Below are positions 1 through 64,000 of a DNA stretch of 64,000 bases, piece after piece. Under the pieces are notes generated by a model. It saw nothing but the letters and a program-made list of their open reading frames with translations. It did not search any database and had not been told where the DNA came from. The position numbers were made by a program, and so were the translations under genes. Source of the stretch: an uncultured virus (IMG/VR IMGVR_UViG_3300032288_005212) (Duplodnaviria; Heunggongvirae; Uroviricota; Caudoviricetes); IMG/VR virus record IMGVR_UViG_3300032288_005212, positions 32,001 to 96,000 of that record, one strand, 5' to 3'. How positions within the stretch are numbered: the stretch's first letter is position 1; every line of letters begins with the position of its first letter.

Positions 1-72
1 TGGATAGCATTGTGTTTTCTAATGGTGTGGTATTAATGCACCTTGAGCATGGTGTACTTCCATGATGGAGGT

Positions 73-107
73 ACCTAGGTGCCAAATGAGAATAATTCTC
101 ATTTGGC
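73..107. promoter_or_regulatory. ACCTAGGT palindrome plus perfect 27-bp palindrome containing a Fur-box-like core
   Basis: ACCTAGGT at 73-80; GCCAAATGAGAAT-A-ATTCTCATTTGGC at 81-107 (13-1-13 inverted repeat); core AATGAGAATnATTCTCATT resembles proteobacterial Fur boxes. Confidence 0.6.
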
Positions 108-210
108 TGTCACTGCGCCAAATAGCGTGCAAAATCAAGAGTAAAAATTCACACTTGAACCTGGGCGGTGAGATGCTATACTGCTCAAGTCTAAACCGGA
201 GAGCCAAACC

Positions 211-447
211 ATGATGACTCGCTCGCAACACGCCGAACTCGCCGCAGAAGTCGCTGAGGCCGTAGTAAAGCCCACGCAAACCGTCGGGCAGGTGGCAGAG
301 CATATTTTTAATGCGGCTGAAGTCATGCGGAACATTATGCTTGATTCCGCAAACATGACGCAGCAGGAACTGCACGGGCATATCCAGTTTGCAACCGAAT
401 TGCAACGTGCATATGTACGTCGCGCAACTATGCTGGGGATACTCTGA
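211..447 (+). CDS. hypothetical pre-early protein
   Basis: ORF with GGAG RBS; upstream TTGAAC...TGcTATACT promoter-like site at 155-182. Confidence 0.65.
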   Translation: MMTRSQHAELAAEVAEAVVKPTQTVGQVAEHIFNAAEVMRNIMLDSANMTQQELHGHIQFATELQRAYVRRATMLGIL

Positions 448-548
448 TGCTGTATAATCTCGGCACACTGGTAATGCTTTTTACTGGCATACTAGTCTCG
501 GGGTATGTTGCTATAAAAATGCTCGAACACTACTTTGGAGAGTAAAAC

Positions 549-998
549 ATGAATTTTTCGATGACGATTGAGAATGCTACGGTTTCGACTGTCGTTCGGA
601 ACGAATACGAAATTATTCGGCATATCGAAGCCTGCTTTCTCGCGGCTGGATATGACTCCGATACTTTTGCTGAGTATCTGGCACACTATCTGGAGCTTTA
701 TCATGAGATGACGGTACTTCCGGAAAAAGAGTACACGCAGGCGCTCGCCGAAGCTCGGGAGGAAGCCTATGATGAAGGTTTCGATGATGCTACTGCCGAA
801 AAAAAGGAAGAGGCAGAATATGCCTGCAATTGCCCGATGTGCAAAGATCCCGTCGCCTATGATGCGGGCTGGAATGATGGATTCCAAGGCGAAGAAAATC
901 TCGACGAAGATATGGCAAAAATTCCCGCCTATATGGTAGGATACGAGAATGGAAAGATCGACCGAGAAAAAGGCCGCTACAATGGCGAAGCAATCTGA
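549..998 (+). CDS. acidic hypothetical protein
   Basis: GGAG RBS; very acidic 149-aa ORF with CxCxxC. Confidence 0.7.
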   Translation: MNFSMTIENATVSTVVRNEYEIIRHIEACFLAAGYDSDTFAEYLAHYLELYHEMTVLPEKEYTQALAEAREEAYDEGFDDATAEKKEEAEYACNCPMCKDPVAYDAGWNDGFQGEENLDEDMAKIPAYMVGYENGKIDREKGRYNGEAI

Positions 999-1009
999 GG
1001 AGTAATGAT

Positions 1010-1213
1010 ATGATCATCACGCGTATGTCGATTTTCTCTGGCAAGATTCACTCTTGGGATATTCCGGTAACGGAAGAGCAGATCGATCGCTGGCAGCGCG
1101 GTTGTCTGATTCAGAATGCGATGCCGCACTTGACTGCGGATCAGCGAGAGTTTATTATGACGGGCACCACTCCTGATGAGTGGAATCAAATGTTTGGGGA
1201 GGATGCAGCCTAA
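1010..1213 (+). CDS. hypothetical phage protein
   Basis: GAGGAG RBS; LIQNAMPHL..QREFIMTG.T..EW motif typical of small phage proteins. Confidence 0.7.
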   Translation: MIITRMSIFSGKIHSWDIPVTEEQIDRWQRGCLIQNAMPHLTADQREFIMTGTTPDEWNQMFGEDAA

Positions 1214-1437
1214 TGCACGCTTTTCAAATGAACTACGGTACAGTGGATATGGGAATGAATAAATATACACGGGCCGCGATTGCTTTGGGCGCTACCGTCG
1301 AGGACGGTATAAACTGGACGTGGGCAAATCATTTTGCCACGCGAGAGCTGGCTCAGGAATTTATCAATATGTTTCCTGAGATGGAAACACGCGGCATCTA
1401 TACTGATAGCCCGGGCTTTTCTGTGAGGTTTCGATGA
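1213..1437 (+). CDS. hypothetical protein
   Basis: TAATG coupling to upstream gene; ATGA coupling to downstream gene. Confidence 0.6.
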   Translation: MHAFQMNYGTVDMGMNKYTRAAIALGATVEDGINWTWANHFATRELAQEFINMFPEMETRGIYTDSPGFSVRFR

Positions 1438-1535
1438 AAAATCCTGTAGCAAAGTTTAGCCGCCAGGTCAACCGATCGGCGGTTCAGCGGGATCGTAAAA
1501 AAGCCGCAAAGCGCGGATATAGGAAACACAAATGA
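1434..1535 (+). CDS. 33-aa basic peptide (NPVAK...RDRKK...RKHK type)
   Basis: Translated by hand: MKNPVAKFSRQVNRSAVQRDRKKAAKRGYRKHK; ATGA overlaps on both sides; below ORF-track cutoff. Confidence 0.75.
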   Translation: MKNPVAKFSRQVNRSAVQRDRKKAAKRGYRKHK

Positions 1536-1867
1536 GAAACACAAAAAACTATCTTGCACTCGGGCACGATATTGAAGAAAACTTTTTCTTTATAAAGATT
1601 GGGTTATCTGATGACCCCGAAGAACGTGTATCTAAACTCAGAATGAAACTGCTACACGTTTGGGAAAACATATGGATATCTGATGGCGACTACTCTTGCA
1701 CAGTAGAAGCTTTTTTCTTAAAAACTATGGGTTACTCTCATTATACTTATAGTAACCATAAATTTTCAGGGTCATCCGATTGCATTGGAAGATTTAAAAC
1801 AAAAGAAGAAGCTTTATTCATTGGCAGGCAAATGGTAAAGTTTATTTTATCCCTTCAATATGACTAG
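1532..1867 (+). CDS. T5orf172/GIY-YIG-like nuclease domain protein
   Basis: Y...IKIGLS..PEER..L motif; more AT-rich than neighbours. Confidence 0.55.
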   Translation: MRNTKNYLALGHDIEENFFFIKIGLSDDPEERVSKLRMKLLHVWENIWISDGDYSCTVEAFFLKTMGYSHYTYSNHKFSGSSDCIGRFKTKEEALFIGRQMVKFILSLQYD

Positions 1868-1877
1868 GGCAGAAGGC

Positions 1878-2062
1878 CCGATGCGACCCATTCGCATCGG
1901 CGACCTAGGTCGTTGTTGAGAATCATTCTTATTTCCGCGCGGAGCGCCAATTATAGCGTGCAAAATCAACGGCGTCAAGTGTAAATGTGTGTAATATTGC
2001 ACAAACTCCAAATGAGTCTGGTTCTCATCTCGCACCTAGGGCGCGCCCCTGGCGCTTGTCAA
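1878..2062. repeat. intergenic block with two CCTAGG/Fur-like modules and a leftward sigma70 promoter
   Basis: hairpin CCGATGCGA..TCGCATCGG 1878-1900; CGACCTAGGTCG 1901-1912; TTGAGAATCATTCTTAT ~1916-1932; minus-strand TTGACG-17-TATAAT ~1950-1978; AAATGAGTCTGGTTCTCATCT 2010-2030; CCTAGG 2035-2040. Confidence 0.6.
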
Positions 2063-2267
2063 TAGGAAATATTTCACATTCCTGGGGGTGGATCTGCGGG
2101 CGGGGAGGCCTCATAATAGCGGCTTCTGGTGAGGGTTCACCGGAAACCGAAAGGGGAAGTCAATGGCAATATTCACACAAATTCGGAATGCGCTGCGGTC
2201 ATTCTTTCGGGTACAATGTGAAACATCGGTGGGGCAGTGTGCTTCACCCAAATCGGAGAGTAAAACT

Positions 2268-2579
2268 ATGTCGCTCTACACTGAGTCGATGGTGTCGGAA
2301 CTGATGGCTCGCGCGAGCTGGTCGTATGATGACGCGGTTGCGTTCGCTGAGAAGCATTCCAGCGTGTCGGTACGTTCGGTTATCAGCAAAATCAAGTCTC
2401 TGAAGCTGGACTACACCGCGAAGCCGAAAGCTGCGACGGCGAAGACTGACAAGGTGCGGAAGTCGGAGATCGTGGGCGAGATCGCACTCGCGCTCGGTAT
2501 TCAGGCTGACGCAATCTCGGGCCTTGCCAAGGCTGACGCCGCTTGCCTTCGCGTTCTTCTGGCGAAGGTTGCGGGCTAA
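2268..2579 (+). CDS. T5 A2-like DNA-binding protein (paralog 1)
   Basis: SVRSVISKIKSL..DY and VRKSEIV..IA...ISGLAKA motifs resemble T5 A2/D3; start moved to the ATG after GGAG RBS. Confidence 0.7.
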   Translation: MSLYTESMVSELMARASWSYDDAVAFAEKHSSVSVRSVISKIKSLKLDYTAKPKAATAKTDKVRKSEIVGEIALALGIQADAISGLAKADAACLRVLLAKVAG

Positions 2580-2779
2580 TGGTTCGGGTCGCTGCCATCT
2601 TGGGAACCGGGGCAATGTGCATTGCCCCCTTTTTCATCGACACGCTTCCTGGCAAATTGTGTGCCATATGCGGCCTGTTACTTTTGACAATACAGGCACT
2701 TGATCTGCGCGCTTACAATCTGGTACTCTTAAATCTGGTCGGCATTGCTGGCTACACTTTTTCAAGCATGGGAGCCTAG
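2579..2779 (+). CDS. small membrane protein
   Basis: TAATG coupling; hydrophobic, 2-3 TM-like segments. Confidence 0.6.
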   Translation: MVRVAAILGTGAMCIAPFFIDTLPGKLCAICGLLLLTIQALDLRAYNLVLLNLVGIAGYTFSSMGA

Positions 2780-2782
2780 AAT

Positions 2783-3259
2783 ATGTACCGCTCGATTTTT
2801 GATCTCGATGGGACTGTAATCGATTCCACACACCGCCACGCTACGCTGCCTGATGGGTCGCTTGATCTGGCACATTGGATTGAAAATTCCACGCCTGAGA
2901 AAATCGCTGCGGACTCTTTGCTGCCGCTTGCCGATTATATGCGGATGTTCTTCCCGCATCACGAGGTGCTGGTATGCACTGCCCGCGTGATGGGGGAAGC
3001 CGATTACGAATTTTTGTTCGATAACGGATTGCAGGCTGATGCGATTCTTTCGCGCCCTGCTGGCAACCGTCTGCCGGATGGGTTCCTTAAGGAAATGCTG
3101 CTGCGCGATCATGCAACACGCCGCGGCCTTACTTGGGTGGAATTTGTAAAAAATACCACGATCTTCGATGACAACGCTTCTGTGCTTGACACGCTCGGAC
3201 GGGTTGGAATTCGGACGATCTGCGCCCGCACTCTTAACCGGGTGCTGGCGGAGGACTGA
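2783..3259 (+). CDS. HAD-superfamily phosphatase (Pnk-phosphatase/nucleotidase-like)
   Basis: FDLDGT motif I, CTAR motif II, K and FDD motifs. Confidence 0.8.
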   Translation: MYRSIFDLDGTVIDSTHRHATLPDGSLDLAHWIENSTPEKIAADSLLPLADYMRMFFPHHEVLVCTARVMGEADYEFLFDNGLQADAILSRPAGNRLPDGFLKEMLLRDHATRRGLTWVEFVKNTTIFDDNASVLDTLGRVGIRTICARTLNRVLAED

Positions 3260-3273
3260 CACCGACCAGGTGC

Positions 3274-3328
3274 TGCGAATGGTTCTCATTCGCATTGCCG
3301 CCCTAGGTCGCCGACCTGGGCGTGTCAA
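3274..3328. promoter_or_regulatory. Fur-like box + CCTAGG module
   Basis: TGCGAATGGTTCTCATTCGCA 3274-3294; CCTAGG 3302-3307; minus-strand TTGACA at 3323-3328. Confidence 0.5.
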
Positions 3329-3405
3329 TAGGAAATAATACCGCTTAACTGGGATGTGCATCATGGTATACTCCACGTCCCAACTACTGCTCGGGAGAGC
3401 ATTTC

Positions 3406-4125
3406 ATGGCTAAAAAGCAATTCTATCTGATCATCGATACCGAAACGACAATCGATGAAAAAGTCGCAGATTTCGGTGCCGTTATCGTTGATCGGAAAGG
3501 CCGCATTGCTGCCCAATGTGGAATTCTCATTAATGGCATTTACAATGATCGGGAAAACCATCCGCTCTTTTATAATGAATACTCGGGCGACCTTTGGAAA
3601 AAGTCGAGCCTTGATAAGCGATATAATAACTATTCGGCAATGCTCGCCAACGGTTCCCGTATGCTCGCATCAATTCCTGCGATTAATACTTGGCTCGCAA
3701 AAGCGGCAAACAAGTTTAATCCCACACTGACCGCATATAATCTGGCATTCGATCTCGGTAAATGCGTCAATACTGGAATTGATCTTTCCTATTTCGAGAA
3801 TCGGTTTTGCCTTTGGCACGCTGCATTTAATAAATGGGCGCATACTAAAAACTATCGCAATTTCGCTCTACAAATGCACGCTTTTAATGCTCCGACTAAA
3901 TTGCAAAATATGTCGTTTAAAACGAATGCGGAAACAATGGCACGTTTTATTACTAATTCGCCCGATATGCCTGATGAACCGCATACCGCACTCGAAGACG
4001 CAATCTATTATGAATTGCCAATTCTGAAACGATTAATCGAAACGACAGAGCGTAATGTATTTATGAATCCCGAGCCTTTTGACTGGCGCAAGGTTCAGGT
4101 CAAAGATTGGTTTACCGCTAAATAG
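3406..4125 (+). CDS. DEDDh 3'-5' exonuclease
   Basis: IDTETT, AYNLAFD and HTALEDA motifs. Confidence 0.85.
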   Translation: MAKKQFYLIIDTETTIDEKVADFGAVIVDRKGRIAAQCGILINGIYNDRENHPLFYNEYSGDLWKKSSLDKRYNNYSAMLANGSRMLASIPAINTWLAKAANKFNPTLTAYNLAFDLGKCVNTGIDLSYFENRFCLWHAAFNKWAHTKNYRNFALQMHAFNAPTKLQNMSFKTNAETMARFITNSPDMPDEPHTALEDAIYYELPILKRLIETTERNVFMNPEPFDWRKVQVKDWFTAK

Positions 4126-4132
4126 GTGACAT

Positions 4133-4237
4133 ATGACAGAATTGGAAACTTTGAAAATGCGAATGGAAATTATTCGGACGGTTTGTCCGATTCTTTCCCT
4201 CATCCTTCAATTGATAATTCTGGGGCGTTTGATATGA
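4133..4237 (+). CDS. 34-aa single-TM peptide
   Basis: MTELETLKMRMEIIRTVCPILSLILQLIILGRLI; AGGTGA RBS; ATGA overlap with next gene. Confidence 0.6.
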   Translation: MTELETLKMRMEIIRTVCPILSLILQLIILGRLI

Positions 4238-4644
4238 AAATATCTAAATCCTTTCGCAATTCGCAACGCAAAATAATCGAGGCGGCTGTTAAAAATAGCC
4301 GCCTTGATTTGAATCTGCCCGATCTGCGCGATATTAAAGTAAAATCGAATAAATCAAAATCGCTCGACGGTTGGGCTGATGTTTCAAATGGGTATGCGGT
4401 AATTTCAATTAATCGCCGATTAAAAGGCGCGGAATTGTTTTGCTGCGTTGCACATGAAATGGTACACGTTAGCCAATTACTATCCGGCCGCCTTGTAACT
4501 GCCGCTCCGAATCTTTTTATCTGGAATGGAAAGGTTACGCGATTAACGGAGGAAAAAATGGCTAAAATGAATCCCGCAAAATATCGGGCATTGCCTTGGG
4601 AGCGGGAAGCATATTATTATGGCGATTCTTTTTTGGGAGATTAA
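4234..4644 (+). CDS. putative HExxH zinc metallopeptidase
   Basis: AHEMVH and PWEREAY motifs; start moved to ATG 4234. Confidence 0.75.
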   Translation: MKISKSFRNSQRKIIEAAVKNSRLDLNLPDLRDIKVKSNKSKSLDGWADVSNGYAVISINRRLKGAELFCCVAHEMVHVSQLLSGRLVTAAPNLFIWNGKVTRLTEEKMAKMNPAKYRALPWEREAYYYGDSFLGD

Positions 4645-4647
4645 AAC

Positions 4648-4794
4648 ATGGGACCGTGGCTTGTTTTGTTTGTCGGTTTGATTTATTTAATTATTGCGGC
4701 GGATTTTGCCTTTCGGAATAATAACTGGTGGATGGCATCCGTTTATTTTGGATATGCGTTTGCCAATGTGGGGCTTTTTCAAATAGGGAAATAA
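4648..4794 (+). CDS. 48-aa membrane protein
   Basis: MGPWLVLFVGLIYL...GYAFANVGLFQIGK; GGAG RBS. Confidence 0.65.
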   Translation: MGPWLVLFVGLIYLIIAADFAFRNNNWWMASVYFGYAFANVGLFQIGK

Positions 4795-4800
4795 TACCGC

Positions 4801-4852
4801 TTGACGCCAGGAGGGCGCGGGCCCTAGGTAGATGATGCGAATCATTCTCATC
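4801..4852. promoter_or_regulatory. TTGACG..CCTAGG + Fur-like box module
   Basis: TTGACG 4801-4806; CCTAGG 4823-4828; GATGCGAATCATTCTCATC 4834-4852. Confidence 0.55.
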
Positions 4853-4914
4853 TCGCTCCTAGCTTGCGCCTAGCAAGAACCATGCCAACATTTGTGGGAA
4901 TAATGCCAGCGCTT

Positions 4915-5104
4915 CGCGCCAGCCAGAGTGGGAAATCAATGTCAAGTTGCGTACGTGCAATTTTATTGGGAATTTTTCACATACTTGTCTCCGCGCCAGC
5001 GTACCACAGTGCGAAATCAATGTCAAGTAAGAAAGACAAAGAACATATGTGAATTTTTCTCAGGTCTGCGCCATTATACGAGTGCGAAATCAATAATGTC
5101 AAGT
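4915..5104 (-). repeat. three promoter-like repeats GCGCC...GAAATCAAT(AAT)GTCAAGT
   Basis: copies at ~4915-4947, 4992-5028, 5066-5104; on the minus strand copies 2 and 3 read TTGACA-17/18-TACGCT/TATAAT-GGCGC; copy 1 lacks a -10. Confidence 0.7.
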
Positions 5105-5225
5105 AATTTCCACACAGAATAAATGTGAATATTACAGCAGTCTTCCGCTTGCGTTTTCTCCTGCCAGCCTTCATAATACTCTTGTTGTTGAGGCAGTCCC
5201 TAGTTCAAATTCAATGGAGAAATAT

Positions 5226-5522
5226 ATGAGTGCTTATTCTAATTCGATGGTCACCGAGCTCTGCGCCTCCGCGCACACTTATGAAAGCGCAGCAGCTTTT
5301 GCTAGCAAGCACAATCTGTCGACGCGCAGTGTTGTGAGCAAGATCAAGTCGCTTGGCCTGGACTATAGGAAAAAAGAAGTAGTTTCTGTTAGCCAGACGC
5401 GGATTCGGAAGGCTGACGTGGTTGCAGAGATTGCCGCCCGGCTTTCGCTTGACAGCGAAAAGTTGGCGGGGCTGGGGAAAGCGGACGCTGCTAGTTTGCA
5501 GCAGCTTTTGAAAGCTATTTAA
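5226..5522 (+). CDS. T5 A2-like DNA-binding protein (paralog 2)
   Basis: clearly homologous to 2268-2579 (AFA.KH..S.RSV.SKIKSL.LDY; RK..V.EIA; GL.KADAA.L). Confidence 0.75.
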   Translation: MSAYSNSMVTELCASAHTYESAAAFASKHNLSTRSVVSKIKSLGLDYRKKEVVSVSQTRIRKADVVAEIAARLSLDSEKLAGLGKADAASLQQLLKAI

Positions 5523-5525
5523 AGC

Positions 5526-5552
5526 AAAAGCCGGCATTTGCCGGCTTTTTTT
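5526..5552 (+). terminator. intrinsic terminator
   Basis: AAAAGCCGGC-ATTT-GCCGGCTTTTTT. Confidence 0.8.
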
Positions 5553-5679
5553 ATATTTGTCCACTTTTGGCAAAAAAACTTGACTTTTTTGGGCTAGAAA
5601 GCCCGCCACCGAGTTGCAATCCGTTTTCCCCCAGCTACCCCTCTTCGAGGGAAAATTCTGAATACCTATTCGAAAAAAC

Positions 5680-5708
5680 TTGACTTTTTTTGCTCATGAT
5701 GATATAAT
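5680..5708 (+). promoter_or_regulatory. sigma70 promoter
   Basis: TTGACT-17-TATAAT with A-rich UP element. Confidence 0.8.
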
Positions 5709-5733
5709 ATATACTTTTTTGGAGGGTCTAAAA

Positions 5734-6033
5734 ATGTATACAGAAGATGAAGTAACTATTCTACAGCAATATCCGAGTCTTTCCGTGGAAGAACTGGCAG
5801 CTCAGCTGGGACGCAGTGAGAGATCAATTATTGGAAAGCTGAGTCGCCTGGGAATTTATCAGCGAAAAACCTATGTGAGCAAAACTGGTTCACCACCCAT
5901 TAGCAAACTGGAAATTGTGGCTGAGATAGAGTCTGCATTGCAGATGAAGCTTGAAGGGCTAGAAAAGAGTCCAAAAGGTGTATTGCTTTCTTTGCGAGAT
6001 AAACTGAGCGGCGGGGCATTTCCAAATTGCTAG
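5734..6033 (+). CDS. A2/D3-like HTH DNA-binding protein (paralog 3)
   Basis: VEELAAQLGRSERSIIGKLSRLGIY HTH; ISKLEIVAEI..LEGLEK; GGAGG RBS. Confidence 0.7.
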   Translation: MYTEDEVTILQQYPSLSVEELAAQLGRSERSIIGKLSRLGIYQRKTYVSKTGSPPISKLEIVAEIESALQMKLEGLEKSPKGVLLSLRDKLSGGAFPNC

Positions 6034-6061
6034 GAGAAGCTCCTTCGAAGGGAGAAAAAGT

Positions 6062-6090
6062 AAAGGGAAGCTTAGTTGCTTCCCTTTTTT
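6062..6090. terminator. probably bidirectional intrinsic terminator
   Basis: AAAGGGAAGC-TTAGTT-GCTTCCCTTTTTT, A-rich on the left side. Confidence 0.75.
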
Positions 6091-6468
6091 ATTAGTCCAT
6101 GAAAGTCGCATTAGTGTAAAAGTTACAGGCAAAATTAGCCCCTTCAGTAGAAGCAAGCCAAGTAGTTATTTAACGAAGATTAACTACTTGGCAATTGATT
6201 TAAACAAGTCAATGTTAAGAATACGCTGCTTAGAGTTAGTTCTTAATGTTCTATTTGATTTAGTTACAGTCGAAAAAAGATTAAACGACGAAGAACAATA
6301 AGTTGTGTCATTCACGGGACCGGGAGTCAAACTCCACCCTGAAACAGGGTACCCTCCGTGTGACCCGGTCCCGTTATAGGACACTAACTATTGTAACTTC
6401 TACTGTATAATTTTTTTCTCCGTCGGATTAGAACAATAAGAAGTTTCTGTTTTAGCTTCTCAAAAACA
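6062..6468 (-). ncRNA. candidate structured ncRNA or injection-stop-signal-like region
   Basis: minus promoter TTGACT-17-TATTAT 6475-6503; 12-bp IR 6157-6192; 11-bp IR 6314-6374 enclosing two hairpins; no convincing ORF. Confidence 0.4.
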
Positions 6469-6553
6469 TGAGATATAATATCATTTCGAGAGCAAAAAGT
6501 CAAGAACTTTTTTTCTGATGTATGACAATAAAAAAGGGCCTTCAAAGAGACCC

Positions 6554-6985
6554 TTATTCAACAACCTCATACACTGGTTCTACATAGTCAGCGCACTTCG
6601 GCGCAATCTTAGGAAAGTCGGGAGGATTATTCACTACCCTTTTCTCTCTTTCTGCAGGCTCATTCGGGCCAAGTGCAATTTCTGGAAACAGTTCTAATTG
6701 AATGGGCGAAGGCCCATAGCTGATATGTCGAAAGTATTTAATCGGCTTAGAACCAAATGGATGCTCTAAAGTTTCAGGAAATATATCAGGCTGAAGTACA
6801 TAATATGCAATTCTTTCAGGATATGTCCATCTAGTCCAATTTCCAAGCTCCGGAAAGTTTCTACGAACCCAGGAAGTAGATACTTCAGCTTCTTTCAATC
6901 CACCTCGATATAGTTTCTCAACTATTTCTGCTTGCTCAACAGTCCATGTATCATAAATTCTTTTAATAATATTCAAAACGACCAC
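6554..6985 (-). CDS. hypothetical protein
   Basis: 143-aa ORF, GGAG RBS, followed by hairpin and T-run. Confidence 0.6.
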   Translation of the reverse strand: MVVLNIIKRIYDTWTVEQAEIVEKLYRGGLKEAEVSTSWVRRNFPELGNWTRWTYPERIAYYVLQPDIFPETLEHPFGSKPIKYFRHISYGPSPIQLELFPEIALGPNEPAEREKRVVNNPPDFPKIAPKCADYVEPVYEVVE

Positions 6986-7096
6986 TCCGCTTCATATGTA
7001 TATTTTAAAAAAGAAAACTGCAACGTAAAAAAGAAAATTCCCGTTAGCTTTTCATATTGTACTACAACAGTGGGAATTAAATATATTTTACCGCTC

Positions 7097-7309
7097 TTAA
7101 CTCGTCTTCGATACAGCAAACTTTTCTGCACCCGAAATGCCCAGACCCGCGATCGTAATGTACATAACGCCTTCAAAAATGAATTTTTCGACATTGTAAC
7201 CTCCAAAAAGGTTTGCTAGAAACCCGATACAAATAAGTACAGAACAAGCAAAAGTAACCAAACGCTTCGAAGAAAGGTGCCCATCATTATCTTGAAAAAA
7301 CCCATTCAT
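7097..7309 (-). CDS. small 2-TM membrane protein (holin-like)
   Basis: LSSKRL followed by two hydrophobic helices; AGGAG RBS. Confidence 0.6.
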   Translation of the reverse strand: MNGFFQDNDGHLSSKRLVTFACSVLICIGFLANLFGGYNVEKFIFEGVMYITIAGLGISGAEKFAVSKTS

Positions 7310-7566
7310 CTCCGTCTCCTTTTTAGCGTTGCTCGATTCGTACGTTTGTTATACTTGTACGAACTAGCAGAACGCCCTGATGCTTTTCCGGCGCGCGCCT
7401 TCGCGCGAGCAGCGGGAGTCATCGCATTTCTCTTCTTTCCTTTCGCAGTGAGCTTTGTTCCTCGCAGAACACCAGCTTTATTTAAAAAAGCGTAAGCTGC
7501 GCTCTTGGCGTTTTTCACGCCTTTGGCACGAAGTTGCCTCGTTAATCTCTCGACTATGGCAGGCAT
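7306..7566 (-). CDS. highly basic protein
   Basis: 86 aa, very K/R/A-rich. Confidence 0.7.
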   Translation of the reverse strand: MPAIVERLTRQLRAKGVKNAKSAAYAFLNKAGVLRGTKLTAKGKKRNAMTPAARAKARAGKASGRSASSYKYNKRTNRATLKRRRR

Positions 7567-7650
7567 TTATTTCTTCTTTTTCTTACGCTTTTTTTCTTCT
7601 TTATGAGGTTTGCCTTCGTCGTGACGCTCTTTTCTCTTTTTACCGGCCAT
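7567..7650 (-). CDS. 27-aa Lys-rich peptide
   Basis: MAGKKRKERHDEGKPHKEEKKRKKKKK; AAGGAG RBS; stop abuts next ATG. Confidence 0.55.
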   Translation of the reverse strand: MAGKKRKERHDEGKPHKEEKKRKKKKK

Positions 7651-7685
7651 TCTAATTCTCCTTCGCTTTGGCTTTTATTAGCCAC

Positions 7686-7709
7686 AAAAAAAGCCTCACG
7701 AAGAGGCTT
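7686..7709 (-). terminator. intrinsic terminator
   Basis: minus strand AAGCCTC-TTCGT-GAGGCTTTTTTT. Confidence 0.75.
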
Positions 7710-8186
7710 GAAGATGAAATCTTCCGAGGATGCGAGGGGGGAACAGCCTAAGTGTGGTCTTACGTTCGCCCCCCTCGCTGGGGAAAAGGGGAGAGGTTTC
7801 TAACGAACCACCTCTCTAAAACGTGTTGCCTAGGACTGTAATGGAATACACTAGGACTGTCCATCAGAAGAAATTAGATAACCCATCTTCTTTCTTCCTA
7901 CGGCCTCGAGGGCGCTGCTTTTTTGATACGGAAAGTTGTAAACCGGCGTTTTTTCAAAACTGCAAAAATAAGACAGTTCACGCAATGTCAATTCGGCGTT
8001 TATACAAAACTGCAAAAGGAACAAGGGATTTCTGTTCAATTGTATCTCCGTCGAGATAGCACCCTGGTATGAGTTAAAATATAAGGCGAATATCCGGTTT
8101 AATATTCATTAATCTTTTATCTCTTAACTGGAAGAGGCCCTAACAACCTTTTTAACTCAATTCGAACTCCCTTTCTCTCACAACAT
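7686..8186 (-). ncRNA. candidate ~500-nt structured ncRNA
   Basis: bounded by consensus promoter (8193-8221) and terminator; many stems; no ORF with RBS. Confidence 0.5.
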
Positions 8187-8192
8187 GGGAAT

Positions 8193-8221
8193 ATTATAAG
8201 GGTTGGGAGTTCAAAAGTCAA
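8193..8221 (-). promoter_or_regulatory. sigma70 promoter
   Basis: AAAAAAGTTC-TTGACT-17-TATAAT. Confidence 0.85.
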
Positions 8222-8259
8222 GAACTTTTTTTGGCCTGGTGACTTGAAAATTAAAAGAG

Positions 8260-8970
8260 TTAACTCCTTGTATTTTTAAGAAAAAGCCGATCACTCTTCT
8301 CTCCTTCAATAACATTTTCAACTACAAAACTTTCAAGAAGTTTCTCTACTCCGTTGTTTACACCTCTTCGACTATCAAATATAATTATAGCATTTTTAGC
8401 TGCATTATTCTTGATAAAAGAAATATATTCATCACAGGGGTAATGAAACCCCATTGAAAGAAGTGAAAGAAACAGTGTAAATTCAAATTTTGGAACTTCT
8501 TCCTTTTGAGGATTGCAGATTCTTACATTTGCATTTACATTACTTAAAATAAAAGATTTAGTACTTTCCAGGTTTGCATAGCCTGCTCCTTTTGAAGCAA
8601 AACCATGGTTACGATTATCAGTATCTTCTACATCAATTAGTACAATTTCAGAAGTAAGTTCTTCTGTAAGAAGAAGTAGTTCGATTATTCCATTGCCTGG
8701 ACCAATCGAAACTATTTTATTTAAACATTCTTTATTAAGAAATGCTTTTAGCTCCTTTACTTCAGTACTAATTTCTGAGACAAGTTCTTGAATATAAGAT
8801 TTAGTAAGATTATTATTATTTAAAAAATTTACAATACCTTGTTTATCTCCATAATTAAACCAGTTATGAAGAGCAGCACCACCGCCAAGGCGTAAAAAAG
8901 ACCCAGTTCTTTGAATAACTAGATCAGCTAGAAACTCTGGATTGACCGGCAGTTTTATTTCCGACAGCAT
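8260..8970 (-). CDS. class I SAM-dependent methyltransferase-like protein
   Basis: VSIGPGNG motif I, acidic LIDVE, SLLSMGFHYP. Confidence 0.6.
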   Translation of the reverse strand: MLSEIKLPVNPEFLADLVIQRTGSFLRLGGGAALHNWFNYGDKQGIVNFLNNNNLTKSYIQELVSEISTEVKELKAFLNKECLNKIVSIGPGNGIIELLLLTEELTSEIVLIDVEDTDNRNHGFASKGAGYANLESTKSFILSNVNANVRICNPQKEEVPKFEFTLFLSLLSMGFHYPCDEYISFIKNNAAKNAIIIFDSRRGVNNGVEKLLESFVVENVIEGEKSDRLFLKNTRS

Positions 8971-9194
8971 TTTTCAGCCATCCGACTGACAGCTTCAACA
9001 GCATCATTTGATGTTGTGTTCGCTTCGACGGCGAGAGCTTTTGCTTCAACGGCGAGAGCCTTTGCTTCTTCGGCAACAACTCGCGCATCAAGAGCAGCAG
9101 CCATCGCCTGCTTGCTTTCCGTAATCTCTACCGTTGGTCCTTCCGTGGTGCAGCCTACCAAAGTGAGTGCCGCTACTAGTGCAAAATACTTCAT
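8955..9194 (-). CDS. Lpp/OprI-family alanine-zipper lipoprotein
   Basis: lipobox LVGC, EAKALAV heptads, C-terminus RMAEKCCRK like OprI RMLEKASRK. Confidence 0.75.
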   Translation of the reverse strand: MKYFALVAALTLVGCTTEGPTVEITESKQAMAAALDARVVAEEAKALAVEAKALAVEANTTSNDAVEAVSRMAEKCCRK

Positions 9195-9333
9195 TCATAC
9201 TCCTTTTCAATTATCTTAGCCGTTAGCTCTATTGCATATTCATGCGAAAGAGCAAATTGCTTTACAAGTTCATTTACAATATCATCAAAAGGTTCGTGCC
9301 ACATCTCGAGCACTACAGCTTCAATTTCTGGAT

Positions 9334-9600
9334 TCATCGTCCAATATCTTTTATATTCTCTCTGCTAATAACCTGGTAAGCACCTTTGTTATAAGCAATC
9401 GCAACAGTGTACTTCGAACTCACTTCCTTTTGATAAGAAAGATCCTTAGGCTCCACATATTTTCCAATAGGTGCAGAAGGAATCTTGCTCTCTGCTTTGC
9501 GATTACTAGAGACTTGCAGAGGAACAAACGGAGCTCGAGGCTTCCTTGCCCGAGCAGTTTTACGACGCTTTGAAGGCATCGGATTTACATAGACCATCAT
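9334..9600 (-). CDS. hypothetical phage protein
   Basis: YTVAIAYNKGAYQVI motif common in large phages. Confidence 0.7.
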   Translation of the reverse strand: MMVYVNPMPSKRRKTARARKPRAPFVPLQVSSNRKAESKIPSAPIGKYVEPKDLSYQKEVSSKYTVAIAYNKGAYQVISRENIKDIGR

Positions 9601-9746
9601 CGGCCTTGACCTCGATACGCTTTGTAAGACCTCCTCTGTGTTTTATTCATTGAAGAAGTCTTAACCATCGCAGGGTTGCCGCTGACAGCGGTCTTCTTCG
9701 GTGGATTAGTTTTAGTCTTCTGATTACCAGTACCAATTCTTGCCAT
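9597..9746 (-). CDS. 49-aa basic peptide (YRGQG C-terminus)
   Basis: MARIGTGNQKTKTNPPKKTAVSGNPAMVKTSSMNKTQRRSYKAYRGQGR, translated by hand. Confidence 0.7.
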   Translation of the reverse strand: MARIGTGNQKTKTNPPKKTAVSGNPAMVKTSSMNKTQRRSYKAYRGQGR

Positions 9747-9748
9747 TT

Positions 9749-10276
9749 TTAGTCCCAAAGATTACGATAATATTTACCAAACAAACGAAAACCATTCTGA
9801 GCGCGAAGCTCTCGTTTTGAGTCATACGGCTGATCGTCTTCCACAATATGTTCAAAAGCGTAGATCATTTCGTTCAGAATCCAGTCCCAACGATAGAAAT
9901 GATAAACGTCTGTATCCCAGTCATTTTCTTTTGGAGGAGCATACGTGCTACGAATATATTCGGGCACATCCTCATCATCCGTGTAGGGCGCTCCGTGCTT
10001 TGTATCTCGAAGTTGTTTCAACATTGGAAGAATGATCGGAGCGAGAGTCGAGTCCATTCCCCAGGTATCGTACTTATCAATACGAACACTCACACGACGC
10101 TTTTCAAAAAACTTTAGACGAGCCGTGCCAATCTTATCTACCAGCTTACCAAGTCGAGTACAAGCAAACTTCTCCCCAATCTCAAAACGCCGGTCTTCCG
10201 AAAGAAAGAAAAAAACGCTATCAATCAACTGATACGGGCCGTACCAGTTCGTATACTTTCGAATTACGACTTTCAT
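9749..10276 (-). CDS. conserved hypothetical phage protein
   Basis: DKYDTWGMDSTLA..ILPMLKQL..GFRLFGKYYRNLWD. Confidence 0.75.
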   Translation of the reverse strand: MKVVIRKYTNWYGPYQLIDSVFFFLSEDRRFEIGEKFACTRLGKLVDKIGTARLKFFEKRRVSVRIDKYDTWGMDSTLAPIILPMLKQLRDTKHGAPYTDDEDVPEYIRSTYAPPKENDWDTDVYHFYRWDWILNEMIYAFEHIVEDDQPYDSKRELRAQNGFRLFGKYYRNLWD

Positions 10277-10383
10277 TGATTTGCCTCTTTAGATCACGAA
10301 TTTCGTCAGCAGCAAGAAACATAATTCCTGCGTAGATAGACATATTTGCCATACGAAGAAGTTTTTCTCCGTACTCTTCGAGT

Positions 10384-10638
10384 TTACTCTCCATGATCCA
10401 CCTCAAAACAAATATCCGTTTTGTCCAGATAGATACGAGTAACCACTTTATTTACATCAGGAAGCATAGTTCCAACAGCAATAAAAGGGCCGCCAGAAGG
10501 ATCTACAAAACCGAGTTCGTTGTAGTTGACAGTTTCTTGTCCTTCCTTACCGCCAAAACGAAAGTAGCTACCACCCTTCATTACATAATGGTCACCTTCA
10601 GCATCAAAGGTAATTATTTCGCCATAACGATTTCGCAT
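10384..10638 (-). CDS. hypothetical protein
   Basis: RBS and upstream promoter TTGACT-17-TATAAT at 10662-10690; VDPSGGPFI motif. Confidence 0.7.
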   Translation of the reverse strand: MRNRYGEIITFDAEGDHYVMKGGSYFRFGGKEGQETVNYNELGFVDPSGGPFIAVGTMLPDVNKVVTRIYLDKTDICFEVDHGE

Positions 10639-10693
10639 ACATTCTCTCCCGTAAAGAAGATATTATAAGGCTTTTTTAGTTGCAAGTCAAGAA

Positions 10694-10954
10694 CTATTTT
10701 TCCCACCACTCGTAGACAGAGTTTGCAGTACGAAAACGCACATAATTTCTCACTTCGAGCAGTATCTCTTCAATTGGCGAAGTCTGCCAGGCAAGGTTTT
10801 TTCCAATTGAAAGAGGGCCTACTCGCATACAGACCCCCACTCGAGGACTTGCGTGATATTGAATACACTCCTCTCGATTTTCGTACCATATAGCAGCAGA
10901 AAGCGGGCCACTAGAGCCCGCTCCATCACCAACCCTCTTCAGAAAGTAGGCCAT
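10694..10954 (-). CDS. hypothetical protein, paralog of 11481-11750
   Basis: DGAG.SG..P.VGV.MRVG..WQTS.I.EIL.E..NYVRFRT.NS.YEWWE shared. Confidence 0.7.
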   Translation of the reverse strand: MAYFLKRVGDGAGSSGPLSAAIWYENREECIQYHASPRVGVCMRVGPLSIGKNLAWQTSPIEEILLEVRNYVRFRTANSVYEWWEK

Positions 10955-11123
10955 CTTTCCACTCCTGAAACTGACGAGGAGACATATAGAACTCCAGTAC
11001 AGTTTCAAGTGCCGCAAGAAGTCGATGGTCGTTCTCTTTTATTACGTCATCATAGGCTTGAGCAAGCTCATTTCGAATAAGAGTAGCAATTTGCTCGTGC
11101 TCAATATCAATTTCAAATTTCAT
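10926..11123 (-). CDS. hypothetical protein
   Basis: ORF with GGAG RBS in the co-oriented array. Confidence 0.55.
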   Translation of the reverse strand: MKFEIDIEHEQIATLIRNELAQAYDDVIKENDHRLLAALETVLEFYMSPRQFQEWKDGLLSEEGW

Positions 11124-11480
11124 AGTGAACTCCAGTGTGAAAAGAAAAAATTAGCAATAATAAAAAGATTAGTAATCACTGATTGAACAATGAGAAAAGT
11201 ACGAATCCAAGCAACTTTATCTGCTTCGGAATCGCTACCTACTTTCTCTCCGAGAGCTTTTGCCCACAGTGACCACATTTTCATTCTTCGTCTTCGACTA
11301 CAAAGTGAATTTCAGAACCTAACGCAGCTTGAAAAGCTGACTCAATATATGCCGTATCTTCGACATATTCCCAGCTATCATCCTTTTCAATATGCTTGAT
11401 CCACTCTCCATCAGGACCACGCTCAAAAGTTCCGTTTTCTGTTTCCATCGTGTAAAAACGTCTTTCATAAATTGCAGTAA

Positions 11481-11750
11481 TCATATATGCTCCCACCACT
11501 CGTATATTGAGTTGCTTGTTCGAAATCGAACGTAGTTTTCAGACTCTTCGAGAATCTCTGTAATCAGAGATGTTTGCCACCAATCCTGGTAACTATAGGT
11601 TCGTCCACCAATTGAACCCACTCGCATAGCAACGCCCACTACGGGGCGCGCTCCATGAGAGAGCTTAACTTGTCCATTTTCTAACCAAAGTGCAAGAGAC
11701 ATTCCACCACTGTCGCCAGCCCCATCACTTTCTCGTCGAAGATTATACAT
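11481..11750 (-). CDS. hypothetical protein, paralog of 10694-10954
   Basis: motifs shared with the paralog. Confidence 0.7.
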   Translation of the reverse strand: MYNLRRESDGAGDSGGMSLALWLENGQVKLSHGARPVVGVAMRVGSIGGRTYSYQDWWQTSLITEILEESENYVRFRTSNSIYEWWEHI

Positions 11751-12021
11751 TCTGTTCCTCTATACTATTGTGCAGGTCAAGATAGCCTGCGCACTGTGCT
11801 TGAGCATATGCTTCTGGCCCAAAGCCAAAGGTATCATACAGCACGCCACGATAAGTTCGATTTTCAACTAGTTCTGCTTTATGTATTCTTCGTACAACTG
11901 CACAAAATGCTTTTAGTTGATCCTCTTTTGAAAGAGAATTCCAAAATTCCTCTTGTTCTGCTTCTAGTGACTCCATTGCTTCCTTAAAGATTTTACTAAA
12001 TTCTTCCAAAGCTTCAAGCAT
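11743..12021 (-). CDS. hypothetical protein, paralog of 15824-16105
   Basis: W.SLSKE.QL..FCAVVRRI...TYR..LYD.F.F shared. Confidence 0.7.
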   Translation of the reverse strand: MLEALEEFSKIFKEAMESLEAEQEEFWNSLSKEDQLKAFCAVVRRIHKAELVENRTYRGVLYDTFGFGPEAYAQAQCAGYLDLHNSIEEQNV

Positions 12022-12346
12022 GATTGTCGCACCTCGTTTTGAGCCAACCACCTTTTACGAAATTTTGCCCAGGTGATCCACAGATTTCACAAACATTATT
12101 GCTCATGCACTCTGCCATTCCAATCGCACCTTCGATGAATTCGTCAGCATAATGAGAATAAACTCGAAGTCCACCAAACTTTTCTTTGATTTGAACAACT
12201 TCGAATACGCCATCAAGCGGAGTGCGAGCTACATGACAATTAATCGTATGCAAAAGATTTTTAATCAAAGAATGCCATCCTTTTCCTACTGCAAAAATGC
12301 AATCATGTGATAGAATATCTTCATATTTTTCTCGAAGATCGTTCAT
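12014..12346 (-). CDS. hypothetical protein (QIKEKFGGLR family, Zn-finger C-terminus)
   Basis: GW..L, QIKEKFGGLRVY, CEICG..C motifs. Confidence 0.7.
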   Translation of the reverse strand: MNDLREKYEDILSHDCIFAVGKGWHSLIKNLLHTINCHVARTPLDGVFEVVQIKEKFGGLRVYSHYADEFIEGAIGMAECMSNNVCEICGSPGQNFVKGGWLKTRCDNHA

Positions 12347-12543
12347 TTTTTCTTTTCCCACGCCCAGTTATCTGTTGCCCAATCAAGTATACAATCATTA
12401 AATGAATACTCTCCGTCCCCATACTTTCGGCACATCGCCTTATGCCAGAATGGAAAATAGTCACGACGAATATCTTCTTCGGTGACAGTTACAATATGAC
12501 CATCACCATATTCATCGTATGCGTCATATTGAAAATATCTCAT
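12343..12543 (-). CDS. hypothetical protein
   Basis: ATGA-coupled ORF in array. Confidence 0.6.
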   Translation of the reverse strand: MRYFQYDAYDEYGDGHIVTVTEEDIRRDYFPFWHKAMCRKYGDGEYSFNDCILDWATDNWAWEKKK

Positions 12544-12758
12544 TCGTCACCATCCCATTCAATACCGTTATTATAACACCATTCTTTAATAATGTCAATG
12601 CTTTTTTGCGCCTGGGCCTCTTCTGCATCCCAAGTTTCTTGAGTGTAGTTATCTCCGCCACAACCACAGTCACAGCCAAAACGCACAGCCATACGAGTAG
12701 GACTCCAGAGAGCTTGCTCGTAGTTTGAAAACATATACTTGAGTTCAGAAAATTTCAT
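12540..12758 (-). CDS. hypothetical protein (GCDCGCGGD motif)
   Basis: coupled ORF with Cys-rich motif. Confidence 0.6.
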   Translation of the reverse strand: MKFSELKYMFSNYEQALWSPTRMAVRFGCDCGCGGDNYTQETWDAEEAQAQKSIDIIKEWCYNNGIEWDGDE

Positions 12759-13002
12759 TTCTTTTTTGCAGCCTTATTTGCCTATTTAAGTCTTCCCAAA
12801 GATTGATAGCTTCTTCTCGCGTATCTGCAGTTATATTTATACCACATTCATCATCCAAGTCAGGACATCGAATAGTCCAACACCAGTTCGACTGGGGAGC
12901 TTCTGCGTTTGAAATATAAGTTTTGGTTCCATCTTCTTCAAGAACCCATGCTTCGCCAGTAGGCTCTGGCTTAAATATAGTACCACATACAGGACATTTC
13001 AT
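12745..13002 (-). CDS. Lar-like Zn-ribbon protein
   Basis: CPVCG...RC....CG...TREEAINLW pattern of the Lar restriction-alleviation family. Confidence 0.45.
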   Translation of the reverse strand: MKCPVCGTIFKPEPTGEAWVLEEDGTKTYISNAEAPQSNWCWTIRCPDLDDECGINITADTREEAINLWEDLNRQIRLQKRNEIF

Positions 13003-13196
13003 TTTTTAACTCCAAAGTGTTCCTTTATCTCATCACCAATAATATCAAGACCGTAGTCATCTACATGAACATCAATACATTCCTGAATAATCAACTGTAC
13101 GAAATATTCAAGCTCATCATCAGTAAACACCCAAGCAGGAGCAGAGATGTTCTCTACAATGGCTTCCAGAGCCAGGTCTCTAATTCGTATATTCAT
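12999..13196 (-). CDS. hypothetical (MNxRIRxLA..FAxLIIxEC family)
   Basis: paralogous with 14226-14429 and 14762-14965. Confidence 0.65.
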   Translation of the reverse strand: MNIRIRDLALEAIVENISAPAWVFTDDELEYFVQLIIQECIDVHVDDYGLDIIGDEIKEHFGVKK

Positions 13197-13197
13197 G

Positions 13198-13437
13198 CTA
13201 GTCTCTCATCCAAGGTCTTGGAGCATACGCTGCCATCATTATTTCACGCATTAGCATATTTTCTTTTCGCAACTCTTCCACTTCTTTTTTCAGAGCTGCG
13301 TACTCACACGTTTGATGATGCGTCTTTGCATTTACGTTAAATTTGCAATGAGGGCACCACTGAGCATGAGTGAATATGTCAAAACACTCACAGAGATCTA
13401 TCGGAGAAAAGCACGTTCCGCAGACTTCACGATTCAT
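13198..13437 (-). CDS. Cys-rich hypothetical protein
   Basis: start moved to ATG after AAGGAG at 13437. Confidence 0.55.
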   Translation of the reverse strand: MNREVCGTCFSPIDLCECFDIFTHAQWCPHCKFNVNAKTHHQTCEYAALKKEVEELRKENMLMREIMMAAYAPRPWMRD

Positions 13438-13717
13438 GTTTACTCCTTGCGCGAATGGCGGCAGCTTTAATGTCAAGAAGCTCGACACCTTCTTCACCAC
13501 CAATGTATCCCCATATAGCGTCGCGGCGGTGTTCTTCATCTGGCTCTACCAACTTCGCACACGCTTCCCGCTCATGCGCTGCGATGAGGGCGGCAAACTT
13601 CTCTAGCTGTACTATACCCATCATCCAGACTGTGTTCTGAGATGGCAGTGCAACTTCTGCGTAAGGCTCTTCTGAGATAGCCTTTCGTGCCATCTCAATT
13701 AGATTAAGACGATTCAT
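13427..13717 (-). CDS. hypothetical (AAHEREACA family)
   Basis: paralog of 13704-13964; AAGGAG RBS. Confidence 0.65.
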   Translation of the reverse strand: MNRLNLIEMARKAISEEPYAEVALPSQNTVWMMGIVQLEKFAALIAAHEREACAKLVEPDEEHRRDAIWGYIGGEEGVELLDIKAAAIRARSKHES

Positions 13718-13964
13718 GTTTACTCCTTGCGCGCATGGAGTCATAAATAACTTGTACTGGAGACTCACGTATGGCGGCGGCAACCTCTGATAACGTTAAA
13801 TAGTGTTCAGCGAGGATGCTATCTTCGCATACTCGTGCACACGCTTCTCGCTCATGCGCTGCGACAAGGGCGGCGAAGCGTTCAAGAAATGCAATATCAC
13901 TTGAAGACATCGCCCAAGTGAAATTGACTTCACGTGCCATGCGGATGATATCATCACGATTCAT
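13704..13964 (-). CDS. hypothetical (MNRDDIIRMARE..AAHEREACA family)
   Basis: paralog of 13427-13717. Confidence 0.65.
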   Translation of the reverse strand: MNRDDIIRMAREVNFTWAMSSSDIAFLERFAALVAAHEREACARVCEDSILAEHYLTLSEVAAAIRESPVQVIYDSMRARSKHESS

Positions 13965-14229
13965 GTTGCCACCAGGTGATTTTTCCATGAACTTTTTCAT
14001 ACTCGGCGATCAACTCTTCGTATGGCATGACTTCTTCTGTTTCAAAGGTGTCCAGCCAGTTTGTCAGATTGCCCCAGTCTTGCCGATGCATCATGCTCAA
14101 CGCATACTCCTCTGGGTACTCTGAGTCTGTGCCGTAGATGTCGATGCGACCAGTGGCCCAACAGTCGCCGTGTTTCTCGGTCCAGTCAAGAGATACAGGT
14201 CCCATCCAGTTGGTGCTATAGTGGATCAT
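13954..14229 (-). CDS. hypothetical protein
   Basis: coupled ORF. Confidence 0.6.
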   Translation of the reverse strand: MIHYSTNWMGPVSLDWTEKHGDCWATGRIDIYGTDSEYPEEYALSMMHRQDWGNLTNWLDTFETEEVMPYEELIAEYEKVHGKITWWQHES

Positions 14230-14429
14230 CGCTTGAGTCCAAAACGATTGACTTTGAGCCAGTCTAATTGACTAACCGCTTCATCATGTCCATGCCATGA
14301 CAAATTATCCTGACATTCCCGAATCAATAACTCGGCGAATTTTTCAACATCCATCATTGCTGGAACTATACTGTCTCCCCACTCACCTGCACCTGCCTGC
14401 AGGGCAAGTTCTCTAATTCGTTCGTTCAT
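14226..14429 (-). CDS. hypothetical (MNERIRELA family)
   Basis: paralog motif EKFAELLIREC. Confidence 0.65.
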   Translation of the reverse strand: MNERIRELALQAGAGEWGDSIVPAMMDVEKFAELLIRECQDNLSWHGHDEAVSQLDWLKVNRFGLKR

Positions 14430-14626
14430 ACCCGTTTCACCTGCCAGCAATGACTGCGACCTTTGACACCGTCATCATATTGTAACTCCAAGTCGCCCCA
14501 GAAGGACTCTGGTCCATCGTAGTGACGAATCTGACGAATCACTGTGGCTTCCATTTTTGCGGGACCCACATATACACGATCCCCCGCCTGAAATGGTGCA
14601 GGCTTCTGAACGATATCATTCTCCAT
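14426..14626 (-). CDS. hypothetical SH3/KOW-like protein
   Basis: FQAGDRVYV motif; start revised. Confidence 0.5.
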   Translation of the reverse strand: MENDIVQKPAPFQAGDRVYVGPAKMEATVIRQIRHYDGPESFWGDLELQYDDGVKGRSHCWQVKRV

Positions 14627-14761
14627 AATATACACCCTTTGGTAGATCAGGTCGATACTTCCACAGCCAAAAGTCTGCCATGGGCATATGCCTGCTGGGA
14701 AAGTACCAGACTTTTCGATAGCCCAGACTCTGCATGAATTTGTCAAAGTACCAGCGTATCA

Positions 14762-14965
14762 TCACTCAATACCAAAGTGTTCTCGCCAAGCAGCAGCAAT
14801 ATGGCGATTATAGAGTTCGTTGTCAACCAAAGCATTTGCACACTCCGAAATAATCAGACGAGCAAACTGCTCTAGTTCTGCATCGTAGAACTGCCACACA
14901 GGCGGAACGTGCTTTCGTGTGCCTGCGGCGTCTTCAGCAAGTTTACGCAAGAGCACATCATTCAT
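14762..14965 (-). CDS. hypothetical (FARLIISEC..EHFG family)
   Basis: paralog motif. Confidence 0.65.
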   Translation of the reverse strand: MNDVLLRKLAEDAAGTRKHVPPVWQFYDAELEQFARLIISECANALVDNELYNRHIAAAWREHFGIE

Positions 14966-14966
14966 T

Positions 14967-15209
14967 TCAGTATGCTCCCCAGTCCCCGCCGCTCAGTGCG
15001 GCTTCAACTCTTGTGACGATATAGCCGTCATTGCTGTAGTCGTGGATGTACCTTAGCAACTCCTCCAACTCCGCGATGCGGGCGCGGAGGTAGGCGATTT
15101 CTTCCGTGATGCTTTCCTGATCTCCAATGGTCAGACGAATATCACCCAAGCCGAGATGGAAGTCTTTATGATGCCGCCGCATCTCAAACATCGATTCAAT
15201 GTCCATCAT
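14967..15209 (-). CDS. hypothetical coiled-coil protein
   Basis: RIAELE...AALSGG shared with 15206-15463. Confidence 0.6.
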   Translation of the reverse strand: MMDIESMFEMRRHHKDFHLGLGDIRLTIGDQESITEEIAYLRARIAELEELLRYIHDYSNDGYIVTRVEAALSGGDWGAY

Positions 15210-15463
15210 TCCCTCCCGCCGCTCAGGGCGGCTTTAGCGTTGCGGTATGTAGCCGATCCGAATCCGAGAGCGCGCCATGTTTTGTACTCGCTTTCTCCGT
15301 AGTCGCGTATATTATCTCTGAGAAACCAATACTCCATGTTATCTACTGCGCCGCGAAGAGCAGCCTCCAACTCCGCGATGCGGCGGTCCTTCGCAGCGTT
15401 CTCCGCGCGGAGGCGTTCAAGCTCAGCGGTTTGCTCTTGAGCGATATCGTCATCATGATTCAT
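15206..15463 (-). CDS. hypothetical coiled-coil protein
   Basis: RIAELE...AALSGG. Confidence 0.6.
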   Translation of the reverse strand: MNHDDDIAQEQTAELERLRAENAAKDRRIAELEAALRGAVDNMEYWFLRDNIRDYGESEYKTWRALGFGSATYRNAKAALSGGRE

Positions 15464-15653
15464 GTTTAATTCTCGCAAGAACATTTAGAAGTTCAAATTC
15501 GCCATACGTCAAACTAAAATGCTTATCGTCAATAGTTACGTCAAACCCTTCGCCATTGTTCCACTCAGTAACTTCCATGAAAGAGTGATCTTTTGCCAAA
15601 TGGCAGTACTCTTTCAAGGGTGCGAATACAGCTTTACGATTATAGAATTCCAT
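15453..15653 (-). CDS. hypothetical protein
   Basis: EVTEW.NGEGFDV motif; GGAGG RBS. Confidence 0.65.
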   Translation of the reverse strand: MEFYNRKAVFAPLKEYCHLAKDHSFMEVTEWNNGEGFDVTIDDKHFSLTYGEFELLNVLARIKHES

Positions 15654-15837
15654 CGTCATCCTCCAGGCAATATCCAATGCCAATATCAACGTAAGTTTGA
15701 CCATTTTCATTATAGCGACGAACATTATAATTACCACGATAATGGTAACTACGAACGCCGTCACTAATCAAAATCTCTACGTCTCCAATATCAGCTTGGA
15801 GAAGTTGAAGTTCACTAATCATATCACTGATTTTCAT
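15640..15837 (-). CDS. hypothetical protein
   Basis: coupled ORF. Confidence 0.55.
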   Translation of the reverse strand: MKISDMISELQLLQADIGDVEILISDGVRSYHYRGNYNVRRYNENGQTYVDIGIGYCLEDDDGIL

Positions 15838-16105
15838 TTATCACCATTGCATTATGCATTTCAAGAAAGCCCGCATCCATTGCACGAACATAGGAATTGA
15901 AATCAAACTCAAATACGTCGTAAAGAATGTGACGGTAAGTTCCTTTTACTACAAACTCTCCGTCACAAATCCGTCGCACTACGGCGCAAAATACATCAAG
16001 TTGTTGCTCTTTTGAAAGCGAACTCCAAGTTTCCTCTTCTCGAGCACGATATACTTTTCGAGCCTGTTCAAAAGCTCCCCGAAGTTCTTCAATCACTTCT
16101 TTCAT
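15824..16105 (-). CDS. hypothetical protein, paralog of 11743-12021
   Basis: shared motif; promoter TTGACT-17-TATAAT at 16129-16157. Confidence 0.7.
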   Translation of the reverse strand: MKEVIEELRGAFEQARKVYRAREEETWSSLSKEQQLDVFCAVVRRICDGEFVVKGTYRHILYDVFEFDFNSYVRAMDAGFLEMHNAMVINENQ

Positions 16106-16153
16106 CTGTAACTTTCCAAAGAAGAATTATTATAGTGCATAAAACTAAAAAAG

Positions 16154-16429
16154 TCAACATTCATTCAGTCGTGCTTCTGCATAAAGAGCGGCGTATGCAA
16201 TGAGATCTTCGCAACTATCAACGTGCCCTTTTTCTCTCTGCCTATCTCGTACCATTTTGAGTAGCGCAAGAATCAACATACCTTCAGCTTCGGTTAAATC
16301 TCTACCCGTAATTGCGTTAAAGGCCGCAATAGTGCGGCCCATGCTACGCTCTCCACTAGGAGAATCATACTGAAGCCCTCTTTCGGAAAGAAGGCACAGT
16401 GCGTTTTCTAGCAATGTTTCAACTTTCAT
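16154..16429 (-). CDS. DUF6378-like all-alpha protein (possible nucleotide pyrophosphatase fold)
   Basis: ERG.QYD..ERSM..FNAITG..LLK.VR..H.DS..D..YAAL. Confidence 0.65.
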   Translation of the reverse strand: MKVETLLENALCLLSERGLQYDSPSGERSMGRTIAAFNAITGRDLTEAEGMLILALLKMVRDRQREKGHVDSCEDLIAYAALYAEARLNEC

Positions 16430-16607
16430 GGCCAATCTCAAACATTTCATCAATGTTAAGCATTACGGATGCTACGATTGCATCAGTAATAGCTTCCATG
16501 CTTGGCTGATCGTTATGCTTATAAGCACGGCGATAGCCTGCCGTTACTCCGGCAGCGATAGCGTCTTCAATAAGATCACGAAGTGCGGTCGGTCGAATTT
16601 GCATCAT
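16419..16607 (-). CDS. hypothetical protein
   Basis: GYRRAYKH motif; coupled ORF. Confidence 0.6.
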   Translation of the reverse strand: MMQIRPTALRDLIEDAIAAGVTAGYRRAYKHNDQPSMEAITDAIVASVMLNIDEMFEIGHES

Positions 16608-16854
16608 TTTTAATAAACCTCAGTTTTTGTTCGGGCTTCCAGTTTTTGAGATAGTCTGACATTTCATCAAACTGTCGAATATATTCGGCAGTAGTAACTT
16701 CTCGAGTAGAAGTAATAAGTTCATCAAGATGAGTTTGTCCAAACTCTTCTACTTCTTCGCAGGTTACATAGTCTTTTGCATACTCTGCTTTTTCACATTC
16801 AATCGCATAAGCGTGACGAAAAATCTGTACAGTTTCAACAATATAAAGTGGCAT
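16576..16854 (-). CDS. hypothetical protein
   Basis: AGGAGG RBS; Y.VETV..FR..Y.IE motif. Confidence 0.7.
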   Translation of the reverse strand: MPLYIVETVQIFRHAYAIECEKAEYAKDYVTCEEVEEFGQTHLDELITSTREVTTAEYIRQFDEMSDYLKNWKPEQKLRFIKNDANSTDRTS

Positions 16855-16876
16855 AATGGCCTCCTTGTGTAAAAAT

Positions 16877-16951
<75 letters not shown>

Positions 16952-16992
16952 AGTTGCTGCTCAATTTACCCTCGGAGTAGCAAACGAGAATA

Positions 16993-17076
16993 TGGTACCG
17001 ATGAGAAGACTCGAACTTCCACAACTTACGTCACTAGAACCTAAATCTAGCGTGTCTACCATTCCACCACATCGGC
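16993..17076 (-). tRNA. tRNA-Leu(TAG)
   Basis: long variable arm, TT-TAG-GT loop, CCA. Confidence 0.95.
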
Positions 17077-17081
17077 AAGTA

Positions 17082-17180
17082 CGGTTTTTATCTGCATCAC
17101 ACTCTCGGGTTACCCGTGCCGCAACTTAATCGGATGAAGGTAACTTGCCTCATGGCAGACCGGACAGCAACCGAAAACCG
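17082..17180 (-). ncRNA. candidate ~100-nt structured RNA upstream of tRNA-Leu
   Basis: ends CGGTTTT/AAAACCG pair; internal stems TGCC-ATGA-GGCA and GTTACC/GGTAAC. Confidence 0.45.
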
Positions 17181-17185
17181 GTAAT

Positions 17186-17845
17186 TTAACTTAACGAAGA
17201 ATTAGTCAAATACTTATTTTGAATAGGAAATTTAAGTGGCTCAGCACTGAGTCTTTTAGCTATTACATAAATAGAACACTCAGAACTTGCTTGAAACCTT
17301 GCTGTTGGATGCACTTCAGAAGAATTTGATCCATTAGTTACTATCATAAGCTCTATTTTCCAGTTATTTTGAGTGTACAAATCATGGTAAAAAGTAGGCT
17401 GTATACAATAAAACCCATGATTTAACATCGTTAATGGGGGAGTATGAAAAATGACTCCACCAGGTTTAACAGCATTTGCTGCATTAATCGTAGCCTGCCA
17501 AATATTGGCACAATGTTCAGTAGTACCACAGTCTAAAACTATATCGTACTTTCCAAAATCTTGGGGTTGATTTAGGTCAAAAATTTCTTCTCTACCACGA
17601 CTAGCTACAATATCAACATATCGTATTGTATTAATACCCAACTTCCTGAATACTTCGTCTGTCTCTGGCAATCTGTGGTGTCTTCCATGCCATCTACCAA
17701 AATCAGTTTCTGCAGTAGTTTGAAAGCCTGTAATAGTTTTAAGCTCATCCTGTGACATAACCATGTCTGGATATGACAAAGATAGCAATGAATCGCAGGG
17801 CATAAATTTTTTGATATTGCTAAGCCCTAATGCATTAATTCCCAT
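17186..17845 (-). CDS. class I SAM-dependent methyltransferase-like protein
   Basis: YDIVLDCGTTEH..N...VKPGG..NHGFY motifs. Confidence 0.7.
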   Translation of the reverse strand: MGINALGLSNIKKFMPCDSLLSLSYPDMVMSQDELKTITGFQTTAETDFGRWHGRHHRLPETDEVFRKLGINTIRYVDIVASRGREEIFDLNQPQDFGKYDIVLDCGTTEHCANIWQATINAANAVKPGGVIFHTPPLTMLNHGFYCIQPTFYHDLYTQNNWKIELMIVTNGSNSSEVHPTARFQASSECSIYVIAKRLSAEPLKFPIQNKYLTNSSLS

Positions 17846-17861
17846 AATTATTACCTGTTTA

Positions 17862-17935
17862 TGGAGCCCACACTCGGAATCGAACCAAGGATAGATGATT
17901 ACAAATCAACTGTTATACCATTTAACTATGCGGGC
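17862..17935 (-). tRNA. tRNA-Thr(TGT)
   Basis: cloverleaf, TT-TGT-AA loop, CCA; promoter TTGACT-17-GATAAT at 17945-17973. Confidence 0.95.
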
Positions 17936-18109
17936 AGAAAATATATTATCAATCCTGGCGAGTAAAAAGTCAAGAATTTTGTGGCCCTGTAGCAACAAAT
18001 TTTCTACCGCCTTTATGTTCTCGCATAATTGATCGTTGATTTGCTTCGATTTTTTCGAGCAGGTTTGAAATTTTGCGAAGCGTAAAAAGAACTTCTTTCG
18101 CCCAAGTAA

Positions 18110-18496
18110 TCATAAATCACCTTTTGCACGATTTTCGCTACGAGCGACTTCAAATCCGTCAGGATAGCGAGCTTGTAGCTTTTCTACATTCATTTTTACG
18201 ATCTCTTCAAGATTAACTGAAAGAGCGTTGGCAGCATTGGCGAGATACCAACATATATCTCCCAACTCACGTAGCATATGATAATGAACGTCAGCATTAT
18301 ATTCTTTTCCTTGAAAAATAATTTTCTTTACAATTTCAGAGAATTCACCGCTCTCGCTAGCCAGTCCAACACTTGCCGTCAGCAAGAGTGGGACATTCAC
18401 GTTCAGCGTAACAATGCGATCAATAAACTCACTCAGTCCTTTTGATTCCGCACTCGTTGTATACTTTACAAACTTCTGATATTCATTTAAATCCAC
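18110..18496 (-). CDS. mazG: MazG-like NTP pyrophosphohydrolase
   Basis: GLASESGEFSEIVKK...RELGDICWY..N..KL.ARYP. Confidence 0.9.
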   Translation of the reverse strand: MDLNEYQKFVKYTTSAESKGLSEFIDRIVTLNVNVPLLLTASVGLASESGEFSEIVKKIIFQGKEYNADVHYHMLRELGDICWYLANAANALSVNLEEIVKMNVEKLQARYPDGFEVARSENRAKGDL

Positions 18497-19107
18497 AGTT
18501 CAATTCCTTTTTCTTCCAAAGCGCGTTTACAGTCTTGAGCAACTTTCATATGCTCACGTTGAGTACCGTTTCCAGTACGAGTTTCAATATAATGCATCCA
18601 GGAACGTAGTGTTCCATTCATATAAATGCGCGAGAGTGTCATTCCTTCTGGAAGAACTGCTCGAGCCTGCTCTTTTGCAATTCCGTTGCTTAGCGCCCAT
18701 TCATACATTTCACGAGCAACATCACTTACTTCTTTTTGGCGCTCTTCCCACTCAGTCACAAGGCTAGACATTCCATCAATTGGAAGACTATTTTGACGAT
18801 TCTTCGTATCTTGAAGACGCGCTTCACGAGTAACAAACTCTTCTTTTACTTCCGCGTAACGCTGGCTAAACTCTTGAAAAGTAAAAGAGCGATGACGAAG
18901 AATTTGTCGAGCAATATCTCTCGTAGTTGTAATTTCAAGACAAGCATTTACCATCTCAAATGGAGAAAAATGTTTGTTTCGAATCAAATATTTAATCAGT
19001 TGCGGAGCAGTAGTCATATTATACTGATTTGCAGGGTTTGATACCCTCGCACAGTATGCAACTGTTTCCATTGCTCCAGGTGTAATCCATACTACTTTTA
19101 CTGTCAT
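18487..19107 (-). CDS. thyX: flavin-dependent thymidylate synthase
   Basis: H.SPFE and RHRSFTFQEFSQRY ThyX motif. Confidence 0.95.
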   Translation of the reverse strand: MTVKVVWITPGAMETVAYCARVSNPANQYNMTTAPQLIKYLIRNKHFSPFEMVNACLEITTTRDIARQILRHRSFTFQEFSQRYAEVKEEFVTREARLQDTKNRQNSLPIDGMSSLVTEWEERQKEVSDVAREMYEWALSNGIAKEQARAVLPEGMTLSRIYMNGTLRSWMHYIETRTGNGTQREHMKVAQDCKRALEEKGIELWI

Positions 19108-19137
19108 ATTTTTCTCTCCTTAGTGGAATTTCACATA

Positions 19138-19231
19138 TTATATCACTTATCTATGTAAAAAGTCAAGGTTTATTTTTCGAAGTACCAATTAAAAAATAGT
19201 GCTTGACATAGTGTTCTAAACTTGTTACAAT
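19138..19231. promoter_or_regulatory. divergent sigma70 promoters at the strand switch
   Basis: minus TTGACT-17-TATAAT 19138-19166; plus TTGACA-17-TACAAT 19203-19231. Confidence 0.8.
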
Positions 19232-19251
19232 ATTAAAATAAGGAGTACTAA

Positions 19252-19944
19252 ATGGCAAAACATTATCAGCCTCAGCATTTTCAGCCAAAGTCATTCTCCC
19301 CAATAACAAGAAACCAGAGAAAAGTATTTGAGTACTTTCCACATAATCATCTTGTATTGCACGGAATGGCTGGAACTGGAAAATCATTTCTTTCACTCTA
19401 TCTATCTCTTCAAGCAGTTCTTGCTAAAAAATCACCGTATTTTAAAGTTATTGTGGTACGCAGTGCAGTGCCAACTCGAGATATTGGATTTTTACCTGGT
19501 TCGCTAAAAGAAAAAATAGAGGCGTATGAAGAACCCTATAAAATAATTGTTGATGAAATTTTTGGTCGTGGAGATGCCTATGGTATTCTCAAAAATAAAG
19601 GACAGATTGAATTTGTTACTACCTCCTATCTTCGAGGCGTGACTCTCGACGATTGCATTGTAATAGTAGATGAATTTCAAAACTGTACTTTCCAAGAATT
19701 AGATACTATTATAACGCGTATAGGCGAAAATGGCAAGATAATTTTCTGCGGAGACTATCGTCAAAGTGATCTTGACAAGAGTCGAGAGCGTAGAGGAATG
19801 ATGAAATTTCTTGACATTCTCGAAAAAATGTACGAATTTGAGTTTGTAGAATTTGAAGCAGAAGATATTGTTCGAAGCGGCCTCGTAAAGTCCTACATTA
19901 TAGCTAAGTCGGAACTTGAAGACCACTTAAAAAATAGTGCTTGA
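19252..19944 (+). CDS. phoH: PhoH-like ATPase
   Basis: G.AGTGKS, GFLPG, LRG.TL, DEFQN, GD..QSDL, DIVRS. Confidence 0.95.
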   Translation: MAKHYQPQHFQPKSFSPITRNQRKVFEYFPHNHLVLHGMAGTGKSFLSLYLSLQAVLAKKSPYFKVIVVRSAVPTRDIGFLPGSLKEKIEAYEEPYKIIVDEIFGRGDAYGILKNKGQIEFVTTSYLRGVTLDDCIVIVDEFQNCTFQELDTIITRIGENGKIIFCGDYRQSDLDKSRERRGMMKFLDILEKMYEFEFVEFEAEDIVRSGLVKSYIIAKSELEDHLKNSA

Positions 19945-20041
19945 TTTTTTAGTTCACTCCTGTTATAATATATGACAGTGTGAGGGTCTGCCCACACTGT
20001 TATAATAACGCTACCGAAAGGGGCAGCATAAGGAGAAACTT

Positions 20042-20413
20042 ATGAAACTTGATACTTTTTTTGTCGGCTTCGACAATTTTGCACGAAATATTCCCGTTAC
20101 CGACTATCCACGTTACAATACATTAAAAACTGATGACGATGGATATCTGCTTCAAGTAGCTCTTCCAGGCTGGGAGCCTGAGCACGTTGAAGTATCCCTT
20201 CATAAAGGTGTACTTACAATTAAGGGTGAGAAGCAGCCAGAGAATGAGAATCTTCAGTGGATTCATAAAGGCATCTCTACTAAGAGCTTTGAGCGCAACT
20301 TTAAATTGGACACTGATCTCGAAGTGAAATCTGCAAAATTTCATAATGGTATGCTAGAGGTATATTTACAATATTCCTTTAACAGTAAGCCTATCAAGAT
20401 CGAGGTACACTAA
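20042..20413 (+). CDS. small heat-shock protein Hsp20
   Basis: YPRYN..VALPG..LTIKG..HKGIS.KSFER.F.L..NGML alpha-crystallin domain. Confidence 0.9.
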   Translation: MKLDTFFVGFDNFARNIPVTDYPRYNTLKTDDDGYLLQVALPGWEPEHVEVSLHKGVLTIKGEKQPENENLQWIHKGISTKSFERNFKLDTDLEVKSAKFHNGMLEVYLQYSFNSKPIKIEVH

Positions 20414-20419
20414 AAAGCT

Positions 20420-20445
20420 AGGCCGCCTACGGGGCGGCCTTGTTC
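20420..20445 (+). terminator. hairpin terminator after hsp20
   Basis: AGGCCGCC-TACGG-GGCGGCCT followed by T-rich tail. Confidence 0.55.
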
Positions 20446-20468
20446 TTATTGTACATTGGAATAAACCA

Positions 20469-20831
20469 ATGCTACTACCTATAATTGGAGGAGTTGTTGA
20501 GCTAGGGAAAACCTGGCTAGAAGGTAAGAATACAAAAATAAAAGCAAAGGCTGAAGCCGAGGCTACAGTTCTTGTTAAATCAGCTGAAAGTGAGGCAAAC
20601 TGGGAAACTATAATGGCCCAAAATAGTGCTTCTTCTTGGAAAGATGAGTGGATTACAATTCTTTTTAGCATTCCTATGATACTATGTTTCTTTCCCAGCA
20701 CTGTTCAATATGTTAGAGATGGTTTTGCCGCTCTTGAAGGTATGCCGGACTGGTATCAGTATACTCTTTCAATAATTGTTGCGGCTTCATTTGGCGTTCG
20801 TTCTGCAATAGGATTTATGAAGAAAAAATGA
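20469..20831 (+). CDS. putative holin (3TM/GTA-holin-like)
   Basis: SWKDEW, hydrophobic helices, P.WYQ..ASFGVR; precedes lysozyme. Confidence 0.65.
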   Translation: MLLPIIGGVVELGKTWLEGKNTKIKAKAEAEATVLVKSAESEANWETIMAQNSASSWKDEWITILFSIPMILCFFPSTVQYVRDGFAALEGMPDWYQYTLSIIVAASFGVRSAIGFMKKK

Positions 20832-20933
20832 AAGAAGTAAGCCTGATAGTAGATTCTACATCAAGAAAGTGGCGTAAAAAGTTAAAAAAGATTAGAAAAA
20901 CCAAACAACGGCGCTACGATAGGGAGCTAGTGA

Positions 20934-21377
20934 ATGGATTATCAAAAATTAAAAGATGAGTTATCAGTAGATGAAGGATATAGAAATGAAATATATCTAG
21001 ATCATCTTGGGTACCCAACAATAGGTATTGGACATTTAATTTTAAAAAGCGATCCAGAATACGGAAAGCCCGTAGGTACTTTAGTAAGTGGAGAAAGAAT
21101 AACTGAACTATTTATAGCTGATGTTGAAAATTCAATAAAAGACGCTAAAAAATTATTTTCAAACTTTGATACTTGTTCTGACGACATCCAAAGAGTTTTA
21201 GTAAATATGATGTTTAATCTTGGGTATACAAGGTTTTCAAAATTTAAAAAATTTAAAGCCGCAATAGAAGCTAGGAATTGGAAGCAGGCAGCAATAGAAG
21301 GTGCCGATTCTTTATGGTATAAACAAGTGCCTAATAGAGCACGCAGATTAATGGAAAGATTAAAAAATGGAGTATAA
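20934..21377 (+). CDS. endolysin, T4-type lysozyme (GH24)
   Basis: DEG..IYLD.LGYPTIGIGHL; MMFNLG; DSLWYKQVPNRA. Confidence 0.92.
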   Translation: MDYQKLKDELSVDEGYRNEIYLDHLGYPTIGIGHLILKSDPEYGKPVGTLVSGERITELFIADVENSIKDAKKLFSNFDTCSDDIQRVLVNMMFNLGYTRFSKFKKFKAAIEARNWKQAAIEGADSLWYKQVPNRARRLMERLKNGV

Positions 21378-21981
21378 AATACCCCACAAACACAGAAACA
21401 AAAAATTTGTTCTTTGTGCAACTGGACCTTCTCTTACCCCTGAAGTAGTAGAAACTATCAGAAAGTATAAAACTGAGGATCACGTTATTTTTGGAATAAA
21501 TGACAGTTATCGAATAATTGATTTCCTAGATGAACACTATGCTTGTGATGAAAAATGGTGGAGCACTTGGGGTAAAGACTTTAGAGAAAAATATCCATAT
21601 CTTTCTGCGTGGGCTTATGGAGATAACGCAGCAGAATATGGTGTAAAAGTTGTAAAAGGATTTCATAATCCAGGACTTAGTTTACGTCAAGATAAACTTC
21701 ATTATGGCTCAAATTCAGGATATCAAGCATTAAATATTGCATTTTTAATGGGGGGTAGAAAGTTCATCCTTGTTGGCTACAATATGAGAAGAGTTGAGCA
21801 TAAAAGCCACTTTTTCGGAGACCACGTAGGAATGAATAATACCAGCCCATACGACATATTTATAAAAAATTATAGCACAATACAAGGATCTATAAAAGAA
21901 CTCATAGTAAACTGTACAGAAAACTCTGCTTTAAATTGTTTTAGAATGGGAAATTTGGAAGAGGAACTTCAGCGTGATTAA
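21367..21981 (+). CDS. Maf/DUF115/sialyltransferase-like putative glycosyltransferase
   Basis: CATGPSL, GIND, NSGYQALNIA..MG...LVGY, HFFG. Confidence 0.6.
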   Translation: MEYKIPHKHRNKKFVLCATGPSLTPEVVETIRKYKTEDHVIFGINDSYRIIDFLDEHYACDEKWWSTWGKDFREKYPYLSAWAYGDNAAEYGVKVVKGFHNPGLSLRQDKLHYGSNSGYQALNIAFLMGGRKFILVGYNMRRVEHKSHFFGDHVGMNNTSPYDIFIKNYSTIQGSIKELIVNCTENSALNCFRMGNLEEELQRD

Positions 21982-22603
21982 AATTTTTGTAGGCACTTCT
22001 CAGAATGGGGAGGATGCTTTAGCAGAAAAAACTTTAGAATACTCTTTAAGAAAACATAGTTCTGAAGAGCTGGAAGTTATATTTATGCGAAATAATGACT
22101 CGTATATGGGCTATTTCAATAACTCCACCTGGGCCACTCCATTCACCAACCTTCGCTGGACAATCCCGGAGTATTGTGGATTTACTGGACGAGCCATTTA
22201 TATGGATGTGGATCAACTCAACCTTCGAGATATTTCAGAACTTTATCATATTGATCTTCAAGGAAAACCATTTGCCTCTAGAGAAGATAGATTATGTGTT
22301 ATGGTCATTGACTGTGAAGCAATGCAGCCGTTGCTGCAGCCAGTACCAGTCATTAAAAATACTCCAAACTACGGTAATAGTATTTACTGGGATATTGTGA
22401 AAAAAAGCCATCATTTTGATCCTCGCTGGAACTGTCTCGATGGGGAGGATCGTCCTATTTCAGATATATGGCATCTTCATTTTACCTCTATGCCAACACA
22501 GCCCTGGAAACCTGCTTGGTTTCGCGGAATGCCAAGACCACATTGGAGACAGGATTTAGTTGACCTATGGGAAAAATATAAAATAGAAGCCCATGCACGA
22601 TGA
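21974..22603 (+). CDS. GT8-like glycosyltransferase
   Basis: TPFT.LR, YMDVD DxD, WN.LD, HFT. Confidence 0.75.
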   Translation: MIKIFVGTSQNGEDALAEKTLEYSLRKHSSEELEVIFMRNNDSYMGYFNNSTWATPFTNLRWTIPEYCGFTGRAIYMDVDQLNLRDISELYHIDLQGKPFASREDRLCVMVIDCEAMQPLLQPVPVIKNTPNYGNSIYWDIVKKSHHFDPRWNCLDGEDRPISDIWHLHFTSMPTQPWKPAWFRGMPRPHWRQDLVDLWEKYKIEAHAR

Positions 22604-23277
22604 AAATTAGTATTCTTCTTACAACCCACAATAGAGAGCAAGAAGCAATTTATTGTATATCTAATCTGCTTGAACAAATAACCAATCATATAGAAGTTAT
22701 ATTGTTAGACGATTATCATATTTATAATCCAAACTTAAATACTTTTTGCAATGAAAATTCTATACAGTATGTCCATACGGGTATACAAAAGAATGGACAA
22801 TACTTATGGAGAATGCCTGGGTATGCTTTAAATATTGGGGCAAAACTTGCTGGTGCTGATTATTTAATCATAGGTAATTGTGAAATATTACATACAGATA
22901 AAGATTGTATAAATAAAATGTATGAGTTTAAAGATTCTGTATCCAGCCCTATTGTTCTTCGACAAAAAGAAAAAGGTAACTTTGAGTCTTTTAATTTAAT
23001 GCCTAATCGTTTTCCATTTTTTTGGGGGCTACCAAAACATATGTACATAGATATAGGCGGATTTGACGAAGATTTTACAGGAACAGCTTTTGATGATGCG
23101 GATTTTTCTGATCGAATTTTAAGTATGTTAAAGTTTACTGAAATAGATTCAAAAGTTATACATTTGTGGAATCCTGATGTTGGTGGGGGCGATCGATGGG
23201 TGCATAATAAAAATCTTTATGAGACCCGCAAAGGGATTATAAAAAGAAATGTTGATAGAGAGTGGGGAGTTTTATGA
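22600..23277 (+). CDS. GT2 glycosyltransferase (GT7-like C-terminus)
   Basis: ISILLTTHNR, LLDD, IGGFDEDF...DDADF, HLW. Confidence 0.8.
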   Translation: MKISILLTTHNREQEAIYCISNLLEQITNHIEVILLDDYHIYNPNLNTFCNENSIQYVHTGIQKNGQYLWRMPGYALNIGAKLAGADYLIIGNCEILHTDKDCINKMYEFKDSVSSPIVLRQKEKGNFESFNLMPNRFPFFWGLPKHMYIDIGGFDEDFTGTAFDDADFSDRILSMLKFTEIDSKVIHLWNPDVGGGDRWVHNKNLYETRKGIIKRNVDREWGVL

Positions 23278-24053
23278 AATTTATATGTTTCGCACAGTTA
23301 AGAAATGAGCTAGAGAATGGAAATTTAGAGTTGTGGCTTCAACAACAGACTTCTCTATGCGATAAGATTTATGTGTACGATCAAAACTCAACCGATGGAA
23401 GCAAAGATTTATATAAAAAATATAAAAATCTTGAAGTAATCTACTCAGATAAAAATGATTTTGGAAATGAGATAGTTTGTAAACACCAGTTACTTCAACT
23501 ACTGCAGAAAAATGAAGGCTATGATAATATCATTTTTTGGATAGACGGCGATACTTTTATTGATACAACTTTTGATAGACAAAATATAGAAAATATTTTT
23601 GCACAAACCGAATTAACACACTTACGCTTACGACACTATAATCTATGGAGAAGCGATACATTTTATAGAACAGATGGAAAATATCATAACTTATATAGAA
23701 ATGGAGTAGTTGCTTTATGGAAAAACTCTCCTGATTTAAGTTTTAATCCTCGTTCTGGACTTCATACACAAGTAGCCCCAGATAGGTTAAATAGTCAAAA
23801 TAACCATGGATTAATTGAAACCTCACTGATTCATCGTGGGTTTGCAACTGATTTTCAAATAATTAAAAGATATAAAACATATAAAAGTTTTGGTCAAACC
23901 GGATATAGATTAGAAATGCTATTAGATGAACAAAATTTATCTGTTACACAACTTGATATAAATTTGGTCCCAACATTTATACCAAAAAATTTAGACAGCC
24001 CCATAGGTAAAGAGTTAATTTTAGAAAAATATAGGAGAGGGTGCTTAGAATGA
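23274..24053 (+). CDS. GT2-like glycosyltransferase
   Basis: RNE, YDQNSTDGS, WIDGD. Confidence 0.75.
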   Translation: MKFICFAQLRNELENGNLELWLQQQTSLCDKIYVYDQNSTDGSKDLYKKYKNLEVIYSDKNDFGNEIVCKHQLLQLLQKNEGYDNIIFWIDGDTFIDTTFDRQNIENIFAQTELTHLRLRHYNLWRSDTFYRTDGKYHNLYRNGVVALWKNSPDLSFNPRSGLHTQVAPDRLNSQNNHGLIETSLIHRGFATDFQIIKRYKTYKSFGQTGYRLEMLLDEQNLSVTQLDINLVPTFIPKNLDSPIGKELILEKYRRGCLE

Positions 24054-24628
24054 GCGATTTTTGGGAAAATAAACACAGACTAGAAGACTCGTATTGGCTA
24101 ACTGGATCCGGTGTTGATACTTATTCTTTTTATCATAATATTAATTGGGAATTTTTTAAGGGTAAAAAAATACTAGAGATAGGTATCGGTACTGGAAAAT
24201 TTTTAAATCAGTGTAATAATAATTTTTTATTGTATGCTTCTGATATATCTACTATAGCTTTAAATAAAATAAACCATTTAGTAATTAATTCTTATTTATC
24301 TAAAAATATAAAGCAGTGCCCAGAAGTAGATTTAGCAATTTGTCATTTAGTTTTTCAACATAACAATATATCAGAAGTAGAAAGAATAATAAATGATGTT
24401 AACTTAACTACAACTGGTATATTTAGCTTTCAATATGCTGAGTGTACAGATTTTAAATTAGCAAAAGAGAAAGATCCCAATATGGTACTAAATGAAACTC
24501 ATTTTTTTCACTCTTACGAAGATATTGAAAATGCCATAAACAATAGCAATAAAAAATTATTACAACATCATGGTAGAGTTAAAGTTAGTACGGGTATACA
24601 TTGGAATATTTGTAGAGTGTGCATATGA
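24050..24628 (+). CDS. class I SAM methyltransferase
   Basis: ILEIGIGTG, ASDIS, LVFQH. Confidence 0.8.
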   Translation: MSDFWENKHRLEDSYWLTGSGVDTYSFYHNINWEFFKGKKILEIGIGTGKFLNQCNNNFLLYASDISTIALNKINHLVINSYLSKNIKQCPEVDLAICHLVFQHNNISEVERIINDVNLTTTGIFSFQYAECTDFKLAKEKDPNMVLNETHFFHSYEDIENAINNSNKKLLQHHGRVKVSTGIHWNICRVCI

Positions 24629-25347
24629 AAAATATAGAAGTCATATCCCTAATCTTTAAGTCTGTAGACTATTTAGATTTTATTGTTAATCAATTAAAAA
24701 CAAACTGTAAAGCCGAAGGATGGGACGTAGGAGTACGCATTGTAGCTAATGATGCCAATGAAAAAGTTTTACATAGATTAAAAGATAGCGATATACCTTA
24801 TTCTATTTATAATGATCCATATCCAGATCAATATTACTTAAATAGAGTTTATAGATGCTGGAATTTTGCCGGTAAAAGTTCCGAGTATGATAACATATGT
24901 TTTGTAAATTCCGATATGGCGTTTAGCACTAATTGGCTAACTAACTTGCTAAAATTTCATGATGGAAAAAATATACCTACTAGCAGATTGGTTGAAAGCG
25001 GAAAAATGTTAAGTGGTATGCACGGCATTAGCTATGACTGTGGCAAACACCCTAAAATCTTTGATGCATCAAAGTGGGAATCTTATGCTGAAGAAATCAA
25101 AGAAAATACTTGCCACAACGGTGGACTTTATATGCCATGTATATTTGAAAAATCAAGGTTTATAGAGAGCGGAATGTACCCTGAGGGAAACATATACGTT
25201 GATGGGGTTGGAACCTGTAACGGTAGAAAAATTTGTAGTGGCGATAGATGGTTTTTTAATAATTTAGAACAAAACTTTGGGATGAAACATATTACTGTGT
25301 TTAATTCTTTAGTGTATCATATACAGGAAGGTGAAATGGATGATTAA
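24625..25347 (+). CDS. GT-A fold glycosyltransferase-like protein
   Basis: WN.AG, FVNSDM, SGD..F, YH.QEGE. Confidence 0.6.
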   Translation: MKNIEVISLIFKSVDYLDFIVNQLKTNCKAEGWDVGVRIVANDANEKVLHRLKDSDIPYSIYNDPYPDQYYLNRVYRCWNFAGKSSEYDNICFVNSDMAFSTNWLTNLLKFHDGKNIPTSRLVESGKMLSGMHGISYDCGKHPKIFDASKWESYAEEIKENTCHNGGLYMPCIFEKSRFIESGMYPEGNIYVDGVGTCNGRKICSGDRWFFNNLEQNFGMKHITVFNSLVYHIQEGEMDD

Positions 25348-25924
25348 GTCAAACTGGGATGGAAGCAAAACTTTATCAATAGACGGAACCGGTAGTCTTG
25401 CATCTGTGGACTGTAAAGTCGCACAAAACCTACATAAATTTATAGTTGATAATATCATAACAGAAGGTGCTATAATAGACTTTGGAGCAGGCCAAGGTTA
25501 TTTTCAAAAATACTTTGAAGAAAATACTAATTTTGATGTGTGGTCTATCGAAGGTTATTCTGGATTGGATTTTAAAGCAAATAAAGATAAGTGGTTGCTC
25601 AGTAATCTCGGGACAAAGTTGACTCAGGAATATCACAAAAAATTTGACTTAGTAGTTTCTTTTGAATGTATAGAGCACATCCATAAAACAGAGCAAGAAG
25701 TATTTTGGGAAAATGTATTTTTATGCTCTAATAAAGCTTTAATAGGAATACATACAGAAAATGAGGAACATGACGCCCATTGCTTTATAAGAAACACTGA
25801 TTGGTGGGTGAATTTTTTTGAATCAAAAGGCTATAAGTACAAAATTCTTGGGCATTCTAAAGATTATTGGCCAGTTTGGCCAGAAGCACAGTGTTCTTTA
25901 TTTGCATACTTAGAGGTACAATAA
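25340..25924 (+). CDS. class I SAM methyltransferase
   Basis: IDFGAGQG, FDLVVSFECIEHI. Confidence 0.8.
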   Translation: MIKSNWDGSKTLSIDGTGSLASVDCKVAQNLHKFIVDNIITEGAIIDFGAGQGYFQKYFEENTNFDVWSIEGYSGLDFKANKDKWLLSNLGTKLTQEYHKKFDLVVSFECIEHIHKTEQEVFWENVFLCSNKALIGIHTENEEHDAHCFIRNTDWWVNFFESKGYKYKILGHSKDYWPVWPEAQCSLFAYLEVQ

Positions 25925-26695
25925 GTGAAAAAGGTAGCTTTATACTGTCAAGTCGGCTCTGCAATTGATATGTTAGATTTTAGCATAAATAATGCTATAA
26001 AAAATTCTGGCCTATCGAAGGAAGATTATGATATAATTTTTATATGCTGGAAAACTTCTGCGGAAGTTTATAGCTGGTTACATAAAAACAGTCATCACTA
26101 TGAAGAAATGGACTATGATGAAGGAAAGGGGTTTTTATGGAACCTGTACAAAGGCTGGAATTTTGGATATGAAGTTGGTTATAAGTATTCAGATACAGTG
26201 TGCCCTATAGCTACTGACCACGCTTTTTATACTAATTGGTTAGCAAATTTATTAAAGCATCGACAAAATAATAGAATAGTTAATTGCAAGTTGATAGAAC
26301 CAGGCACCTTACCTTCTTTACACACAACTAAAAATTTTGGATTAACTACTAATACCGATTTTAAAGAGGAAGAATTTTTAAAATTTTGTTCTACGATAAG
26401 TCAAGATAAATTAATTTTTGAGGATAATCTAGAGCCTTATTGGAAAAATAGAGGTGTAGGTGGTTCATACGGACATAGGCTTGATGCTATGCCATTTATA
26501 TGTCCAAAAGATGTTTGGGAAAGATTTGGGCCAATGCTACAAACAAAAAATTCTCATAGCGTAACAGGAGATACGGATTTTTTTGATAGGTGCAAAGCGG
26601 GTGGCGTAGAGGTAACTAAATCTTTAGATGCAATTAGTTATCATTGCGGCGGTATAGAGACAAAAAGAAATATGTCTAATAATATTTACACTTGA
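25925..26695 (+). CDS. GT-A fold glycosyltransferase-like protein (related to 24625-25347)
   Basis: LY.GWN, ATD, L.E.G, MP, GD..FF, YH pattern shared. Confidence 0.6.
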   Translation: MKKVALYCQVGSAIDMLDFSINNAIKNSGLSKEDYDIIFICWKTSAEVYSWLHKNSHHYEEMDYDEGKGFLWNLYKGWNFGYEVGYKYSDTVCPIATDHAFYTNWLANLLKHRQNNRIVNCKLIEPGTLPSLHTTKNFGLTTNTDFKEEEFLKFCSTISQDKLIFEDNLEPYWKNRGVGGSYGHRLDAMPFICPKDVWERFGPMLQTKNSHSVTGDTDFFDRCKAGGVEVTKSLDAISYHCGGIETKRNMSNNIYT

Positions 26696-26702
26696 GGCTA
26701 TT

Positions 26703-27500
26703 ATGATAAAAATAGGTATAATAGGTTTAGGCGTAATAGGTTCGGCGTGTAAGTACGGTTTTGAAAAGCTAGGGCATACAGTATTAGTGCACGATATAAA
26801 ACTCCAAACTAAATTGGAGGATTTAATTATCTGCGATATTATATATGTATGTGTTCCCACCCCCTCAGATTACTTGGGTAATTGCAATACGTCTATAGTG
26901 GAACAAGTAGTATATGCTTTAAAAAATTTAAATTACCAGAATATAGTTGCTATAAAATCTACGGTTAAACCAACTACAACACAGAAACTTATTGATGACA
27001 CTAATTTATCTATTTGTTTTGTTCCAGAGTTTTTAAGAGAAAGATGCGCTATAGCCGATTTCACGGAAAACCACGACTTATTAGCAATTGGAACAGAAGA
27101 TAACGATGTATTCAATAGAGTAAAAGAATGTCATGGATTTTTTCCAAGGAATATTATAAAGTTAACCCCAACAGAAGCAGAAATATTAAAGTACTACTCT
27201 AACACCTTTAATGCCTTAAAAGTTATTTTTGCTAATGAGATGTATGAAGTCTGTAAAAAAATAGGCGCTAACTACACAAAAGTTAAAGATACTTATATTT
27301 TACGAAATACTACTAAAGATATGTATTTAGATGTGAATGATAATTTTAGAGGCTACGCTGGAGTATGTCTACCAAAAGATACAAAAGCACTCAGTATGTT
27401 TATTAAGGATCTCGGCCTAGACTTAAAATTGTTTGAAACTTTAGAGCAAGAAAATGAGAAATTTAAAAAGACAGTGTTTGATGGTATGAGGCTAGAATGA
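26703..27500 (+). CDS. UDP-glucose/GDP-mannose dehydrogenase family (short form)
   Basis: GLGVIG, CVPTP, KSTV, PEFLRE, GYAGVCLPKD. Confidence 0.9.
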   Translation: MIKIGIIGLGVIGSACKYGFEKLGHTVLVHDIKLQTKLEDLIICDIIYVCVPTPSDYLGNCNTSIVEQVVYALKNLNYQNIVAIKSTVKPTTTQKLIDDTNLSICFVPEFLRERCAIADFTENHDLLAIGTEDNDVFNRVKECHGFFPRNIIKLTPTEAEILKYYSNTFNALKVIFANEMYEVCKKIGANYTKVKDTYILRNTTKDMYLDVNDNFRGYAGVCLPKDTKALSMFIKDLGLDLKLFETLEQENEKFKKTVFDGMRLE

Positions 27501-28525
27501 AAAAAGTTCTGTTAACTGGTAGTGAAGGATTTATTGGTTCTTATATATGTAATGAATTATTGGATTACAACTATGTTGTAGTTGGGGTTGATAACTATTC
27601 TAAATATGGAAAAATTATTAGGCCACATAATTCCCATAAAAACTTTAAATTATATAATGAAGATATACTGTCTAGCAATTTCCTAAAAATAGTTAACAAT
27701 GAAAAACCGGATATTATTATAGCTGGGGCAGCTATGATAGGCGGAATTTCCTATTTTCATAAATATGCTTATGACCTGTTAGCTACAAATGAAAGAATAC
27801 TAGCACAAACTTTTGATGCCGCAATATGTGGGCATAAAGAAGGCTGGCTCGAAAGAATAATTGTTATGTCTAGTTCTATGGTTTTTGAAGAGACGTCAAT
27901 TTATCCTACCCCAGAAACAGAAATAAAGAAATGTCCCCCGCCTTCCTCTACTTATGGGTTTCAGAAGCTGGCATCCGAATATTTTGCAAAAGGGGCGTTT
28001 GAGCAATACGGATTACCTTATACAATACTTAGGCCTTTTAATTGTGTTGGTATTGGAGAGGAAGATTCAATATCAGAACATGAGGTTACATCTGGTAATA
28101 TTAAATTATTGATGTCGCACGTTCTCCCAGATTTAGTTAATAAAATATTAAAAAAACAGTACCCATTACACATATTAGGAGACGGAGGCCAGGTTAGGTG
28201 TTACACTAATGGTGTAGACCTAGCAAGAGGCGTTAGGCTCGCTATTGAGTCTGATAAAGCCATAAATAATGATTTTAATTTATCTACAGAAGTATCTACT
28301 AGCGTCCTAGAATTGGCGGAGTTAATTTGGGAATTGATTAATCCAGAAAAACCTTTTAAATATGTTTCTGACGCTGCTTTTGATTATGATGTTCAAAAAA
28401 GAATTCCAGACGTAAGCAAGGCTAGAGATATTTTAAATTTTGAGGCTAAAGTTTCCTTGGAGGAATCCGTTATAGAAGTTATAAATTATATGAGTAAGAA
28501 GCATGAAAGAAATACAGTTATGTAA
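27497..28525 (+). CDS. NAD-dependent nucleotide-sugar epimerase/dehydratase (SDR)
   Basis: TGSEGFIG, SSS, YGFQK, RPFN, GDG.QVR. Confidence 0.9.
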   Translation: MKKVLLTGSEGFIGSYICNELLDYNYVVVGVDNYSKYGKIIRPHNSHKNFKLYNEDILSSNFLKIVNNEKPDIIIAGAAMIGGISYFHKYAYDLLATNERILAQTFDAAICGHKEGWLERIIVMSSSMVFEETSIYPTPETEIKKCPPPSSTYGFQKLASEYFAKGAFEQYGLPYTILRPFNCVGIGEEDSISEHEVTSGNIKLLMSHVLPDLVNKILKKQYPLHILGDGGQVRCYTNGVDLARGVRLAIESDKAINNDFNLSTEVSTSVLELAELIWELINPEKPFKYVSDAAFDYDVQKRIPDVSKARDILNFEAKVSLEESVIEVINYMSKKHERNTVM

Positions 28526-29162
28526 ATCAAAAATAAACGCTATAGACCTATACAGTATATACTGTCAAGTTGATACAGAAGGTAAATGGGCAGACGGCTG
28601 GAATAAATTTTTGAATGCTAAATCAGGGGAATGGCACGGCCACTATAAACTTTTAGCTTATTTATCAACTTTTTTTAGCCCAGGAGACACTTTATTAGAT
28701 ATAGGAACATTAACAGGAGCGTCTAGTCTAGCGCTGTCTTTTAACGAAACTGTAAAAGTTTATTCTTTTGATCTTGCCAAGCAAACTTTTCATTCAGGAA
28801 ACCCTGGTGATAGTAGGTACATTTATGAATCAGATGAGCAAGTGTTAGCAAAAAATACAAGAGAAAATATTACCTATATTGTAGGAGATTGTCTACAACA
28901 TGGTAAATTATTACTAAACTCATCTTTAATATACGTCGATATAGACCATAGCGGAGAAATAGAGGCCAATATTTTGAATTTCTTGCACAGTAATAATTGG
29001 AGAGGTATAGTAATATTAGATGATATTTATTGGACAACTATGCAACCTCTTTGGAGCAGTATTCCTGAAAAAATGAAACTAGACATTAGTATCTACGGCA
29101 ATGGCAAGGACGGAACAGGGCTCATTAACTTTGGAAATATTTATTCGGTGACCTATGAATAA
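28503..29162 (+). CDS. class I SAM methyltransferase (Methyltransf_24-like)
   Basis: LDIGT..G.S, IYVD.DH, ILDDI. Confidence 0.75.
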   Translation: MKEIQLCKSKINAIDLYSIYCQVDTEGKWADGWNKFLNAKSGEWHGHYKLLAYLSTFFSPGDTLLDIGTLTGASSLALSFNETVKVYSFDLAKQTFHSGNPGDSRYIYESDEQVLAKNTRENITYIVGDCLQHGKLLLNSSLIYVDIDHSGEIEANILNFLHSNNWRGIVILDDIYWTTMQPLWSSIPEKMKLDISIYGNGKDGTGLINFGNIYSVTYE

Positions 29163-29511
29163 TATAAGCTATCTAATAGAACAAATAATATTAAATTCTA
29201 TACAAGAATATGACGGTACTTACGACTCTGACAATTCTTTTAAAGAACTAGTTTCGATAGGCGAATTGGTAGATAGATTGTCCATAGTAAATTTTAAACT
29301 TTATAAATTAAAAGATGAAGTAATGATGAGACCAGAGGATACGAACTTTAAAGCGTGGGCGTCCACAGAAGATGTAAAATTAGTTATTGAAAGGTCAAGA
29401 CTAAAAAAGTGCATAGATGAGAAATTAATTTTTATGATACACAAAATTTATAATAATGATTTTTTGGCAGGCTTTAACTCCGAAGTTAAAAAATACGGTA
29501 ATCAAATATGA
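29155..29511 (+). CDS. hypothetical protein (SIGELVDRLSI motif)
   Basis: motif seen in proteins from glycosylation loci. Confidence 0.55.
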   Translation: MNNISYLIEQIILNSIQEYDGTYDSDNSFKELVSIGELVDRLSIVNFKLYKLKDEVMMRPEDTNFKAWASTEDVKLVIERSRLKKCIDEKLIFMIHKIYNNDFLAGFNSEVKKYGNQI

Positions 29512-30533
29512 AGTGCTTAGTTATATTGGGGACTAGACCCGAAGCAATAAGGTTATACCATACTATAAAAGAACTTAATCCTTACAAAATATTTTGGACA
29601 GGCCAAAATTTTTCCAAGAATTTAAGTACAGATATTATTCAAGATCCTAGATTTGATAATATTTATAAAGATATGGTATTGTCTTCTATAGAAGAAACAG
29701 ATTTTTTTCAACAATTTACAAAAATGTTGTTAAATATCGATAGTTTTATAAAACAATGTAGCCCAGACAAAATTTTAATTCTAGGAGATACTAACTCTAG
29801 TTTAGCCGCTGCTTTAGCTGCTAAAAAGAATGATATTCCGTTATACCATATGGAAGCTGGGAATAGATGTTATAACCCCAAATCTCCGGAAGAGATTAAT
29901 AGGAGAATGATAGATAGTATCGCTGACGTACATTTATGCTATACTAAATTCGCTAAACAAAACTTATTAAATGAAGGTGTGCCGCTAAATAAAATTCATG
30001 TAATTGGTAACCCAATGGCCGAGTTTCCAGAACTCCATTCATATGATACAAAAGAAAAAAGTCAGGTACTGGTTACTTTACATAGAAAAGAGAATGAAGA
30101 GTATTTACCGAATTTACTTAATTTTTTTAATAGTTTAAATTCTAAAGTCAAAGTTAAATTAGTATTACATCCAAGATATTATAAATTTTTTACTGAAAAA
30201 TTTACCGATGTGGTTCCAAGCGTAAACTTTTCTGATTTTGTAAAGTTACAGCAAGAGTCGAGCTTAATAATAACAGATTCTGGTACCGTATGTGAAGAAG
30301 CCGCTATTCTTAAAAAACCTTGCCTAATAATAAGAGAAACAACAGAGAGACCAGAACTTTTAGAGTTAGGTAGCACAATTTTGGGGGATATAAAAAACAC
30401 AGATAATCTATTAAGCAGCTCAGACGCTTTATTAAATTTAACACGAGACTGGGACTTACCAGATGAGTACAAGTATCAAAAAGTTTCTAAGAAAGTAAAA
30501 ACTATTCTATTAAGTAAGCAAAACTATATATGA
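29508..30533 (+). CDS. UDP-N-acetylhexosamine 2-epimerase (WecB/FnlC-like)
   Basis: GTRPE, LGDTNS, HMEAGNR, PEEINR, TLHR.EN, TDSG..EEA, TERPE. Confidence 0.93.
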   Translation: MKCLVILGTRPEAIRLYHTIKELNPYKIFWTGQNFSKNLSTDIIQDPRFDNIYKDMVLSSIEETDFFQQFTKMLLNIDSFIKQCSPDKILILGDTNSSLAAALAAKKNDIPLYHMEAGNRCYNPKSPEEINRRMIDSIADVHLCYTKFAKQNLLNEGVPLNKIHVIGNPMAEFPELHSYDTKEKSQVLVTLHRKENEEYLPNLLNFFNSLNSKVKVKLVLHPRYYKFFTEKFTDVVPSVNFSDFVKLQQESSLIITDSGTVCEEAAILKKPCLIIRETTERPELLELGSTILGDIKNTDNLLSSSDALLNLTRDWDLPDEYKYQKVSKKVKTILLSKQNYI

Positions 30534-31249
30534 TAAATTTACAAAAGTTAAGCCTAGAAGAACTTAGAGATAGTTTTACAACCTCTTACCCATTTAATTA
30601 TTTGGTTCTGGATAATTTTCTTGAGGAGAAAATAGCGGACAGCATATTAAACGATTTAAATACTGATGACTATTCGACTTGGGATAAGAGAGCCGATGCT
30701 GGAGTACAAGTAAAAGATCGTTCCAATTGGAAGAATGATGCGGATGTGCCGCAGTCTACAAGAAATTTAATTCAGTACTTAAACTCAGGAGATTTTTTAC
30801 GGTGGCTATCAGAAGCCACAGGCATTCAAGGAATTATTCCAGACCCGTATCTTACCGGAGGAGGGTTTAATAAAATTAATAGGGGCGGCACTCTTGCTAT
30901 ACACGCTGACGGTAATTGGCATGATTTGATGGCAGTACACCGCAGGCTTAATTTAATTATATACCTAAATAAAAATTGGTTGCCAGAATGGGGCGGCAAT
31001 CTTGAGCTATGGTCTAATAAAGATAGTAGGCCAGATAAATGTGAAAAAGAAATTGAGCCTTATTTTAATAGGCTGGTATTATTTAAAACTGATGATTACA
31101 GTTTTCATGGCCACCCAAAGCAACTAAACTGCCCAGAAAATGTTTCAAGAAAATCTTTGATATTGTATTATTATACAAGCACCAGACCCAGTACAGAAGT
31201 TGAGTCTTTAGAGAATAAGCACAGAGCTATATTTCATAAATCCGTATAA
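30530..31249 (+). CDS. 2OG-Fe(II) oxygenase (prolyl-hydroxylase-like)
   Basis: HAD..H triad, RRLNLIIYLN..W..EWGG.LELW, R.S. Confidence 0.85.
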   Translation: MINLQKLSLEELRDSFTTSYPFNYLVLDNFLEEKIADSILNDLNTDDYSTWDKRADAGVQVKDRSNWKNDADVPQSTRNLIQYLNSGDFLRWLSEATGIQGIIPDPYLTGGGFNKINRGGTLAIHADGNWHDLMAVHRRLNLIIYLNKNWLPEWGGNLELWSNKDSRPDKCEKEIEPYFNRLVLFKTDDYSFHGHPKQLNCPENVSRKSLILYYYTSTRPSTEVESLENKHRAIFHKSV

Positions 31250-31260
31250 GAGGAAAAATA

Positions 31261-32241
31261 ATGTTTAATAATTCTACTGTATTAATAACTGGCGGCACTG
31301 GTTCTTGGGGTCAAACACTAACCACAAAATTAATTGAACTATATAGCCCTAAAAAAATTATTATATTTTCTAGGGGAGAATTACAACAAGTATTAATGCA
31401 AAGAAAGTTTAATAATCCTATTATCCAATATATAATAGGAGACGTAAGAGACTATGAAGCTATAAAATTTGCTACACTTGGCGTAGATTATGTTTTTCAC
31501 CTGGCTGCATTGAAACACGTTCCAATATGTGAAAATCAACCACAAGAAGCTATAAAAACTAATATAACAGGCACTACAAATGTTATCAATGCAGCAATAC
31601 TTAATAAAGTAAAAAAAGTAATAGATGTATCTACAGATAAAGCAGTAGACCCTATTAATTTATATGGTATGACAAAGGCTGTAGGAGAAAAAGCAATAAT
31701 TCAAGCAAACGACCTCAGCTCGCATACAAAATTTGTATGCGTGCGCGGAGGAAACGTAATGGGATCAAACGGTAGTGTGATTCCATTTTTCATAGAGCAG
31801 ATTAAATCTGGCGGACCAATTACTATCACAGACTCCAATATGACTAGATTTTTCTTAACTTTAAATGAAGCTATTGGATTATTATTTAAAGCAGCAGAAG
31901 ATAGCATTGGAGGAGAAACATTTGTTATGAAAATGCCTTCTTGCTACATAGAAGATATCGCGTCTATCCTAATGCAAAAATACGGTATAGTGCCTATAAA
32001 GGATATCGGTATGAGGCCAGGGGAAAAGCTAGATGAAGTACTAATCTCAAAAAATGAGGCTAATCTATCTTACTGCTATGATGATAATTACTATGTTATT
32101 CTACCAAATGTTTATAATAATTTGTTAAATGAGAAGTATTCTAACTTAGAAGTATTCCCTTACGAAGAATTTTCGTCAAGCACATTTATCATGAACGACG
32201 AAGAAATCTCTTCTATGTTGTCTAAGGGAGGATTCCTGTGA
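31261..32241 (+). CDS. UDP-GlcNAc 4,6-dehydratase (FnlA/PseB/CapD-like)
   Basis: TGGTGS.G, AALKHVP, STDKA..P.N.YG.TK, GNV.GS.GSVIP, MTRF, RPGEK. Confidence 0.93.
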   Translation: MFNNSTVLITGGTGSWGQTLTTKLIELYSPKKIIIFSRGELQQVLMQRKFNNPIIQYIIGDVRDYEAIKFATLGVDYVFHLAALKHVPICENQPQEAIKTNITGTTNVINAAILNKVKKVIDVSTDKAVDPINLYGMTKAVGEKAIIQANDLSSHTKFVCVRGGNVMGSNGSVIPFFIEQIKSGGPITITDSNMTRFFLTLNEAIGLLFKAAEDSIGGETFVMKMPSCYIEDIASILMQKYGIVPIKDIGMRPGEKLDEVLISKNEANLSYCYDDNYYVILPNVYNNLLNEKYSNLEVFPYEEFSSSTFIMNDEEISSMLSKGGFL

Positions 32242-33017
32242 GCATTTTAGTGTTGGGCGGGGAAGGTATGGCAGGTTGGATGATCGGAAATTTCCTGTCT
32301 AGAAAACACTCTGTATTAGTAACTACACGAGCAGATTTTGATGTTGAGAAAAGTTTAAAGCTTCCTGCAGGGTTTGATTACATAGTAAATTGTATAGGAC
32401 TACTTTTGAACGACTCTAAAATTAACCCTGCAAAAACAATGTATGTTAATTCCTATTTTCCAAAATACCTGGAAAGGTTCTATAGAGATAGCAATACTAA
32501 AATAATACATTTATCTACAGATTGTGTATTTAACGGTACCAAAGGAAATTATCTAGAAACAGATTTGCCAAATGAGCTTGGAGTATATGGTTTGTCGAAG
32601 TCTCTAGGTGAGATAGATAATAATAAAGATTTAACTCTAAGGGTTAGCATTATAGGCCCAGAGATAAGGCATCCAAGCAAAAGAAGCGGGCTTTTAAATT
32701 GGATACTTACTACAAAAGAAACACAACTAAACGGCTGGGTAAATGCACATTGGAATGGGATTACAACTTTAGAATTAGCTAAGTGTATAGACCAGTTTAT
32801 AAAAAACCCAATAATTAGTGGAATATATCACCCAACTAATGAAACTATAACTAAGTACGAATTGCTAAATAAAATAAATTATAAATATAATTTGGGAAAA
32901 GTTATAGTAAAATCTAATGCAGAAAAAAATATTGATAAAACTTTGCGGAATACAAAAGGATTTTTTAACGTATCATCTTATGATACACAGTTGGAAGAAT
33001 TAAGAGCGTATATATGA
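32238..33017 (+). CDS. RmlD-like 4-keto-sugar reductase
   Basis: G..GMAG, HLSTDCVF.G..G.Y.E, YG.SK..GE, WNG.TT. Confidence 0.85.
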   Translation: MSILVLGGEGMAGWMIGNFLSRKHSVLVTTRADFDVEKSLKLPAGFDYIVNCIGLLLNDSKINPAKTMYVNSYFPKYLERFYRDSNTKIIHLSTDCVFNGTKGNYLETDLPNELGVYGLSKSLGEIDNNKDLTLRVSIIGPEIRHPSKRSGLLNWILTTKETQLNGWVNAHWNGITTLELAKCIDQFIKNPIISGIYHPTNETITKYELLNKINYKYNLGKVIVKSNAEKNIDKTLRNTKGFFNVSSYDTQLEELRAYI

Positions 33018-33697
33018 AAAAACTATGTACTGTTTGCGATAGCGTGTATTTTAATGAACACGCAATAAAATTAATTAATTCTGTGGAGAACTTACAAGCG
33101 ACGTCTTTGATAGCTATAGTCGTTAATCCTAATTTGGATGATATAGCTACGATGAAAAAAATAAATTCATCTGCTAAAAATACGGTATGTAATTATGTTG
33201 TAGATAGTAGAGATACAAAAACTTTTTTTGCTTCTGCTAGATACATTTATTCTGCTGATATTGTAAGAGAGTACGAGTTAGAGGGTATTATGTTCCTAGA
33301 CTCAGATTCTTTAGTTCTAAAAGAAGTAGAGTACCCTAGTACAGACTTTGGGCTATTTTTAAGAGAACCATTTCCGAATACGACCGGAGTAGTAAAAGAA
33401 GGATCCTATGTACTTGGATCCAGCGTTTATATATCAAAAACTGGGATAGAGTTTGCGGAATATCTTCGGCAAGAGTTAAACTCTTATACTCTTGATACCT
33501 GGTATCTAGATCAGGTTGCATTATGGAGAGGGTATCAACTTTATAAAGATAAATTAAGTTTTACACAGTTAGATAAAAGTTACTTAGATTGGGATTTTGA
33601 TGTAAACAGTACGATATGGAACGCAAAAGGCCCTAGAAAATATAGTGATAAAAATTACATACTAAAATCCAGACAATTTCATAATTCTCCTTTCTGA
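33014..33697 (+). CDS. nucleotide-diphospho-sugar transferase-like protein
   Basis: FLDSDS DxD, W.LDQ.AL, W..KGPRK. Confidence 0.6.
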   Translation: MKKLCTVCDSVYFNEHAIKLINSVENLQATSLIAIVVNPNLDDIATMKKINSSAKNTVCNYVVDSRDTKTFFASARYIYSADIVREYELEGIMFLDSDSLVLKEVEYPSTDFGLFLREPFPNTTGVVKEGSYVLGSSVYISKTGIEFAEYLRQELNSYTLDTWYLDQVALWRGYQLYKDKLSFTQLDKSYLDWDFDVNSTIWNAKGPRKYSDKNYILKSRQFHNSPF

Positions 33698-33709
33698 GGT
33701 AAAAATAGT

Positions 33710-33738
33710 TTGACATATTTTGCTTAACCGTATATAAT
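33710..33738 (+). promoter_or_regulatory. sigma70 promoter
   Basis: TTGACA-17-TATAAT, perfect consensus. Confidence 0.9.
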
Positions 33739-33763
33739 ATGTTTTTCGCAAAGTATACTTACC

Positions 33764-34354
33764 ATGAATTTATTTTATCTTGATGAAGACCTCGATAAGT
33801 GCGCCGAGTACCATGTTGACAAGCACGTCAATAAAATGCAGCTAGAAACTGCACAAATGATTTGTACAAATCTTTGGATTGATAGACTACTCGGCTATGT
33901 GCCTCGCGCACTTAATAAGGAAGAGAATAGAGTTCTTACGCAAGCAAGACTTGCTGAGAAGGATCTTCCTATTGAAGAGAGAACTATTCCATATCTTCCA
34001 ACTATGCAGAATCATCCCTGCACTATTTGGATGCGTACATCTCTCGATAACTTTGAGTGGTCGCACTGCTATGCCAACGCGCTCAGTTCCGAGCAACATT
34101 ATCGCTACGGCACTACGCACAAGTCTATTCTGATTATCAATGCATTGCCAGACCCAAAAAATATTCCGAGCATCGGCTTTACAACATTTGGACTCGCAAT
34201 GCCAGACTCTCTCAAAAATTATGACGATCCGATCGGATCTTATCGAATGTACTATATGCTAGATAAAGGTACATTTGCTTCTTGGAAAAAGCGATCAAAG
34301 CCACCCTGGTGGGATGAAAACATCGCAGACTATGAAAAAAGGATTACAAGATGA
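33764..34354 (+). CDS. pyrimidine-dimer DNA glycosylase (DenV)-like protein
   Basis: MNLFYLD..C...H.DKHV.KM.LE.AQM; NHPC..W; AMPD; YR.YY. Confidence 0.75.
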   Translation: MNLFYLDEDLDKCAEYHVDKHVNKMQLETAQMICTNLWIDRLLGYVPRALNKEENRVLTQARLAEKDLPIEERTIPYLPTMQNHPCTIWMRTSLDNFEWSHCYANALSSEQHYRYGTTHKSILIINALPDPKNIPSIGFTTFGLAMPDSLKNYDDPIGSYRMYYMLDKGTFASWKKRSKPPWWDENIADYEKRITR

Positions 34355-34569
34355 TTTGCAAGAATTGTGGAGAAGATCTTTCTGGTGATGGAGAAAAGAT
34401 ACCTTTTCATTGTATAAACCTTTCCGAAGAAGATTGGTGGTATGAACCACCAGATTCCGGCCCCTATTATTGTGACCAGTATCTTGATGATACTGATGAT
34501 GGATTTGCATTAGCTTCTGCCGGTTTCGGAACTGATGAAGACTACGGCTATTTTGGCGATTATGACTAA
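34351..34569 (+). CDS. small acidic Zn-finger-like protein
   Basis: CKNCG; DDG.ALASAG.GTDEDYG. Confidence 0.6.
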   Translation: MICKNCGEDLSGDGEKIPFHCINLSEEDWWYEPPDSGPYYCDQYLDDTDDGFALASAGFGTDEDYGYFGDYD

Positions 34570-34721
34570 TCTTATTTTGGAAAAGGGAAAGTATAAACTT
34601 TACTGCTTTTACCATCCAGAAAGACATTTCGCTATCTATGAAAAAGATATTGCAGTATTTTTAACAAAATACGAAAAAGAAGCAATACGAGTTTTTTCAC
34701 AACTTACAAAAGGAAAATAAT

Positions 34722-35378
34722 GTGGCTAGAGTAAAAGCAAAAGATTACGAAGATCTCAGCGATTCGAATATTCGTAAAGTAATTGCAGCGCTTAACGCTT
34801 CTCCGCCTATCTCAAAAAAAGAAGCGTGCGAAGCTCTTAAAATTTCTTATAATACTAGCCGTCTCTCGAAAATTATCGAAGAGTTTACTGCAACTCAAGA
34901 AAATAAAAAACGTCTTCGAGATAAAAAAAGAGGACTACCTGCTACAAATGGTGAAATTCAATATATTATAAAAGACTACATTAATGGAGTCCCTCTTTAT
35001 AAAATTTCTGAAGATCTTTATCGACCAACGAACTTTATAAAAGCAGTTGTAGATAAAATCGGCGTTCCAGAAAGAGAGCCTAGCTTTAGTCGTTTGAAAG
35101 CACAACTTCTTCCTGATAACTGCCAAGCCATTGATTTTGAAGAAGGAGAGATTGCATGGTCCGCTACTGAAAGAGCAAAATGCAAAATTCTCAAAAGACT
35201 AGACGATGATAAGTACATTCCAAAATATGGAGTACCGTGCTATAACATTTTTGTATTTGAGCAATCTGATGATTCCTACTACTCAAAGAGTAAAGGATTT
35301 TATGCTGCTGCTCTCGCCTATGACCTGGGCAAGCTGACTCATCTTGAGCAGTATGGAATAAATTTAAATGATCTTTGA
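34722..35378 (+). CDS. T5 D2-like protein
   Basis: KKEACE.L.I.YNT.RL motif; position at start of the T5 replication module. Confidence 0.75.
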   Translation: MARVKAKDYEDLSDSNIRKVIAALNASPPISKKEACEALKISYNTSRLSKIIEEFTATQENKKRLRDKKRGLPATNGEIQYIIKDYINGVPLYKISEDLYRPTNFIKAVVDKIGVPEREPSFSRLKAQLLPDNCQAIDFEEGEIAWSATERAKCKILKRLDDDKYIPKYGVPCYNIFVFEQSDDSYYSKSKGFYAAALAYDLGKLTHLEQYGINLNDL

Positions 35379-35613
35379 GTATTACCTTATATTTTCGATA
35401 ACAACGGGATTATGTATTGTCTGGTTAAATAGACAGGCGAAGATTCAAAGCGGAATTGAACATTCTACTTTTATATTCTACATTGTCTCTTTTTTAATAG
35501 CATTTTTATTTGCGCCTGTATTTTTTCTAATCTTTTTATTTTACTCGACGGGATATAGAAGCGGGATTTTAGAAGCAATGAAAAACACTTATAACGAGAA
35601 AAATAGTTCTTGA
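35368..35613 (+). CDS. membrane protein
   Basis: two hydrophobic segments; lies between D2 and D3. Confidence 0.6.
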   Translation: MIFEYYLIFSITTGLCIVWLNRQAKIQSGIEHSTFIFYIVSFLIAFLFAPVFFLIFLFYSTGYRSGILEAMKNTYNEKNSS

Positions 35614-35665
35614 CTTTGAAGCTCAAATATCTTATAATATCTTTCATACGGTGAGGGAAAGATAG

Positions 35666-36118
35666 ATGGGCGATAGATTTTACCGTCAACAGATTAAAGC
35701 TACCGGGAGCTGTCCCGGATTCAACAAACCTAAAAAAGGAAATCGCAAAATGGCATGGGATGATGATAAGCGCGCTGCAGCAGTAGAAGCCTACGAGAAG
35801 GCAAACCCTACTCCTGAGAACTCGATGGAGATCGTTAAGCAGATCGCTGACGATATGGGAGAGTCAGCTAATGGTGTTCGTATGGTTCTGACGAAGGCTG
35901 GCGTTTATATTAAGAAAAGCGAAGGGTCTGCTTCTAGCAGTTCTTCTTCGAAGGCTGCTGCTTCTGGTGGTACTCGCGTATCTAAGGCAGCAGCCCAGGA
36001 TGCAATCACCGCAGCTCTTCGTGATGCTGGTCAGGAGATTGACGAAGACGTTGTTGGAAAACTTACTGGCAAAGCTGCCATGTATTTTGCTAACATTATC
36101 AATAAGCTGAATAAGTAA
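35666..36118 (+). CDS. T5 D3-like DNA-binding protein (alternative start 35750)
   Basis: W.D..A..Y..P.PENSMEIV..IA...S.NGVRM.L.KAGVY.KK; promoter TTGACT-17-TATAAT 35610-35638. Confidence 0.8.
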   Translation: MGDRFYRQQIKATGSCPGFNKPKKGNRKMAWDDDKRAAAVEAYEKANPTPENSMEIVKQIADDMGESANGVRMVLTKAGVYIKKSEGSASSSSSSKAAASGGTRVSKAAAQDAITAALRDAGQEIDEDVVGKLTGKAAMYFANIINKLNK

Positions 36119-36131
36119 TGTAGTGTCTTTG

Positions 36132-36165
36132 AAAACCCCGATAGTTTTCCGCTATCGGGGTTTTT
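36132..36165 (+). terminator. intrinsic terminator
   Basis: AAAACCCCGATAG-7-CTATCGGGGTTTTT. Confidence 0.8.
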
Positions 36166-36227
36166 CCGCATCTCGACATATTAGCAACGAGGAAAGAGGT
36201 TTCTTACAATGCAATATGGAGTAATAT

Positions 36228-36491
36228 GTGGACAAAGAAGAACTCAGAAAATTAATAGAGGATGCGGGCGATGCGATTATAACGTATAAAAGCCCGAACT
36301 CTAAAAAGGTAAAGTATAATGTTTGTACAGTAGACTTTACCACGCCCTATATACGAGATAAAAGTAATAGGGCAAAAGAAGATGATGATACGCTTCTCAT
36401 GTTTTGTTGGGATACGGATTCGTTTCGCCTAATGAAACCTGATAACGTCAAGTCTGTCGTTCCTTTAGCGGCAGTGCTAAAGAATGAATGA
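36228..36491 (+). CDS. T5-type conserved WYL/SH3-like protein
   Basis: Y.VCT.DF...YI..FCWD.DSFR..V..VVPL. Confidence 0.65.
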   Translation: MDKEELRKLIEDAGDAIITYKSPNSKKVKYNVCTVDFTTPYIRDKSNRAKEDDDTLLMFCWDTDSFRLMKPDNVKSVVPLAAVLKNE

Positions 36492-36765
36492 CATATATAG
36501 TAGAATAATAACTAATGATGGTTTTAAACAAGTTCGGTTATACATAAATGAATTTCGAGAGCAAGAATATCTTCACATTCGTGAGTATTATCTCGATTTT
36601 GACGAAGAATGGAAACCTACACCGAAAGGAATATCTATTCCACTTGAGATAGAAACATCAAAAGAATTATTCATTGCAATATCAGAAATTCTTTCGCTAG
36701 CCGAAAGTAAGAAAGTTGTCGAAGAGGTATTTGGCGACTTAATAAAGAGCATATATACTTCATGA
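36484..36765 (+). CDS. PC4-like ssDNA-binding protein
   Basis: RL.INEFR..YLHIREYY...EEWKPT.KGI. Confidence 0.8.
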   Translation: MNDIYSRIITNDGFKQVRLYINEFREQEYLHIREYYLDFDEEWKPTPKGISIPLEIETSKELFIAISEILSLAESKKVVEEVFGDLIKSIYTS

Positions 36766-36915
36766 CAGCATTATATGTTTTAGGTGGCCTCATAGTTTTG
36801 TTAATTGCATTTCGACTTATGCTAGGAATGGTCAATTATTTTGTTAACGAACTAGAAAAATAAACTTGACAAATTTGTTATTATCCTTCAAAATATCTTT
36901 TTTCGAGAAATTTAA

Positions 36916-37833
36916 ATGAAAGATTTTCTAGATCGGGCAGCCAAAGCGTATTATGATGGTAATCCAATCATCAGCGACGAAGAGTTTGACGCTCTTTCGG
37001 CAGCATATCAGTATGAAGATGTGGGAACTTCTGATGGAGAAGTACCACATCTTTTTCCTATGTATAGCCTTCAAAAAGTATTTGAAGGAGAAGATGCTCC
37101 AACTATTTTCAGCGAACACGATATCGTAGTAACGCCCAAGCTAGATGGAGCAGCAGTTGCGCTCGTCTATGAAAATGGACTTTTTATTCGTGGGCTTACT
37201 CGTGGCAATGGTAAAAAAGGTCGAGTAGTTACTCATCTTCTCCGCCATCTCGTCCCCGCGAGAATCTCGAGAAGTGGGATTGTTCAGATAACTGGAGAAG
37301 TAGTCGCTCCGAAAGAAATTCCAAATGCTAGAAACTATGCTTCTGGCGCGCTCAATCTCAAAAGCGAGGAAGAGTTTCGTACTCGTGATCTTACATTTAT
37401 TGCGTATGATATTCTTCCAAAGACTGATACTCATTGGTCGGAAGAAATGTATGAACTTCAAGAATTTCATACTGTAATGCAATCCGACTGGACTCAGTTT
37501 CCAGACGATGGAAAAGTGTTTCGTATTGATTCAAATGCTGAATTTGAGAGAGCTGGCTATACAGCTCACCATCCTCGTGGTGCTTTTGCGCTCAAGCGTA
37601 AGGCACCTGGAGTAGTTACTAAACTATTGAACGTAATTTGGAATGTTGGAAAGTCTGGAGTAATCTCCCCAGTAGCTATTCTCGAGCCAGTCAAGATTGG
37701 AGAAGCTACGGTATCAAAAGCTACTCTTCACAATATTCGATTTATCGAAGATATGAATCTTGAGATTGGTTGTATGGTAGAAGTAATTCGTTCAGGGGAA
37801 ATCATTCCCAAGATTGTGAGGAGAGTTTCGTGA
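36916..37833 (+). CDS. ligA: NAD-dependent DNA ligase, subunit A (adenylation + OB domains)
   Basis: ISDEEFD, KLDG, TRG.G..G, GEV, RN..SG, ATLHN, RSGEIIP. Confidence 0.93.
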   Translation: MKDFLDRAAKAYYDGNPIISDEEFDALSAAYQYEDVGTSDGEVPHLFPMYSLQKVFEGEDAPTIFSEHDIVVTPKLDGAAVALVYENGLFIRGLTRGNGKKGRVVTHLLRHLVPARISRSGIVQITGEVVAPKEIPNARNYASGALNLKSEEEFRTRDLTFIAYDILPKTDTHWSEEMYELQEFHTVMQSDWTQFPDDGKVFRIDSNAEFERAGYTAHHPRGAFALKRKAPGVVTKLLNVIWNVGKSGVISPVAILEPVKIGEATVSKATLHNIRFIEDMNLEIGCMVEVIRSGEIIPKIVRRVS

Positions 37834-38114
37834 TTGATGACAGCAATATGTTTGGCTATCAAGGAATTCTTGATAGAAAAACACACTATGTTCCAGCAAT
37901 TGGAATATTTGACCACTTTTGGGCTCTTCGTCAACCTACACGAGACAAAATCATCGAAGGATGGATAGCCACTCTTCAAGTTATTCTTGAAAATAAAGAG
38001 TTCGAGCCCGAAGAAATTTCTGGTAGTGTTCTCATGTTTACGAATGAGAGCGTTGTAGAAGAAAAAGAATCAGATAATGTAGTTCAATTTCCAAAGATTA
38101 CAAAATCTCTGTGA
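37830..38114 (+). CDS. hypothetical protein
   Basis: GTGA-coupled; GAGGAG RBS; NVVQFP C-terminus. Confidence 0.6.
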   Translation: MIDDSNMFGYQGILDRKTHYVPAIGIFDHFWALRQPTRDKIIEGWIATLQVILENKEFEPEEISGSVLMFTNESVVEEKESDNVVQFPKITKSL

Positions 38115-38473
38115 GTGGAATTTATAATGAAACTTTTTTTCGAAATCATCCCGATGAAGCAAACGGGCCAGGCGTGCTTTACTGTGTAATTTTAGTCAAT
38201 AAGAAAACTCTCGAGCGAGAGTGTATTAAGATTGGAATTGCTTATGGAAAAAACTGGAAAGACGTTCTTCGTCGCAGTCGCGGATTTACTGGTTACGAAA
38301 TACGAATTCAAAAAGTAGTTCATAGCACTCTTTATAATTGCTGGAAACTAGAACAAGAACTTCATGCGAAGTTTTCTCATTTGCACTTTAGCCCAAATTC
38401 AAAGTTTGGTGGGTATACAGAATGTTTTCAAATAGACAACGATATAATCCGTGCAGTGCCAAAGAAAATATGA
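38111..38473 (+). CDS. GIY-YIG/T5orf172-like endonuclease
   Basis: G.LY...IKIGI..RR..LEQELH..F..GYTECF. Confidence 0.65.
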   Translation: MSGIYNETFFRNHPDEANGPGVLYCVILVNKKTLERECIKIGIAYGKNWKDVLRRSRGFTGYEIRIQKVVHSTLYNCWKLEQELHAKFSHLHFSPNSKFGGYTECFQIDNDIIRAVPKKI

Positions 38474-38552
38474 GTCAACTTGAAAAAAATAGTTCTTGAC
38501 TTTTAAGGTGAAATCATCTATAATATTCCTTCAATAGATCGAGAAAGCTGTT

Positions 38553-39296
38553 GTGAAAATAAGTGTGCCAACTAACTGTCCAAGCTGCGAGTCTCCCCTC
38601 GTCTGGAAAAATGACCTTCTTTATTGTGTCAACGAAGATTGCGGCAGCAGGGCTTTTAAGCGCATTCAACACTTTGCACAGACTTTGAAAATCAAAGGCC
38701 TGGGGCCTTCATCAATCCAGAAACTTGACATACAAGATATTCATGATATTTATCATATGTCAGAAGAACAGATTGCAGAAGGACTTCAGTCTGAGAAACT
38801 GGGCGGAAAACTTGTAGAGGAAATTGAGAAATCAAAATCAGTTTCTCTCGAACAACTTCTTCCTGCATTTTCTATTCCTCTTATCGGTAAAACTGCGGCA
38901 GAGAAACTCTGCAAGGTTATTAACCATATTTCAGAAGTTACTGTAGAGGTTTGTGAAAAGGCTGGGCTTGGCCCGAAAGCAACAGAAAACCTGTTGAATT
39001 GGTATGAGAGCGAGTTTGTTGGTATTCTTGACTCTCTTCCGTTTTCTTTCGCTACTACTGGTAGTATAAAACCAACTAAAGGTATTGTTTGTATTACAGG
39101 CAAACTGAAATCATTCAAAACCAAAGCGGAAGCCGAAAAGATTTTGCTAGATTTGGGATACGGTATCAAATCCTCCCTTACAAAAGAAGTCACAATTCTA
39201 GTTAATGAAAGCGGCATTGAATCTGCAAAAACCCAAAAAGCTAGAGACGCTGGTGTCTCTATTGTTACTAACCTTCTTGAAATGATAGGAAATTGA
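38553..39296 (+). CDS. ligB: NAD-dependent DNA ligase, subunit B (Zn finger, HhH, BRCT)
   Basis: CPSC..C...C, IKGLG, IPLIG, CITGKL..K..A BRCT; own promoter TTGACT-17-TATAAT 38496-38524. Confidence 0.9.
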   Translation: MKISVPTNCPSCESPLVWKNDLLYCVNEDCGSRAFKRIQHFAQTLKIKGLGPSSIQKLDIQDIHDIYHMSEEQIAEGLQSEKLGGKLVEEIEKSKSVSLEQLLPAFSIPLIGKTAAEKLCKVINHISEVTVEVCEKAGLGPKATENLLNWYESEFVGILDSLPFSFATTGSIKPTKGIVCITGKLKSFKTKAEAEKILLDLGYGIKSSLTKEVTILVNESGIESAKTQKARDAGVSIVTNLLEMIGN

Positions 39297-40030
39297 AAAT
39301 GACGAAACAGAAATGGACTGATGAGCGCACGGACGCTCTTGCAAAATTCGTTGGTGATGAGGCTCCGGTCTCGCACGCAACTGTAGTAGCTGCTGCTGAC
39401 GAGATGGATGCTTCCCCTCGTTCGGTAGCTTCTAAGCTCCGCAAAATGGGTTATGAAGTTGAGTCGTCTGCTACTGCAACGACAAAGGCTTTTTCGGACA
39501 GCGAAGAAGCTACGCTTCGTACGTTTGTTGCCGATAACTCTGGCGAATACACCTATGGTGAAATCGCTGCTGCATTCGCTGGTGGTAAGTTCTCCGCCAA
39601 GCAAGTACAGGGTAAACTCCTGTCGATGCAACTGACGGAGCACGTTAAGCCGACTCCGAAAGCCGAAGTAGCGCGTTCGTTCTCGAGCGCAGAAGAGCAG
39701 AAGTTTATTGCTCTGGCTGCTAAGGGCGCTTTCCTCGAAGATATTGCTGACGCTCTTGATCGCAATGTCAACCAAATTCGTGGTAAGGCACTTTCACTTC
39801 TGCGTTCGGGTGCTATTGATGCGATCCCGGCTCAGAAAGAGAGCCACGCTTCCGCCAAGGCCGATCCTCTGGAAGGCGTTGACGTAGCGAAGATGACTGT
39901 TGAAGAGATTGCTGAGCAAATCGGCAAGACGGCTCGTGGTGTTAAGACCATGCTTACCCGTCGCGGCCTCCAGGCTGCTAACTATGACGGCGCTGCTAAG
40001 GCTGCAAAAGCTGCCGAAGCTAACGGCTAA
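39293..40030 (+). CDS. T5 D5-like multi-HTH DNA-binding protein
   Basis: KW.DE...RSVASKLRKMG; repeated HTH; RGVKTMLTRRGL..YDG. Confidence 0.85.
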   Translation: MKMTKQKWTDERTDALAKFVGDEAPVSHATVVAAADEMDASPRSVASKLRKMGYEVESSATATTKAFSDSEEATLRTFVADNSGEYTYGEIAAAFAGGKFSAKQVQGKLLSMQLTEHVKPTPKAEVARSFSSAEEQKFIALAAKGAFLEDIADALDRNVNQIRGKALSLLRSGAIDAIPAQKESHASAKADPLEGVDVAKMTVEEIAEQIGKTARGVKTMLTRRGLQAANYDGAAKAAKAAEANG

Positions 40031-40056
40031 TTCTTAAAATTTAAGAATACGGCTAG

Positions 40057-40089
40057 ACTGGGAAGGAGTTCGCTCCTTCTCAGTTTTTT
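40057..40089 (+). terminator. intrinsic terminator
   Basis: CTGGGAAGGAG-TTCG-CTCCTTCTCAG-TTTTTT. Confidence 0.8.
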
Positions 40090-40121
40090 CTTTGCATATT
40101 TATTATTACGGGGGATGATAG

Positions 40122-41459
40122 GTGAATCTGGCTAGTATTCTTCTCAAGTCTGTAATCGCGAACAGCGATATAGACACTTGGGCGGAATGCCAGTATCATT
40201 ACTTTCCATCCGAATATTCCGAGATTTGGAAGGTAATAGATAAATATGTGCAGACACATGGCGTTCTTCCCTCTTTTGACTCAATCAATCTATCTCTTCG
40301 TGATGGTCTTCTTCGTGAGCGTTTCTTTTCGCTAGAAAAAGCCGAAGATGTAGATATTGATGGAAAAACACTTCTTGAGTATCTCAAGAACGAATACACA
40401 CAAATAGAAATTATGTCGCAACTAGAAAAGTATCTGGAAGATACTATTGCAATCGAATCTGCGGCTGAGAATATTGAAGCTCTTCAGAACATTGTTTTGA
40501 GCGTTGAAGATAAGGTTGATCTGAAGGGTGCTAGTGAAAATATGAGAAAGATGGAACTCTTTGAACCAGAAGAGGATCTTAATCGTCATATTCCACTTGG
40601 TTTGAATTCTGATTATGATAGACTGCAGTCTTTTGCTCCTTCTGAGCTTATTTTGATTGGTGGTCGTCGTGGTGCTGGTAAATCTACTACTTGTGCAAAC
40701 ATTGCTGCAAATGCTTTTGCAAACGGTAATTCTGTTATGTACTTTACGATCGAGATGACAGCACGAAGCATTATGCAGCGTTGCTGTTCTGTTGCTACGG
40801 GTATTCCGCACACTGCTATTCGAAATAGAAATCTTTCTCTTGGTGAATGGCAGCTTGTAGCAGAGTGGTGGGCTACCAGATTTGAAGATGGTGAGAGGTC
40901 GTACAATAGTTATCTTTCTCATCGAGATTTCAGCAAGTTTCATAAAGAACTAACTCTAAAGCCACTTCGACAAAAACAGTTGGATATTGTATATAATCCT
41001 TCACTTACTCTAGCGAATATTCGAACGGAGCTAGATAAAAAGATGAGTAAGCTAGAGCCTCGAGTTGTTATTGTAGACTATATCAACCAAGTAAAGCGCG
41101 GAGTAATTACTCGAAATAGAATGGGTCAGTATGACTGGACTGAGCAAATTGAGATTAGTAAGGCTTTAAAAAGTTATGCTCAAGATTATAACGTAATTAT
41201 GATTTCTCCATATCAAATTGATGCAACTGGAGAAGCTCGTTTTGCGAAGGGTATTCTTGATGCAGCAGACGCTGCATTTACTCTAGACACACATGATAAG
41301 GCAGATAACATCATTACATTTAATTGTGTGAAGATGAGAAATAGTGAAGAAGTATCTTTTACATCTACAATGGACTGGGTATCGTTGAAAATTGGCCCTT
41401 GTACTGGGGAGATCCCAAAAAAGGGTGAAGTCACAGAAGATGTTTATGAGGCTGTGTAA
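40122..41459 (+). CDS. DnaB-like replicative helicase
   Basis: GGRRGAGKS Walker A, FTIEM, VDYINQ, ARFAKGILD. Confidence 0.92.
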   Translation: MNLASILLKSVIANSDIDTWAECQYHYFPSEYSEIWKVIDKYVQTHGVLPSFDSINLSLRDGLLRERFFSLEKAEDVDIDGKTLLEYLKNEYTQIEIMSQLEKYLEDTIAIESAAENIEALQNIVLSVEDKVDLKGASENMRKMELFEPEEDLNRHIPLGLNSDYDRLQSFAPSELILIGGRRGAGKSTTCANIAANAFANGNSVMYFTIEMTARSIMQRCCSVATGIPHTAIRNRNLSLGEWQLVAEWWATRFEDGERSYNSYLSHRDFSKFHKELTLKPLRQKQLDIVYNPSLTLANIRTELDKKMSKLEPRVVIVDYINQVKRGVITRNRMGQYDWTEQIEISKALKSYAQDYNVIMISPYQIDATGEARFAKGILDAADAAFTLDTHDKADNIITFNCVKMRNSEEVSFTSTMDWVSLKIGPCTGEIPKKGEVTEDVYEAV

Positions 41460-42286
41460 TGAGCAGTGTAGAGCAAGTTCTTGATGAAAAAGGTATTCCA
41501 TACAGGCAGTCTGGAAAAGATTTGCTTATACGATGCCTAAATCCAGACCATGATGATAGTAACCCATCAATGCGAGTTGACCGAGTTCTTGGAATTTTTA
41601 ATTGTTTTGCTTGTGGCCATAAAGGTAATCTTTTTAAGCACTATAAAGTAGAGGTTAGTGAGACTGGAATAAGACGAGAGAAGATACGAAGAATAATGGA
41701 TAATCTTCGTAGTTCTGGAGTAGGTCTATCAATGCCGGAAGGCTACCAACCATTTGAAAGAGATTGGAGAGGTATAAAAGCAGATACTTATAAAAAGTTT
41801 TCAGCATTTTATCATATAGCTCCAAACTATTCTGGTCGTGTTAACTTTCCTATTCGTAGTCCAAGCGGTAGAATAGTTGCTTTTCAAGGCCGTGATGAGA
41901 GTAGCACACTTCAAAATAAATATATGTTTACTCCTCACGGAGCAAAGCTACCGCTCTACCCACTAGCAAAACCAATACAGGGAAGAGTTATTTTAGTAGA
42001 GGGTATATTCGATATGCTTAACCTACATGATAAGGGGCTTGATAATGCCGTTTGTTGTTTTGGAGTGAATAACTTCAATGAAGATAAACTTACTATATTA
42101 AAAATTTCTGGCGTCTCTGGAATTGATATTATATTCGATGCCGATGACGCAGGAAAAGCCGGGGCGGAAAAGATAAAGAAAATAGCTGGAGAGTTTCCTT
42201 CAAGAGTAGTAAATTTAAAAGCTGGGGATCCTGGCTCTTTATCTGAAAAACAAGTAGCTGGATTAAGAAAAAGGCTATATGGTTGA
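41459..42286 (+). CDS. DNA primase
   Basis: CLNPDH.D..PS..CFACG Zn finger; VEG.FD, FDAD.AG TOPRIM. Confidence 0.93.
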   Translation: MSSVEQVLDEKGIPYRQSGKDLLIRCLNPDHDDSNPSMRVDRVLGIFNCFACGHKGNLFKHYKVEVSETGIRREKIRRIMDNLRSSGVGLSMPEGYQPFERDWRGIKADTYKKFSAFYHIAPNYSGRVNFPIRSPSGRIVAFQGRDESSTLQNKYMFTPHGAKLPLYPLAKPIQGRVILVEGIFDMLNLHDKGLDNAVCCFGVNNFNEDKLTILKISGVSGIDIIFDADDAGKAGAEKIKKIAGEFPSRVVNLKAGDPGSLSEKQVAGLRKRLYG

Positions 42287-42291
42287 TTTTT

Positions 42292-42376
42292 GCCCGTATG
42301 GCGGAATAGGTAGACGCAACGGACTTAAAATCCGTTTTCTTTGGAAGTGCCGGTTCGAGTCCGGCTACGGGTACCA
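42292..42376 (+). tRNA. tRNA-Leu(TAA)
   Basis: CT-TAA-AA loop, long variable arm, CCA. Confidence 0.95.
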
Positions 42377-42543
42377 ATTATGAATGAATGTGGAAAACAA
42401 GTAGTTGAGCGAGTTATTTATAACGAGCAAAAAGCATATAAAGTTACAGAAACAATTGGATCTTATGTAGGAAATGTACAAGTAATTGTAACTCACTATA
42501 CTCGCAGTCACCCAATATTTGATTATACGCTTGAAAATGTGAT

Positions 42544-42798
42544 ATGAAAACAATAAAGGATTTAGTACCAGAAATTGAAGATTCTCTATTAGAGAGATTT
42601 TATCCACATATTGCCAAAAATATTATAGATTTTTGGGGTACTACTTATTTTAATGACTATATGGATCGTTTATCCGTAGACGATAGAGGTTCGAGAGAAG
42701 GATTTCCATTTAGTGTGCTAATGGAATTACAAAAAATACTAGAGGCACATACAAATAAGTTCCCTCATTATAAAAGAGTACATACAGTATGGGTATAA
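42544..42798 (+). CDS. hypothetical protein resembling a proteobacterial cellular family
   Basis: YPHI...FWG...Y...L.VDDRG.REGFP..V..EL. Confidence 0.7.
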   Translation: MKTIKDLVPEIEDSLLERFYPHIAKNIIDFWGTTYFNDYMDRLSVDDRGSREGFPFSVLMELQKILEAHTNKFPHYKRVHTVWV

Positions 42799-42955
42799 GA
42801 GAATCTACTATAGAACAAAGAGAGGAATCTTTTATAGTAAGACTATATGATAAAGTCTTAGTAAAAGTTATAGAAGTATATTCTATTCATGAAGCTCAAT
42901 TTATTAGTAGATGCTGGGACTCTGGTATGTTTACAAAAGACGAGTTTCGAGATTC

Positions 42956-43031
42956 GGGCCTTTAGCTTAATGGTCAAAGCAGCGACCTCATAAGTCGTTG
43001 AGTGTAGGTTCAACTCCTACAAGGCCCACCA
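42956..43031 (+). tRNA. tRNA with CAT anticodon, probably Ile2 (lysidine) rather than Met
   Basis: CT-CAT-AA loop; paired G1-C72 so not initiator; C4-G69/C5-G68 TilS determinants. Confidence 0.85.
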
Positions 43032-43036
43032 AGCAA

Positions 43037-43112
43037 GTTCCGATAGCTCAGGGGATAGAGCAGTAACCTTCTAAGTTACTGGTCGGGGGTTCAAATCCCT
43101 CTCGGAACGCCA
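43037..43112 (+). tRNA. tRNA-Arg(TCT)
   Basis: CT-TCT-AA loop, CCA. Confidence 0.95.
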
Positions 43113-43200
43113 GGAAAGATGGCAGAGTGGTTGAATGCAACGGTCTTGAAAACCGTCGAAGAGAAATCTTCCGTGAGTTCGAATCTCACTCTTTCCACCA
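43113..43200 (+). tRNA. tRNA-Ser(TGA)
   Basis: CT-TGA-AA loop, long variable arm, CCA; abuts tRNA-Arg. Confidence 0.95.
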
Positions 43201-43209
43201 AAATTTTTA

Positions 43210-43238
43210 TTGACATATTCACTTTAATGCAGTATAAT
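43210..43238 (+). promoter_or_regulatory. sigma70 promoter
   Basis: TTGACA-17-TATAAT. Confidence 0.9.
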
Positions 43239-43245
43239 ACACTTT

Positions 43246-43413
43246 ATGAAAACAACACTAGAAGTATTTGAAATGGACGACGATCTCTACCTTCAACTGC
43301 CAGATGAGTTTGTAAAAGAACTTGGATGGAACGAGGGTGATACCCTCGTCTGGACTGAAAACGATGATGGGTCTTTTACCCTCAGAAAAGAAGAGATTTA
43401 TGCAGAAAATTGA
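43246..43413 (+). CDS. AbrB/MazE-type DNA-binding protein (55 aa)
   Basis: MKTTLEVFEMDDDLYLQLPDEFVKELGWNEGDTLVW...; translated by hand. Confidence 0.75.
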   Translation: MKTTLEVFEMDDDLYLQLPDEFVKELGWNEGDTLVWTENDDGSFTLRKEEIYAEN

Positions 43414-43504
43414 TAAATACGTTAGTTGCGCTAGTAATTTTATAGAATTCAGTATAATAGTATCAATGATTGGCGTTTGTGTCGCATCAATACTATTTAT
43501 GTAA

Positions 43505-43847
43505 TTCGTTGATGTAGTGTGAGAGATTTTTGGACGGCGGTTCAATTCCGCCCACCTCCACCTAAGCACATTCGGCTCCAAATGCTTAGCCGGCGTTTTA
43601 GCGGGTTTCATGCTTGAGTTAGGCGCTCAACTGTTAACGGATGTGTTTAGTTGGGGGTGTTTAGGATTTGACAGGAATCAGCAGCACTGCGGAGAATCGG
43701 CAATGTGAAAGTCGTTAGGATTGGGATTACCCGGTCGAAGAAGCAAAAAAAAGTAAACGCAAACGATGACGTTTATTTTGAGGATATTCGCCTAGCGGCG
43801 TAACATTCTCGGGGTTTTAGGTTATCCTGGCAACAGAAAACCTTTTT
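43505..43847 (+). ncRNA. ssrA: circularly permuted (two-piece) tmRNA, tag ANDDVYFEDIRLAA
   Basis: T-arm and acceptor 3' half (GGCGGTTCAATTCCGCC-CACCTCCA, ends 43560) precede the 5' half GGGGGTG (43653) giving G3.U70; tag ORF 43759-43803; outer ends approximate. Confidence 0.9.
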
Positions 43848-43884
43848 ATTACAGCATCTACTGGTGCAGGCTTTAGGAGTATAT

Positions 43885-44232
43885 ATGAAACTCAAGGCTT
43901 TTATTTTAAGCAGTTTAATTGCTTTTAATGCTACTGCAGCAGATGCAGTTCTTAGTTGGACATATCCAACTACTTATGAAGATGGTACAGCTCTCCCAGT
44001 ATCGGAAATAAGTACCGTTACTATTTATTACGGTTCTACCACAGGATCTTCTGCTTACAAAGTAACTGTAGCTCCTCCTGCAACTACATACACTATAACT
44101 AACCTTGCAAAAGGTACTTGGTACTTTACTGCTACAGTAACTGCTACAAACGGTTTAGAGTCTGTAAGAAGTGTAGAAGTAAACAAATCATTACTTGGCA
44201 GCTCAAAGCCAAAAGCCCCAACATTGCGTTAG
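43885..44232 (+). CDS. exported fibronectin type III domain protein
   Basis: signal peptide ending A-T-A; LSW..P..Y.....NL..GTWYF...ES..S FN3 pattern. Confidence 0.75.
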   Translation: MKLKAFILSSLIAFNATAADAVLSWTYPTTYEDGTALPVSEISTVTIYYGSTTGSSAYKVTVAPPATTYTITNLAKGTWYFTATVTATNGLESVRSVEVNKSLLGSSKPKAPTLR

Positions 44233-44243
44233 AGTACTAAAAA

Positions 44244-44615
44244 ATGACACTTGTACACAAACACCTAATTATTCGAGCAGAGGTTGACCGTGCCCCAAAT
44301 AATCGTATTTGGGCCGAGGAGTGGCTGAAGCAACTTGTAGAAAAAATTGGCATGAAAGTTTGCGCGGGCCCAATCTCAGAATATGTAGATATGCCTGGAA
44401 ATCGTGGACTAACTGCTGTTGTTATTATTGAAACATCCCACATCGCCCTTCATTGCTGGGATGAGCCTACACCAAATCTTCTTCAGTTTGACGTTTATTC
44501 CTGTGGAGAGTTTGATGTAGCCGAGATTCTAAGAGAGCTAGAACAGTTCGGTCTACTAAAAGTAGAATATAAGTTTCTCGATAGAGAACATGGGTTAACA
44601 GAAATTGCAATTTAA
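44244..44615 (+). CDS. speD: S-adenosylmethionine decarboxylase proenzyme-like
   Basis: HL, G.T...IETSHIALH.W.E, DVYSC. Confidence 0.85.
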   Translation: MTLVHKHLIIRAEVDRAPNNRIWAEEWLKQLVEKIGMKVCAGPISEYVDMPGNRGLTAVVIIETSHIALHCWDEPTPNLLQFDVYSCGEFDVAEILRELEQFGLLKVEYKFLDREHGLTEIAI

Positions 44616-45027
44616 TCACTCTGAAGAAAGAGACGATCTAAGTAAGCCAAATTTATTGCCTTACGGCATTACGCCGTCTGCTCCAGCAATAATTCTTCCA
44701 GACGTTGAACTCTTCAAAAGAAATAAATCGCAAACAGTAAAAAATCACTTTCAAACAAAGTTTGAAGAAATTAAAGCCGAGTACCAAAAATTGCTTGACC
44801 AAGTATGTATAAATGACTTATTATATAAGTCTAGATACAGTTTTACACCATTAGTTGGTAAAACATACTATCTATATAGGGTAGCAGAAGAAGACTATAT
44901 TTTGAGCCTTATCGAACCAGAAAGGTGGAATAAATATGAGTTTATTGGAGCTTTTAGACTTTCATCAAATGATGTTTGGGTGCAGGAAACATATGAATAT
45001 AGCAGTGTCAGTAGCACAGGACTATAA
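44605..45027 (+). CDS. DUF2452-like hypothetical protein
   Basis: LPYG..SAPAI..F.P.VGK.YYLY..LSLI.P..W. Confidence 0.65.
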   Translation: MQFNHSEERDDLSKPNLLPYGITPSAPAIILPDVELFKRNKSQTVKNHFQTKFEEIKAEYQKLLDQVCINDLLYKSRYSFTPLVGKTYYLYRVAEEDYILSLIEPERWNKYEFIGAFRLSSNDVWVQETYEYSSVSSTGL

Positions 45028-45331
45028 AGACTGGGAAACTTTTCAATCTGTAATGGATTCTTTTTTAGAACTTCACGATATGGATTTTTTAGTTACAGCA
45101 AAACCTCACCAGCTTATCTCTCTTTACTGTAAAATTGATATTGTACCATGCTATGTCAACTCTCTCCGTGAACGAGATAAGTACGACATGGGTCTGGTAT
45201 TCTCAACGGCAAAATCGCCTATGAGTGATGAGTGCGAAGTAATGTGCTATGGACACAAGCCGTATTACATATATCATACGGATAAAGATGAATTTAGTTA
45301 TATCCACCTTCAAAGTCCCGGAACGACTTAA
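44993..45331 (+). CDS. hypothetical protein
   Basis: ORF with AGGA RBS, start revised. Confidence 0.55.
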   Translation: MNIAVSVAQDYKDWETFQSVMDSFLELHDMDFLVTAKPHQLISLYCKIDIVPCYVNSLRERDKYDMGLVFSTAKSPMSDECEVMCYGHKPYYIYHTDKDEFSYIHLQSPGTT

Positions 45332-45451
45332 ATCTTGCCCTGGTCGGAGTGAATGATTTATCCTAATTATGAGCGTTGTTGCCAAAGATGCAAAAACTGG
45401 TTTACTTCCCATGAAACCAGTACGCTTACAACAATTTGTATAGAATGTGAA

Positions 45452-45528
45452 CTGGGATTAGCACAGCCTGGTAGTGCGTCTGCTTTGGGTGCAGAAGGTC
45501 GTGTGTTCGAGTCACACATCCCAGACCA
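45452..45528 (+). tRNA. tRNA-Pro(TGG)
   Basis: C1-G72, TT-TGG-GT loop, CCA. Confidence 0.95.
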
Positions 45529-45574
45529 AATTAAAGTGCCAATCTGAGATTAAATTCTCTACTTTGAGGTTATT

Positions 45575-47854
45575 ATGGCCAATGTAGCTATTATTGAAGC
45601 GAAACCTTCGAAAACTAATTTTAAGCAATATTTTAAATTTGATTTTGATAGGTTTGCGTTGTCTTCGGACCCCACAATTAAAAAGGTTCTGAAAAAAGAC
45701 GTCGACCTTAATTTTAACCCAGATGGCTATACCTGGGTTATTCTTGTTGGTTCTGAGCCACTGAAGTACTTTACTAAAGTAACTCAGGTAACTCAGTACG
45801 CAGGAACCGTGATTGATAATAAGTTTCTTCCTATTATCAATCCGAGTATGCTCACGTTTAAAGCCGAAGCTAAGAAACTCTGGGATGATTCTCTTGAGAG
45901 TATTCTTGGCTATATTTCTGGCGACAAGAAAAAGGCTGACGTGTCTGACGAGAAGTTTCTCGGCATTCGAGATACAAACGAAGCAATTGCGTATATTCAA
46001 AAGTGCATTGATTCTCCAGAGGATTTCGTAGGCATTGACTCCGAAACAACTGGTCTGTATCCTCGCAATGCTCATATGCTTGGCATTAGTCTTTCTTATA
46101 AGAAAGATGCTGGTGCGTATATTGATGCAGATTGCATTGATGAAAAAGCAGAGGCTAAGTTGCAGGAACTTTTCGACAAAAAGCGTATGGTCTTTCATAA
46201 TGCAAAATTTGATATTCCAATGTTCGAATATCATTTCAGTCTTCGGGTTCGAAACTTTGAAGACACAATGCTTATGCACTATATGATTGACGAAAATCCG
46301 GGTACTCATGGCTTGAAAATGCTTGCCATGAAGTATACGGAGTACGGCGACTACGAAAAACCAATGTATAATTGGATTGAGCAGTACCGTAAAGATCATA
46401 AAGTTTTGAAAGACGATTTTCGCTGGGAGTGGATTCCGTTTGAAGTAATGAAGACTTACGCAGCTATCGACGCTGCTGTAACTTTTATTCTTTTTGCGAA
46501 GTTTGAGAACGCACTCAAGCGGGGAAATCCGCAATTGATGCGCGTCTATAAGACTATTCTACTTCCAGCGTCTCGCTTTTTGATGGATGTACAGGATAAC
46601 GGTGTTCCGTTTAATGTTGACCGACTTATTGCTAGCCAAGGTCTTATGTCAAAGGAGATCGAAGAGGCAGTAGTCGAACTTCGAAAGCATGAAAGCATTG
46701 TAAAGTTTGAAAAAGAGCAGGAGAAGGAGTTCAATCCGAATAGCGTAATGCAGCTTCGAAAGTTGCTTTTCGATTATGTTGGTCTTGAGCCTACTGGAAT
46801 TGTAACTGAAAAAGGTGAGCATTCTACGAATTCTGAAGTTCTCGAAAAACTTGCACTGCAACATGAGATTCCGAAGCTGATTCTTGAAATTCGTAAAAAG
46901 ACGAAGATTAAGAATACTTATCTCGATAAAATTATTCCTCAGCTAGATTCTGATGGAAGACTTCGTACGAACTTTAACCTTCATGGTACCACTTCTGGAC
47001 GACTGTCTTCGAGTGGAAAGTTAAATATGCAGCAGCTTCCTCGAGATAATCCGATTGTAAAAGGTTGTATTAAAGCTCGGGATGGTCACAAGATTGTATC
47101 AATGGACTTGCAGACTGCTGAAGTTTATGTAGCCTCTGTTCTTGCAGACGATCTTGAGCTTCAAGATGTGTTCAGGTCTGGGGGAAACTTTCACTCTACA
47201 ATTGCGAAAAAAGTATTTCGTCTCAATTGTCCTGTGGAAGAAGTTGCAGAAAAATATAAGGAAGTTCGTCAGGCTGCAAAAGCCGTAACGTTCGGAATTA
47301 TGTATGGCGCTGGACCACAAAAGATTAGTGAGCAAGTAACCAAAGACGGCGGAAGACTTTCCGTAGGCGAAGCAAAAGATATTATTAAAGAATATTTTAG
47401 TGCTTTCTGGAAACTGGAGGAGTGGATTAATGAGCAAAAAGCATTCATCGAGAAAAACGGTCACGTCTATTCCATCTTTGGAAGAAAGCGTAGACTCGAC
47501 GCAGCCAAAGACAAAGAAAACAAGGGAGTCCAAGGACACGCAGTCCGCTCCGGCCTTAACTTTCTTGTACAGTCTGCGGCATCGGATATTAACTTGATTG
47601 GTGCAATTGAAGTTAATAACGTAATCAAGCAGCGTGGAATGAAAGCTAAAATCTTCGCACTTGTGCACGACTCGATTCTTGCTGAAGTTCCAAATGACGA
47701 AGTTGAGGATTACAAAGCTATTCTTTCAGCTGAGATTCAAAAAGACAGGGGTATTAGTATCCCAGGTTGCCCAATCGGTATCGATATTGACGTAGGCGAT
47801 GACTACTCAATGGGCAAATTTGAAGATAAATATGCTGGTTCCATTAAACTTTAA
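45575..47854 (+). CDS. family A DNA polymerase (T5-type) with 3'-5' exonuclease
   Basis: DSETTGL, HNAKFD, YAAIDA; TTSGRLSS, D...AE, R..AK..TFG..YG (Phe at the 762-equivalent), VHDS. Confidence 0.96.
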   Translation: MANVAIIEAKPSKTNFKQYFKFDFDRFALSSDPTIKKVLKKDVDLNFNPDGYTWVILVGSEPLKYFTKVTQVTQYAGTVIDNKFLPIINPSMLTFKAEAKKLWDDSLESILGYISGDKKKADVSDEKFLGIRDTNEAIAYIQKCIDSPEDFVGIDSETTGLYPRNAHMLGISLSYKKDAGAYIDADCIDEKAEAKLQELFDKKRMVFHNAKFDIPMFEYHFSLRVRNFEDTMLMHYMIDENPGTHGLKMLAMKYTEYGDYEKPMYNWIEQYRKDHKVLKDDFRWEWIPFEVMKTYAAIDAAVTFILFAKFENALKRGNPQLMRVYKTILLPASRFLMDVQDNGVPFNVDRLIASQGLMSKEIEEAVVELRKHESIVKFEKEQEKEFNPNSVMQLRKLLFDYVGLEPTGIVTEKGEHSTNSEVLEKLALQHEIPKLILEIRKKTKIKNTYLDKIIPQLDSDGRLRTNFNLHGTTSGRLSSSGKLNMQQLPRDNPIVKGCIKARDGHKIVSMDLQTAEVYVASVLADDLELQDVFRSGGNFHSTIAKKVFRLNCPVEEVAEKYKEVRQAAKAVTFGIMYGAGPQKISEQVTKDGGRLSVGEAKDIIKEYFSAFWKLEEWINEQKAFIEKNGHVYSIFGRKRRLDAAKDKENKGVQGHAVRSGLNFLVQSAASDINLIGAIEVNNVIKQRGMKAKIFALVHDSILAEVPNDEVEDYKAILSAEIQKDRGISIPGCPIGIDIDVGDDYSMGKFEDKYAGSIKL

Positions 47855-48329
47855 ACAGATAAATAGAGCTGTTAAGTTTCCTGTATATGAAATCCCGTCA
47901 GAGGATTTATACTCCTCTGATGGGCTTCTTTTTATTAACGGAAAAGTGCTAGACGATAAAAACCAAAGCGGTAAAACTCTCGGAGAGAGAAGATTAAAAA
48001 CTTCTCAGCTAAAAGCTCCGTTGGTAAAATCGTATCATTCCTTTATCGATTTAGTAAAGTCTACACATTCATTATTTATTGATAGCCGCGGTGTTCCGTT
48101 TCGCTATGAAAGAGGTAAGGTTTGTACTGTAGAGTCTCGTAAAATCAAAAAGAAAATGTCTCGAAATACTTATACAGTTATTTATGTGGAAAAAGTAAAT
48201 AGTTTATTTTCAATGTCACGGTATCCAGCAGCAGAAGAATGGGCGCAGATATTATATCTAGATAAGATGCCGTGGCTTTTATATGGCGTATCTGAGATGG
48301 AACTAAAATCTTTTCGAAAGACAATATGA
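47832..48329 (+). CDS. T5-type conserved hypothetical protein
   Basis: FPVY..DGL..LDD.N..G.TLG.RRL; position between pol and D10. Confidence 0.7.
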   Translation: MLVPLNFKQINRAVKFPVYEIPSEDLYSSDGLLFINGKVLDDKNQSGKTLGERRLKTSQLKAPLVKSYHSFIDLVKSTHSLFIDSRGVPFRYERGKVCTVESRKIKKKMSRNTYTVIYVEKVNSLFSMSRYPAAEEWAQILYLDKMPWLLYGVSEMELKSFRKTI

Positions 48330-49618
48330 AAGCAATAATATCAAATAGAATATATCTTAATGCTCGAGATCCATCTCATATTGTTGAGATGGAAAAAGCT
48401 TTAACTTATAAGATTGATTCCTATAAGGAAGATGCTCCCCCAATAATCATTAAGAATATTCGAAAGATACGAGACAACCTTTATTCTATTCCAGTTGGAA
48501 GAACTGATCTTATTCCAAAGGGTTACGAAATAGTAGATAAGAGACTAGAAGTTCCAGTAGAGTTTCCAGAGTTTCGATTTGATCTTCGAGACAGTCAAAA
48601 GGAAATCTACGATAAAATTGAAGGAAATGCAGTAATTAATGCTTTTGTATCGTGGGGCAAGACTTTTACAGCACTTGCAATTGCAGCAAAGTTTTCTCAG
48701 AAAACCTTGATTGTTACTCACACAATTGCACTAAGAACTCAGTGGGAAGCTGAGATTAAAAAAGTATTTGGAATTACTCCAGGAGTAATTGGAAGTGGAG
48801 TTTTTAATATTGCTCCTCCAATAGTTGTTGGAAACGTACAAACGCTTTATAAAAAGCGTGGAGAGATAGAAAAGACATTTGGTACTTTGATTATAGACGA
48901 GTGCCATCACATCCCAGCTAATACTTTTAATCGTCTTGTCGATGCTAGTTATGCCAAGTATAAAATTGGACTGACTGGAACAGTAGAAAGAAAGGATGGA
49001 CGACACGTACTTCTTCCAGACTACTTTGGCACCACCAAGTTCACGCCTCCGCGTGAAAATTATATGGTTCCTACAGTTGATGTTATCCAATCAAAAGTGC
49101 GATTTATGGATGGAGCTAAAATTCCTTGGGCGATTCGAGTAAACGATCTTGTAGCTCAGGAAGGTTATGGAGAGCTAATCGCACTGCTTGCAGCAGCTTA
49201 TCGAAAACAAGGTCATAAAGTTCTTCTTCTTTCTGATCGAGTTTACTTTCTCAAACGTATTGCTGCAACGCTTGGAGACCATTGTGAGATTATTACAGGA
49301 GAAAACTCTACAGAAGATCGAGAAGCAAAGATTCGCAAAATCAATGCTGGTGAAGTAGATATTCTTCTTGGAACACAAAGTATCTTCTCTGAGGGTATTA
49401 GCGTGAATCCACTTAGTTGTCTTATTCTCGCATCTCCTGTAAATAATACTCCGCTACTCACACAGCTTATTGGTCGAGTAGTACGAGAGTATCCAAATAA
49501 AAAATCTCCGGTTATCGTTGATATTAATCTCAAAGGAAAGACAGCTGAAAAACAAGCTCAATTTCGTCTCGGGCACTATATCAAGGAAGGATACCAAGTG
49601 AACTTTATACCTGTTTGA
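48326..49618 (+). CDS. SF2 helicase (T5 D10/UvsW-like)
   Basis: WGKT, DECHH, GLTGT, SEGIS, QLIGRV.R. Confidence 0.92.
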   Translation: MKAIISNRIYLNARDPSHIVEMEKALTYKIDSYKEDAPPIIIKNIRKIRDNLYSIPVGRTDLIPKGYEIVDKRLEVPVEFPEFRFDLRDSQKEIYDKIEGNAVINAFVSWGKTFTALAIAAKFSQKTLIVTHTIALRTQWEAEIKKVFGITPGVIGSGVFNIAPPIVVGNVQTLYKKRGEIEKTFGTLIIDECHHIPANTFNRLVDASYAKYKIGLTGTVERKDGRHVLLPDYFGTTKFTPPRENYMVPTVDVIQSKVRFMDGAKIPWAIRVNDLVAQEGYGELIALLAAAYRKQGHKVLLLSDRVYFLKRIAATLGDHCEIITGENSTEDREAKIRKINAGEVDILLGTQSIFSEGISVNPLSCLILASPVNNTPLLTQLIGRVVREYPNKKSPVIVDINLKGKTAEKQAQFRLGHYIKEGYQVNFIPV

Positions 49619-49680
49619 AAAATTGTTCTTGACTTTTTTTGTTCAATACGGTATAATATCTTTTTTGGGAGTAATTATAA

Positions 49681-50073
49681 ATGATTTTTTTCGATTGGCC
49701 TACAGTATTTATTCAGTCTGAAGGGCTGCCTAGTAAAATACTGGATATCGTTGCGTATCTTACTTTTAAGCCAATTCCAAAGAATAATTATGATGCTCAC
49801 ATTAAAAAGATGGCAGCAATAAATTGGATGGGCCACTCTTATCTTCTTAACCCCAAAAAGGTTATTACGGCAAGAGAAACTTTTCCAGCCGAAAAACTTG
49901 CAGAATATGTGGCGCTAGCAAGTTTTCGTAATTATAATCAATACAAAGTCACAAAACAAGCTACTCTGTCGGTATATGAATGTCCTATATCGGTGGAGTC
50001 TTTACAAAGCAATAAACTACTTTCCATACAAAATGACCAAATATATTTTTGTTGGGAAGAAGTTCTTCACTAA
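49681..50073 (+). CDS. T5-type hypothetical protein
   Basis: EY..LAS.RNY..Y motif; promoter TTGACT-17-TATAAT 49629-49657. Confidence 0.65.
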   Translation: MIFFDWPTVFIQSEGLPSKILDIVAYLTFKPIPKNNYDAHIKKMAAINWMGHSYLLNPKKVITARETFPAEKLAEYVALASFRNYNQYKVTKQATLSVYECPISVESLQSNKLLSIQNDQIYFCWEEVLH

Positions 50074-50082
50074 GGAAAAACA

Positions 50083-50724
50083 ATGGGTATTAAATTTACG
50101 ACTTCTTCTGGTTCTGCCAAGAAAAACAATCTTGACCAGTATGCTTACAAAAACGGCGACAACTGTGTTCGTCTGATTGGTGACCTTCTTCCTCGGTATA
50201 TTTACTGGGTAAAAGGTGATAAGGATAAGAACATTCCAATGGAGTGTCTGTCTTTTGATCGCGCCTCTGAGCGTTTTACAAATTCAGAAAAAGATTGGGT
50301 GAAGGAATACTATCCCGATCTCAAGTGCTCCTGGGCATATTCCATTCAGTGTATCGATCCCGCTGATGGAAAGGTAAAAATCTTCAATCTGAAGAAAAAG
50401 CTGATGGATCAGATTCGTGTAGCTGCCGAAGACCTTGGCGATCCTACCGATCCCGAAAATGGCTGGGAAGTACACTTTAAGCGTGTAAAGAACGGCCCAA
50501 ATGTTTATAACGTAGAGTACACTCTACAGACTCTCAAGTGCCAGAAGAGCATTCGCCCTCTGACTACTGAAGAGCGTGAAGCTGTTGAAGCATCTGCGTC
50601 GATTGACGAGCTTCTTCCACGTCCGACGCCCGATCAGCAGAAAGAGTACCTCGAGCGCATGATGACTGGTGCTACTGAGTCGAATACCGACGAATCTATT
50701 AGCGACGAATTCGATGTAGAATGA
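50083..50724 (+). CDS. T5 D11-like ssDNA-binding protein
   Basis: GDN.VRL.G..LPRY.YW; LKKK; acidic tail; synteny. Confidence 0.8.
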   Translation: MGIKFTTSSGSAKKNNLDQYAYKNGDNCVRLIGDLLPRYIYWVKGDKDKNIPMECLSFDRASERFTNSEKDWVKEYYPDLKCSWAYSIQCIDPADGKVKIFNLKKKLMDQIRVAAEDLGDPTDPENGWEVHFKRVKNGPNVYNVEYTLQTLKCQKSIRPLTTEEREAVEASASIDELLPRPTPDQQKEYLERMMTGATESNTDESISDEFDVE

Positions 50725-51674
50725 GAATATTATTTTCAGCAGACTGGCATATCAAGCTAGGACAGAAGAACGTGCCCACTAGCTGGGCTCGTTCAAGATA
50801 CCTCTCCTTCTTCGATAAGCTAAAAGAGCTGGAAGAGAATGTAGATTTACATATAATTGGTGGAGATATTTTTGATAGGGTTCCAACTCTTGATGAGTTG
50901 GAGCTCTATTTTTCGTTTGTAAAAAGCACAAAAATAGAGACAATTATATATGATGGCAATCATGAAGCGACAAAGAAGAATAGTAGTTTTTTAACTGTTC
51001 TTGCAGATGTAACTTCAAATCTGAATGAGAGAGTAACTGTGATTACTTCTAGTTATGAAGATTCTCGAGGCTTCTCGATTCTTCCATACTGTGAACTTCA
51101 TAAGAAAGATTCCATTGAAAAACTAAACTCATCTCTTCCGTTGTTTACTCATGTAAGAGGAGAAATACCACCACACGTTACGCCAGAAGTTGATCTTGAA
51201 AGGTTTAGTAATTTTCCAATTGTTTTTGCAGGCGATTTACACGCTCACTCAAACTCTCAGAGAAATATTGTTTACCCAGGTAGTCCAATGACTACATCTT
51301 TTCATAGATCAAAAGTAAATACAGGGCTTGTACTCATTGATAACTGGAACTGGAGTTGGATTGATCTCGATCTTCCTCAACTTATTCGAAAGACAGTTAC
51401 AGATACAAATGAGATGATTCCAGGTATAAAAGATCATATCATTTACGAACTAGAAGGTGATATGCGAGATCTGGCAAAAGTAGCAAATACAGAGCTTCTT
51501 GACAAAAAAGTAGTGAAACGAAACATTGAAACTTCTCTCGTACTCGACAAGAGTATGACTCTCGCAGAAGAGCTTGTTGAGTATCTAACCTACATCTTAG
51601 AAATTTCGGACGATAAAATACCTAGTATTGTAGGGTTGTTTAATGATTACACTAAAAACATTGAAATGGGATAA
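50721..51674 (+). CDS. SbcD/Mre11-like nuclease (T5 D12)
   Basis: ADWH, GGDIFD, GNHE, GDLH, YPGSP. Confidence 0.9.
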   Translation: MRILFSADWHIKLGQKNVPTSWARSRYLSFFDKLKELEENVDLHIIGGDIFDRVPTLDELELYFSFVKSTKIETIIYDGNHEATKKNSSFLTVLADVTSNLNERVTVITSSYEDSRGFSILPYCELHKKDSIEKLNSSLPLFTHVRGEIPPHVTPEVDLERFSNFPIVFAGDLHAHSNSQRNIVYPGSPMTTSFHRSKVNTGLVLIDNWNWSWIDLDLPQLIRKTVTDTNEMIPGIKDHIIYELEGDMRDLAKVANTELLDKKVVKRNIETSLVLDKSMTLAEELVEYLTYILEISDDKIPSIVGLFNDYTKNIEMG

Positions 51675-53442
51675 TTGCTTTTCTTATGGAGAAGGCAATA
51701 TTCTTGATCTTTCTGAGAATAAGATAACTCAGATTTTAGGCACAAATGGAGTTGGAAAATCCTCTATTCCGCTAATTCTTGAAGAAGTTTTGTTTAACAA
51801 AAACTCAAAAGGAATTAAAAAAGCGGATATTCAAAACAGGTTGATTGAAAAAGGGTACAATATCGAGCTGTCTTTTTCCAAAGATGCCGACGAGTATGAA
51901 ATCAATCTTGTTCGACGTGCAGCTACTATTAAAGTCAAACTGTTTAAAAACGGAGATGACATTAGTAGCCATACGGCAACAAATACCTATAAAACCATAG
52001 AGGATATACTTGGTATTGATTTTCGAACCTTTTCTCAAGTCGTATATCAAAATACCAACTCCAGCCTTAATTTTCTTACAGCTACTGATGCAAATAGAAA
52101 GAAATTTCTTATTGACCTTCTTGGTCTTGAGCAGTATGTTGAACTATTTGAAGTATTTAAAAATGCTTCAAAAGATGTTGAGCAAGAATTCTCAAAGTTA
52201 GAAGGAAAGATTGTAACTATCGAAAGATGGCTAGAATCAAATAAGTTGTTTGATACAACTCCAAAAGAAATTCAACCACTTCCTACTATTTCAGCTAACG
52301 ATCAGGAGGAGATGAATCGTCTTGCTATTGAATTAAATAATATTTCGACCACTAATAGAGAGATTGCAAAGAATAATCAATTAAAAGATCTTCTTAGGCA
52401 AATTCCGATAGCGTCTATAAGAGAGATGCCTGAAGATCAAGTGGAATCCTATGATGTGTACCAAGCACAACTAGGCGAAATTAAAAGCATAGTTGGATCT
52501 GCCAAAAAACTCATAGGTAAGATGGAGGATCTAGGAAATGTATGCCCAACTTGTGAACAATCAGTGCCAGAGCAATTCAAGCTCGATCACATACACAAAG
52601 AAAAAGAAAAGATTACTGAGCAAGAAGGAAAATACAAAGATATTCAGGCGAGAATTAAGGAAATTCAAGAAAAGAATGAGAGGGCTGTTCTAAAAAATAG
52701 AAAGCTAAAAGAGTGGGAAGACCTTTATCGATCTATTAAACACGATATGCCCACTAAACTCATTAATGAAGATGAGTTAAAGGAAAAATTAAGTGCTCTC
52801 AGAACACGTATCAAAGATACAGAAACTCTGATTGCAAAAATTAGCAGAGAGAATAATGACCGCGCTAGCCACAATGCCAAGATTTCTGTCATTCAAGAAC
52901 AGACTGAGAATTTCAAATCTCAGTTAGCAACTCTTCAGGTTGATTATGAAACCTGTAATTCAAAGAGAGCTAATCTTGAAGTGCTTAAAAAAGCATTTAG
53001 TACAAATGGTCTTGTAGCTTACAAGATCGAAAACTTGGTAAAAGAGCTAGAAGAACTTACTAGCAACTATCTATCTGAACTATCAGATGGTAGATTCACT
53101 TTGAATTTTACTGTTAGTAACGATAAACTAAATGTGGAAATTACAGATAATGGTAACGTGATAGATATTCTTGCACTTTCTTCTGGAGAGTTGGCTCGAG
53201 TAAATATTGCAACACTACTTGGTATTCGAAAACTAATGAGTAGTCTATCTTCTAGTAAAATCAACGTATTATTTCTTGACGAAGTAATGAACGTTCTTGA
53301 TGAGCTAGGAAGAGAGAAGTTAGTTGATGTTCTACTCAATGAAGAACTAAATACCTATATCGTAAGCCACCAATGGTCTCATCCTCTTTTAAATAAGATT
53401 GAGGTTCAAAAAACCCGAGGCATTAGTGGAATTATTGTCTAA
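51643..53442 (+). CDS. SbcC/Rad50-like ATPase (T5 D13)
   Basis: G.NGVGKS, CPTC zinc hook, LSSGE, FLDE. Confidence 0.92.
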   Translation: MITLKTLKWDNCFSYGEGNILDLSENKITQILGTNGVGKSSIPLILEEVLFNKNSKGIKKADIQNRLIEKGYNIELSFSKDADEYEINLVRRAATIKVKLFKNGDDISSHTATNTYKTIEDILGIDFRTFSQVVYQNTNSSLNFLTATDANRKKFLIDLLGLEQYVELFEVFKNASKDVEQEFSKLEGKIVTIERWLESNKLFDTTPKEIQPLPTISANDQEEMNRLAIELNNISTTNREIAKNNQLKDLLRQIPIASIREMPEDQVESYDVYQAQLGEIKSIVGSAKKLIGKMEDLGNVCPTCEQSVPEQFKLDHIHKEKEKITEQEGKYKDIQARIKEIQEKNERAVLKNRKLKEWEDLYRSIKHDMPTKLINEDELKEKLSALRTRIKDTETLIAKISRENNDRASHNAKISVIQEQTENFKSQLATLQVDYETCNSKRANLEVLKKAFSTNGLVAYKIENLVKELEELTSNYLSELSDGRFTLNFTVSNDKLNVEITDNGNVIDILALSSGELARVNIATLLGIRKLMSSLSSSKINVLFLDEVMNVLDELGREKLVDVLLNEELNTYIVSHQWSHPLLNKIEVQKTRGISGIIV

Positions 53443-53879
53443 TGGTAGATTCAAGAATGAAAGGACAACGTGGAGAATACTTAGTAAGAGACTTGTTGAG
53501 AGACGCAACAGGACTTACTTTTGAGAGAGTGCCCAGTTCGGGCGCTCTTTCTTATCTCAAAGGAGACTTATACATACCAGATGCAAAAAATGTATATTGC
53601 ATTGAAGTAAAGAATTATGATAGCAGTCCTTTGAATGATAAGATATTTACAAACAAAACTAACTATTTGTCTAACTGGTGGGAGAAAATTGTACAACAGG
53701 CTGGACTCAAATTACAAAAACCACTTCTATTTTTTAAATACACAAGATCAAAAATTTATGTAGTTACATCAGAAAAGCCAGTCAATACAAAGTATATGCA
53801 CATATCCTGGCTAGACTGTTATGTAATGCTCGCAGAAGAATGGCTCAAACAAGAAACGCTGGAGTTTGTTCGTGATTAA
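53442..53879 (+). CDS. T5 D14-like Holliday-junction-resolvase-type nuclease
   Basis: SR.KG.R.E, R.P.SGA, GD, IEVK (PD-D/ExK). Confidence 0.8.
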   Translation: MVDSRMKGQRGEYLVRDLLRDATGLTFERVPSSGALSYLKGDLYIPDAKNVYCIEVKNYDSSPLNDKIFTNKTNYLSNWWEKIVQQAGLKLQKPLLFFKYTRSKIYVVTSEKPVNTKYMHISWLDCYVMLAEEWLKQETLEFVRD

Positions 53880-54729
53880 ATTTAAAGAAACAATGCTAGA
53901 TAAGAATAACAATGTTCTTATCGTTGATGCTATGAACCTAGCGTTTCGATGGAAGCATCAAGGTAAAACGGACTTTGAAGATGAGTATATTCGTACAGTT
54001 CAAAGTCTAGCCCAATCTTATAAGTGCAGCAATATCATTATCGCTGCAGATCAGGGAAATAGCTACTATCGTAAGTCTATTTGCCCAGAATATAAAGAAA
54101 ATAGAAAAGAAAGATACGAGAACCAGACGGACGAAGAAAAAGAAGCAATGGAAGAATTTTTTCAGGAGTACGAAAGAACTCTTGAAGCTCTTTCAGAAAA
54201 GTTTCTTGTTCTTCGATATAAAGGTGTAGAGGCAGATGACTTAGCTGCTTTTATTGTTAAGTATCGAGAGTCGCTAAATATTGAAGATATTTGGTTAATC
54301 TCAAGTGATAGAGACTGGGATCTTCTTGTAAATGATAATGTTTCAAGATTCTCCACAGTAACTAGAAAAGAAACTACAGTTCATAATTGGGATGAGTTTT
54401 TTGAGTTTCCGAGAGAAGAGTATATCAGCTACAAAGTTCTAATGGGCGATAAAGGAGATAATATCTCAGGCGTTCCAGGAATTGGTCCAAAGCGAGCAAC
54501 AGATTTAATAAATCAATACGGCTCTGCTTTCGATATTTACGATATGCTACCGCTACAAGGAAAATACAAATACATCCAAACGCTGAATGAAAATGCGGAA
54601 CTATTGCTAAAGAATTATATGCTGATGGATCTACTCAGCTATTGTGAAGAAGCAATAACTTTTCCAAAGCACTCAATCGAAGAGATAGAGACGAAGATAA
54701 AGGAATTTTTGAATGAAGTTGAATTATAA
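53866..54729 (+). CDS. flap endonuclease / 5'-3' exonuclease (T5 D15)
   Basis: VD..N, YK.NR, EADD, SSDRD, GD..DNI.GVPGIG.K.A. Confidence 0.93.
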   Translation: MFVIKFKETMLDKNNNVLIVDAMNLAFRWKHQGKTDFEDEYIRTVQSLAQSYKCSNIIIAADQGNSYYRKSICPEYKENRKERYENQTDEEKEAMEEFFQEYERTLEALSEKFLVLRYKGVEADDLAAFIVKYRESLNIEDIWLISSDRDWDLLVNDNVSRFSTVTRKETTVHNWDEFFEFPREEYISYKVLMGDKGDNISGVPGIGPKRATDLINQYGSAFDIYDMLPLQGKYKYIQTLNENAELLLKNYMLMDLLSYCEEAITFPKHSIEEIETKIKEFLNEVEL

Positions 54730-56482
54730 GCTGGATTTTCTACTATCCGAATTTGGGGTAAAAACTCTTCAAGATAGATACATGATCGCAGGCGAAAACT
54801 CGCCTCAAGATGCTTTCGCACGTGCGGCGAGAGCCTTTGCCGACGATGAAGAGCATGCACAGAGACTATATAACTATGCAAGTAACCTCTGGTTTATGTT
54901 CAGTACACCAATACTGTCAAATGGTGGGACTACTCGAGGTCTCCCTATTAGTTGCTTTCTTAACTATGTTGATGACTCTCGAGGGGGAATTACCGGACAT
55001 TACACTGAAAACGCTTTTCTTTCTTCTGTTGGTGGCGGGATTGGTGGATGTTGGAATGATGTTCGTTCTGTAGGAAGTAAAACTTCCTCTGGTTCGGAAA
55101 GTACAGGAGTAATTCCGTTTCTCAAAGTTGTCGATGCAGAAATGCTTGCGTTTTCACAAGGCGTGACACGTCGTGGAAGCTACGCTGCATATCTTCATAT
55201 GTCGCATCCAGAGATCGAAGAGTTTCTCGATGTACGAAAACCGACTGGTGGAGACATTAATCGAAAGTCGACAAATCTTCATCACGCCGTTATTATTCCA
55301 GATGCCTTTATGAAACTCATAGAAGGAGCTACAAAGGAAGAAGGTTTTGACGATTCTTGGCCTCTTATCGACCCACACAGTGGAAAGGTAACAAAGACAG
55401 TTCCAGCTAAAACTCTTTGGGTAAAACTTATTCAAAACCGAGTTGAAACTGGTGAACCATATATTATGTTTGAAGATACGGTAAACGAAGCACTTCCAGA
55501 GTCACAAAAGAATCTTGGGCTTCGCGTACATCATTCAAATCTTTGTAGTGAGATTACTCTTCCAACAAACGAATATCGAACTGCAGTTTGCTGCCTTTCA
55601 AGTGTAAATCTTGAAGAGTATGACTCCTGGTCAAAGTGCGATCAATTCATTCCCGATCTTATAAGAATGCTTGACAATGTTCTTACATATTTTATTGATA
55701 ATGCTCCGCCTGAGCTAGAGAAAGCAGTATTTAGTGCTACTCGAGAGCGCAGCATCGGTCTTGGAGCGATGGGATTTCATGCGTACCTTCAGAGACATCA
55801 CTTACCGTTTGAAAGTGCTCTTGCAAAAGGCAGAAACATGGCGATGTTCAAGCATATTAAGCAAAAAGCAGTGGAAGCCAGCCGACAGCTCGCTATTGAG
55901 CGTGGCGAAGCACCTGATGCCGAAGGCACTGGAATGCGTAATTGCCATTTGCTGGCTATTGCTCCTAATGCTAGTAGCAGCATTATATGTGGTAATACTA
56001 GCCCTAGCATCGAGCCTTATCGTGCTAATGCGTTTGTTCAAAAAACTAAGAGCGGCACTAGCCTTCTGAAGAACGAATATCTTGAATCTGTTCTTCAGGA
56101 TCTTGACCAGGATACTGACGAAGTCTGGAAAAGCATCATGATGAATGAAGGCTCTGTACAGCATCTTGACTTTCTTGATGACTATACAAAGGATGTATTT
56201 AAGACTGGAGTAGAAATCGATCAGCGTTGGATTATTGATCTTGCGGCAGATCGACAGCAGTATATCTGCCAAAGCCAGTCTCTCAATGTTTTCTTTCCGG
56301 CAAACGTTTCAAAGCAAGAACTTCACGCTATTCATATGATGGCATGGAAGAAAAAAGTAAAGACTCTTTATTATCTTCGAAGTGAAGCATACAAGAGAGC
56401 AGAAAAAATCTCTGATGAAGCTCTTCGACAACTTGTTGTTGAAAGCACAGATGAAAACGCTTGTCTTGCTTGCCAGGGATAA
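54713..56482 (+). CDS. nrdA: class I ribonucleotide reductase large subunit
   Basis: ISC, RRGS, SNLCSEI, IAPNASSS, LYY, C-terminal CLACQG. Confidence 0.95.
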   Translation: MKLNYKLDFLLSEFGVKTLQDRYMIAGENSPQDAFARAARAFADDEEHAQRLYNYASNLWFMFSTPILSNGGTTRGLPISCFLNYVDDSRGGITGHYTENAFLSSVGGGIGGCWNDVRSVGSKTSSGSESTGVIPFLKVVDAEMLAFSQGVTRRGSYAAYLHMSHPEIEEFLDVRKPTGGDINRKSTNLHHAVIIPDAFMKLIEGATKEEGFDDSWPLIDPHSGKVTKTVPAKTLWVKLIQNRVETGEPYIMFEDTVNEALPESQKNLGLRVHHSNLCSEITLPTNEYRTAVCCLSSVNLEEYDSWSKCDQFIPDLIRMLDNVLTYFIDNAPPELEKAVFSATRERSIGLGAMGFHAYLQRHHLPFESALAKGRNMAMFKHIKQKAVEASRQLAIERGEAPDAEGTGMRNCHLLAIAPNASSSIICGNTSPSIEPYRANAFVQKTKSGTSLLKNEYLESVLQDLDQDTDEVWKSIMMNEGSVQHLDFLDDYTKDVFKTGVEIDQRWIIDLAADRQQYICQSQSLNVFFPANVSKQELHAIHMMAWKKKVKTLYYLRSEAYKRAEKISDEALRQLVVESTDENACLACQG

Positions 56483-56485
56483 TTT

Positions 56486-57100
56486 ATGACGAGCGTACTT
56501 AATCTCTACGCTGGAGTAGGCGGAAATAGAAAGCTCTGGGAGGATGTGGACGTTGTAGCAGTTGAGTTAGATCCAAAGATCGCTGCGGTGTATGAGAAAC
56601 TATATCCAAATGACTCAATGTTTGTAGAAGACGCTCACAAGCTACTTCCAGAAGTATACGATCAATTTGATTTTATTTGGAGTAGCCCTCCTTGCCAGTC
56701 TCATAGTAGAATGGCAAGGGCAAACTCTCGAACAGCTCCAAAGTATCCAGAAATGGATTTGTATCAACAAATTATCTTTCTAAAAACATACTTTAAGGGC
56801 GGCTGGATCGTAGAAAATGTAAAGCCATACTATACACCACTTATTCCACCTACAAAAATAATAGGACGACATTATTTCTGGGCAAACTTTGACTTCGAAG
56901 CTGAAGACATAGCTCGCCCAGATAATTTTATAAATAACGGTACTTTGAAAGGACGAGAAGCACTGCAAGACTGGTTAGATATTCATTTTGAAGAAAAACT
57001 TTATTATGGAACTAATCATTGCCCTGCTCAGGTACTTCGAAATTGTGTACATCCTATTATAGGAAAGCAAATCTTTGATTTTTGGAAACAAACTAAATGA
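56486..57100 (+). CDS. C5 cytosine DNA methyltransferase (short)
   Basis: NLYAGVGG, SPPCQ, ENV, R..FW, RNCV motifs. Confidence 0.85.
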   Translation: MTSVLNLYAGVGGNRKLWEDVDVVAVELDPKIAAVYEKLYPNDSMFVEDAHKLLPEVYDQFDFIWSSPPCQSHSRMARANSRTAPKYPEMDLYQQIIFLKTYFKGGWIVENVKPYYTPLIPPTKIIGRHYFWANFDFEAEDIARPDNFINNGTLKGREALQDWLDIHFEEKLYYGTNHCPAQVLRNCVHPIIGKQIFDFWKQTK

Positions 57101-58056
57101 GCCTACTTACAGAACGCGAATACTACAAACCCTTTAACTACCCGTGGGCTTTTGAGCACTATAAAACTCAACAGCATATGCATTGGCTGCCTGGTGAAGT
57201 AAATCTTGCAGACGATCTTCGTGACTATCGAGATAAGCTGAGTCCAGTGAATAAAAAACTTCTGAGTTCAATCTTTCGATTCTTTACTCAGGCTGATGTT
57301 GATGTTTGCTGCGGTTATGCTAAGCATTACCTTCCAACGTTTAAGCAACCAGAAGTGCGAATGATGCTTGCATCTTTTGCAGCAATGGAAGCTGTCCATC
57401 AAGAAGCATATTCCCTTCTGCTTGAAACTCTCGGTTTTAGTGATGATGAATATGTAAAGTTTATGGAGCATAAAGCAATGCTCGATAAGCACGAGTATCT
57501 TTCCAACTTTGGAATGGAAACAAAACTAGATATTGCTAAAACAATGGCAATTTATAGTGGATTTACGGAAGGTGTTCAGCTTTTTAGTAGCTTTGCTATT
57601 CTACTGAACTTTCCTCGCCATAATTTGATGAAAGGAATGGGGCAGATTGTAACGTGGAGTATTCGAGACGAGAGTCTTCATGTTGAAGGAATGTCTCAGT
57701 TGTTTCGCACATTTATTCAGGAGAACCCTGAACTGTGGACGGACGATCTGAAGTACGAAGTCTACTGTGCAGCAGAGCGTACAGTTGAGCTTGAAGATGC
57801 TTTTATTGATCTTTGCTTCGAAGGTGCGGAAGTTCCCGATCTTACTTCGGCTGAAGTAAAAGAATATATTCGCTATATTGCGGATCGTCGACTTCTTGGA
57901 CTAGGAATGAAGAAAATCTTTAAGAGCGATAAAAATCCCCTTCCTTGGATTGACTACATGGTAAATGCTGTTGAGCATACCAACTTCTTTGAAAATCGTG
58001 CAACAGAATATGCTCGAGCCTCCACTACTGGAAATTGGCAAGACATATTTAAATAA
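57097..58056 (+). CDS. nrdB: class I ribonucleotide reductase small subunit
   Basis: FFTQADVDV, EAVH..AY, EGVQLF, RDESLH, NFFE. Confidence 0.95.
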   Translation: MSLLTEREYYKPFNYPWAFEHYKTQQHMHWLPGEVNLADDLRDYRDKLSPVNKKLLSSIFRFFTQADVDVCCGYAKHYLPTFKQPEVRMMLASFAAMEAVHQEAYSLLLETLGFSDDEYVKFMEHKAMLDKHEYLSNFGMETKLDIAKTMAIYSGFTEGVQLFSSFAILLNFPRHNLMKGMGQIVTWSIRDESLHVEGMSQLFRTFIQENPELWTDDLKYEVYCAAERTVELEDAFIDLCFEGAEVPDLTSAEVKEYIRYIADRRLLGLGMKKIFKSDKNPLPWIDYMVNAVEHTNFFENRATEYARASTTGNWQDIFK

Positions 58057-58058
58057 GA

Positions 58059-58083
58059 GAAAGGGGCGTAAAGCCCCTTTTTT
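58059..58083. terminator. bidirectional terminator between early and late units
   Basis: AAAGGGGC-GTAAA-GCCCCTTTTTT at the convergence point. Confidence 0.8.
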
Positions 58084-58224
58084 ATATCGTAATTTCCTCA
58101 ACTTGGTCGAGTGTTACCGATATACTTTCATCGCTAAGTGTTACAGGTATTTCCTGCACCACTAATCTTTTTGAAGGTACGGTCGTATCTGATTTTTTAA
58201 TTATAATTACAGTTGATTTTTTTA

Positions 58225-61200
58225 CTAATATGTTCGCCATGTTGTACCATTCCATATCTTAATTGGTTTTGTAACCCAAGCTGTACCATTCCATACTTTG
58301 AGAGGCTTTAATACCCAAGCCGAACCTGTCCAAACTTTTATCAATCCTCTTGCGGTTGTAATATTTGTTAACTGTCCAGTTAGTGTATATGTAACTGTTG
58401 AAAGTGATAATTTTCTTCCGTACAGAATTTGTATTGAAGTAGAAACATAGCCAGGCTCTACATATCCACCTTCTACATATCCAGATAGTTCGATTGCTTT
58501 TGTAGTCGCTGTCAGTACATATGTGCGACGGAAAGCTAGTGTTCCGCCAGTTAAATTGTACTGGGCAGTGTCGAGCGGTAATTTTTCTCCCCCAATTAAA
58601 CTTGCATCATTTCTAGTGAGAGTATAGGCTCCAGTATCTGCAACGAGTCTCTTATTCGCTGACAGGTTTGCTGGTTGCAGATTTTCGTTATAAGTCTGTG
58701 TATCCGTAATAAGTCGACGATTTCTGAGCAAATTCGCGGACTGTAAATTTTCTGAGAAAGTTCCGGTTTCTGCAATTAATCTACGATTTCTAAGTAGATT
58801 GGCTGGCTGTAAGTTTTCGTTATAAGTTTGGCTATCTAGACTTAATTTACGATCTACTCTTAAAACAGTATCATTTATCGTAATAGTATAGGCGCGGCTA
58901 TTTGCAATTATATTACCAGCACTTGCAAAGTTGAGTGCATTTCCTATCAGAGAATAGTTTTGAGTAGTCGCACTAAGGAAACGAGCTACTCGTAGGTTTG
59001 CGGGCTGAAGATTTTCATTGTAAGTTTGCGTGTCTGCGACAAGTCGACGGTTTCTAAGTACATTTGCTGGCTGTAGATTTTCGTTATAAGTCTGTGTATC
59101 TGCTACAAGGCGACGAGAAACTCTTAAATTCGCAGGCTGCAGATTTTCTGCAAAAGTTCCGCTTTCTGCTACTAATCTTTTTCCAGTATTAATATTTGCT
59201 GGCTGAAGATTTTCATTGTAAGTTTGAGTATCTGCAACTAATCTACTATTACGGAGTACATTTGCAGGCTGTAAATTTTCATTATAAGTTTGAGTATCAG
59301 CTACTAATCTACGATTGCGTAGTATGTTAGCAGCTTTTAAATCATCATTGTAAGTCTGTACATCAGCTACTAATCTACGATTACGCAGTATATTTGCTGA
59401 CTGAAGATTTTCGTTATAAGTTTGAGATTCTGCTATTAATTTACGATTGCGTAGTATGTTAGCAGGCTGTAAATTTTCATTATAAGTTTGTACAGCGGCA
59501 AGTAATTTACGAGCTACAAAAAGATTTGCAGGTTGTAGATTTTCATTATAAGTCTGTACGTCAGCAACTATTCGACGTCCGCGAAGTAGGTTTGCTGGTT
59601 GTAAATTTTCGTTATAAGTCTGAGAGTCTGACGTTAATCTACGAGAAACTATTAAAGTTGCATCGTTTCGAGTAAGAGTGTAACTACGAGTATCAGTTTT
59701 GAGTACGTTTGCAGATACAAAAGAAAGTACTTTTCCGCTTAAAGTATAAGTTTGAGTAGTTGCAATAACTACTCGACTATATTTAAATGTCGCGTCGTTT
59801 CGAGTAAGAATGAGAGCTCTCGTATCTGCGACTAATCTACGATTGCGTAGTATGTTTGCAGGTTGTAGATTTTCATTATAAGTTTGAGTATCTGCAACTA
59901 ATCTACGATTTCTCAGTAGATTGGCTGGTTGTAAATTCTCGTTATAAGTCTGTGTATCAGCTACTAATCTACGGTTTCTCAGTATATTCGCAGGTTGTAA
60001 ATTCTCGTTATAAGTCTGTGTATCAGCTACTAATCTACGGTTTCTCAGTATATTCGCAGGTTGTAAATTCTCGTTATAAGTTTGAGTATCTGCTACTAAT
60101 CTACGATTGCGTAGTATGTTTGCAGCTTTTAAATCTTCGTTATAAGTCTGTGTATCAGCTACTAATCTACGATTGCGTAGTATGTTCGCTGGCTGTAATG
60201 TCTCAGTATACGCTCGAGTATCAGCTACTAATCTACGGTTTCTCAGTAGATTGGCTGGTTGTAAATTCTCGTTATAAGTCTGTGTATCAGCTACTAATCT
60301 ACGATTGCGTAGTATGTTCGCTGGCTGTAATGTCTCAGTATACGCTCGAGTATCAGCTACTAATCTACGGTTTCTCAGTAGATTGGCTGGCTGAAGATTT
60401 TCATTATAAGTTTGAGTTGTAGCTACTAATCTACGATTGCGTAGTATGTTCGCTGGCTGTAAATTAAGCGCAAAAGAACGAGAGTCAGCAACTAAGGTGC
60501 GACTCTGTGTTATTGTAGTATAAGTTAATTCCGCAGACCAAGTGCCCGCAGACCAAATATAATATTTAAATGTATCAGGACCAGCTGCACTTACAATACC
60601 AGTCGAGTTAATCGAAACTGGATATGAGTTTGTAACAGTGGTAGTTCTATAAAGTATTTGGTCTCCGACCTGTATGGCTGGAGATTGCCCATTATAAATG
60701 CAAGTTGAAAGCGCCGCCTGAGAAATATCAGTTACGACATGAAGAGCATATCCTGCAGGTGCTTCAATTGTTATTTGCTTACTGGCAAGTATTCCAATTA
60801 TTGTAGTAGGTGGGCCAGTAAGCGTAAAGGCTTGCGCTGTAATTGGAATATTTAATCCACGAAAGAAGAATAAATTTTGTCCTGCTACGGTAAAAGTGCC
60901 TTTTTCTGCGGTGAGCGTTTTTTGCGAAGAAGTTTTTGTTAAAGTAGCATCATTGCCAGTAAACGTATAAGCGCGAACATCCGCAGTTAGCTTTCTGTTA
61001 TATTTTATCCCTATTGAATCTTCAACAATAGAATATGCTACAAAGTTATCCCCACGACTTGTATTTACATTAGTTCTATTGTAATATATGCCAGGTTGAC
61101 CAGTTGAATAAGTGTTATCAGTTACAGTATCTATTAATACATTATTTATGTACGCAGATATTTGATTACCTACTACTCTTAATGTTAAAGTATCCCCGAC

Positions 61201-63018
61201 TACAGGAACTATCGGTACTGTGCCTATTATAGTACCATTAGTGCCATCTATTCGTAGTATTGCTCTACCGCCATCATTAAAACCATCAATACTTAGTGCA
61301 TACCCTCCAGAAGAAGTGAGCCTTACACCAGGCCCTATTCTATCACCTACGTTTAAAGCTGTAATTAATATTTCTGATTCATGATTGTCTAAAAAGTCAT
61401 AGACAGAAGTTGAAACCGCCGCATAACTTCTAGTGGAGCCGTCGGTTTCGTAAAATTCTCCATTAAAAATATCTATGTCATTTAATAAATTTGTCCAGTT
61501 TCCAGAACTTACTGTTGCTAATTCTCCATTCGAATAATTAAACGTGTCACGATACTTTAACTGGTCCGATAGTCTAAATAGCCCTAGATTTCCAAATACT
61601 CTTCTTCCAACTTTTAAATTTACAGAATCAACTCCGACGGTATAGCCAACGAAGTTATCGCCTCTTGAGGCATTTATATTACCACGATTATAATAAATTC
61701 CAGGTTGTCCAGTACTATAGGTATTATCTGTAACTGTTTCTATCAATATTCCATTTTTATAAGCAGAAATTTGATTCCCAACAGCACGAATTTTGAGAGT
61801 ATCTCCATTAATTGGAGCAATTGTAAGAGTACCTATTTTTACACGAGTAGTGCCATCCAGCCTATAAATACTTCGTGATGGATCATTTGTTCCATCAGCA
61901 TGAATAATATAGGCCCCGGAAGCAGTCACTCTTACCGCAGGGCCAGGATAGTCTCCTGACCCTAGTAGACTAACCAATATCTCTGCTTCTTGATTGTCAT
62001 GGAAATCATATGTTGAAGTATTTAATTCAGCATAGCTATTTGAGCCCAAACTTTCATAAAATCGTCCATTTAATATATCAATTGAGCCATTTCTATCTAC
62101 CCAAACTCCTGAGCTTACTGTAGATAATACGCCGTTTGAGTAATCAAACGTATCGCGATACTTTAACTGATCTGACACCGTAAGTTGGCAGGTATTTCCA
62201 TAAACATATCTACTACGCGATAAGTTTGCATCTCGTAGTGTCTCATTATACGTCTGTGTATCCGCCGTAAGAGTACGCTGTAGAGCAGCTTCTCGAATTC
62301 GAAGCAAAGCAAGCGGGCCACGAACGTTTGTAGTTGTTCCACCAGCAGTTGCCGTAATTGTTGGTGCAGCACTCGCTGTTCCACTTGTTACAGAAGCGTA
62401 TGCAGTAAAACCACCAATATCGTTTCCAGCATTACTGTCTGGCTCATTTAATTCTGTTGCAGTTGCAAAAACTGCACCAGTTGCGCTAATTACGTGTGCG
62501 GAAAACTGTGTTGGTGTGGTAACGTCAGTCGGAATAGACATAGCCCAAATCGCAAGATCTCCAGTTTGAAGACCTGGGTTTGCAGCAAGAGTTACTGAAA
62601 CGTTTCCACCAGTAGTATCTTGTCCGTCAGAGGCACCATAAGAAATTGTTCCTCCACCCGTAGGAATTCGAACTATAAAGGCAAAAGATACATCATTTCC
62701 ACCAAGTGTAACTGATAAAGTTCCGCTTTGGTTTGCAACTGGGCTATTCCAGCTATATATTCTTATATTTGTATCACCCTGATCCGCTGCAACTGGAGAG
62801 CCGGCTGCAGCATATCCGCCACCACCAATACGCTCCTCTTGAAGAGTCCAGCCAGTTGGGGTTGTAACCGTACCTCCACCATTAGTTGTAGGTTTTTGAC
62901 CGACAAAAAGCAAAACGACATCAGTCGCTGCAATATTTGCAGGATATGCTGGTGCAACAGTCGTTCCTCCGGATGCGGAGTAAGCTGTTGCTGCTGCGAC
63001 TGGTGTACCTAAAGCCAT
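58225..63018 (-). CDS. putative tail-fibre/virion protein with duplicated lectin-like domains and ~30 tandem 22-aa repeats
   Basis: T/G/S-rich N-terminus, two ~200-aa paralogous beta domains, LVADTQTYNENLQPANILRNRR repeats, C-terminal KVWNG.W x3; last gene of late operon, where T5 has its L-fibre. Confidence 0.7.
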   Translation of the reverse strand: MALGTPVAAATAYSASGGTTVAPAYPANIAATDVVLLFVGQKPTTNGGGTVTTPTGWTLQEERIGGGGYAAAGSPVAADQGDTNIRIYSWNSPVANQSGTLSVTLGGNDVSFAFIVRIPTGGGTISYGASDGQDTTGGNVSVTLAANPGLQTGDLAIWAMSIPTDVTTPTQFSAHVISATGAVFATATELNEPDSNAGNDIGGFTAYASVTSGTASAAPTITATAGGTTTNVRGPLALLRIREAALQRTLTADTQTYNETLRDANLSRSRYVYGNTCQLTVSDQLKYRDTFDYSNGVLSTVSSGVWVDRNGSIDILNGRFYESLGSNSYAELNTSTYDFHDNQEAEILVSLLGSGDYPGPAVRVTASGAYIIHADGTNDPSRSIYRLDGTTRVKIGTLTIAPINGDTLKIRAVGNQISAYKNGILIETVTDNTYSTGQPGIYYNRGNINASRGDNFVGYTVGVDSVNLKVGRRVFGNLGLFRLSDQLKYRDTFNYSNGELATVSSGNWTNLLNDIDIFNGEFYETDGSTRSYAAVSTSVYDFLDNHESEILITALNVGDRIGPGVRLTSSGGYALSIDGFNDGGRAILRIDGTNGTIIGTVPIVPVVGDTLTLRVVGNQISAYINNVLIDTVTDNTYSTGQPGIYYNRTNVNTSRGDNFVAYSIVEDSIGIKYNRKLTADVRAYTFTGNDATLTKTSSQKTLTAEKGTFTVAGQNLFFFRGLNIPITAQAFTLTGPPTTIIGILASKQITIEAPAGYALHVVTDISQAALSTCIYNGQSPAIQVGDQILYRTTTVTNSYPVSINSTGIVSAAGPDTFKYYIWSAGTWSAELTYTTITQSRTLVADSRSFALNLQPANILRNRRLVATTQTYNENLQPANLLRNRRLVADTRAYTETLQPANILRNRRLVADTQTYNENLQPANLLRNRRLVADTRAYTETLQPANILRNRRLVADTQTYNEDLKAANILRNRRLVADTQTYNENLQPANILRNRRLVADTQTYNENLQPANILRNRRLVADTQTYNENLQPANLLRNRRLVADTQTYNENLQPANILRNRRLVADTRALILTRNDATFKYSRVVIATTQTYTLSGKVLSFVSANVLKTDTRSYTLTRNDATLIVSRRLTSDSQTYNENLQPANLLRGRRIVADVQTYNENLQPANLFVARKLLAAVQTYNENLQPANILRNRKLIAESQTYNENLQSANILRNRRLVADVQTYNDDLKAANILRNRRLVADTQTYNENLQPANVLRNSRLVADTQTYNENLQPANINTGKRLVAESGTFAENLQPANLRVSRRLVADTQTYNENLQPANVLRNRRLVADTQTYNENLQPANLRVARFLSATTQNYSLIGNALNFASAGNIIANSRAYTITINDTVLRVDRKLSLDSQTYNENLQPANLLRNRRLIAETGTFSENLQSANLLRNRRLITDTQTYNENLQPANLSANKRLVADTGAYTLTRNDASLIGGEKLPLDTAQYNLTGGTLAFRRTYVLTATTKAIELSGYVEGGYVEPGYVSTSIQILYGRKLSLSTVTYTLTGQLTNITTARGLIKVWTGSAWVLKPLKVWNGTAWVTKPIKIWNGTTWRTY
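58480..60495 (-). repeat. 66-bp coding tandem repeat array
   Basis: near-identical units, e.g. GTTATAAGTCTGTGTATCAGCTACTAATCTACG; 132-bp higher-order duplication (60171 vs 60303). Confidence 0.9.
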
Positions 63019-63026
63019 CTCAACTC

Positions 63027-63629
63027 CTAGCTATATGGAGGCGTAATAGTCGCCTGTCCAAACTTATTTCTTTGATAGTAAAAGTCAACGCCAATTAAAA
63101 ATGCAGGATCTGGAAATGTATCTTCAATGGAAGCACCGTCTCGAAAAATACGCATTAAAAATCTCATATTTGGTTCTGCTTGATTTCCAGGAAATGGAGT
63201 ACTGACAACTTGAAGATGCTTATACGCAACGCCATCCGCAGTTGCATTATAATATTCTGTAATTGGCGCAAAGAACGTACCATTTACAGTGGCTCCAATA
63301 TAATCAATTCCCCAGCGTACTGTACCTGTTGCGGTGCTGTTGCCTGGAGACCAGTGAAAGGCCAAATAAAGATCCGTTCCAGTCGCCCAATCAAATGGAA
63401 CATCCCAGTTTGTAAAACTTTCCATTGGTGCGTTTGACACATAAGAGTAGGCAACAAGATTTCCATAAAAAGGAGTTAATTCTGCGGGATTTCCAGAACC
63501 GTCACGAACAGAGGGTTCAAGACCGTCCATCATCCAAGCCGTATCTGTACGCCCTTTTAGATCGAGAAAGTTTCCATCAAGTTCCGCATATGTGAGAGCG
63601 GATCCTTTGCTTGCGCGTGTAATTATCAT
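63027..63629 (-). CDS. putative virion structural protein
   Basis: N-terminal R..KGS.LT..ELD.NF motif of phage tail proteins. Confidence 0.65.
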   Translation of the reverse strand: MIITRASKGSALTYAELDGNFLDLKGRTDTAWMMDGLEPSVRDGSGNPAELTPFYGNLVAYSYVSNAPMESFTNWDVPFDWATGTDLYLAFHWSPGNSTATGTVRWGIDYIGATVNGTFFAPITEYYNATADGVAYKHLQVVSTPFPGNQAEPNMRFLMRIFRDGASIEDTFPDPAFLIGVDFYYQRNKFGQATITPPYS

Positions 63630-64000
63630 ACTGCCCTCATTATATCAAACGAAACTGTTCCCAATGGCATTCCAGAGGAAAGAAAAGTTGAAAGATTTGG
63701 AATTGTAAATGTTGGAGAGACTGACGGACTGTAGGTCTGCATATTCAAAGTATAAGAAGATTTTCGAATTCTTGCAGATGTTCCGTTATTGAGATTGTAG
63801 CCAGAGACGGCTACTGCAGCTTGAGATGGAGATATTGAGTCATCTCCATCTACATTAATTATTTGATCTACGTTGCCAGTAAGCTCATTTGACCATGCGC
63901 CGAACGAATATGTACGATACTTAAAAGTTGCTGTTCCGTACGAACTTGTAATAAAGGTTCCATTCGAAAGACCAGTTACAATTTGACTATCAGTTGCAAC
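63626..64000 (-). CDS. 3' part of a late structural protein (truncated by window edge)
   Basis: open frame from 64000 to TGA at 63626, overlapping next ATG; TFKY....G.WS.ELT motif shared with the 1597-aa protein. Confidence 0.7.
   Translation of the reverse strand, partial: VATDSQIVTGLSNGTFITSSYGTATFKYRTYSFGAWSNELTGNVDQIINVDGDDSISPSQAAVAVSGYNLNNGTSARIRKSSYTLNMQTYSPSVSPTFTIPNLSTFLSSGMPLGTVSFDIMRAV

Follow-up and report, generated by a model that had tools for sequence, protein, structure and literature searches.

Which protein reads the repeated palindromes lying between the small early genes of this uncultured T5-like phage, and what its binding might do to the first DNA to enter the cell, are the questions raised by this locus. 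A two-part module, CCTAGG-N6-WTGMGAATNATTCTCAT, is found in seven copies in the 106-kb phage genome (G000), five of them inside the window (the whole stretch of 64,000 nt analysed here, whose first base is genome base 32001) and two just upstream, at genome 30004 and 31065. All seven are located in the non-coding gaps of a single GC-rich block of small genes, where they stand as single units in six gaps spread over ~7 kb, and every sizeable non-coding gap of this pre-early block carries a copy. The earlier note on this DNA had reported five modules, and all five are present where it placed them; its count applies to the window, while the genome holds two more. With seven modules and a pattern extending across T5-like phages, the observation is larger than first reported.

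In each module, the box has the 7-1-7 form of a Fur-type operator, TGMGAAT-N-ATTCKCA. Module 1 (plus strand, 74..107) starts 9 bp past the stop codon of the upstream gene and consists of CCTAGG at 74-79, a 6-bp spacer and a box at 86-102 that lies within a perfect 27-bp palindrome (81-107); this site is retained in six related contigs. Module 2 (plus strand) is symmetric, with a degenerate box at 1881-1897, N6, CCTAGG at 1904-1909, N6 and the box at 1916-1932. Modules 3 and 4 are inverted (minus strand), the former (2012..2040) with its box at 2012-2028 and CCTAGG at 2035-2040, and the latter (3273..3307) with a nested palindrome at 3273-3295 and CCTAGG at 3302-3307. Module 5 (plus strand, 4802..4887) comprises TTGACG at 4802-4807, a 17-bp GC-rich spacer, CCTAGG at 4823-4828, N6 and a box at 4835-4851, followed N6 beyond the box by CCTAGC at 4858-4863. 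Sites 2 and 5 had thus been described as genuine modules but incompletely, the degenerate second box and the CCTAGC having gone unmentioned.

The earlier note had proposed comparison with shuffled sequence and with related phages as checks, and both came out in its favour. Boxes with at most 3 mismatches number 8 in the window against 0.86 expected, a count reached by none of 100 shuffles, and all six genome matches to a degenerate 15-mer at ≤1 mismatch fall within the 8.5-kb block. CCTAGG is not enriched in the window (6 seen, 7.0 expected); what is non-random about it is its location and its fixed 6-bp distance to the box. Sixteen related metagenome contigs retain the module at the same sites, and among the 40 unique copies from these contigs and our phage, CCTAGG is invariant (40/40; 2.0 bits per position), the box carries 1.55 bits per position, the 6-bp spacer is fixed in length while its sequence drifts (0.66 bits), and the flanks hold 0.2-0.45 bits. 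Within the half-site, A and C are roughly equally frequent at position 3, and position 4 is always G. One-arm A/C changes are common and uncompensated, and the fold energies of the seven copies are uneven (z from -3.8 to +1.4), which favours protein binding rather than a hairpin. A two-sided change beside box 1 (A..T to G..C), and at site 4 the inversion of a 7-bp loop flanked by 8-bp arms, its central 7-mer running opposite to that of four relatives, nevertheless hint that the arms may pair with each other. One relative, G001 (76% PolA identity), has no boxes, and the module is therefore dispensable.

The resemblance of the box to proteobacterial Fur operators, which the earlier note had pointed out, is borne out by comparison. 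The Xanthomonas campestris Fur-box consensus is AATGAgAATcATTctCATT (PMC1790865), and the phage boxes match it at 14-18 of 19 positions, the same range as the functional sites in that study, with module 1 matching at 18; the box also equals Enterococcus Fur sites. Its exact 21-bp palindrome occurs in at least 120 bacterial contigs from many phyla and adjoins TonB receptors or metal-uptake binding proteins at 5 of 10 sampled loci; those loci contain 18 further boxes against 0.85 expected, TGCGAAT half-sites among them. Phage and bacterial boxes share the 19-bp 9-1-9 palindrome, the 7-1-7 model (TGATAATnATTATCA) and a position near the start sites of promoter-like elements. In contrast to bacterial boxes, the phage copies stand on a lytic phage with no adjoining iron gene, several lack a convincing promoter, and each is coupled to a CCTAGG at an unvarying distance of 6 bp; half-site base 3, normally A, is A or C here, and the G at base 4, weak in Xanthomonas, does not vary. 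The fixed CCTAGG fits no Fur model, suggesting a second or different reader. This phage has no Fur gene, and any Fur-family binder must therefore come from the host. The argument from FhuA, the Fur-regulated receptor of T5, is not transferable to an uncultured aquatic phage whose PolA is 43% identical to those of T5-like phages.

In the surroundings of the modules, the TTGAC element with a CCWGG in its spacer was correctly noticed in three copies (sites 3, 4 and 5, 16-17 bp before CTAGG) and is kept by relatives, while sigma-54 promoters, backward sigma-70 promoters and the parallel with the T5 injection stop signal (iss) had been overlooked. On the minus strand, TTGACA stands 17 bp before CTAGGT at site 3 and 16 bp before CTAGGG at site 4; no recognisable promoter was found on the CCTAGG side of sites 1 and 2. 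The gene strand bears three perfect sigma-54 sites, CTGGCACG-N4-TTGCA, in a span of 2.2 kb, against ~0.006 expected in the genome. Two of the three lie 8-9 nt before CCTAGG, a distance that relatives share, the distance from sigma-54 element to box is 20-21 nt in this phage and its relatives, and the sites themselves are conserved in relatives. A further sigma-54-like site with 1 mismatch (minus strand, 4872-4887), conserved in G001, faces the module 5 box from the far side at the same 20-nt spacing. These sites share the -24/-12 consensus of sigma-54 (RpoN) promoters; they differ in that the phage has no activator ATPase gene, that no upstream activator site could be recognised in it, and that none of the sites lies directly 5' of an ORF.

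On the box side, a backward sigma-70 promoter (minus strand, 1950..1978; TTGACG-17-TATAAT, 11/12) reads leftward through TGGCGC into box 2, and a consensus one (minus strand, 5047..5102; TTGACA-18-TATAAT, 12/12), the third of three direct repeats at 4915-5100, is followed by GGCGC and a degenerate box at 5047-5063 with 3 mismatches. The same TATAAT-(c)GGCGC-box layout recurs at genome 30052-30081 and in other T5-like contigs; in this phage, TATAAT-(c)GGCGC-N5-19-box is found at three backward promoters, strong backward promoters totalling only three. After box 1 (plus strand, 112..140) stands a GCGCCA...GTGCAAAATCAA motif, with further copies after other boxes near 1943-1970, 4915-4940, 4996-5020 and 5068-5095. 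Six of its seven genome copies are in the block, each 30-45 nt past a box, and the motif resembles the DRD repeats found after the box array of T5.

The supposed correspondence of the block to the pre-early region of T5 is upheld by synteny and by the same boxes in the T5 iss region. An A2-like DNA-binding protein aligning with T5 A2 (2268-2579), a small membrane protein with two TM segments (2579-2779) and a dmp-like HAD phosphatase (2783-3259), all on the plus strand, mirror the T5 gene order, and the block is probably first-injected. Two more A2-like paralogs follow (plus strand, 5226-5522 and 5734-6033). In T5 itself, the search used for our phage gave eight box matches, none of them outside the terminal repeats. 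The motif of our box recurs there as six AAATGAGAATCATT-type units, which make up an array at 9540-9720 within the annotated iss (Repeat Region 3 / iss of the left terminal repeat; Heusterspreute 1987, Wang 2005, both cited by Davison, 10.1101/866236). The T5-like phage G004 has 9 matches, most at 9154-9664 of its ~10-kb terminal repeat and in the repeat copy; clustered boxes number 9 in G002 and 6 in G003, and Aeromonas phage AhSzq-1 and Providencia phage PR1 likewise restrict them to this region. Fur-type boxes are thus confined to the terminal-repeat or pre-early region across T5-like phages. Both T5 and our phage carry non-coding repeats and palindromes in pre-early, first-entering DNA, and have boxes nowhere else; after the T5 array come a GCGC nick site and GTGCRAATCCGAC (DRD) repeats, and after each of our boxes GCGCC and GTGCRAAATC. 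They differ in that the T5 units are packed into a single array close to the inner end of the repeat, and that T5 has DnaA boxes in pairs and lacks sigma-54 sites in the terminal repeat, whereas our phage has dispersed single units, each with CCTAGG, and sigma-54 sites. An incomplete literature search turned up no report that connects Fur with the entry DNA of T5, and Fur is absent from the text of Davison (10.1101/866236).

The explanation we prefer, to which we give about even chances on the sequence evidence, is that the modules are operators for host Fur gating transcription across the gaps. Each module is the core of a larger cassette. Its CCTAGG flank has a sigma-54 -24/-12 consensus that puts CCTAGG at the predicted start site, a TTGACA 15-17 bp off, or neither; its box flank has GCGCC, the GTGCAAAATCAA motif or a sigma-70 promoter pointing backwards, and after these the forward promoter serving the genes that follow. 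This cassette corresponds, in dispersed form, to the Fur-like array with GCGC nick and DRD repeats found in the iss region of T5. Metal-loaded dimers of a host Fur-family repressor would occupy the box, and since the box, relative to the promoter-like elements facing it, extends from about +1 to +30, binding would block these promoters and hinder read-through between pre-early operons, making transcription of the first-entering DNA dependent on host iron status. Fur-type sites in the T5 iss region would thus single out a testable host protein for control of that DNA.

Alternatively, a phage protein may read the module, either an A2-like (GcrA-like helix-turn-helix) paralog or a complex recognising CCTAGG together with the box, with the likeness to Fur arising by convergence or mimicry. 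The block offers three candidates (phrog_1725) that align with T5 A2, of which the one at 5734-6033 reaches the Pfam GcrA threshold, T5 A2 is annotated as DNA-binding and is needed for second-step transfer in a phage whose iss region carries boxes, and the fixed CCTAGG-box spacing and the invariant G beside a variable A/C are unusual for Fur. We nevertheless regard this as unlikely, since G001 is box-free despite two A2 paralogs and most box-bearing viral contigs have no A2-like gene, such matches occurring only in the T5-like ones. Moreover, A2 is just 26% identical between T5 and this phage while the box is the same, identical sequences stand at bacterial iron-uptake genes, and 69 of the 118 box-bearing viral loci have no protein in common with this phage, which favours a universal host factor. 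It is slightly less probable still that the modules are mainly structure-forming or recombination elements between small non-essential early genes, ending transcripts or acting as cassette-shuffling junctions, with CCTAGG as the junction or cleavage site. Comparable elements are the PeSLs of T4-type phages (Arbiol et al. 2010, PMC2839356), where strong sigma-70 promoters with stem-loops, repeated between small variable early genes, mediate modular shuffling and coincide with the homology breakpoints of relatives. Here, homology breaks internally at the outer CCTAGG edge of site 2 in five related contigs and of site 5 in four (9 of 87 ends, not independent, against 2.1 expected), relatives show a mosaic of box-plus-spacer units at site 2, upstream elements differ between phages at one and the same site, the arm and loop changes at sites 1 and 4 fit as well, and the module gaps contain no predicted intrinsic terminators. 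However, breakpoints were seen at only two of the seven sites, the uneven fold energies and uncompensated arm changes are poorly suited to such elements, spacer drift beside a perfect CCTAGG is unexpected for a recombination repeat, and a plain repeat need not equal a host operator; PeSLs also have GC-rich terminator stem-loops unlike host operators, whereas our palindrome is AT-rich and operator-type, the adjoining strong promoter points backwards, and sigma-54 sites take part. A structural or recombination role would in any case be compatible with protein binding.

The titration of Fur suggested in the earlier note, by which the boxes would act as decoys derepressing host iron uptake or the phage receptor, is highly improbable. 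Seven high-quality boxes per genome in early-present DNA, in two copies in T5-like phages, would suit a decoy, but a cell contains thousands of Fur copies, too many for a handful of sites on a single incoming genome to deplete, and a decoy needs no fixed positions relative to promoters and CCTAGG. Less remote, though still quite improbable, is a structural complex of Fur and sigma-54 RNA polymerase (DnaA or MetJ in relatives) on the first-entering DNA, pausing, holding or protecting it during two-step transfer, with transcription secondary. Such transfer is only putative for this phage, whose modules, instead of crowding at the inner end of the block, are scattered between genes along 7 kb and whose DnaA boxes are not enriched (3 seen, 1.4 expected); the T5 terminal repeat has no sigma-54 site, and G001 manages without boxes. 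On the other hand, sigma-54 sites in a phage without an activator gene would fit closed complexes that bind without transcribing, the Fur-like array of T5 flanks the calculated first-step shear point (9618) in the iss region, where Davison proposed that host DnaA boxes stop injection (10.1101/866236), and in G002 tandem MetJ-box-like and DnaA-box sequences lie beside the boxes.

The genome of this phage (G000, the whole IMG/VR record) carries a composite element, CCTAGG separated by a 6-bp spacer from a Fur-type box with 7-1-7 symmetry, which is real, strongly selected and lineage-specific. The five sites described in the earlier note were all confirmed (window 74-107, 1881-1932, 2012-2040, 3273-3307 and 4802-4887, hereafter sites 1 to 5), and two of the seven modules are located upstream of the window, with CCTAGG at genome 30004 and 31065. 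The hexamer occurs eight times in the whole genome, always within 30004-39829, and seven of these copies stand 6 bp from a box. Boxes with up to three mismatches number eight in the window against 0.86 expected, so the enrichment over shuffled sequence that had been suggested as a check holds, and a whole-genome scan at up to one mismatch placed six of six boxes in one block of small genes, in agreement with the earlier impression that the rest of the window has none. In the alignment of the seven copies, CCTAGG is invariant, the spacer is free in sequence and a core TG-GAA...A...AT is common to all; site 2 has a symmetric layout (box, N6, CCTAGG, N6, box), and site 5 has an extra CCTAGC 6 bp past its box. 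Chance origin of the modules was excluded by the shuffles, the clustering and the conservation among relatives. Restriction-site avoidance was also rejected, as the other 94 kb contains no CCTAGG against 2.7 expected under a Markov model (z -1.6, not significant), and the hexamer is not an outlier among palindromic hexamers under this model. The sole box-free CCTAGG lies within a CTAGGACTGT direct repeat in an ORF-poor stretch (window 7829-7870).

Relatives that keep the module were found solely through a metagenome scan with the composite pattern, which returned 19 contigs, 16 of them 74-92% identical to G000 with the module at the same sites; the conservation in related phages that the earlier note had asked about is therefore present. 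The same pattern had no match in IMG/VR, DNA similarity searches of the phage and IMG/VR collections gave no useful relatives, and a pre-early protein search for close relatives gave no match. In the 16 relatives the module is retained while the genes between modules have been exchanged or lost. Across 40 unique module copies from G000 and its relatives, the information content is 2.0 bits at each position of CCTAGG, 1.55 in the box, 0.66 in the spacer and 0.2-0.45 in the flanks, and the spacer length is constant; the conservation of both parts and of their distance therefore indicates that CCTAGG, box and spacing are under purifying selection. Within the box half-site, A and C are equally frequent at the third position, the fourth is G without any variation, and the conservation profile is not quite a Fur logo. 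The nearest long IMG/VR relative, G001 (PolA 76% identical), has a shorter block that encodes two A2 paralogs and lacks both the box and CCTAGG, and it retains a minus-strand sigma-54-like site. Immediately beyond the final gene in its block, G001 has another perfect palindrome, GTTTCACGTGAAAC (L027 13503-13520), which suggests that palindromes are interchangeable between lineages.

The modules are contained in one block of small genes on the plus strand, which spans genome 28.8 to 37.3 kb (window -3200 to 5300) and has a G+C content of 47.6%, against 38.0% in the remainder of the genome. The record is a single IMG/VR virus record of 106,084 bp and 38.7% G+C. It encodes a DNA polymerase with 43% identity to the enzymes of Demerecviridae (T5-like phages), together with replication genes of T5 type, tRNAs and a permuted tmRNA. 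The block starts at a divergent junction with minus-strand late genes and is placed between late and early genes. An A2-like protein, a small membrane protein and a HAD phosphatase (window 2268-3259, plus strand) follow the order of A2, T5.005 and dmp in the T5 left terminal repeat, and all three A2-like paralogs of the block can be aligned with the T5 DNA-binding protein A2. Because this order and these alignments match T5, the name pre-early block used in the earlier note is reasonable; its description of the block as first-injected is an extrapolation, since the record, labelled 'linear' by IMG/VR, has no end repeats. First entry of the block would be expected from T5 synteny, from the late/early position and from the terminal-repeat boxes of T5 and of G004, another long T5-like contig. 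The third A2-like paralog (window 5734-6033, plus strand) scores 27.3 bits for Pfam GcrA, above the cut-off of 26.9, and has a match to the D5-like regulator PHROG as well; a GcrA-type DNA-binding domain may be shared by the T5 A2 family. At the edge of the block lies a gene for a very basic 95-aa protein, phrog_7595 (genome 27927-28214, minus strand; 7927-8214 in the extract L001, whose 8915 is genome 28915), which is weakly like a minor head or DNA pilot protein. This protein, which resembles a virion or DNA-pilot protein and is encoded 1-7 kb from boxes, has 53-76% identity to ORFs of about ten viral contigs that carry boxes and are unrelated in other respects.

All seven boxes are AT-rich 19-bp palindromes of the 9-1-9 form with a 7-1-7 core, as expected of a Fur box. 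They agree with the Xanthomonas campestris Fur consensus AATGAgAATcATTctCATT (Blanvillain et al. 2007, PMC1790865) at 14-18 of 19 positions, and the functional Fur-regulated sites of that study score in about the same range (14-17 of 19). Enterococcus faecalis Fur sites read TGAGAATGATTCTCA, and an Acinetobacter iron-limitation study contains shorter sub-strings of the box. With one genome per species scanned, the exact 21-bp palindrome is present in at least 120 bacterial contigs from many phyla. Among ten loci sampled from the listed bacterial matches, the neighbouring genes include three for TonB-dependent receptors, two for metal/iron binding proteins and one for an ABC ATPase, so that five of the ten palindromes adjoin a TonB receptor or metal-binding protein gene, and 18 secondary boxes were counted at the sampled loci, where 0.85 would be expected. 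Bacteria thus have this sequence at iron or metal-uptake genes. Sites for DnaA, CRP, FNR, LexA and MetJ show no enrichment in the G000 block; the DnaA box TTWTNCACA occurs there three times against 1.4 expected, with none of the copies paired.

Fur-type boxes of the same kind extend through the wider family. The box alone was found in at least 118 IMG/VR contigs, several with two to four copies and with G or C nearly always at the centre; among the 118 listed, about a dozen are T5-like by shared genes and 69 have no protein in common with G000. Four long contigs with T5-like PolA (42-60% identity) were scanned entire. G002 has nine boxes in 8.6 kb, G003 has six in 5.6 kb, and G004 has a direct terminal repeat of about 10 kb with most of its boxes at 9154-9664 there and in the repeat copy. 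In T5 itself (NC_005859), eight of eight Fur-type matches fall within the two terminal repeats. Six Fur-box units of the AAATGAGAATCATT type form an array at 9540-9720, inside the annotated injection stop signal (iss), and this array adjoins both the major nick (9748) and the point of shear as calculated. Fur-type boxes are restricted as in T5 in Aeromonas phage AhSzq-1 and Providencia phage PR1. Nine GTGCRAATCCGAC repeats come after the T5 array, and six of the seven GTGCRAAATC copies of G000 lie 30-45 nt past a box; given this parallel of box and following repeat, each G000 gap resembles a small T5 Repeat Region 3. As in the T5 iss, non-coding repeats and palindromes are better kept than the neighbouring ORFs in the G000 lineage, whereas the paired DnaA boxes of the T5 iss are absent from the G000 block. 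Judged by these likenesses, the G000 element is a variant, in dispersed form, of the T5 first-step-transfer repeats, centred on a putative Fur-type operator. The partner palindrome differs with the lineage, being CCTAGG in G000, a MetJ-box-like tandem in G002 and TTGACAAGTAGCTTGTCAA in G003. Beside its Fur-type boxes G002 carries CTAGACGTCTAGACGTCC (L146 23570-23600 and 25120-25140), which we take to be close to two tandem MetJ boxes, as well as perfect DnaA boxes (TTATCCACA) nearby. A survey of 25 T5-like phages (Davison, 10.1101/866236) discusses DnaA boxes in this region and never mentions Fur, and our literature search, whose coverage does not reach the older T5 papers, found no paper tying T5 entry DNA to Fur.

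Different promoter-like elements surround the core of the module. Perfect sigma-54 consensus sites, CTGGCACG-N4-TTGCA, stand on the plus strand at genome 28915-28930, 29980-29995 and 31040-31055 (L001 8915, 9980 and 11040), the latter two 8 and 9 nt ahead of CCTAGG, and a site with one mismatch (window 4872-4887, minus strand) is directed into box 5 over the same 20 nt; these three perfect and one single-mismatch sites have the -24 GG and -12 GC of TGGCACG-N4-TTGCW, and relatives preserve the geometry despite spacer drift. These consensus sites occur in a lytic-type phage, and none directly serves an ORF. Comparable sites are present in T5-like contigs related to G000, with three in tandem in G003 (60055-60128). 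Other module copies have TTGACA instead and some have no element, and the kind of upstream element can change at one site between relatives. The spacing of about 17 bp between TTGAC and TAGG reported in the earlier note stands for most copies (TTGACA at 15-17 bp) and fails in one subfamily, where it is 7 bp. Its placement of CCTAGG as a sigma-70 -10 element was not adopted in view of this 7-bp spacing, the missing -7 T and a hexamer far more invariant than -10 elements are. On the side of the box, the string GCGCCAAnTATAGCGTGCAAAATCAA recurs and reads as a sigma-70 promoter on the opposite strand, and strong backward promoters (window 1978-1950, window 5102-5073 and genome 30081-30052) run through GGCGC into the box, which lies at about +6 to +30 of all three. 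The box is also downstream of sigma-54 or TTGACA-type elements, and sites 1 and 2 have no clear promoter on the CCTAGG side. GGCGC directly follows the backward -10 on the minus strand (window 112-140, 1943-1970 and 4915-5100; L001 10040-10085 and 11124-11150), and the order TATAAT, GGCGC, box recurs in other T5-like contigs. Since the major T5 nick beside the box array is also at GCGC, the G000 motifs could be T5-type nick sites.

As to what reads the box, a universal host factor would explain why the same sequence is kept despite A2 proteins that are only 26% identical, and would also fit the box-bearing phages without an A2-like gene in the stretch examined. The box closely follows backward promoters and stands at the start of sigma-54 or TTGACA-type elements or beyond it, where a repressor operator or roadblock might be expected. 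From this fit and this operator-like position, we put binding of a Fur-family protein, with gating of transcription across the gaps, at about an even chance, and host Fur appears to be the best available candidate. Several points speak against Fur, namely the unusual conservation profile of the box, the invariant CCTAGG for which Fur offers no explanation, the absence of boxes from G001, and signs of interaction between the arms. That the phage itself supplies Fur or a sigma-54 activator was rejected, because Fur genes are missing from G000 and from G001-G004 and no activator ATPase (PF00158) is encoded by G000; no upstream activator site was recognised in G000, and the activator could still come from the host. 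A far-reaching extension, which we consider improbable, is that T5-like phages generally load their first-entering DNA with host Fur, together with sigma-54 RNA polymerase in closed complexes in aquatic and DnaA in enteric lineages, that this complex would be part of the two-step pause or hold, and that CCTAGG would be a target, in the G000 lineage, of a phage nuclease or recombinase cutting or exchanging cassettes where such complexes form.

The signs of arm interaction are one two-sided arm change beside box 1 and, at site 4 (window 3273-3295), a 7-bp central inversion between 8-bp inverted arms, where the plus-strand 7-mer GGTTCTC of G000 is the exact reverse complement of the same-orientation 7-mer in four relatives. 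Loop inversions of this kind typically arise by template switching at palindromes or by the processing of cruciforms. A common RNA hairpin was rejected, since fold z-scores of the seven copies are uneven (-3.8 to +1.4) and changes in one arm go uncompensated in the other, so that a hairpin is not the common denominator; Rfam families gave no match within the block. Exchange as a cassette is suggested by internal homology breakpoints at the outer CCTAGG edge of sites 2 and 5 (9 of 87 ends against 2.1 expected, the ends being non-independent), and by the site-2 unit of box and spacer, which is identical to G000 in a 77%-identical relative and different in a 90%-identical one. Compared with PeSL-like cassettes, the modules have the repeated units and promoters, breakpoints at two of seven modules in several, non-independent relatives, and weak folds. 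Cassette behaviour and protein binding of the modules are mutually compatible.

To our knowledge, the stop and restart of T5 DNA transfer has stayed unsolved for about 60 years, and all that is known of its cis-acting stop region is a tangle of repeats. The repeats of this region include good Fur-type operators, and in distant uncultured relatives strictly selected Fur-type boxes occupy the same compartment of the genome, coupled with other host-factor sites including those for sigma-54. Concrete candidate host proteins can now be named, with T5 and E. coli as a tractable system in which to test them, and if the reading is true, a lytic phage would sense the iron status of its host at the very start of infection. 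Moreover, the invariant CCTAGG and the cassette breakpoints provide a lead on the shuffling of pre-early gene sets.

The host is not narrowed by the exact box, which is spread over too many phyla among its at least 120 contigs, and a search for the tmRNA among 401 genomes gave short matches only. The permuted, two-piece tmRNA itself (window 43504-43803, tag ANDDVYFEDIRLAA; Rfam RF04321, 93.7 bits) and the GcrA-like paralog hint at an alpha- or beta-proteobacterial host.

What the first reader, a model, noticed from the sequence alone, without database searches (positions are those of the whole stretch)
7686..8221. Candidate ~500-nt structured non-coding RNA with its own consensus promoter and terminator
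Seen: TTGACT-17-TATAAT (minus) at 8193-8221 and an intrinsic terminator at 7686-7709 enclose ~500 nt with no RBS-bearing ORF, in an otherwise gene-dense genome. The interval is packed with stems: TGAGTTAAAA/TTTTAACTCA (8070-8159) closing two hairpins, TATCTC/GAGATA (8043-8058), AGAAGA/TCTTCT (~7866-7891), GAGAGGT/ACCTCTC (~7791-7816), a ~10-bp GCGAGGGGGG/CCCCCCTCGC stem (~7732-7778) and GAAGAT/ATCTTC. It also has direct repeats CGGCGTTTWTWCAAAACTGCAAAA x2 (7944-7967, 7994-8017) and CTAGGACTGT x2 (7830, 7851). Established: phages encode large ncRNAs of unknown function (e.g. GOLLD, ROOL). Inference: an undescribed abundant phage RNA, perhaps a protein sponge or RNP scaffold; K/R-rich peptides are encoded immediately downstream.
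Basis: partly seen in the sequence, partly recalled or inferred. Interest (0 to 1): 0.75.

Follow-up and report, generated by a model that had tools for sequence, protein, structure and literature searches.

The report
Orphan promoter-to-terminator non-coding unit
An uncultured T5-like phage has a roughly 500-base protein-free stretch between a genuine-looking early promoter and a firm terminator, so it probably makes a discrete RNA; but nothing like it was found in any other sequence, so neither a conserved fold nor a function can be shown.

Summary
The promoter, terminator, stems and both direct repeats are at the stated coordinates, and this is the largest internal ORF-free gap in the 106-kb genome.

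- **Promoter:** it belongs to the phage's own early-promoter cassette. In its relatives that cassette sits 14-25 nt ahead of a gene; here a good ribosome-binding site leads only into a two-codon ORF.
- **Terminator:** it forms with probability about 1 and has no antiterminator alternative. Four small genes behind it have no promoter of their own.
- **Coding potential:** none of the internal ORFs looks coding.

The "structured ncRNA" reading is unproven.

- **No match or homologue:** I found no Rfam match. I found no homologue in cultured phages, in about 125 related viral and metagenomic loci, in 27 whole viral records (including the two closest large relatives), or in the bacterial scans. Covariation therefore cannot be tested.
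- **Modest fold:** the predicted fold is only slightly more stable than the genome background (rank 17 of 209).

Best reading (about 0.45): a discrete early RNA of about 500 nt, whose terminator also limits read-through into the basic-protein genes. Rivals are gene debris, DNA-level sites and a small protein.

This scan has reported promoter-to-terminator RNA genes in other T5-like phages. None resembles this one in sequence.

The parts
8222..8232 (-). A-tract plus GTTC just upstream of the -35 hexamer; part of the phage's shared early-promoter cassette
   Evidence: The same AAAAA(n)AGTTC-TTGAC context occurs at promoters at window 10690, 35610, 38496 and 49629, and in relatives G006 and G001.
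8193..8221 (-). Sigma-70-type promoter TTGACT-17-TATAAT; predicted start near A8186
   Evidence: Matches 11 of 12 consensus positions. Belongs to the genome-wide promoter family. The cassette is shared with relative G006.
8152..8173 (-). Ribosome-binding site AAGGGAG, 6-nt spacer, then a two-codon ORF TTG AGT TAA; looks like a vestigial gene start
   Evidence: Read from the sequence. In the same cassette elsewhere, SD plus start opens a real gene 14-25 nt after the predicted start.
8070..8159 (-). 5' Y-shaped domain: a 10-bp closing stem, a 6-bp inner stem with one G-U pair, and two hairpins
   Evidence: Perfect 10/10 inverted repeat I6. Local fold -21.6 kcal/mol, z -2.6.
8042..8057 (-). Hairpin TATCTC/GAGATA; it holds the GGAG that precedes the 62-aa ORF
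   Evidence: Local fold -6.9 kcal/mol, z -3.0.
7994..8017 (-). 24-nt direct repeat, copy 1 (minus strand TTTTGCAGTTTTGTATAAACGCCG)
   Evidence: Family D1. Not significantly self-folding. Unique to this locus in the genome and in relatives.
7944..7967 (-). 24-nt direct repeat, copy 2 (22 of 24 identical to copy 1, 50 nt downstream)
   Evidence: Family D1. The two copies fall in different frames of the 62-aa ORF, so the repeat is at the nucleic-acid level.
7867..7897 (-). Hairpin (13-nt arms, 85% complementary)
   Evidence: Inverted repeat I1. Local fold -10.9 kcal/mol, z -3.0.
7829..7860 (-). Two CTAGGACTGT repeats 21 nt apart; the lower-coordinate copy (7830-7839) forms the genome's eighth and last CCTAGG (7829-7834)
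   Evidence: Family D4. CCTAGG census. The fold here is weak, z -1.1.
7791..7816 (-). Hairpin GAGAGGT/ACCTCTC
   Evidence: Local fold -11.7 kcal/mol, z -3.2.
7732..7778 (-). 10-bp G/C-rich hairpin GCGAGGGGGG/CCCCCCTCGC; holds one of only two G6 runs and one of only two C6 runs in the genome
   Evidence: Inverted repeat I4. Local fold -26.7 kcal/mol, z -4.0. Run counts.
7710..7724 (-). Small hairpin GAAGAT/ATCTTC directly before the terminator
   Evidence: Fold of 7686-7730.
7684..7709 (-). Intrinsic terminator: 7-bp stem, 5-nt loop, U-tract
   Evidence: Hairpin -10.1 kcal/mol, stem probability 0.97-1.0. Removing it costs 8-11 kcal/mol, so there is no antiterminator alternative.
7567..7650 (-). 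27-aa Lys/Arg-rich ORF with GGAG 7 nt before its ATG; first gene after the terminator
   Evidence: Positive codon score, +0.23.
7306..7566 (-). 86-aa basic protein of a conserved phage family with unknown function; its ATG abuts the stop of the 27-aa ORF
   Evidence: 16 viral relatives. Atlas clusters are all viral hypothetical proteins. No Pfam, PHROG or NCBIfam match.
6534..7309 (-). 70-aa membrane-like ORF (7097-7309), 143-aa ORF (6554-6985) and the terminator that ends the block (6555-6534)
   Evidence: Positive codon scores. No promoter scoring 10 of 12 or better lies between 7691 and the starts of the four downstream genes; the only one in the interval (6829-6800) lies inside the 143-aa ORF.

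Best explanation
This is a real early transcription unit. Host sigma-70 RNA polymerase starts at the promoter at 8221-8193, near A8186, and transcribes about 500 nt of non-coding sequence. Most transcripts stop at the constitutive intrinsic terminator at 7709-7691. The result is a discrete RNA of about 500 nt with a 5' Y-shaped domain, two single-stranded 24-nt repeats and a row of 3' hairpins.

The polymerases that read through provide the only recognisable transcription of the four small genes behind it (27 aa, 86 aa, 70 aa, 143 aa). The unit therefore also acts as a fixed valve that keeps expression of the basic-protein genes low relative to a strong promoter.

**Shown:** promoter family membership, the terminator and its lack of an alternative fold, the absence of coding signal, and the lack of another promoter for the downstream genes.

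**Inferred:** that the unit is transcribed, how efficiently it terminates, and any function of the RNA itself.
For: - **Promoter.** It matches 11 of 12 positions and carries the A-tract/GTTC cassette shared by at least eight other promoters of this phage and by relatives G006 and G001.
- **Precedent in the same genome.** The tmRNA has its own 12/12 promoter.
- **Terminator.** Its energy is -10.1 kcal/mol, equal to that of the terminator ending the block at 6555. Stem probability is about 1, and removing it costs 8-11 kcal/mol. It is one of only two clear intrinsic terminators (hairpin directly followed by at least four T's) on the minus strand of the 13-kb leftward block.
- **No competing promoter.** None scoring 10 of 12 or better lies between the terminator and the start of any of the four downstream genes; one 10/12 match (6829-6800) lies inside the last of them, the 143-aa ORF.
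- **Non-coding.**
  - Internal ORFs score -0.08 to -0.27 on codon usage, like shadow ORFs (mean -0.15). All neighbouring genes score +0.12 to +0.43.
  - No Pfam or PHROG hit.
  - The 62-aa ORF has no real homologue among 1.84 billion representative proteins.
- **Strand.** The minus strand folds better than the plus strand: -147.8 against -139.9 kcal/mol, and background rank 17 against 51 of 209.
- **Positional analogue.** In G006 the promoter at the matching position, downstream of the homologue of the 48-aa gene, is also followed by about 475 nt without an ORF.
- **Family precedent.** T5 itself has an annotated stable RNA gene, rnaX, with its own promoter.
Against: - No expression data could be obtained.
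- No homologue exists in any collection searched, so selection on the RNA cannot be shown.
- The fold is only modestly more stable than the genome background (z -1.4).
- The intact ribosome-binding site followed by a two-codon ORF looks like the stump of a lost gene.
- The locus lies in a hypervariable segment: 3.3 kb here against 8.7 kb in G006, with no shared genes.
- The G006 analogue has no terminator and no sequence similarity beyond the promoter.
Confidence: 0.45

Rival explanations
1. Evolutionary debris. A promoter cassette with its ribosome-binding site once headed a gene that has since decayed, or was replaced by a piece of foreign DNA. The stretch may be transcribed, but its sequence and stems have no function of their own.
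For: - The ribosome-binding site plus start codon sit at the family-typical distance but open a two-codon ORF.
- The sequence is a complete orphan by both sequence and structure searches.
- The segment is hypervariable between relatives.
- It holds motifs that are otherwise rare or confined in this genome: the only CCTAGG outside the pre-early modules, and one of only two G6 runs and one of only two C6 runs.
- The fold stability is not exceptional for this genome.
Against: - No remnant of any protein is detectable in six frames.
- The 24-mer is kept at 22 of 24 positions while the 26 nt between the copies are unrelated, which suggests constraint or a very recent event.
- Several local hairpins are individually well beyond shuffles, though I picked them after the fact.
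- Dense phage genomes rarely keep 500 nt of junk.
Confidence: 0.28
2. A DNA-level element. The direct and inverted repeats are protein-binding sites on double-stranded DNA. Candidates are operators for the phage's D5-like regulators, part of the T5-type repeat region near the injection-stop signal or terminal-repeat boundary, or an origin.
For: [quoted passage not shown]
- All eight CCTAGG sites of the genome lie within window -1996 to 7829, and the last is in this stretch.
- Each 24-mer contains an imperfect palindrome (GCAGTTT-N5-AAACGC), and the two copies are 50 bp apart, about five helical turns.
- The 24-mers do not fold significantly as RNA.
- Inverted repeats score the same on either strand.
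Against: - There is no cluster of DnaA boxes: one 1-mismatch box at 7678, and the genome total is at chance level.
- The T5-equivalent position, where pre-early and leftward early genes converge, is 6034-6553, not here. That stretch also has the most stable predicted fold in the genome.
- The eighth CCTAGG lacks the Fur-like palindrome of the other seven.
- The 24-mer occurs nowhere else in this genome or in G001 or G006.
- This reading does not explain the promoter-terminator frame, or why the minus strand folds better.
Confidence: 0.15
3. It encodes one or more small proteins: the 62-aa TTG ORF at 8039-7851, or micro-ORFs of 2-11 codons.
For: GGAG lies 6 nt before the TTG of the 62-aa ORF, and a strong ribosome-binding site precedes the two-codon ORF.
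Against: - The codon score is -0.11, the same as shadow ORFs.
- There is no genuine homologue among 1.84 billion representative proteins. The single hit is the translation of a tandem repeat.
- No Pfam or PHROG match.
- The GGAG lies inside a hairpin stem.
- The two 24-nt repeats are read in different frames.
Confidence: 0.07

Closest known systems
Phage T5 RNAX (rnaX, T5s08; NC_005859 40848-41566, annotated 'stable RNA with unknown functions', promoter P 16-17)
   Same: Both are non-coding units of several hundred nucleotides with their own sigma-70 promoter, on the leftward early strand of a T5-type phage, and neither has an assigned function.
   Different: There is no sequence similarity. 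rnaX runs straight into a tRNA gene and contains tRNA-like segments. This unit ends at an intrinsic terminator and precedes small basic-protein genes. rnaX is reported as a stable RNA, whereas this one has no expression evidence.
Large ornate phage and prophage RNAs GOLLD and ROOL
   Same: Both are large non-coding RNAs carried by phages with no known function.
   Different: cmscan against all 4227 Rfam models gave nothing in the stretch, either at gathering thresholds or at E up to 10. Those families are defined by deep conservation and covariation; this sequence has no detectable relative.
Type III toxin-antitoxin loci (ToxIN-type layout: promoter, RNA repeats, terminator, toxin gene). This comparison is from my own knowledge.
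   Same: The order of parts matches: promoter, repeat-bearing non-coding RNA, a terminator that sets the ratio of RNA to downstream message, then a protein gene.
   Different: Here there are only two 24-nt repeats 50 nt apart, not tandem units of 34-45 nt. No downstream protein matches any Pfam, PHROG or NCBIfam family, so there is no ToxN-like match. No Rfam antitoxin match.
T5 injection-stop-signal region (Repeat Region 3; bioRxiv 10.1101/866236)
   Same: Both are non-coding stretches rich in direct and inverted repeats, close to the boundary between pre-early and early genes in a T5-type genome.
   Different: It lacks paired DnaA boxes. It is not at the convergence point; 6034-6553 is. It is not conserved in relatives. 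It is framed by a promoter and a terminator.

Membership tests
Any Rfam 15 family (including GOLLD, ROOL, tmRNA, group I/II introns, retron msr, CRISPR repeats, ToxI) | Covariance-model score at or above the gathering threshold | tested here: not met
   No hit in 7686-8221 at gathering thresholds. At E up to 10 the best hit in the stretch is anti-hemB, 17 bits against a gathering score of 49.5 (E 0.75), lying over the terminator.
Conserved structured ncRNA (general criterion) | Homologues that keep base pairs through compensatory changes | not testable with these tools
   No homologue was found by BLAST or nhmmer in about 125 related loci. None was found in 27 whole viral records. Single-sequence covariance models R1 and R2 found none in 25 records.
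Conserved structured ncRNA (general criterion) | Fold clearly more stable than the background | tested here: inconclusive
   z -3.1 against dinucleotide shuffles. Against GC-adjusted windows of the same genome the z-score is only -1.4, rank 17 of 209.
T5 rnaX | Sequence similarity to T5 rnaX | tested here: not met
   blastn and nhmmer --max found nothing better than 13-nt chance matches.
T5-type injection stop signal / Repeat Region 3 | Paired DnaA boxes inside inverted repeats | tested here: not met
   One 1-mismatch box at 7678. The whole genome has 29 boxes with one mismatch or fewer, against about 23 expected by chance.
T5-type injection stop signal / Repeat Region 3 | Position at the end of the pre-early block, between convergent gene sets, and conservation among T5-like phages | tested here: not met
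   The convergence point is 6034-6553. There is no similarity in G001, G006 or cultured phages.
Phage mini-CRISPR array / RNA anti-CRISPR (repeat mimic) | The repeat matches a CRISPR repeat that occurs as arrays in some bacterial genome | tested here: not met
   The 22-base pattern gave 0 hits in genomes of 185,579 species. The 17-base core gave 89 single-copy hits across unrelated taxa, about the chance number, with no arrays and no extended similarity. No Rfam CRISPR-DR hit on the repeats.
Riboswitch or attenuator leader | An antiterminator fold that competes with the terminator | tested here: not met
   Terminator stem probability is 0.97-1.0 in 120-, 200- and 501-nt contexts (0.87-0.91 in the 300-nt context). 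Forbidding the stem costs 8.3-10.7 kcal/mol.
Type III toxin-antitoxin | Tandem antitoxin repeats followed by a ToxN/AbiQ-type endoribonuclease gene | tested here: not met
   The repeats are 24 nt within unrelated 50-nt units. The downstream proteins match no family.
Phage early sigma-70 promoter cassette of this lineage | A-tract, GTTC, TTGAC(T/A), 17-nt spacer and TATAAT, as at other gene starts of the genome and its relatives | tested here: met

The most novel reading that the evidence does not exclude
The stretch is a lineage-specific large non-coding RNA gene, a functional counterpart of T5 rnaX and of the large RNAs this scan has reported in other T5-like phages. It would act in trans, for example as a scaffold or decoy for a host RNA-binding protein or for the basic proteins encoded just downstream. 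The two conserved 24-nt single-stranded repeats would be the binding sites.
Probability: 0.15. Interest if true: 0.55.

Novelty: new member of a known kind. Interest (0 to 1): 0.28.

Why it matters
If the RNA is made and functional, it adds to a growing set of large non-coding RNA genes in the early regions of T5-type phages, none of which has a known role. Its layout is a strong promoter, then an RNA, then a fixed terminator, then basic-protein genes. That would be a simple model for how a phage sets the ratio of an RNA to a set of proteins. As it stands it is a single orphan sequence with no conservation or expression evidence. Its value is as a candidate to check, not as a discovery.

Tried and rejected
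- **Known RNA family.** Rfam at gathering and permissive thresholds, and ARAGORN, found nothing in the stretch.
- **Homologues next to relatives of the neighbouring genes.**
  - 16 viral loci carry the 86-aa homologue. None has the RNA, and the gene there is tightly packed.
  - 2 viral and 45 metagenome loci carry the 236-aa homologue. None has the RNA.
  - 65 viral loci carry the 175-aa homologue. None has the RNA and there is no local synteny.
  - The 143-aa gene has no viral relative.
- **Whole-record searches.** I searched G001, G006 and 25 further viral records by BLAST. I also searched 25 of these records, G001 and G006 among them, with two single-sequence covariance models. Only the window itself matched.
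- **Cultured phages.** blastn on the stretch, and tblastn with both neighbouring proteins, gave no match.
- **Pattern scans.** The G-rich stem arms found one unrelated hairpin. The 24-mer found nothing in viral contigs.
- **Mini-CRISPR or repeat mimic.** Rejected.
- **Decayed gene.** Six-frame pieces against all related loci, Pfam and PHROGs showed no remnant. The G006 gene behind the best promoter match is the homologue of window 33764-34354, not of this locus.
- **Relic of a tmRNA** (G006 has its tmRNA upstream of the basic-protein genes). There is no similarity to either tmRNA.
- **T5 rnaX.** No similarity.
- **DnaA-box cluster.** Absent.
- **Riboswitch-type alternative fold.** Absent.
- **Palindrome flanking the -10 (8215-8205 / 8171-8161).** About as expected by chance; not pursued.
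- **Literature.** A search for T5 non-coding RNA transcriptomics found nothing relevant.

Full report
**What the genome is**

The window is bases 32001-96000 of a 106,084-base IMG/VR virus record that CheckV rates complete. It encodes family-A DNA polymerase, a DnaB-type helicase, ribonucleotide reductase, eight tRNAs and a permuted tmRNA.

Its polymerase is 43% identical to those of cultured T5-like phages of Aeromonas, Providencia, Salmonella and Escherichia.

The layout matches T5. A block of plus-strand pre-early genes ends near 6033. A non-coding gap follows at 6034-6553. Minus-strand early genes (6554-19107) converge on that gap.

**The observation**

- The promoter TTGACT-17-TATAAT lies at 8221-8193, and the terminator hairpin at 7709-7691 is followed by a T-tract.
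- Perfect 10-bp inverted repeats lie at 8070-8079/8150-8159 and 7732-7741/7769-7778. A 13-nt inverted repeat lies at 7867-7897. The 24-nt direct repeat occurs at 7944-7967 and 7994-8017 (22 of 24 identical). CTAGGACTGT occurs twice.
- The smaller hairpins fold as described.
- With an 80-aa ORF threshold, 7567-8259 is the largest internal ORF-free gap of the genome.

Two details need correcting.
- There are ORFs with ribosome-binding sites. AAGGGAG plus 6 nt leads to TTG AGT TAA, a two-codon ORF at 8160-8152. GGAG plus 6 nt leads to a 62-aa TTG ORF at 8039-7851.
- The stretch is less exceptionally structured than it looks (see "Is it a structured RNA?").

**Is it coding?**

No.
- A codon log-odds score trained on 54 long ORFs of this genome gives -0.08 to -0.27 for the four internal ORFs. 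Shadow ORFs inside real genes average -0.15. Every neighbouring gene scores +0.12 to +0.43.
- No ORF piece matches Pfam or PHROGs.
- An exhaustive HMMER search of the 62-aa ORF against 1.84 billion representative proteins returned one hit. It is the translation of a tandem repeat, matched in 13 weak stretches.
- Six-frame translations match nothing in any related locus.
- The two 24-nt repeats fall in different frames of the 62-aa ORF, so they are a nucleic-acid feature.

**Is the promoter real?**

Very probably. Near-consensus promoters in this genome share a cassette: an A-tract, then (A/T)AGTTC, TTGAC(T/A), a 17-nt spacer and TATAAT, often followed by AT. Examples lie at window 10690, 35610, 38496, 49629 and 19166.

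The same cassette occurs in the two closest large relatives I could reach. G006 is a 92-kb record with 76% polymerase identity. G001 is a 98-kb record with 63% identity.

In nearly all copies a ribosome-binding site and start codon follow 14-25 nt after the predicted start. Here the site and a TTG are in place, but the ORF stops after two codons.

The phage's tmRNA also has its own 12/12 promoter. So this genome does drive RNA genes from such promoters.

**Is the terminator real, and is it regulated?**

- The hairpin is as stable as the one that ends the whole leftward block (-10.1 against -10.0 kcal/mol).
- Its stem forms with probability 0.97-1.0 in 120-, 200- and 501-nt contexts, and 0.87-0.91 in the 300-nt context.
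- Forbidding the stem costs 8.3-10.7 kcal/mol.

There is therefore no antiterminator alternative, and the riboswitch or attenuator reading fails.

This is one of only two clear intrinsic terminators (a hairpin directly followed by at least four T's) on the minus strand of the 13-kb block. No promoter scoring 10 of 12 or better lies between it and the start of any of the four genes that follow (27 aa, 86 aa, 70 aa, 143 aa). The only such match in the interval, 6829-6800, lies inside the 143-aa ORF. Those genes must be expressed by read-through.

**Is it a structured RNA?**

Unproven.
- The 501-nt transcript has an MFE z-score of -3.1 against dinucleotide shuffles. The opposite strand scores -2.9.
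- I also folded every 501-nt window of the genome and regressed energy on G+C. On that measure the minus-strand residual is -16 kcal/mol (z -1.4, rank 17 of 209). The plus-strand z-score is -0.7, rank 51.
- Individual hairpins score z -2.6 to -4.0, but I chose them after seeing the fold.
- The 24-nt repeats do not fold significantly.

The small advantage of the minus strand, and a G-U pair in the inner stem of the 5' domain, lean towards RNA rather than DNA. The signal is weak.

**Are there relatives?**

None that I could find.
- **Sequence searches.** blastn against 50,697 cultured phage records gave nothing. BLAST and nhmmer found nothing in:
  - 16 viral loci carrying the 86-aa homologue;
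  - 47 loci carrying the 236-aa homologue;
  - 65 loci carrying the 175-aa homologue.

  Whole-record BLAST of G001, G006 and 25 other viral records also found nothing.
- **Structure searches.** Covariance models built from the 5' domain and the 3' hairpins found only the window itself in 26 records.
- **Pattern scans.** Scans of viral and bacterial collections gave only chance matches.
- **Context in relatives.** The 86-aa gene there sits directly behind other genes with no gap.
- **Hypervariable segment.** The segment between the D5-like regulator gene and the 88-aa gene is 3.3 kb here and 8.7 kb in G006, with no shared genes.
- **One analogy.** In G006 the promoter at the matching position lies downstream of the homologue of the 48-aa gene (pairwise E 2e-8). 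It too is followed by about 475 nt without a credible ORF. Then come two small genes, the tmRNA and the basic-protein genes. That stretch shares nothing with this one beyond the promoter, has no terminator and folds unremarkably, z -1.85.

**The DNA-level rival**

T5 has a 1.66-kb untranslated region full of repeats and palindromes around its injection stop signal, with eight paired DnaA boxes (bioRxiv 10.1101/866236; annotation).

In this genome all eight CCTAGG hexamers lie between window -1996 and 7829, and there are none in the other 96 kb. The eighth is inside this stretch. That is striking. However:
- the eighth copy lacks the Fur-like palindrome that accompanies the other seven;
- there is no DnaA-box cluster;
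- the T5-equivalent position is 6034-6553, which also has the most stable predicted fold in the genome.

I keep this rival at about 0.15.

**Comparison with known systems**

The nearest known thing is T5 rnaX, an annotated 719-nt stable RNA of unknown function with its own promoter. There is no sequence similarity, and the downstream context differs.

Earlier reports of this scan describe promoter-to-terminator RNA genes of 560-1000 nt in other T5-like phages. The sequence look-up found no look-alike of this stretch among them. They raise the prior that T5-type phages carry such genes, but they are not evidence for this one.

**Verdict**

The stretch is a real, non-coding, promoter-to-terminator unit that most likely yields a discrete early RNA of about 500 nt and throttles read-through into four small genes (confidence about 0.45). 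Whether the RNA has a function of its own, or is the transcribed remnant of a lost gene in a fast-turnover segment (about 0.28), cannot be decided with the available data. I rate it a new, orphan member of a known kind, of modest interest.

Noticed in passing
window 6034-6553: This non-coding gap lies where the pre-early and leftward early genes converge. It has the most stable predicted fold of all 501-nt windows on the minus strand (residual -38 kcal/mol) and the second most stable on the plus strand (-28.5). A minus-strand promoter lies at 6503-6475 (10/12, with TG), and a bidirectional hairpin lies at 6062-6087. It sits where T5 has its injection stop signal, and is a better candidate than the assigned stretch for either that signal or a structured RNA.
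   Followed up: partly
window -1996 to 7829 (genome 30004-39829): All eight CCTAGG hexamers of the 106-kb genome lie in this 9.8-kb span, about the length of T5's terminal repeat. None lies in the other 96 kb, where about 10-13 would be expected. Seven are paired with a Fur-box-like palindrome; the eighth, at 7829, is not.
   Followed up: partly
window 43210-43894; L164:11863-12085: The permuted tmRNA gene (43471-43894) has its own 12/12 promoter at 43210. In the relative G006 the tmRNA sits elsewhere, directly upstream of the basic-protein genes, so the tmRNA gene has moved within this phage lineage.
   Followed up: partly
window 8260-8970 (-): The 236-aa gene just upstream of the unit belongs to an uncharacterised family with a SAM-methyltransferase-like glycine motif. 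A profile of the family has a weak match to rRNA methyltransferases RlmG and KsgA (E 0.006-0.06). It has 62 homologues in aquatic metagenomes and no Pfam, PHROG or NCBIfam match. None of the 47 homologue loci I examined has a similar RNA next to it.
   Followed up: partly
genome-wide, e.g. window 10690, 35610, 38496, 49629; G006 and G001: A shared early-promoter cassette (A-tract, AGTTC, TTGAC(T/A), 17-nt spacer, TATAAT) with a uniform 14-25-nt leader to the start codon is conserved across three related phage genomes.
   Followed up: partly
window -16919 (-) (genome 15081): A 12/12 promoter is followed immediately by a hairpin with a T-tract, and only then by the ribosome-binding site and gene about 60 nt downstream. 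This is a second promoter-terminator-gene arrangement in the same genome.
   Followed up: no
window 8955-9194 (-): A 79-aa lipoprotein with a lipobox and a weak match to the Lpp/OprI alanine-zipper family (NF040598, E 1e-4, below the curated cut-off).
   Followed up: no
window 8161-8171 and 8205-8215: An 11-nt inverted repeat (10 of 11 complementary) brackets the -10 hexamer and the start site of the promoter. GGGAGTTC occurs only here in the genome. About 1.5 such repeats are expected by chance in the stretch, so it may mean nothing.
   Followed up: no
L164:12079-12246 (-) (G006): A 55-aa ORF between the long leader and the tmRNA of G006 has CxC and CxxC motifs that recall small Bfd-type iron-sulfur proteins. 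This was judged by eye only.
   Followed up: no
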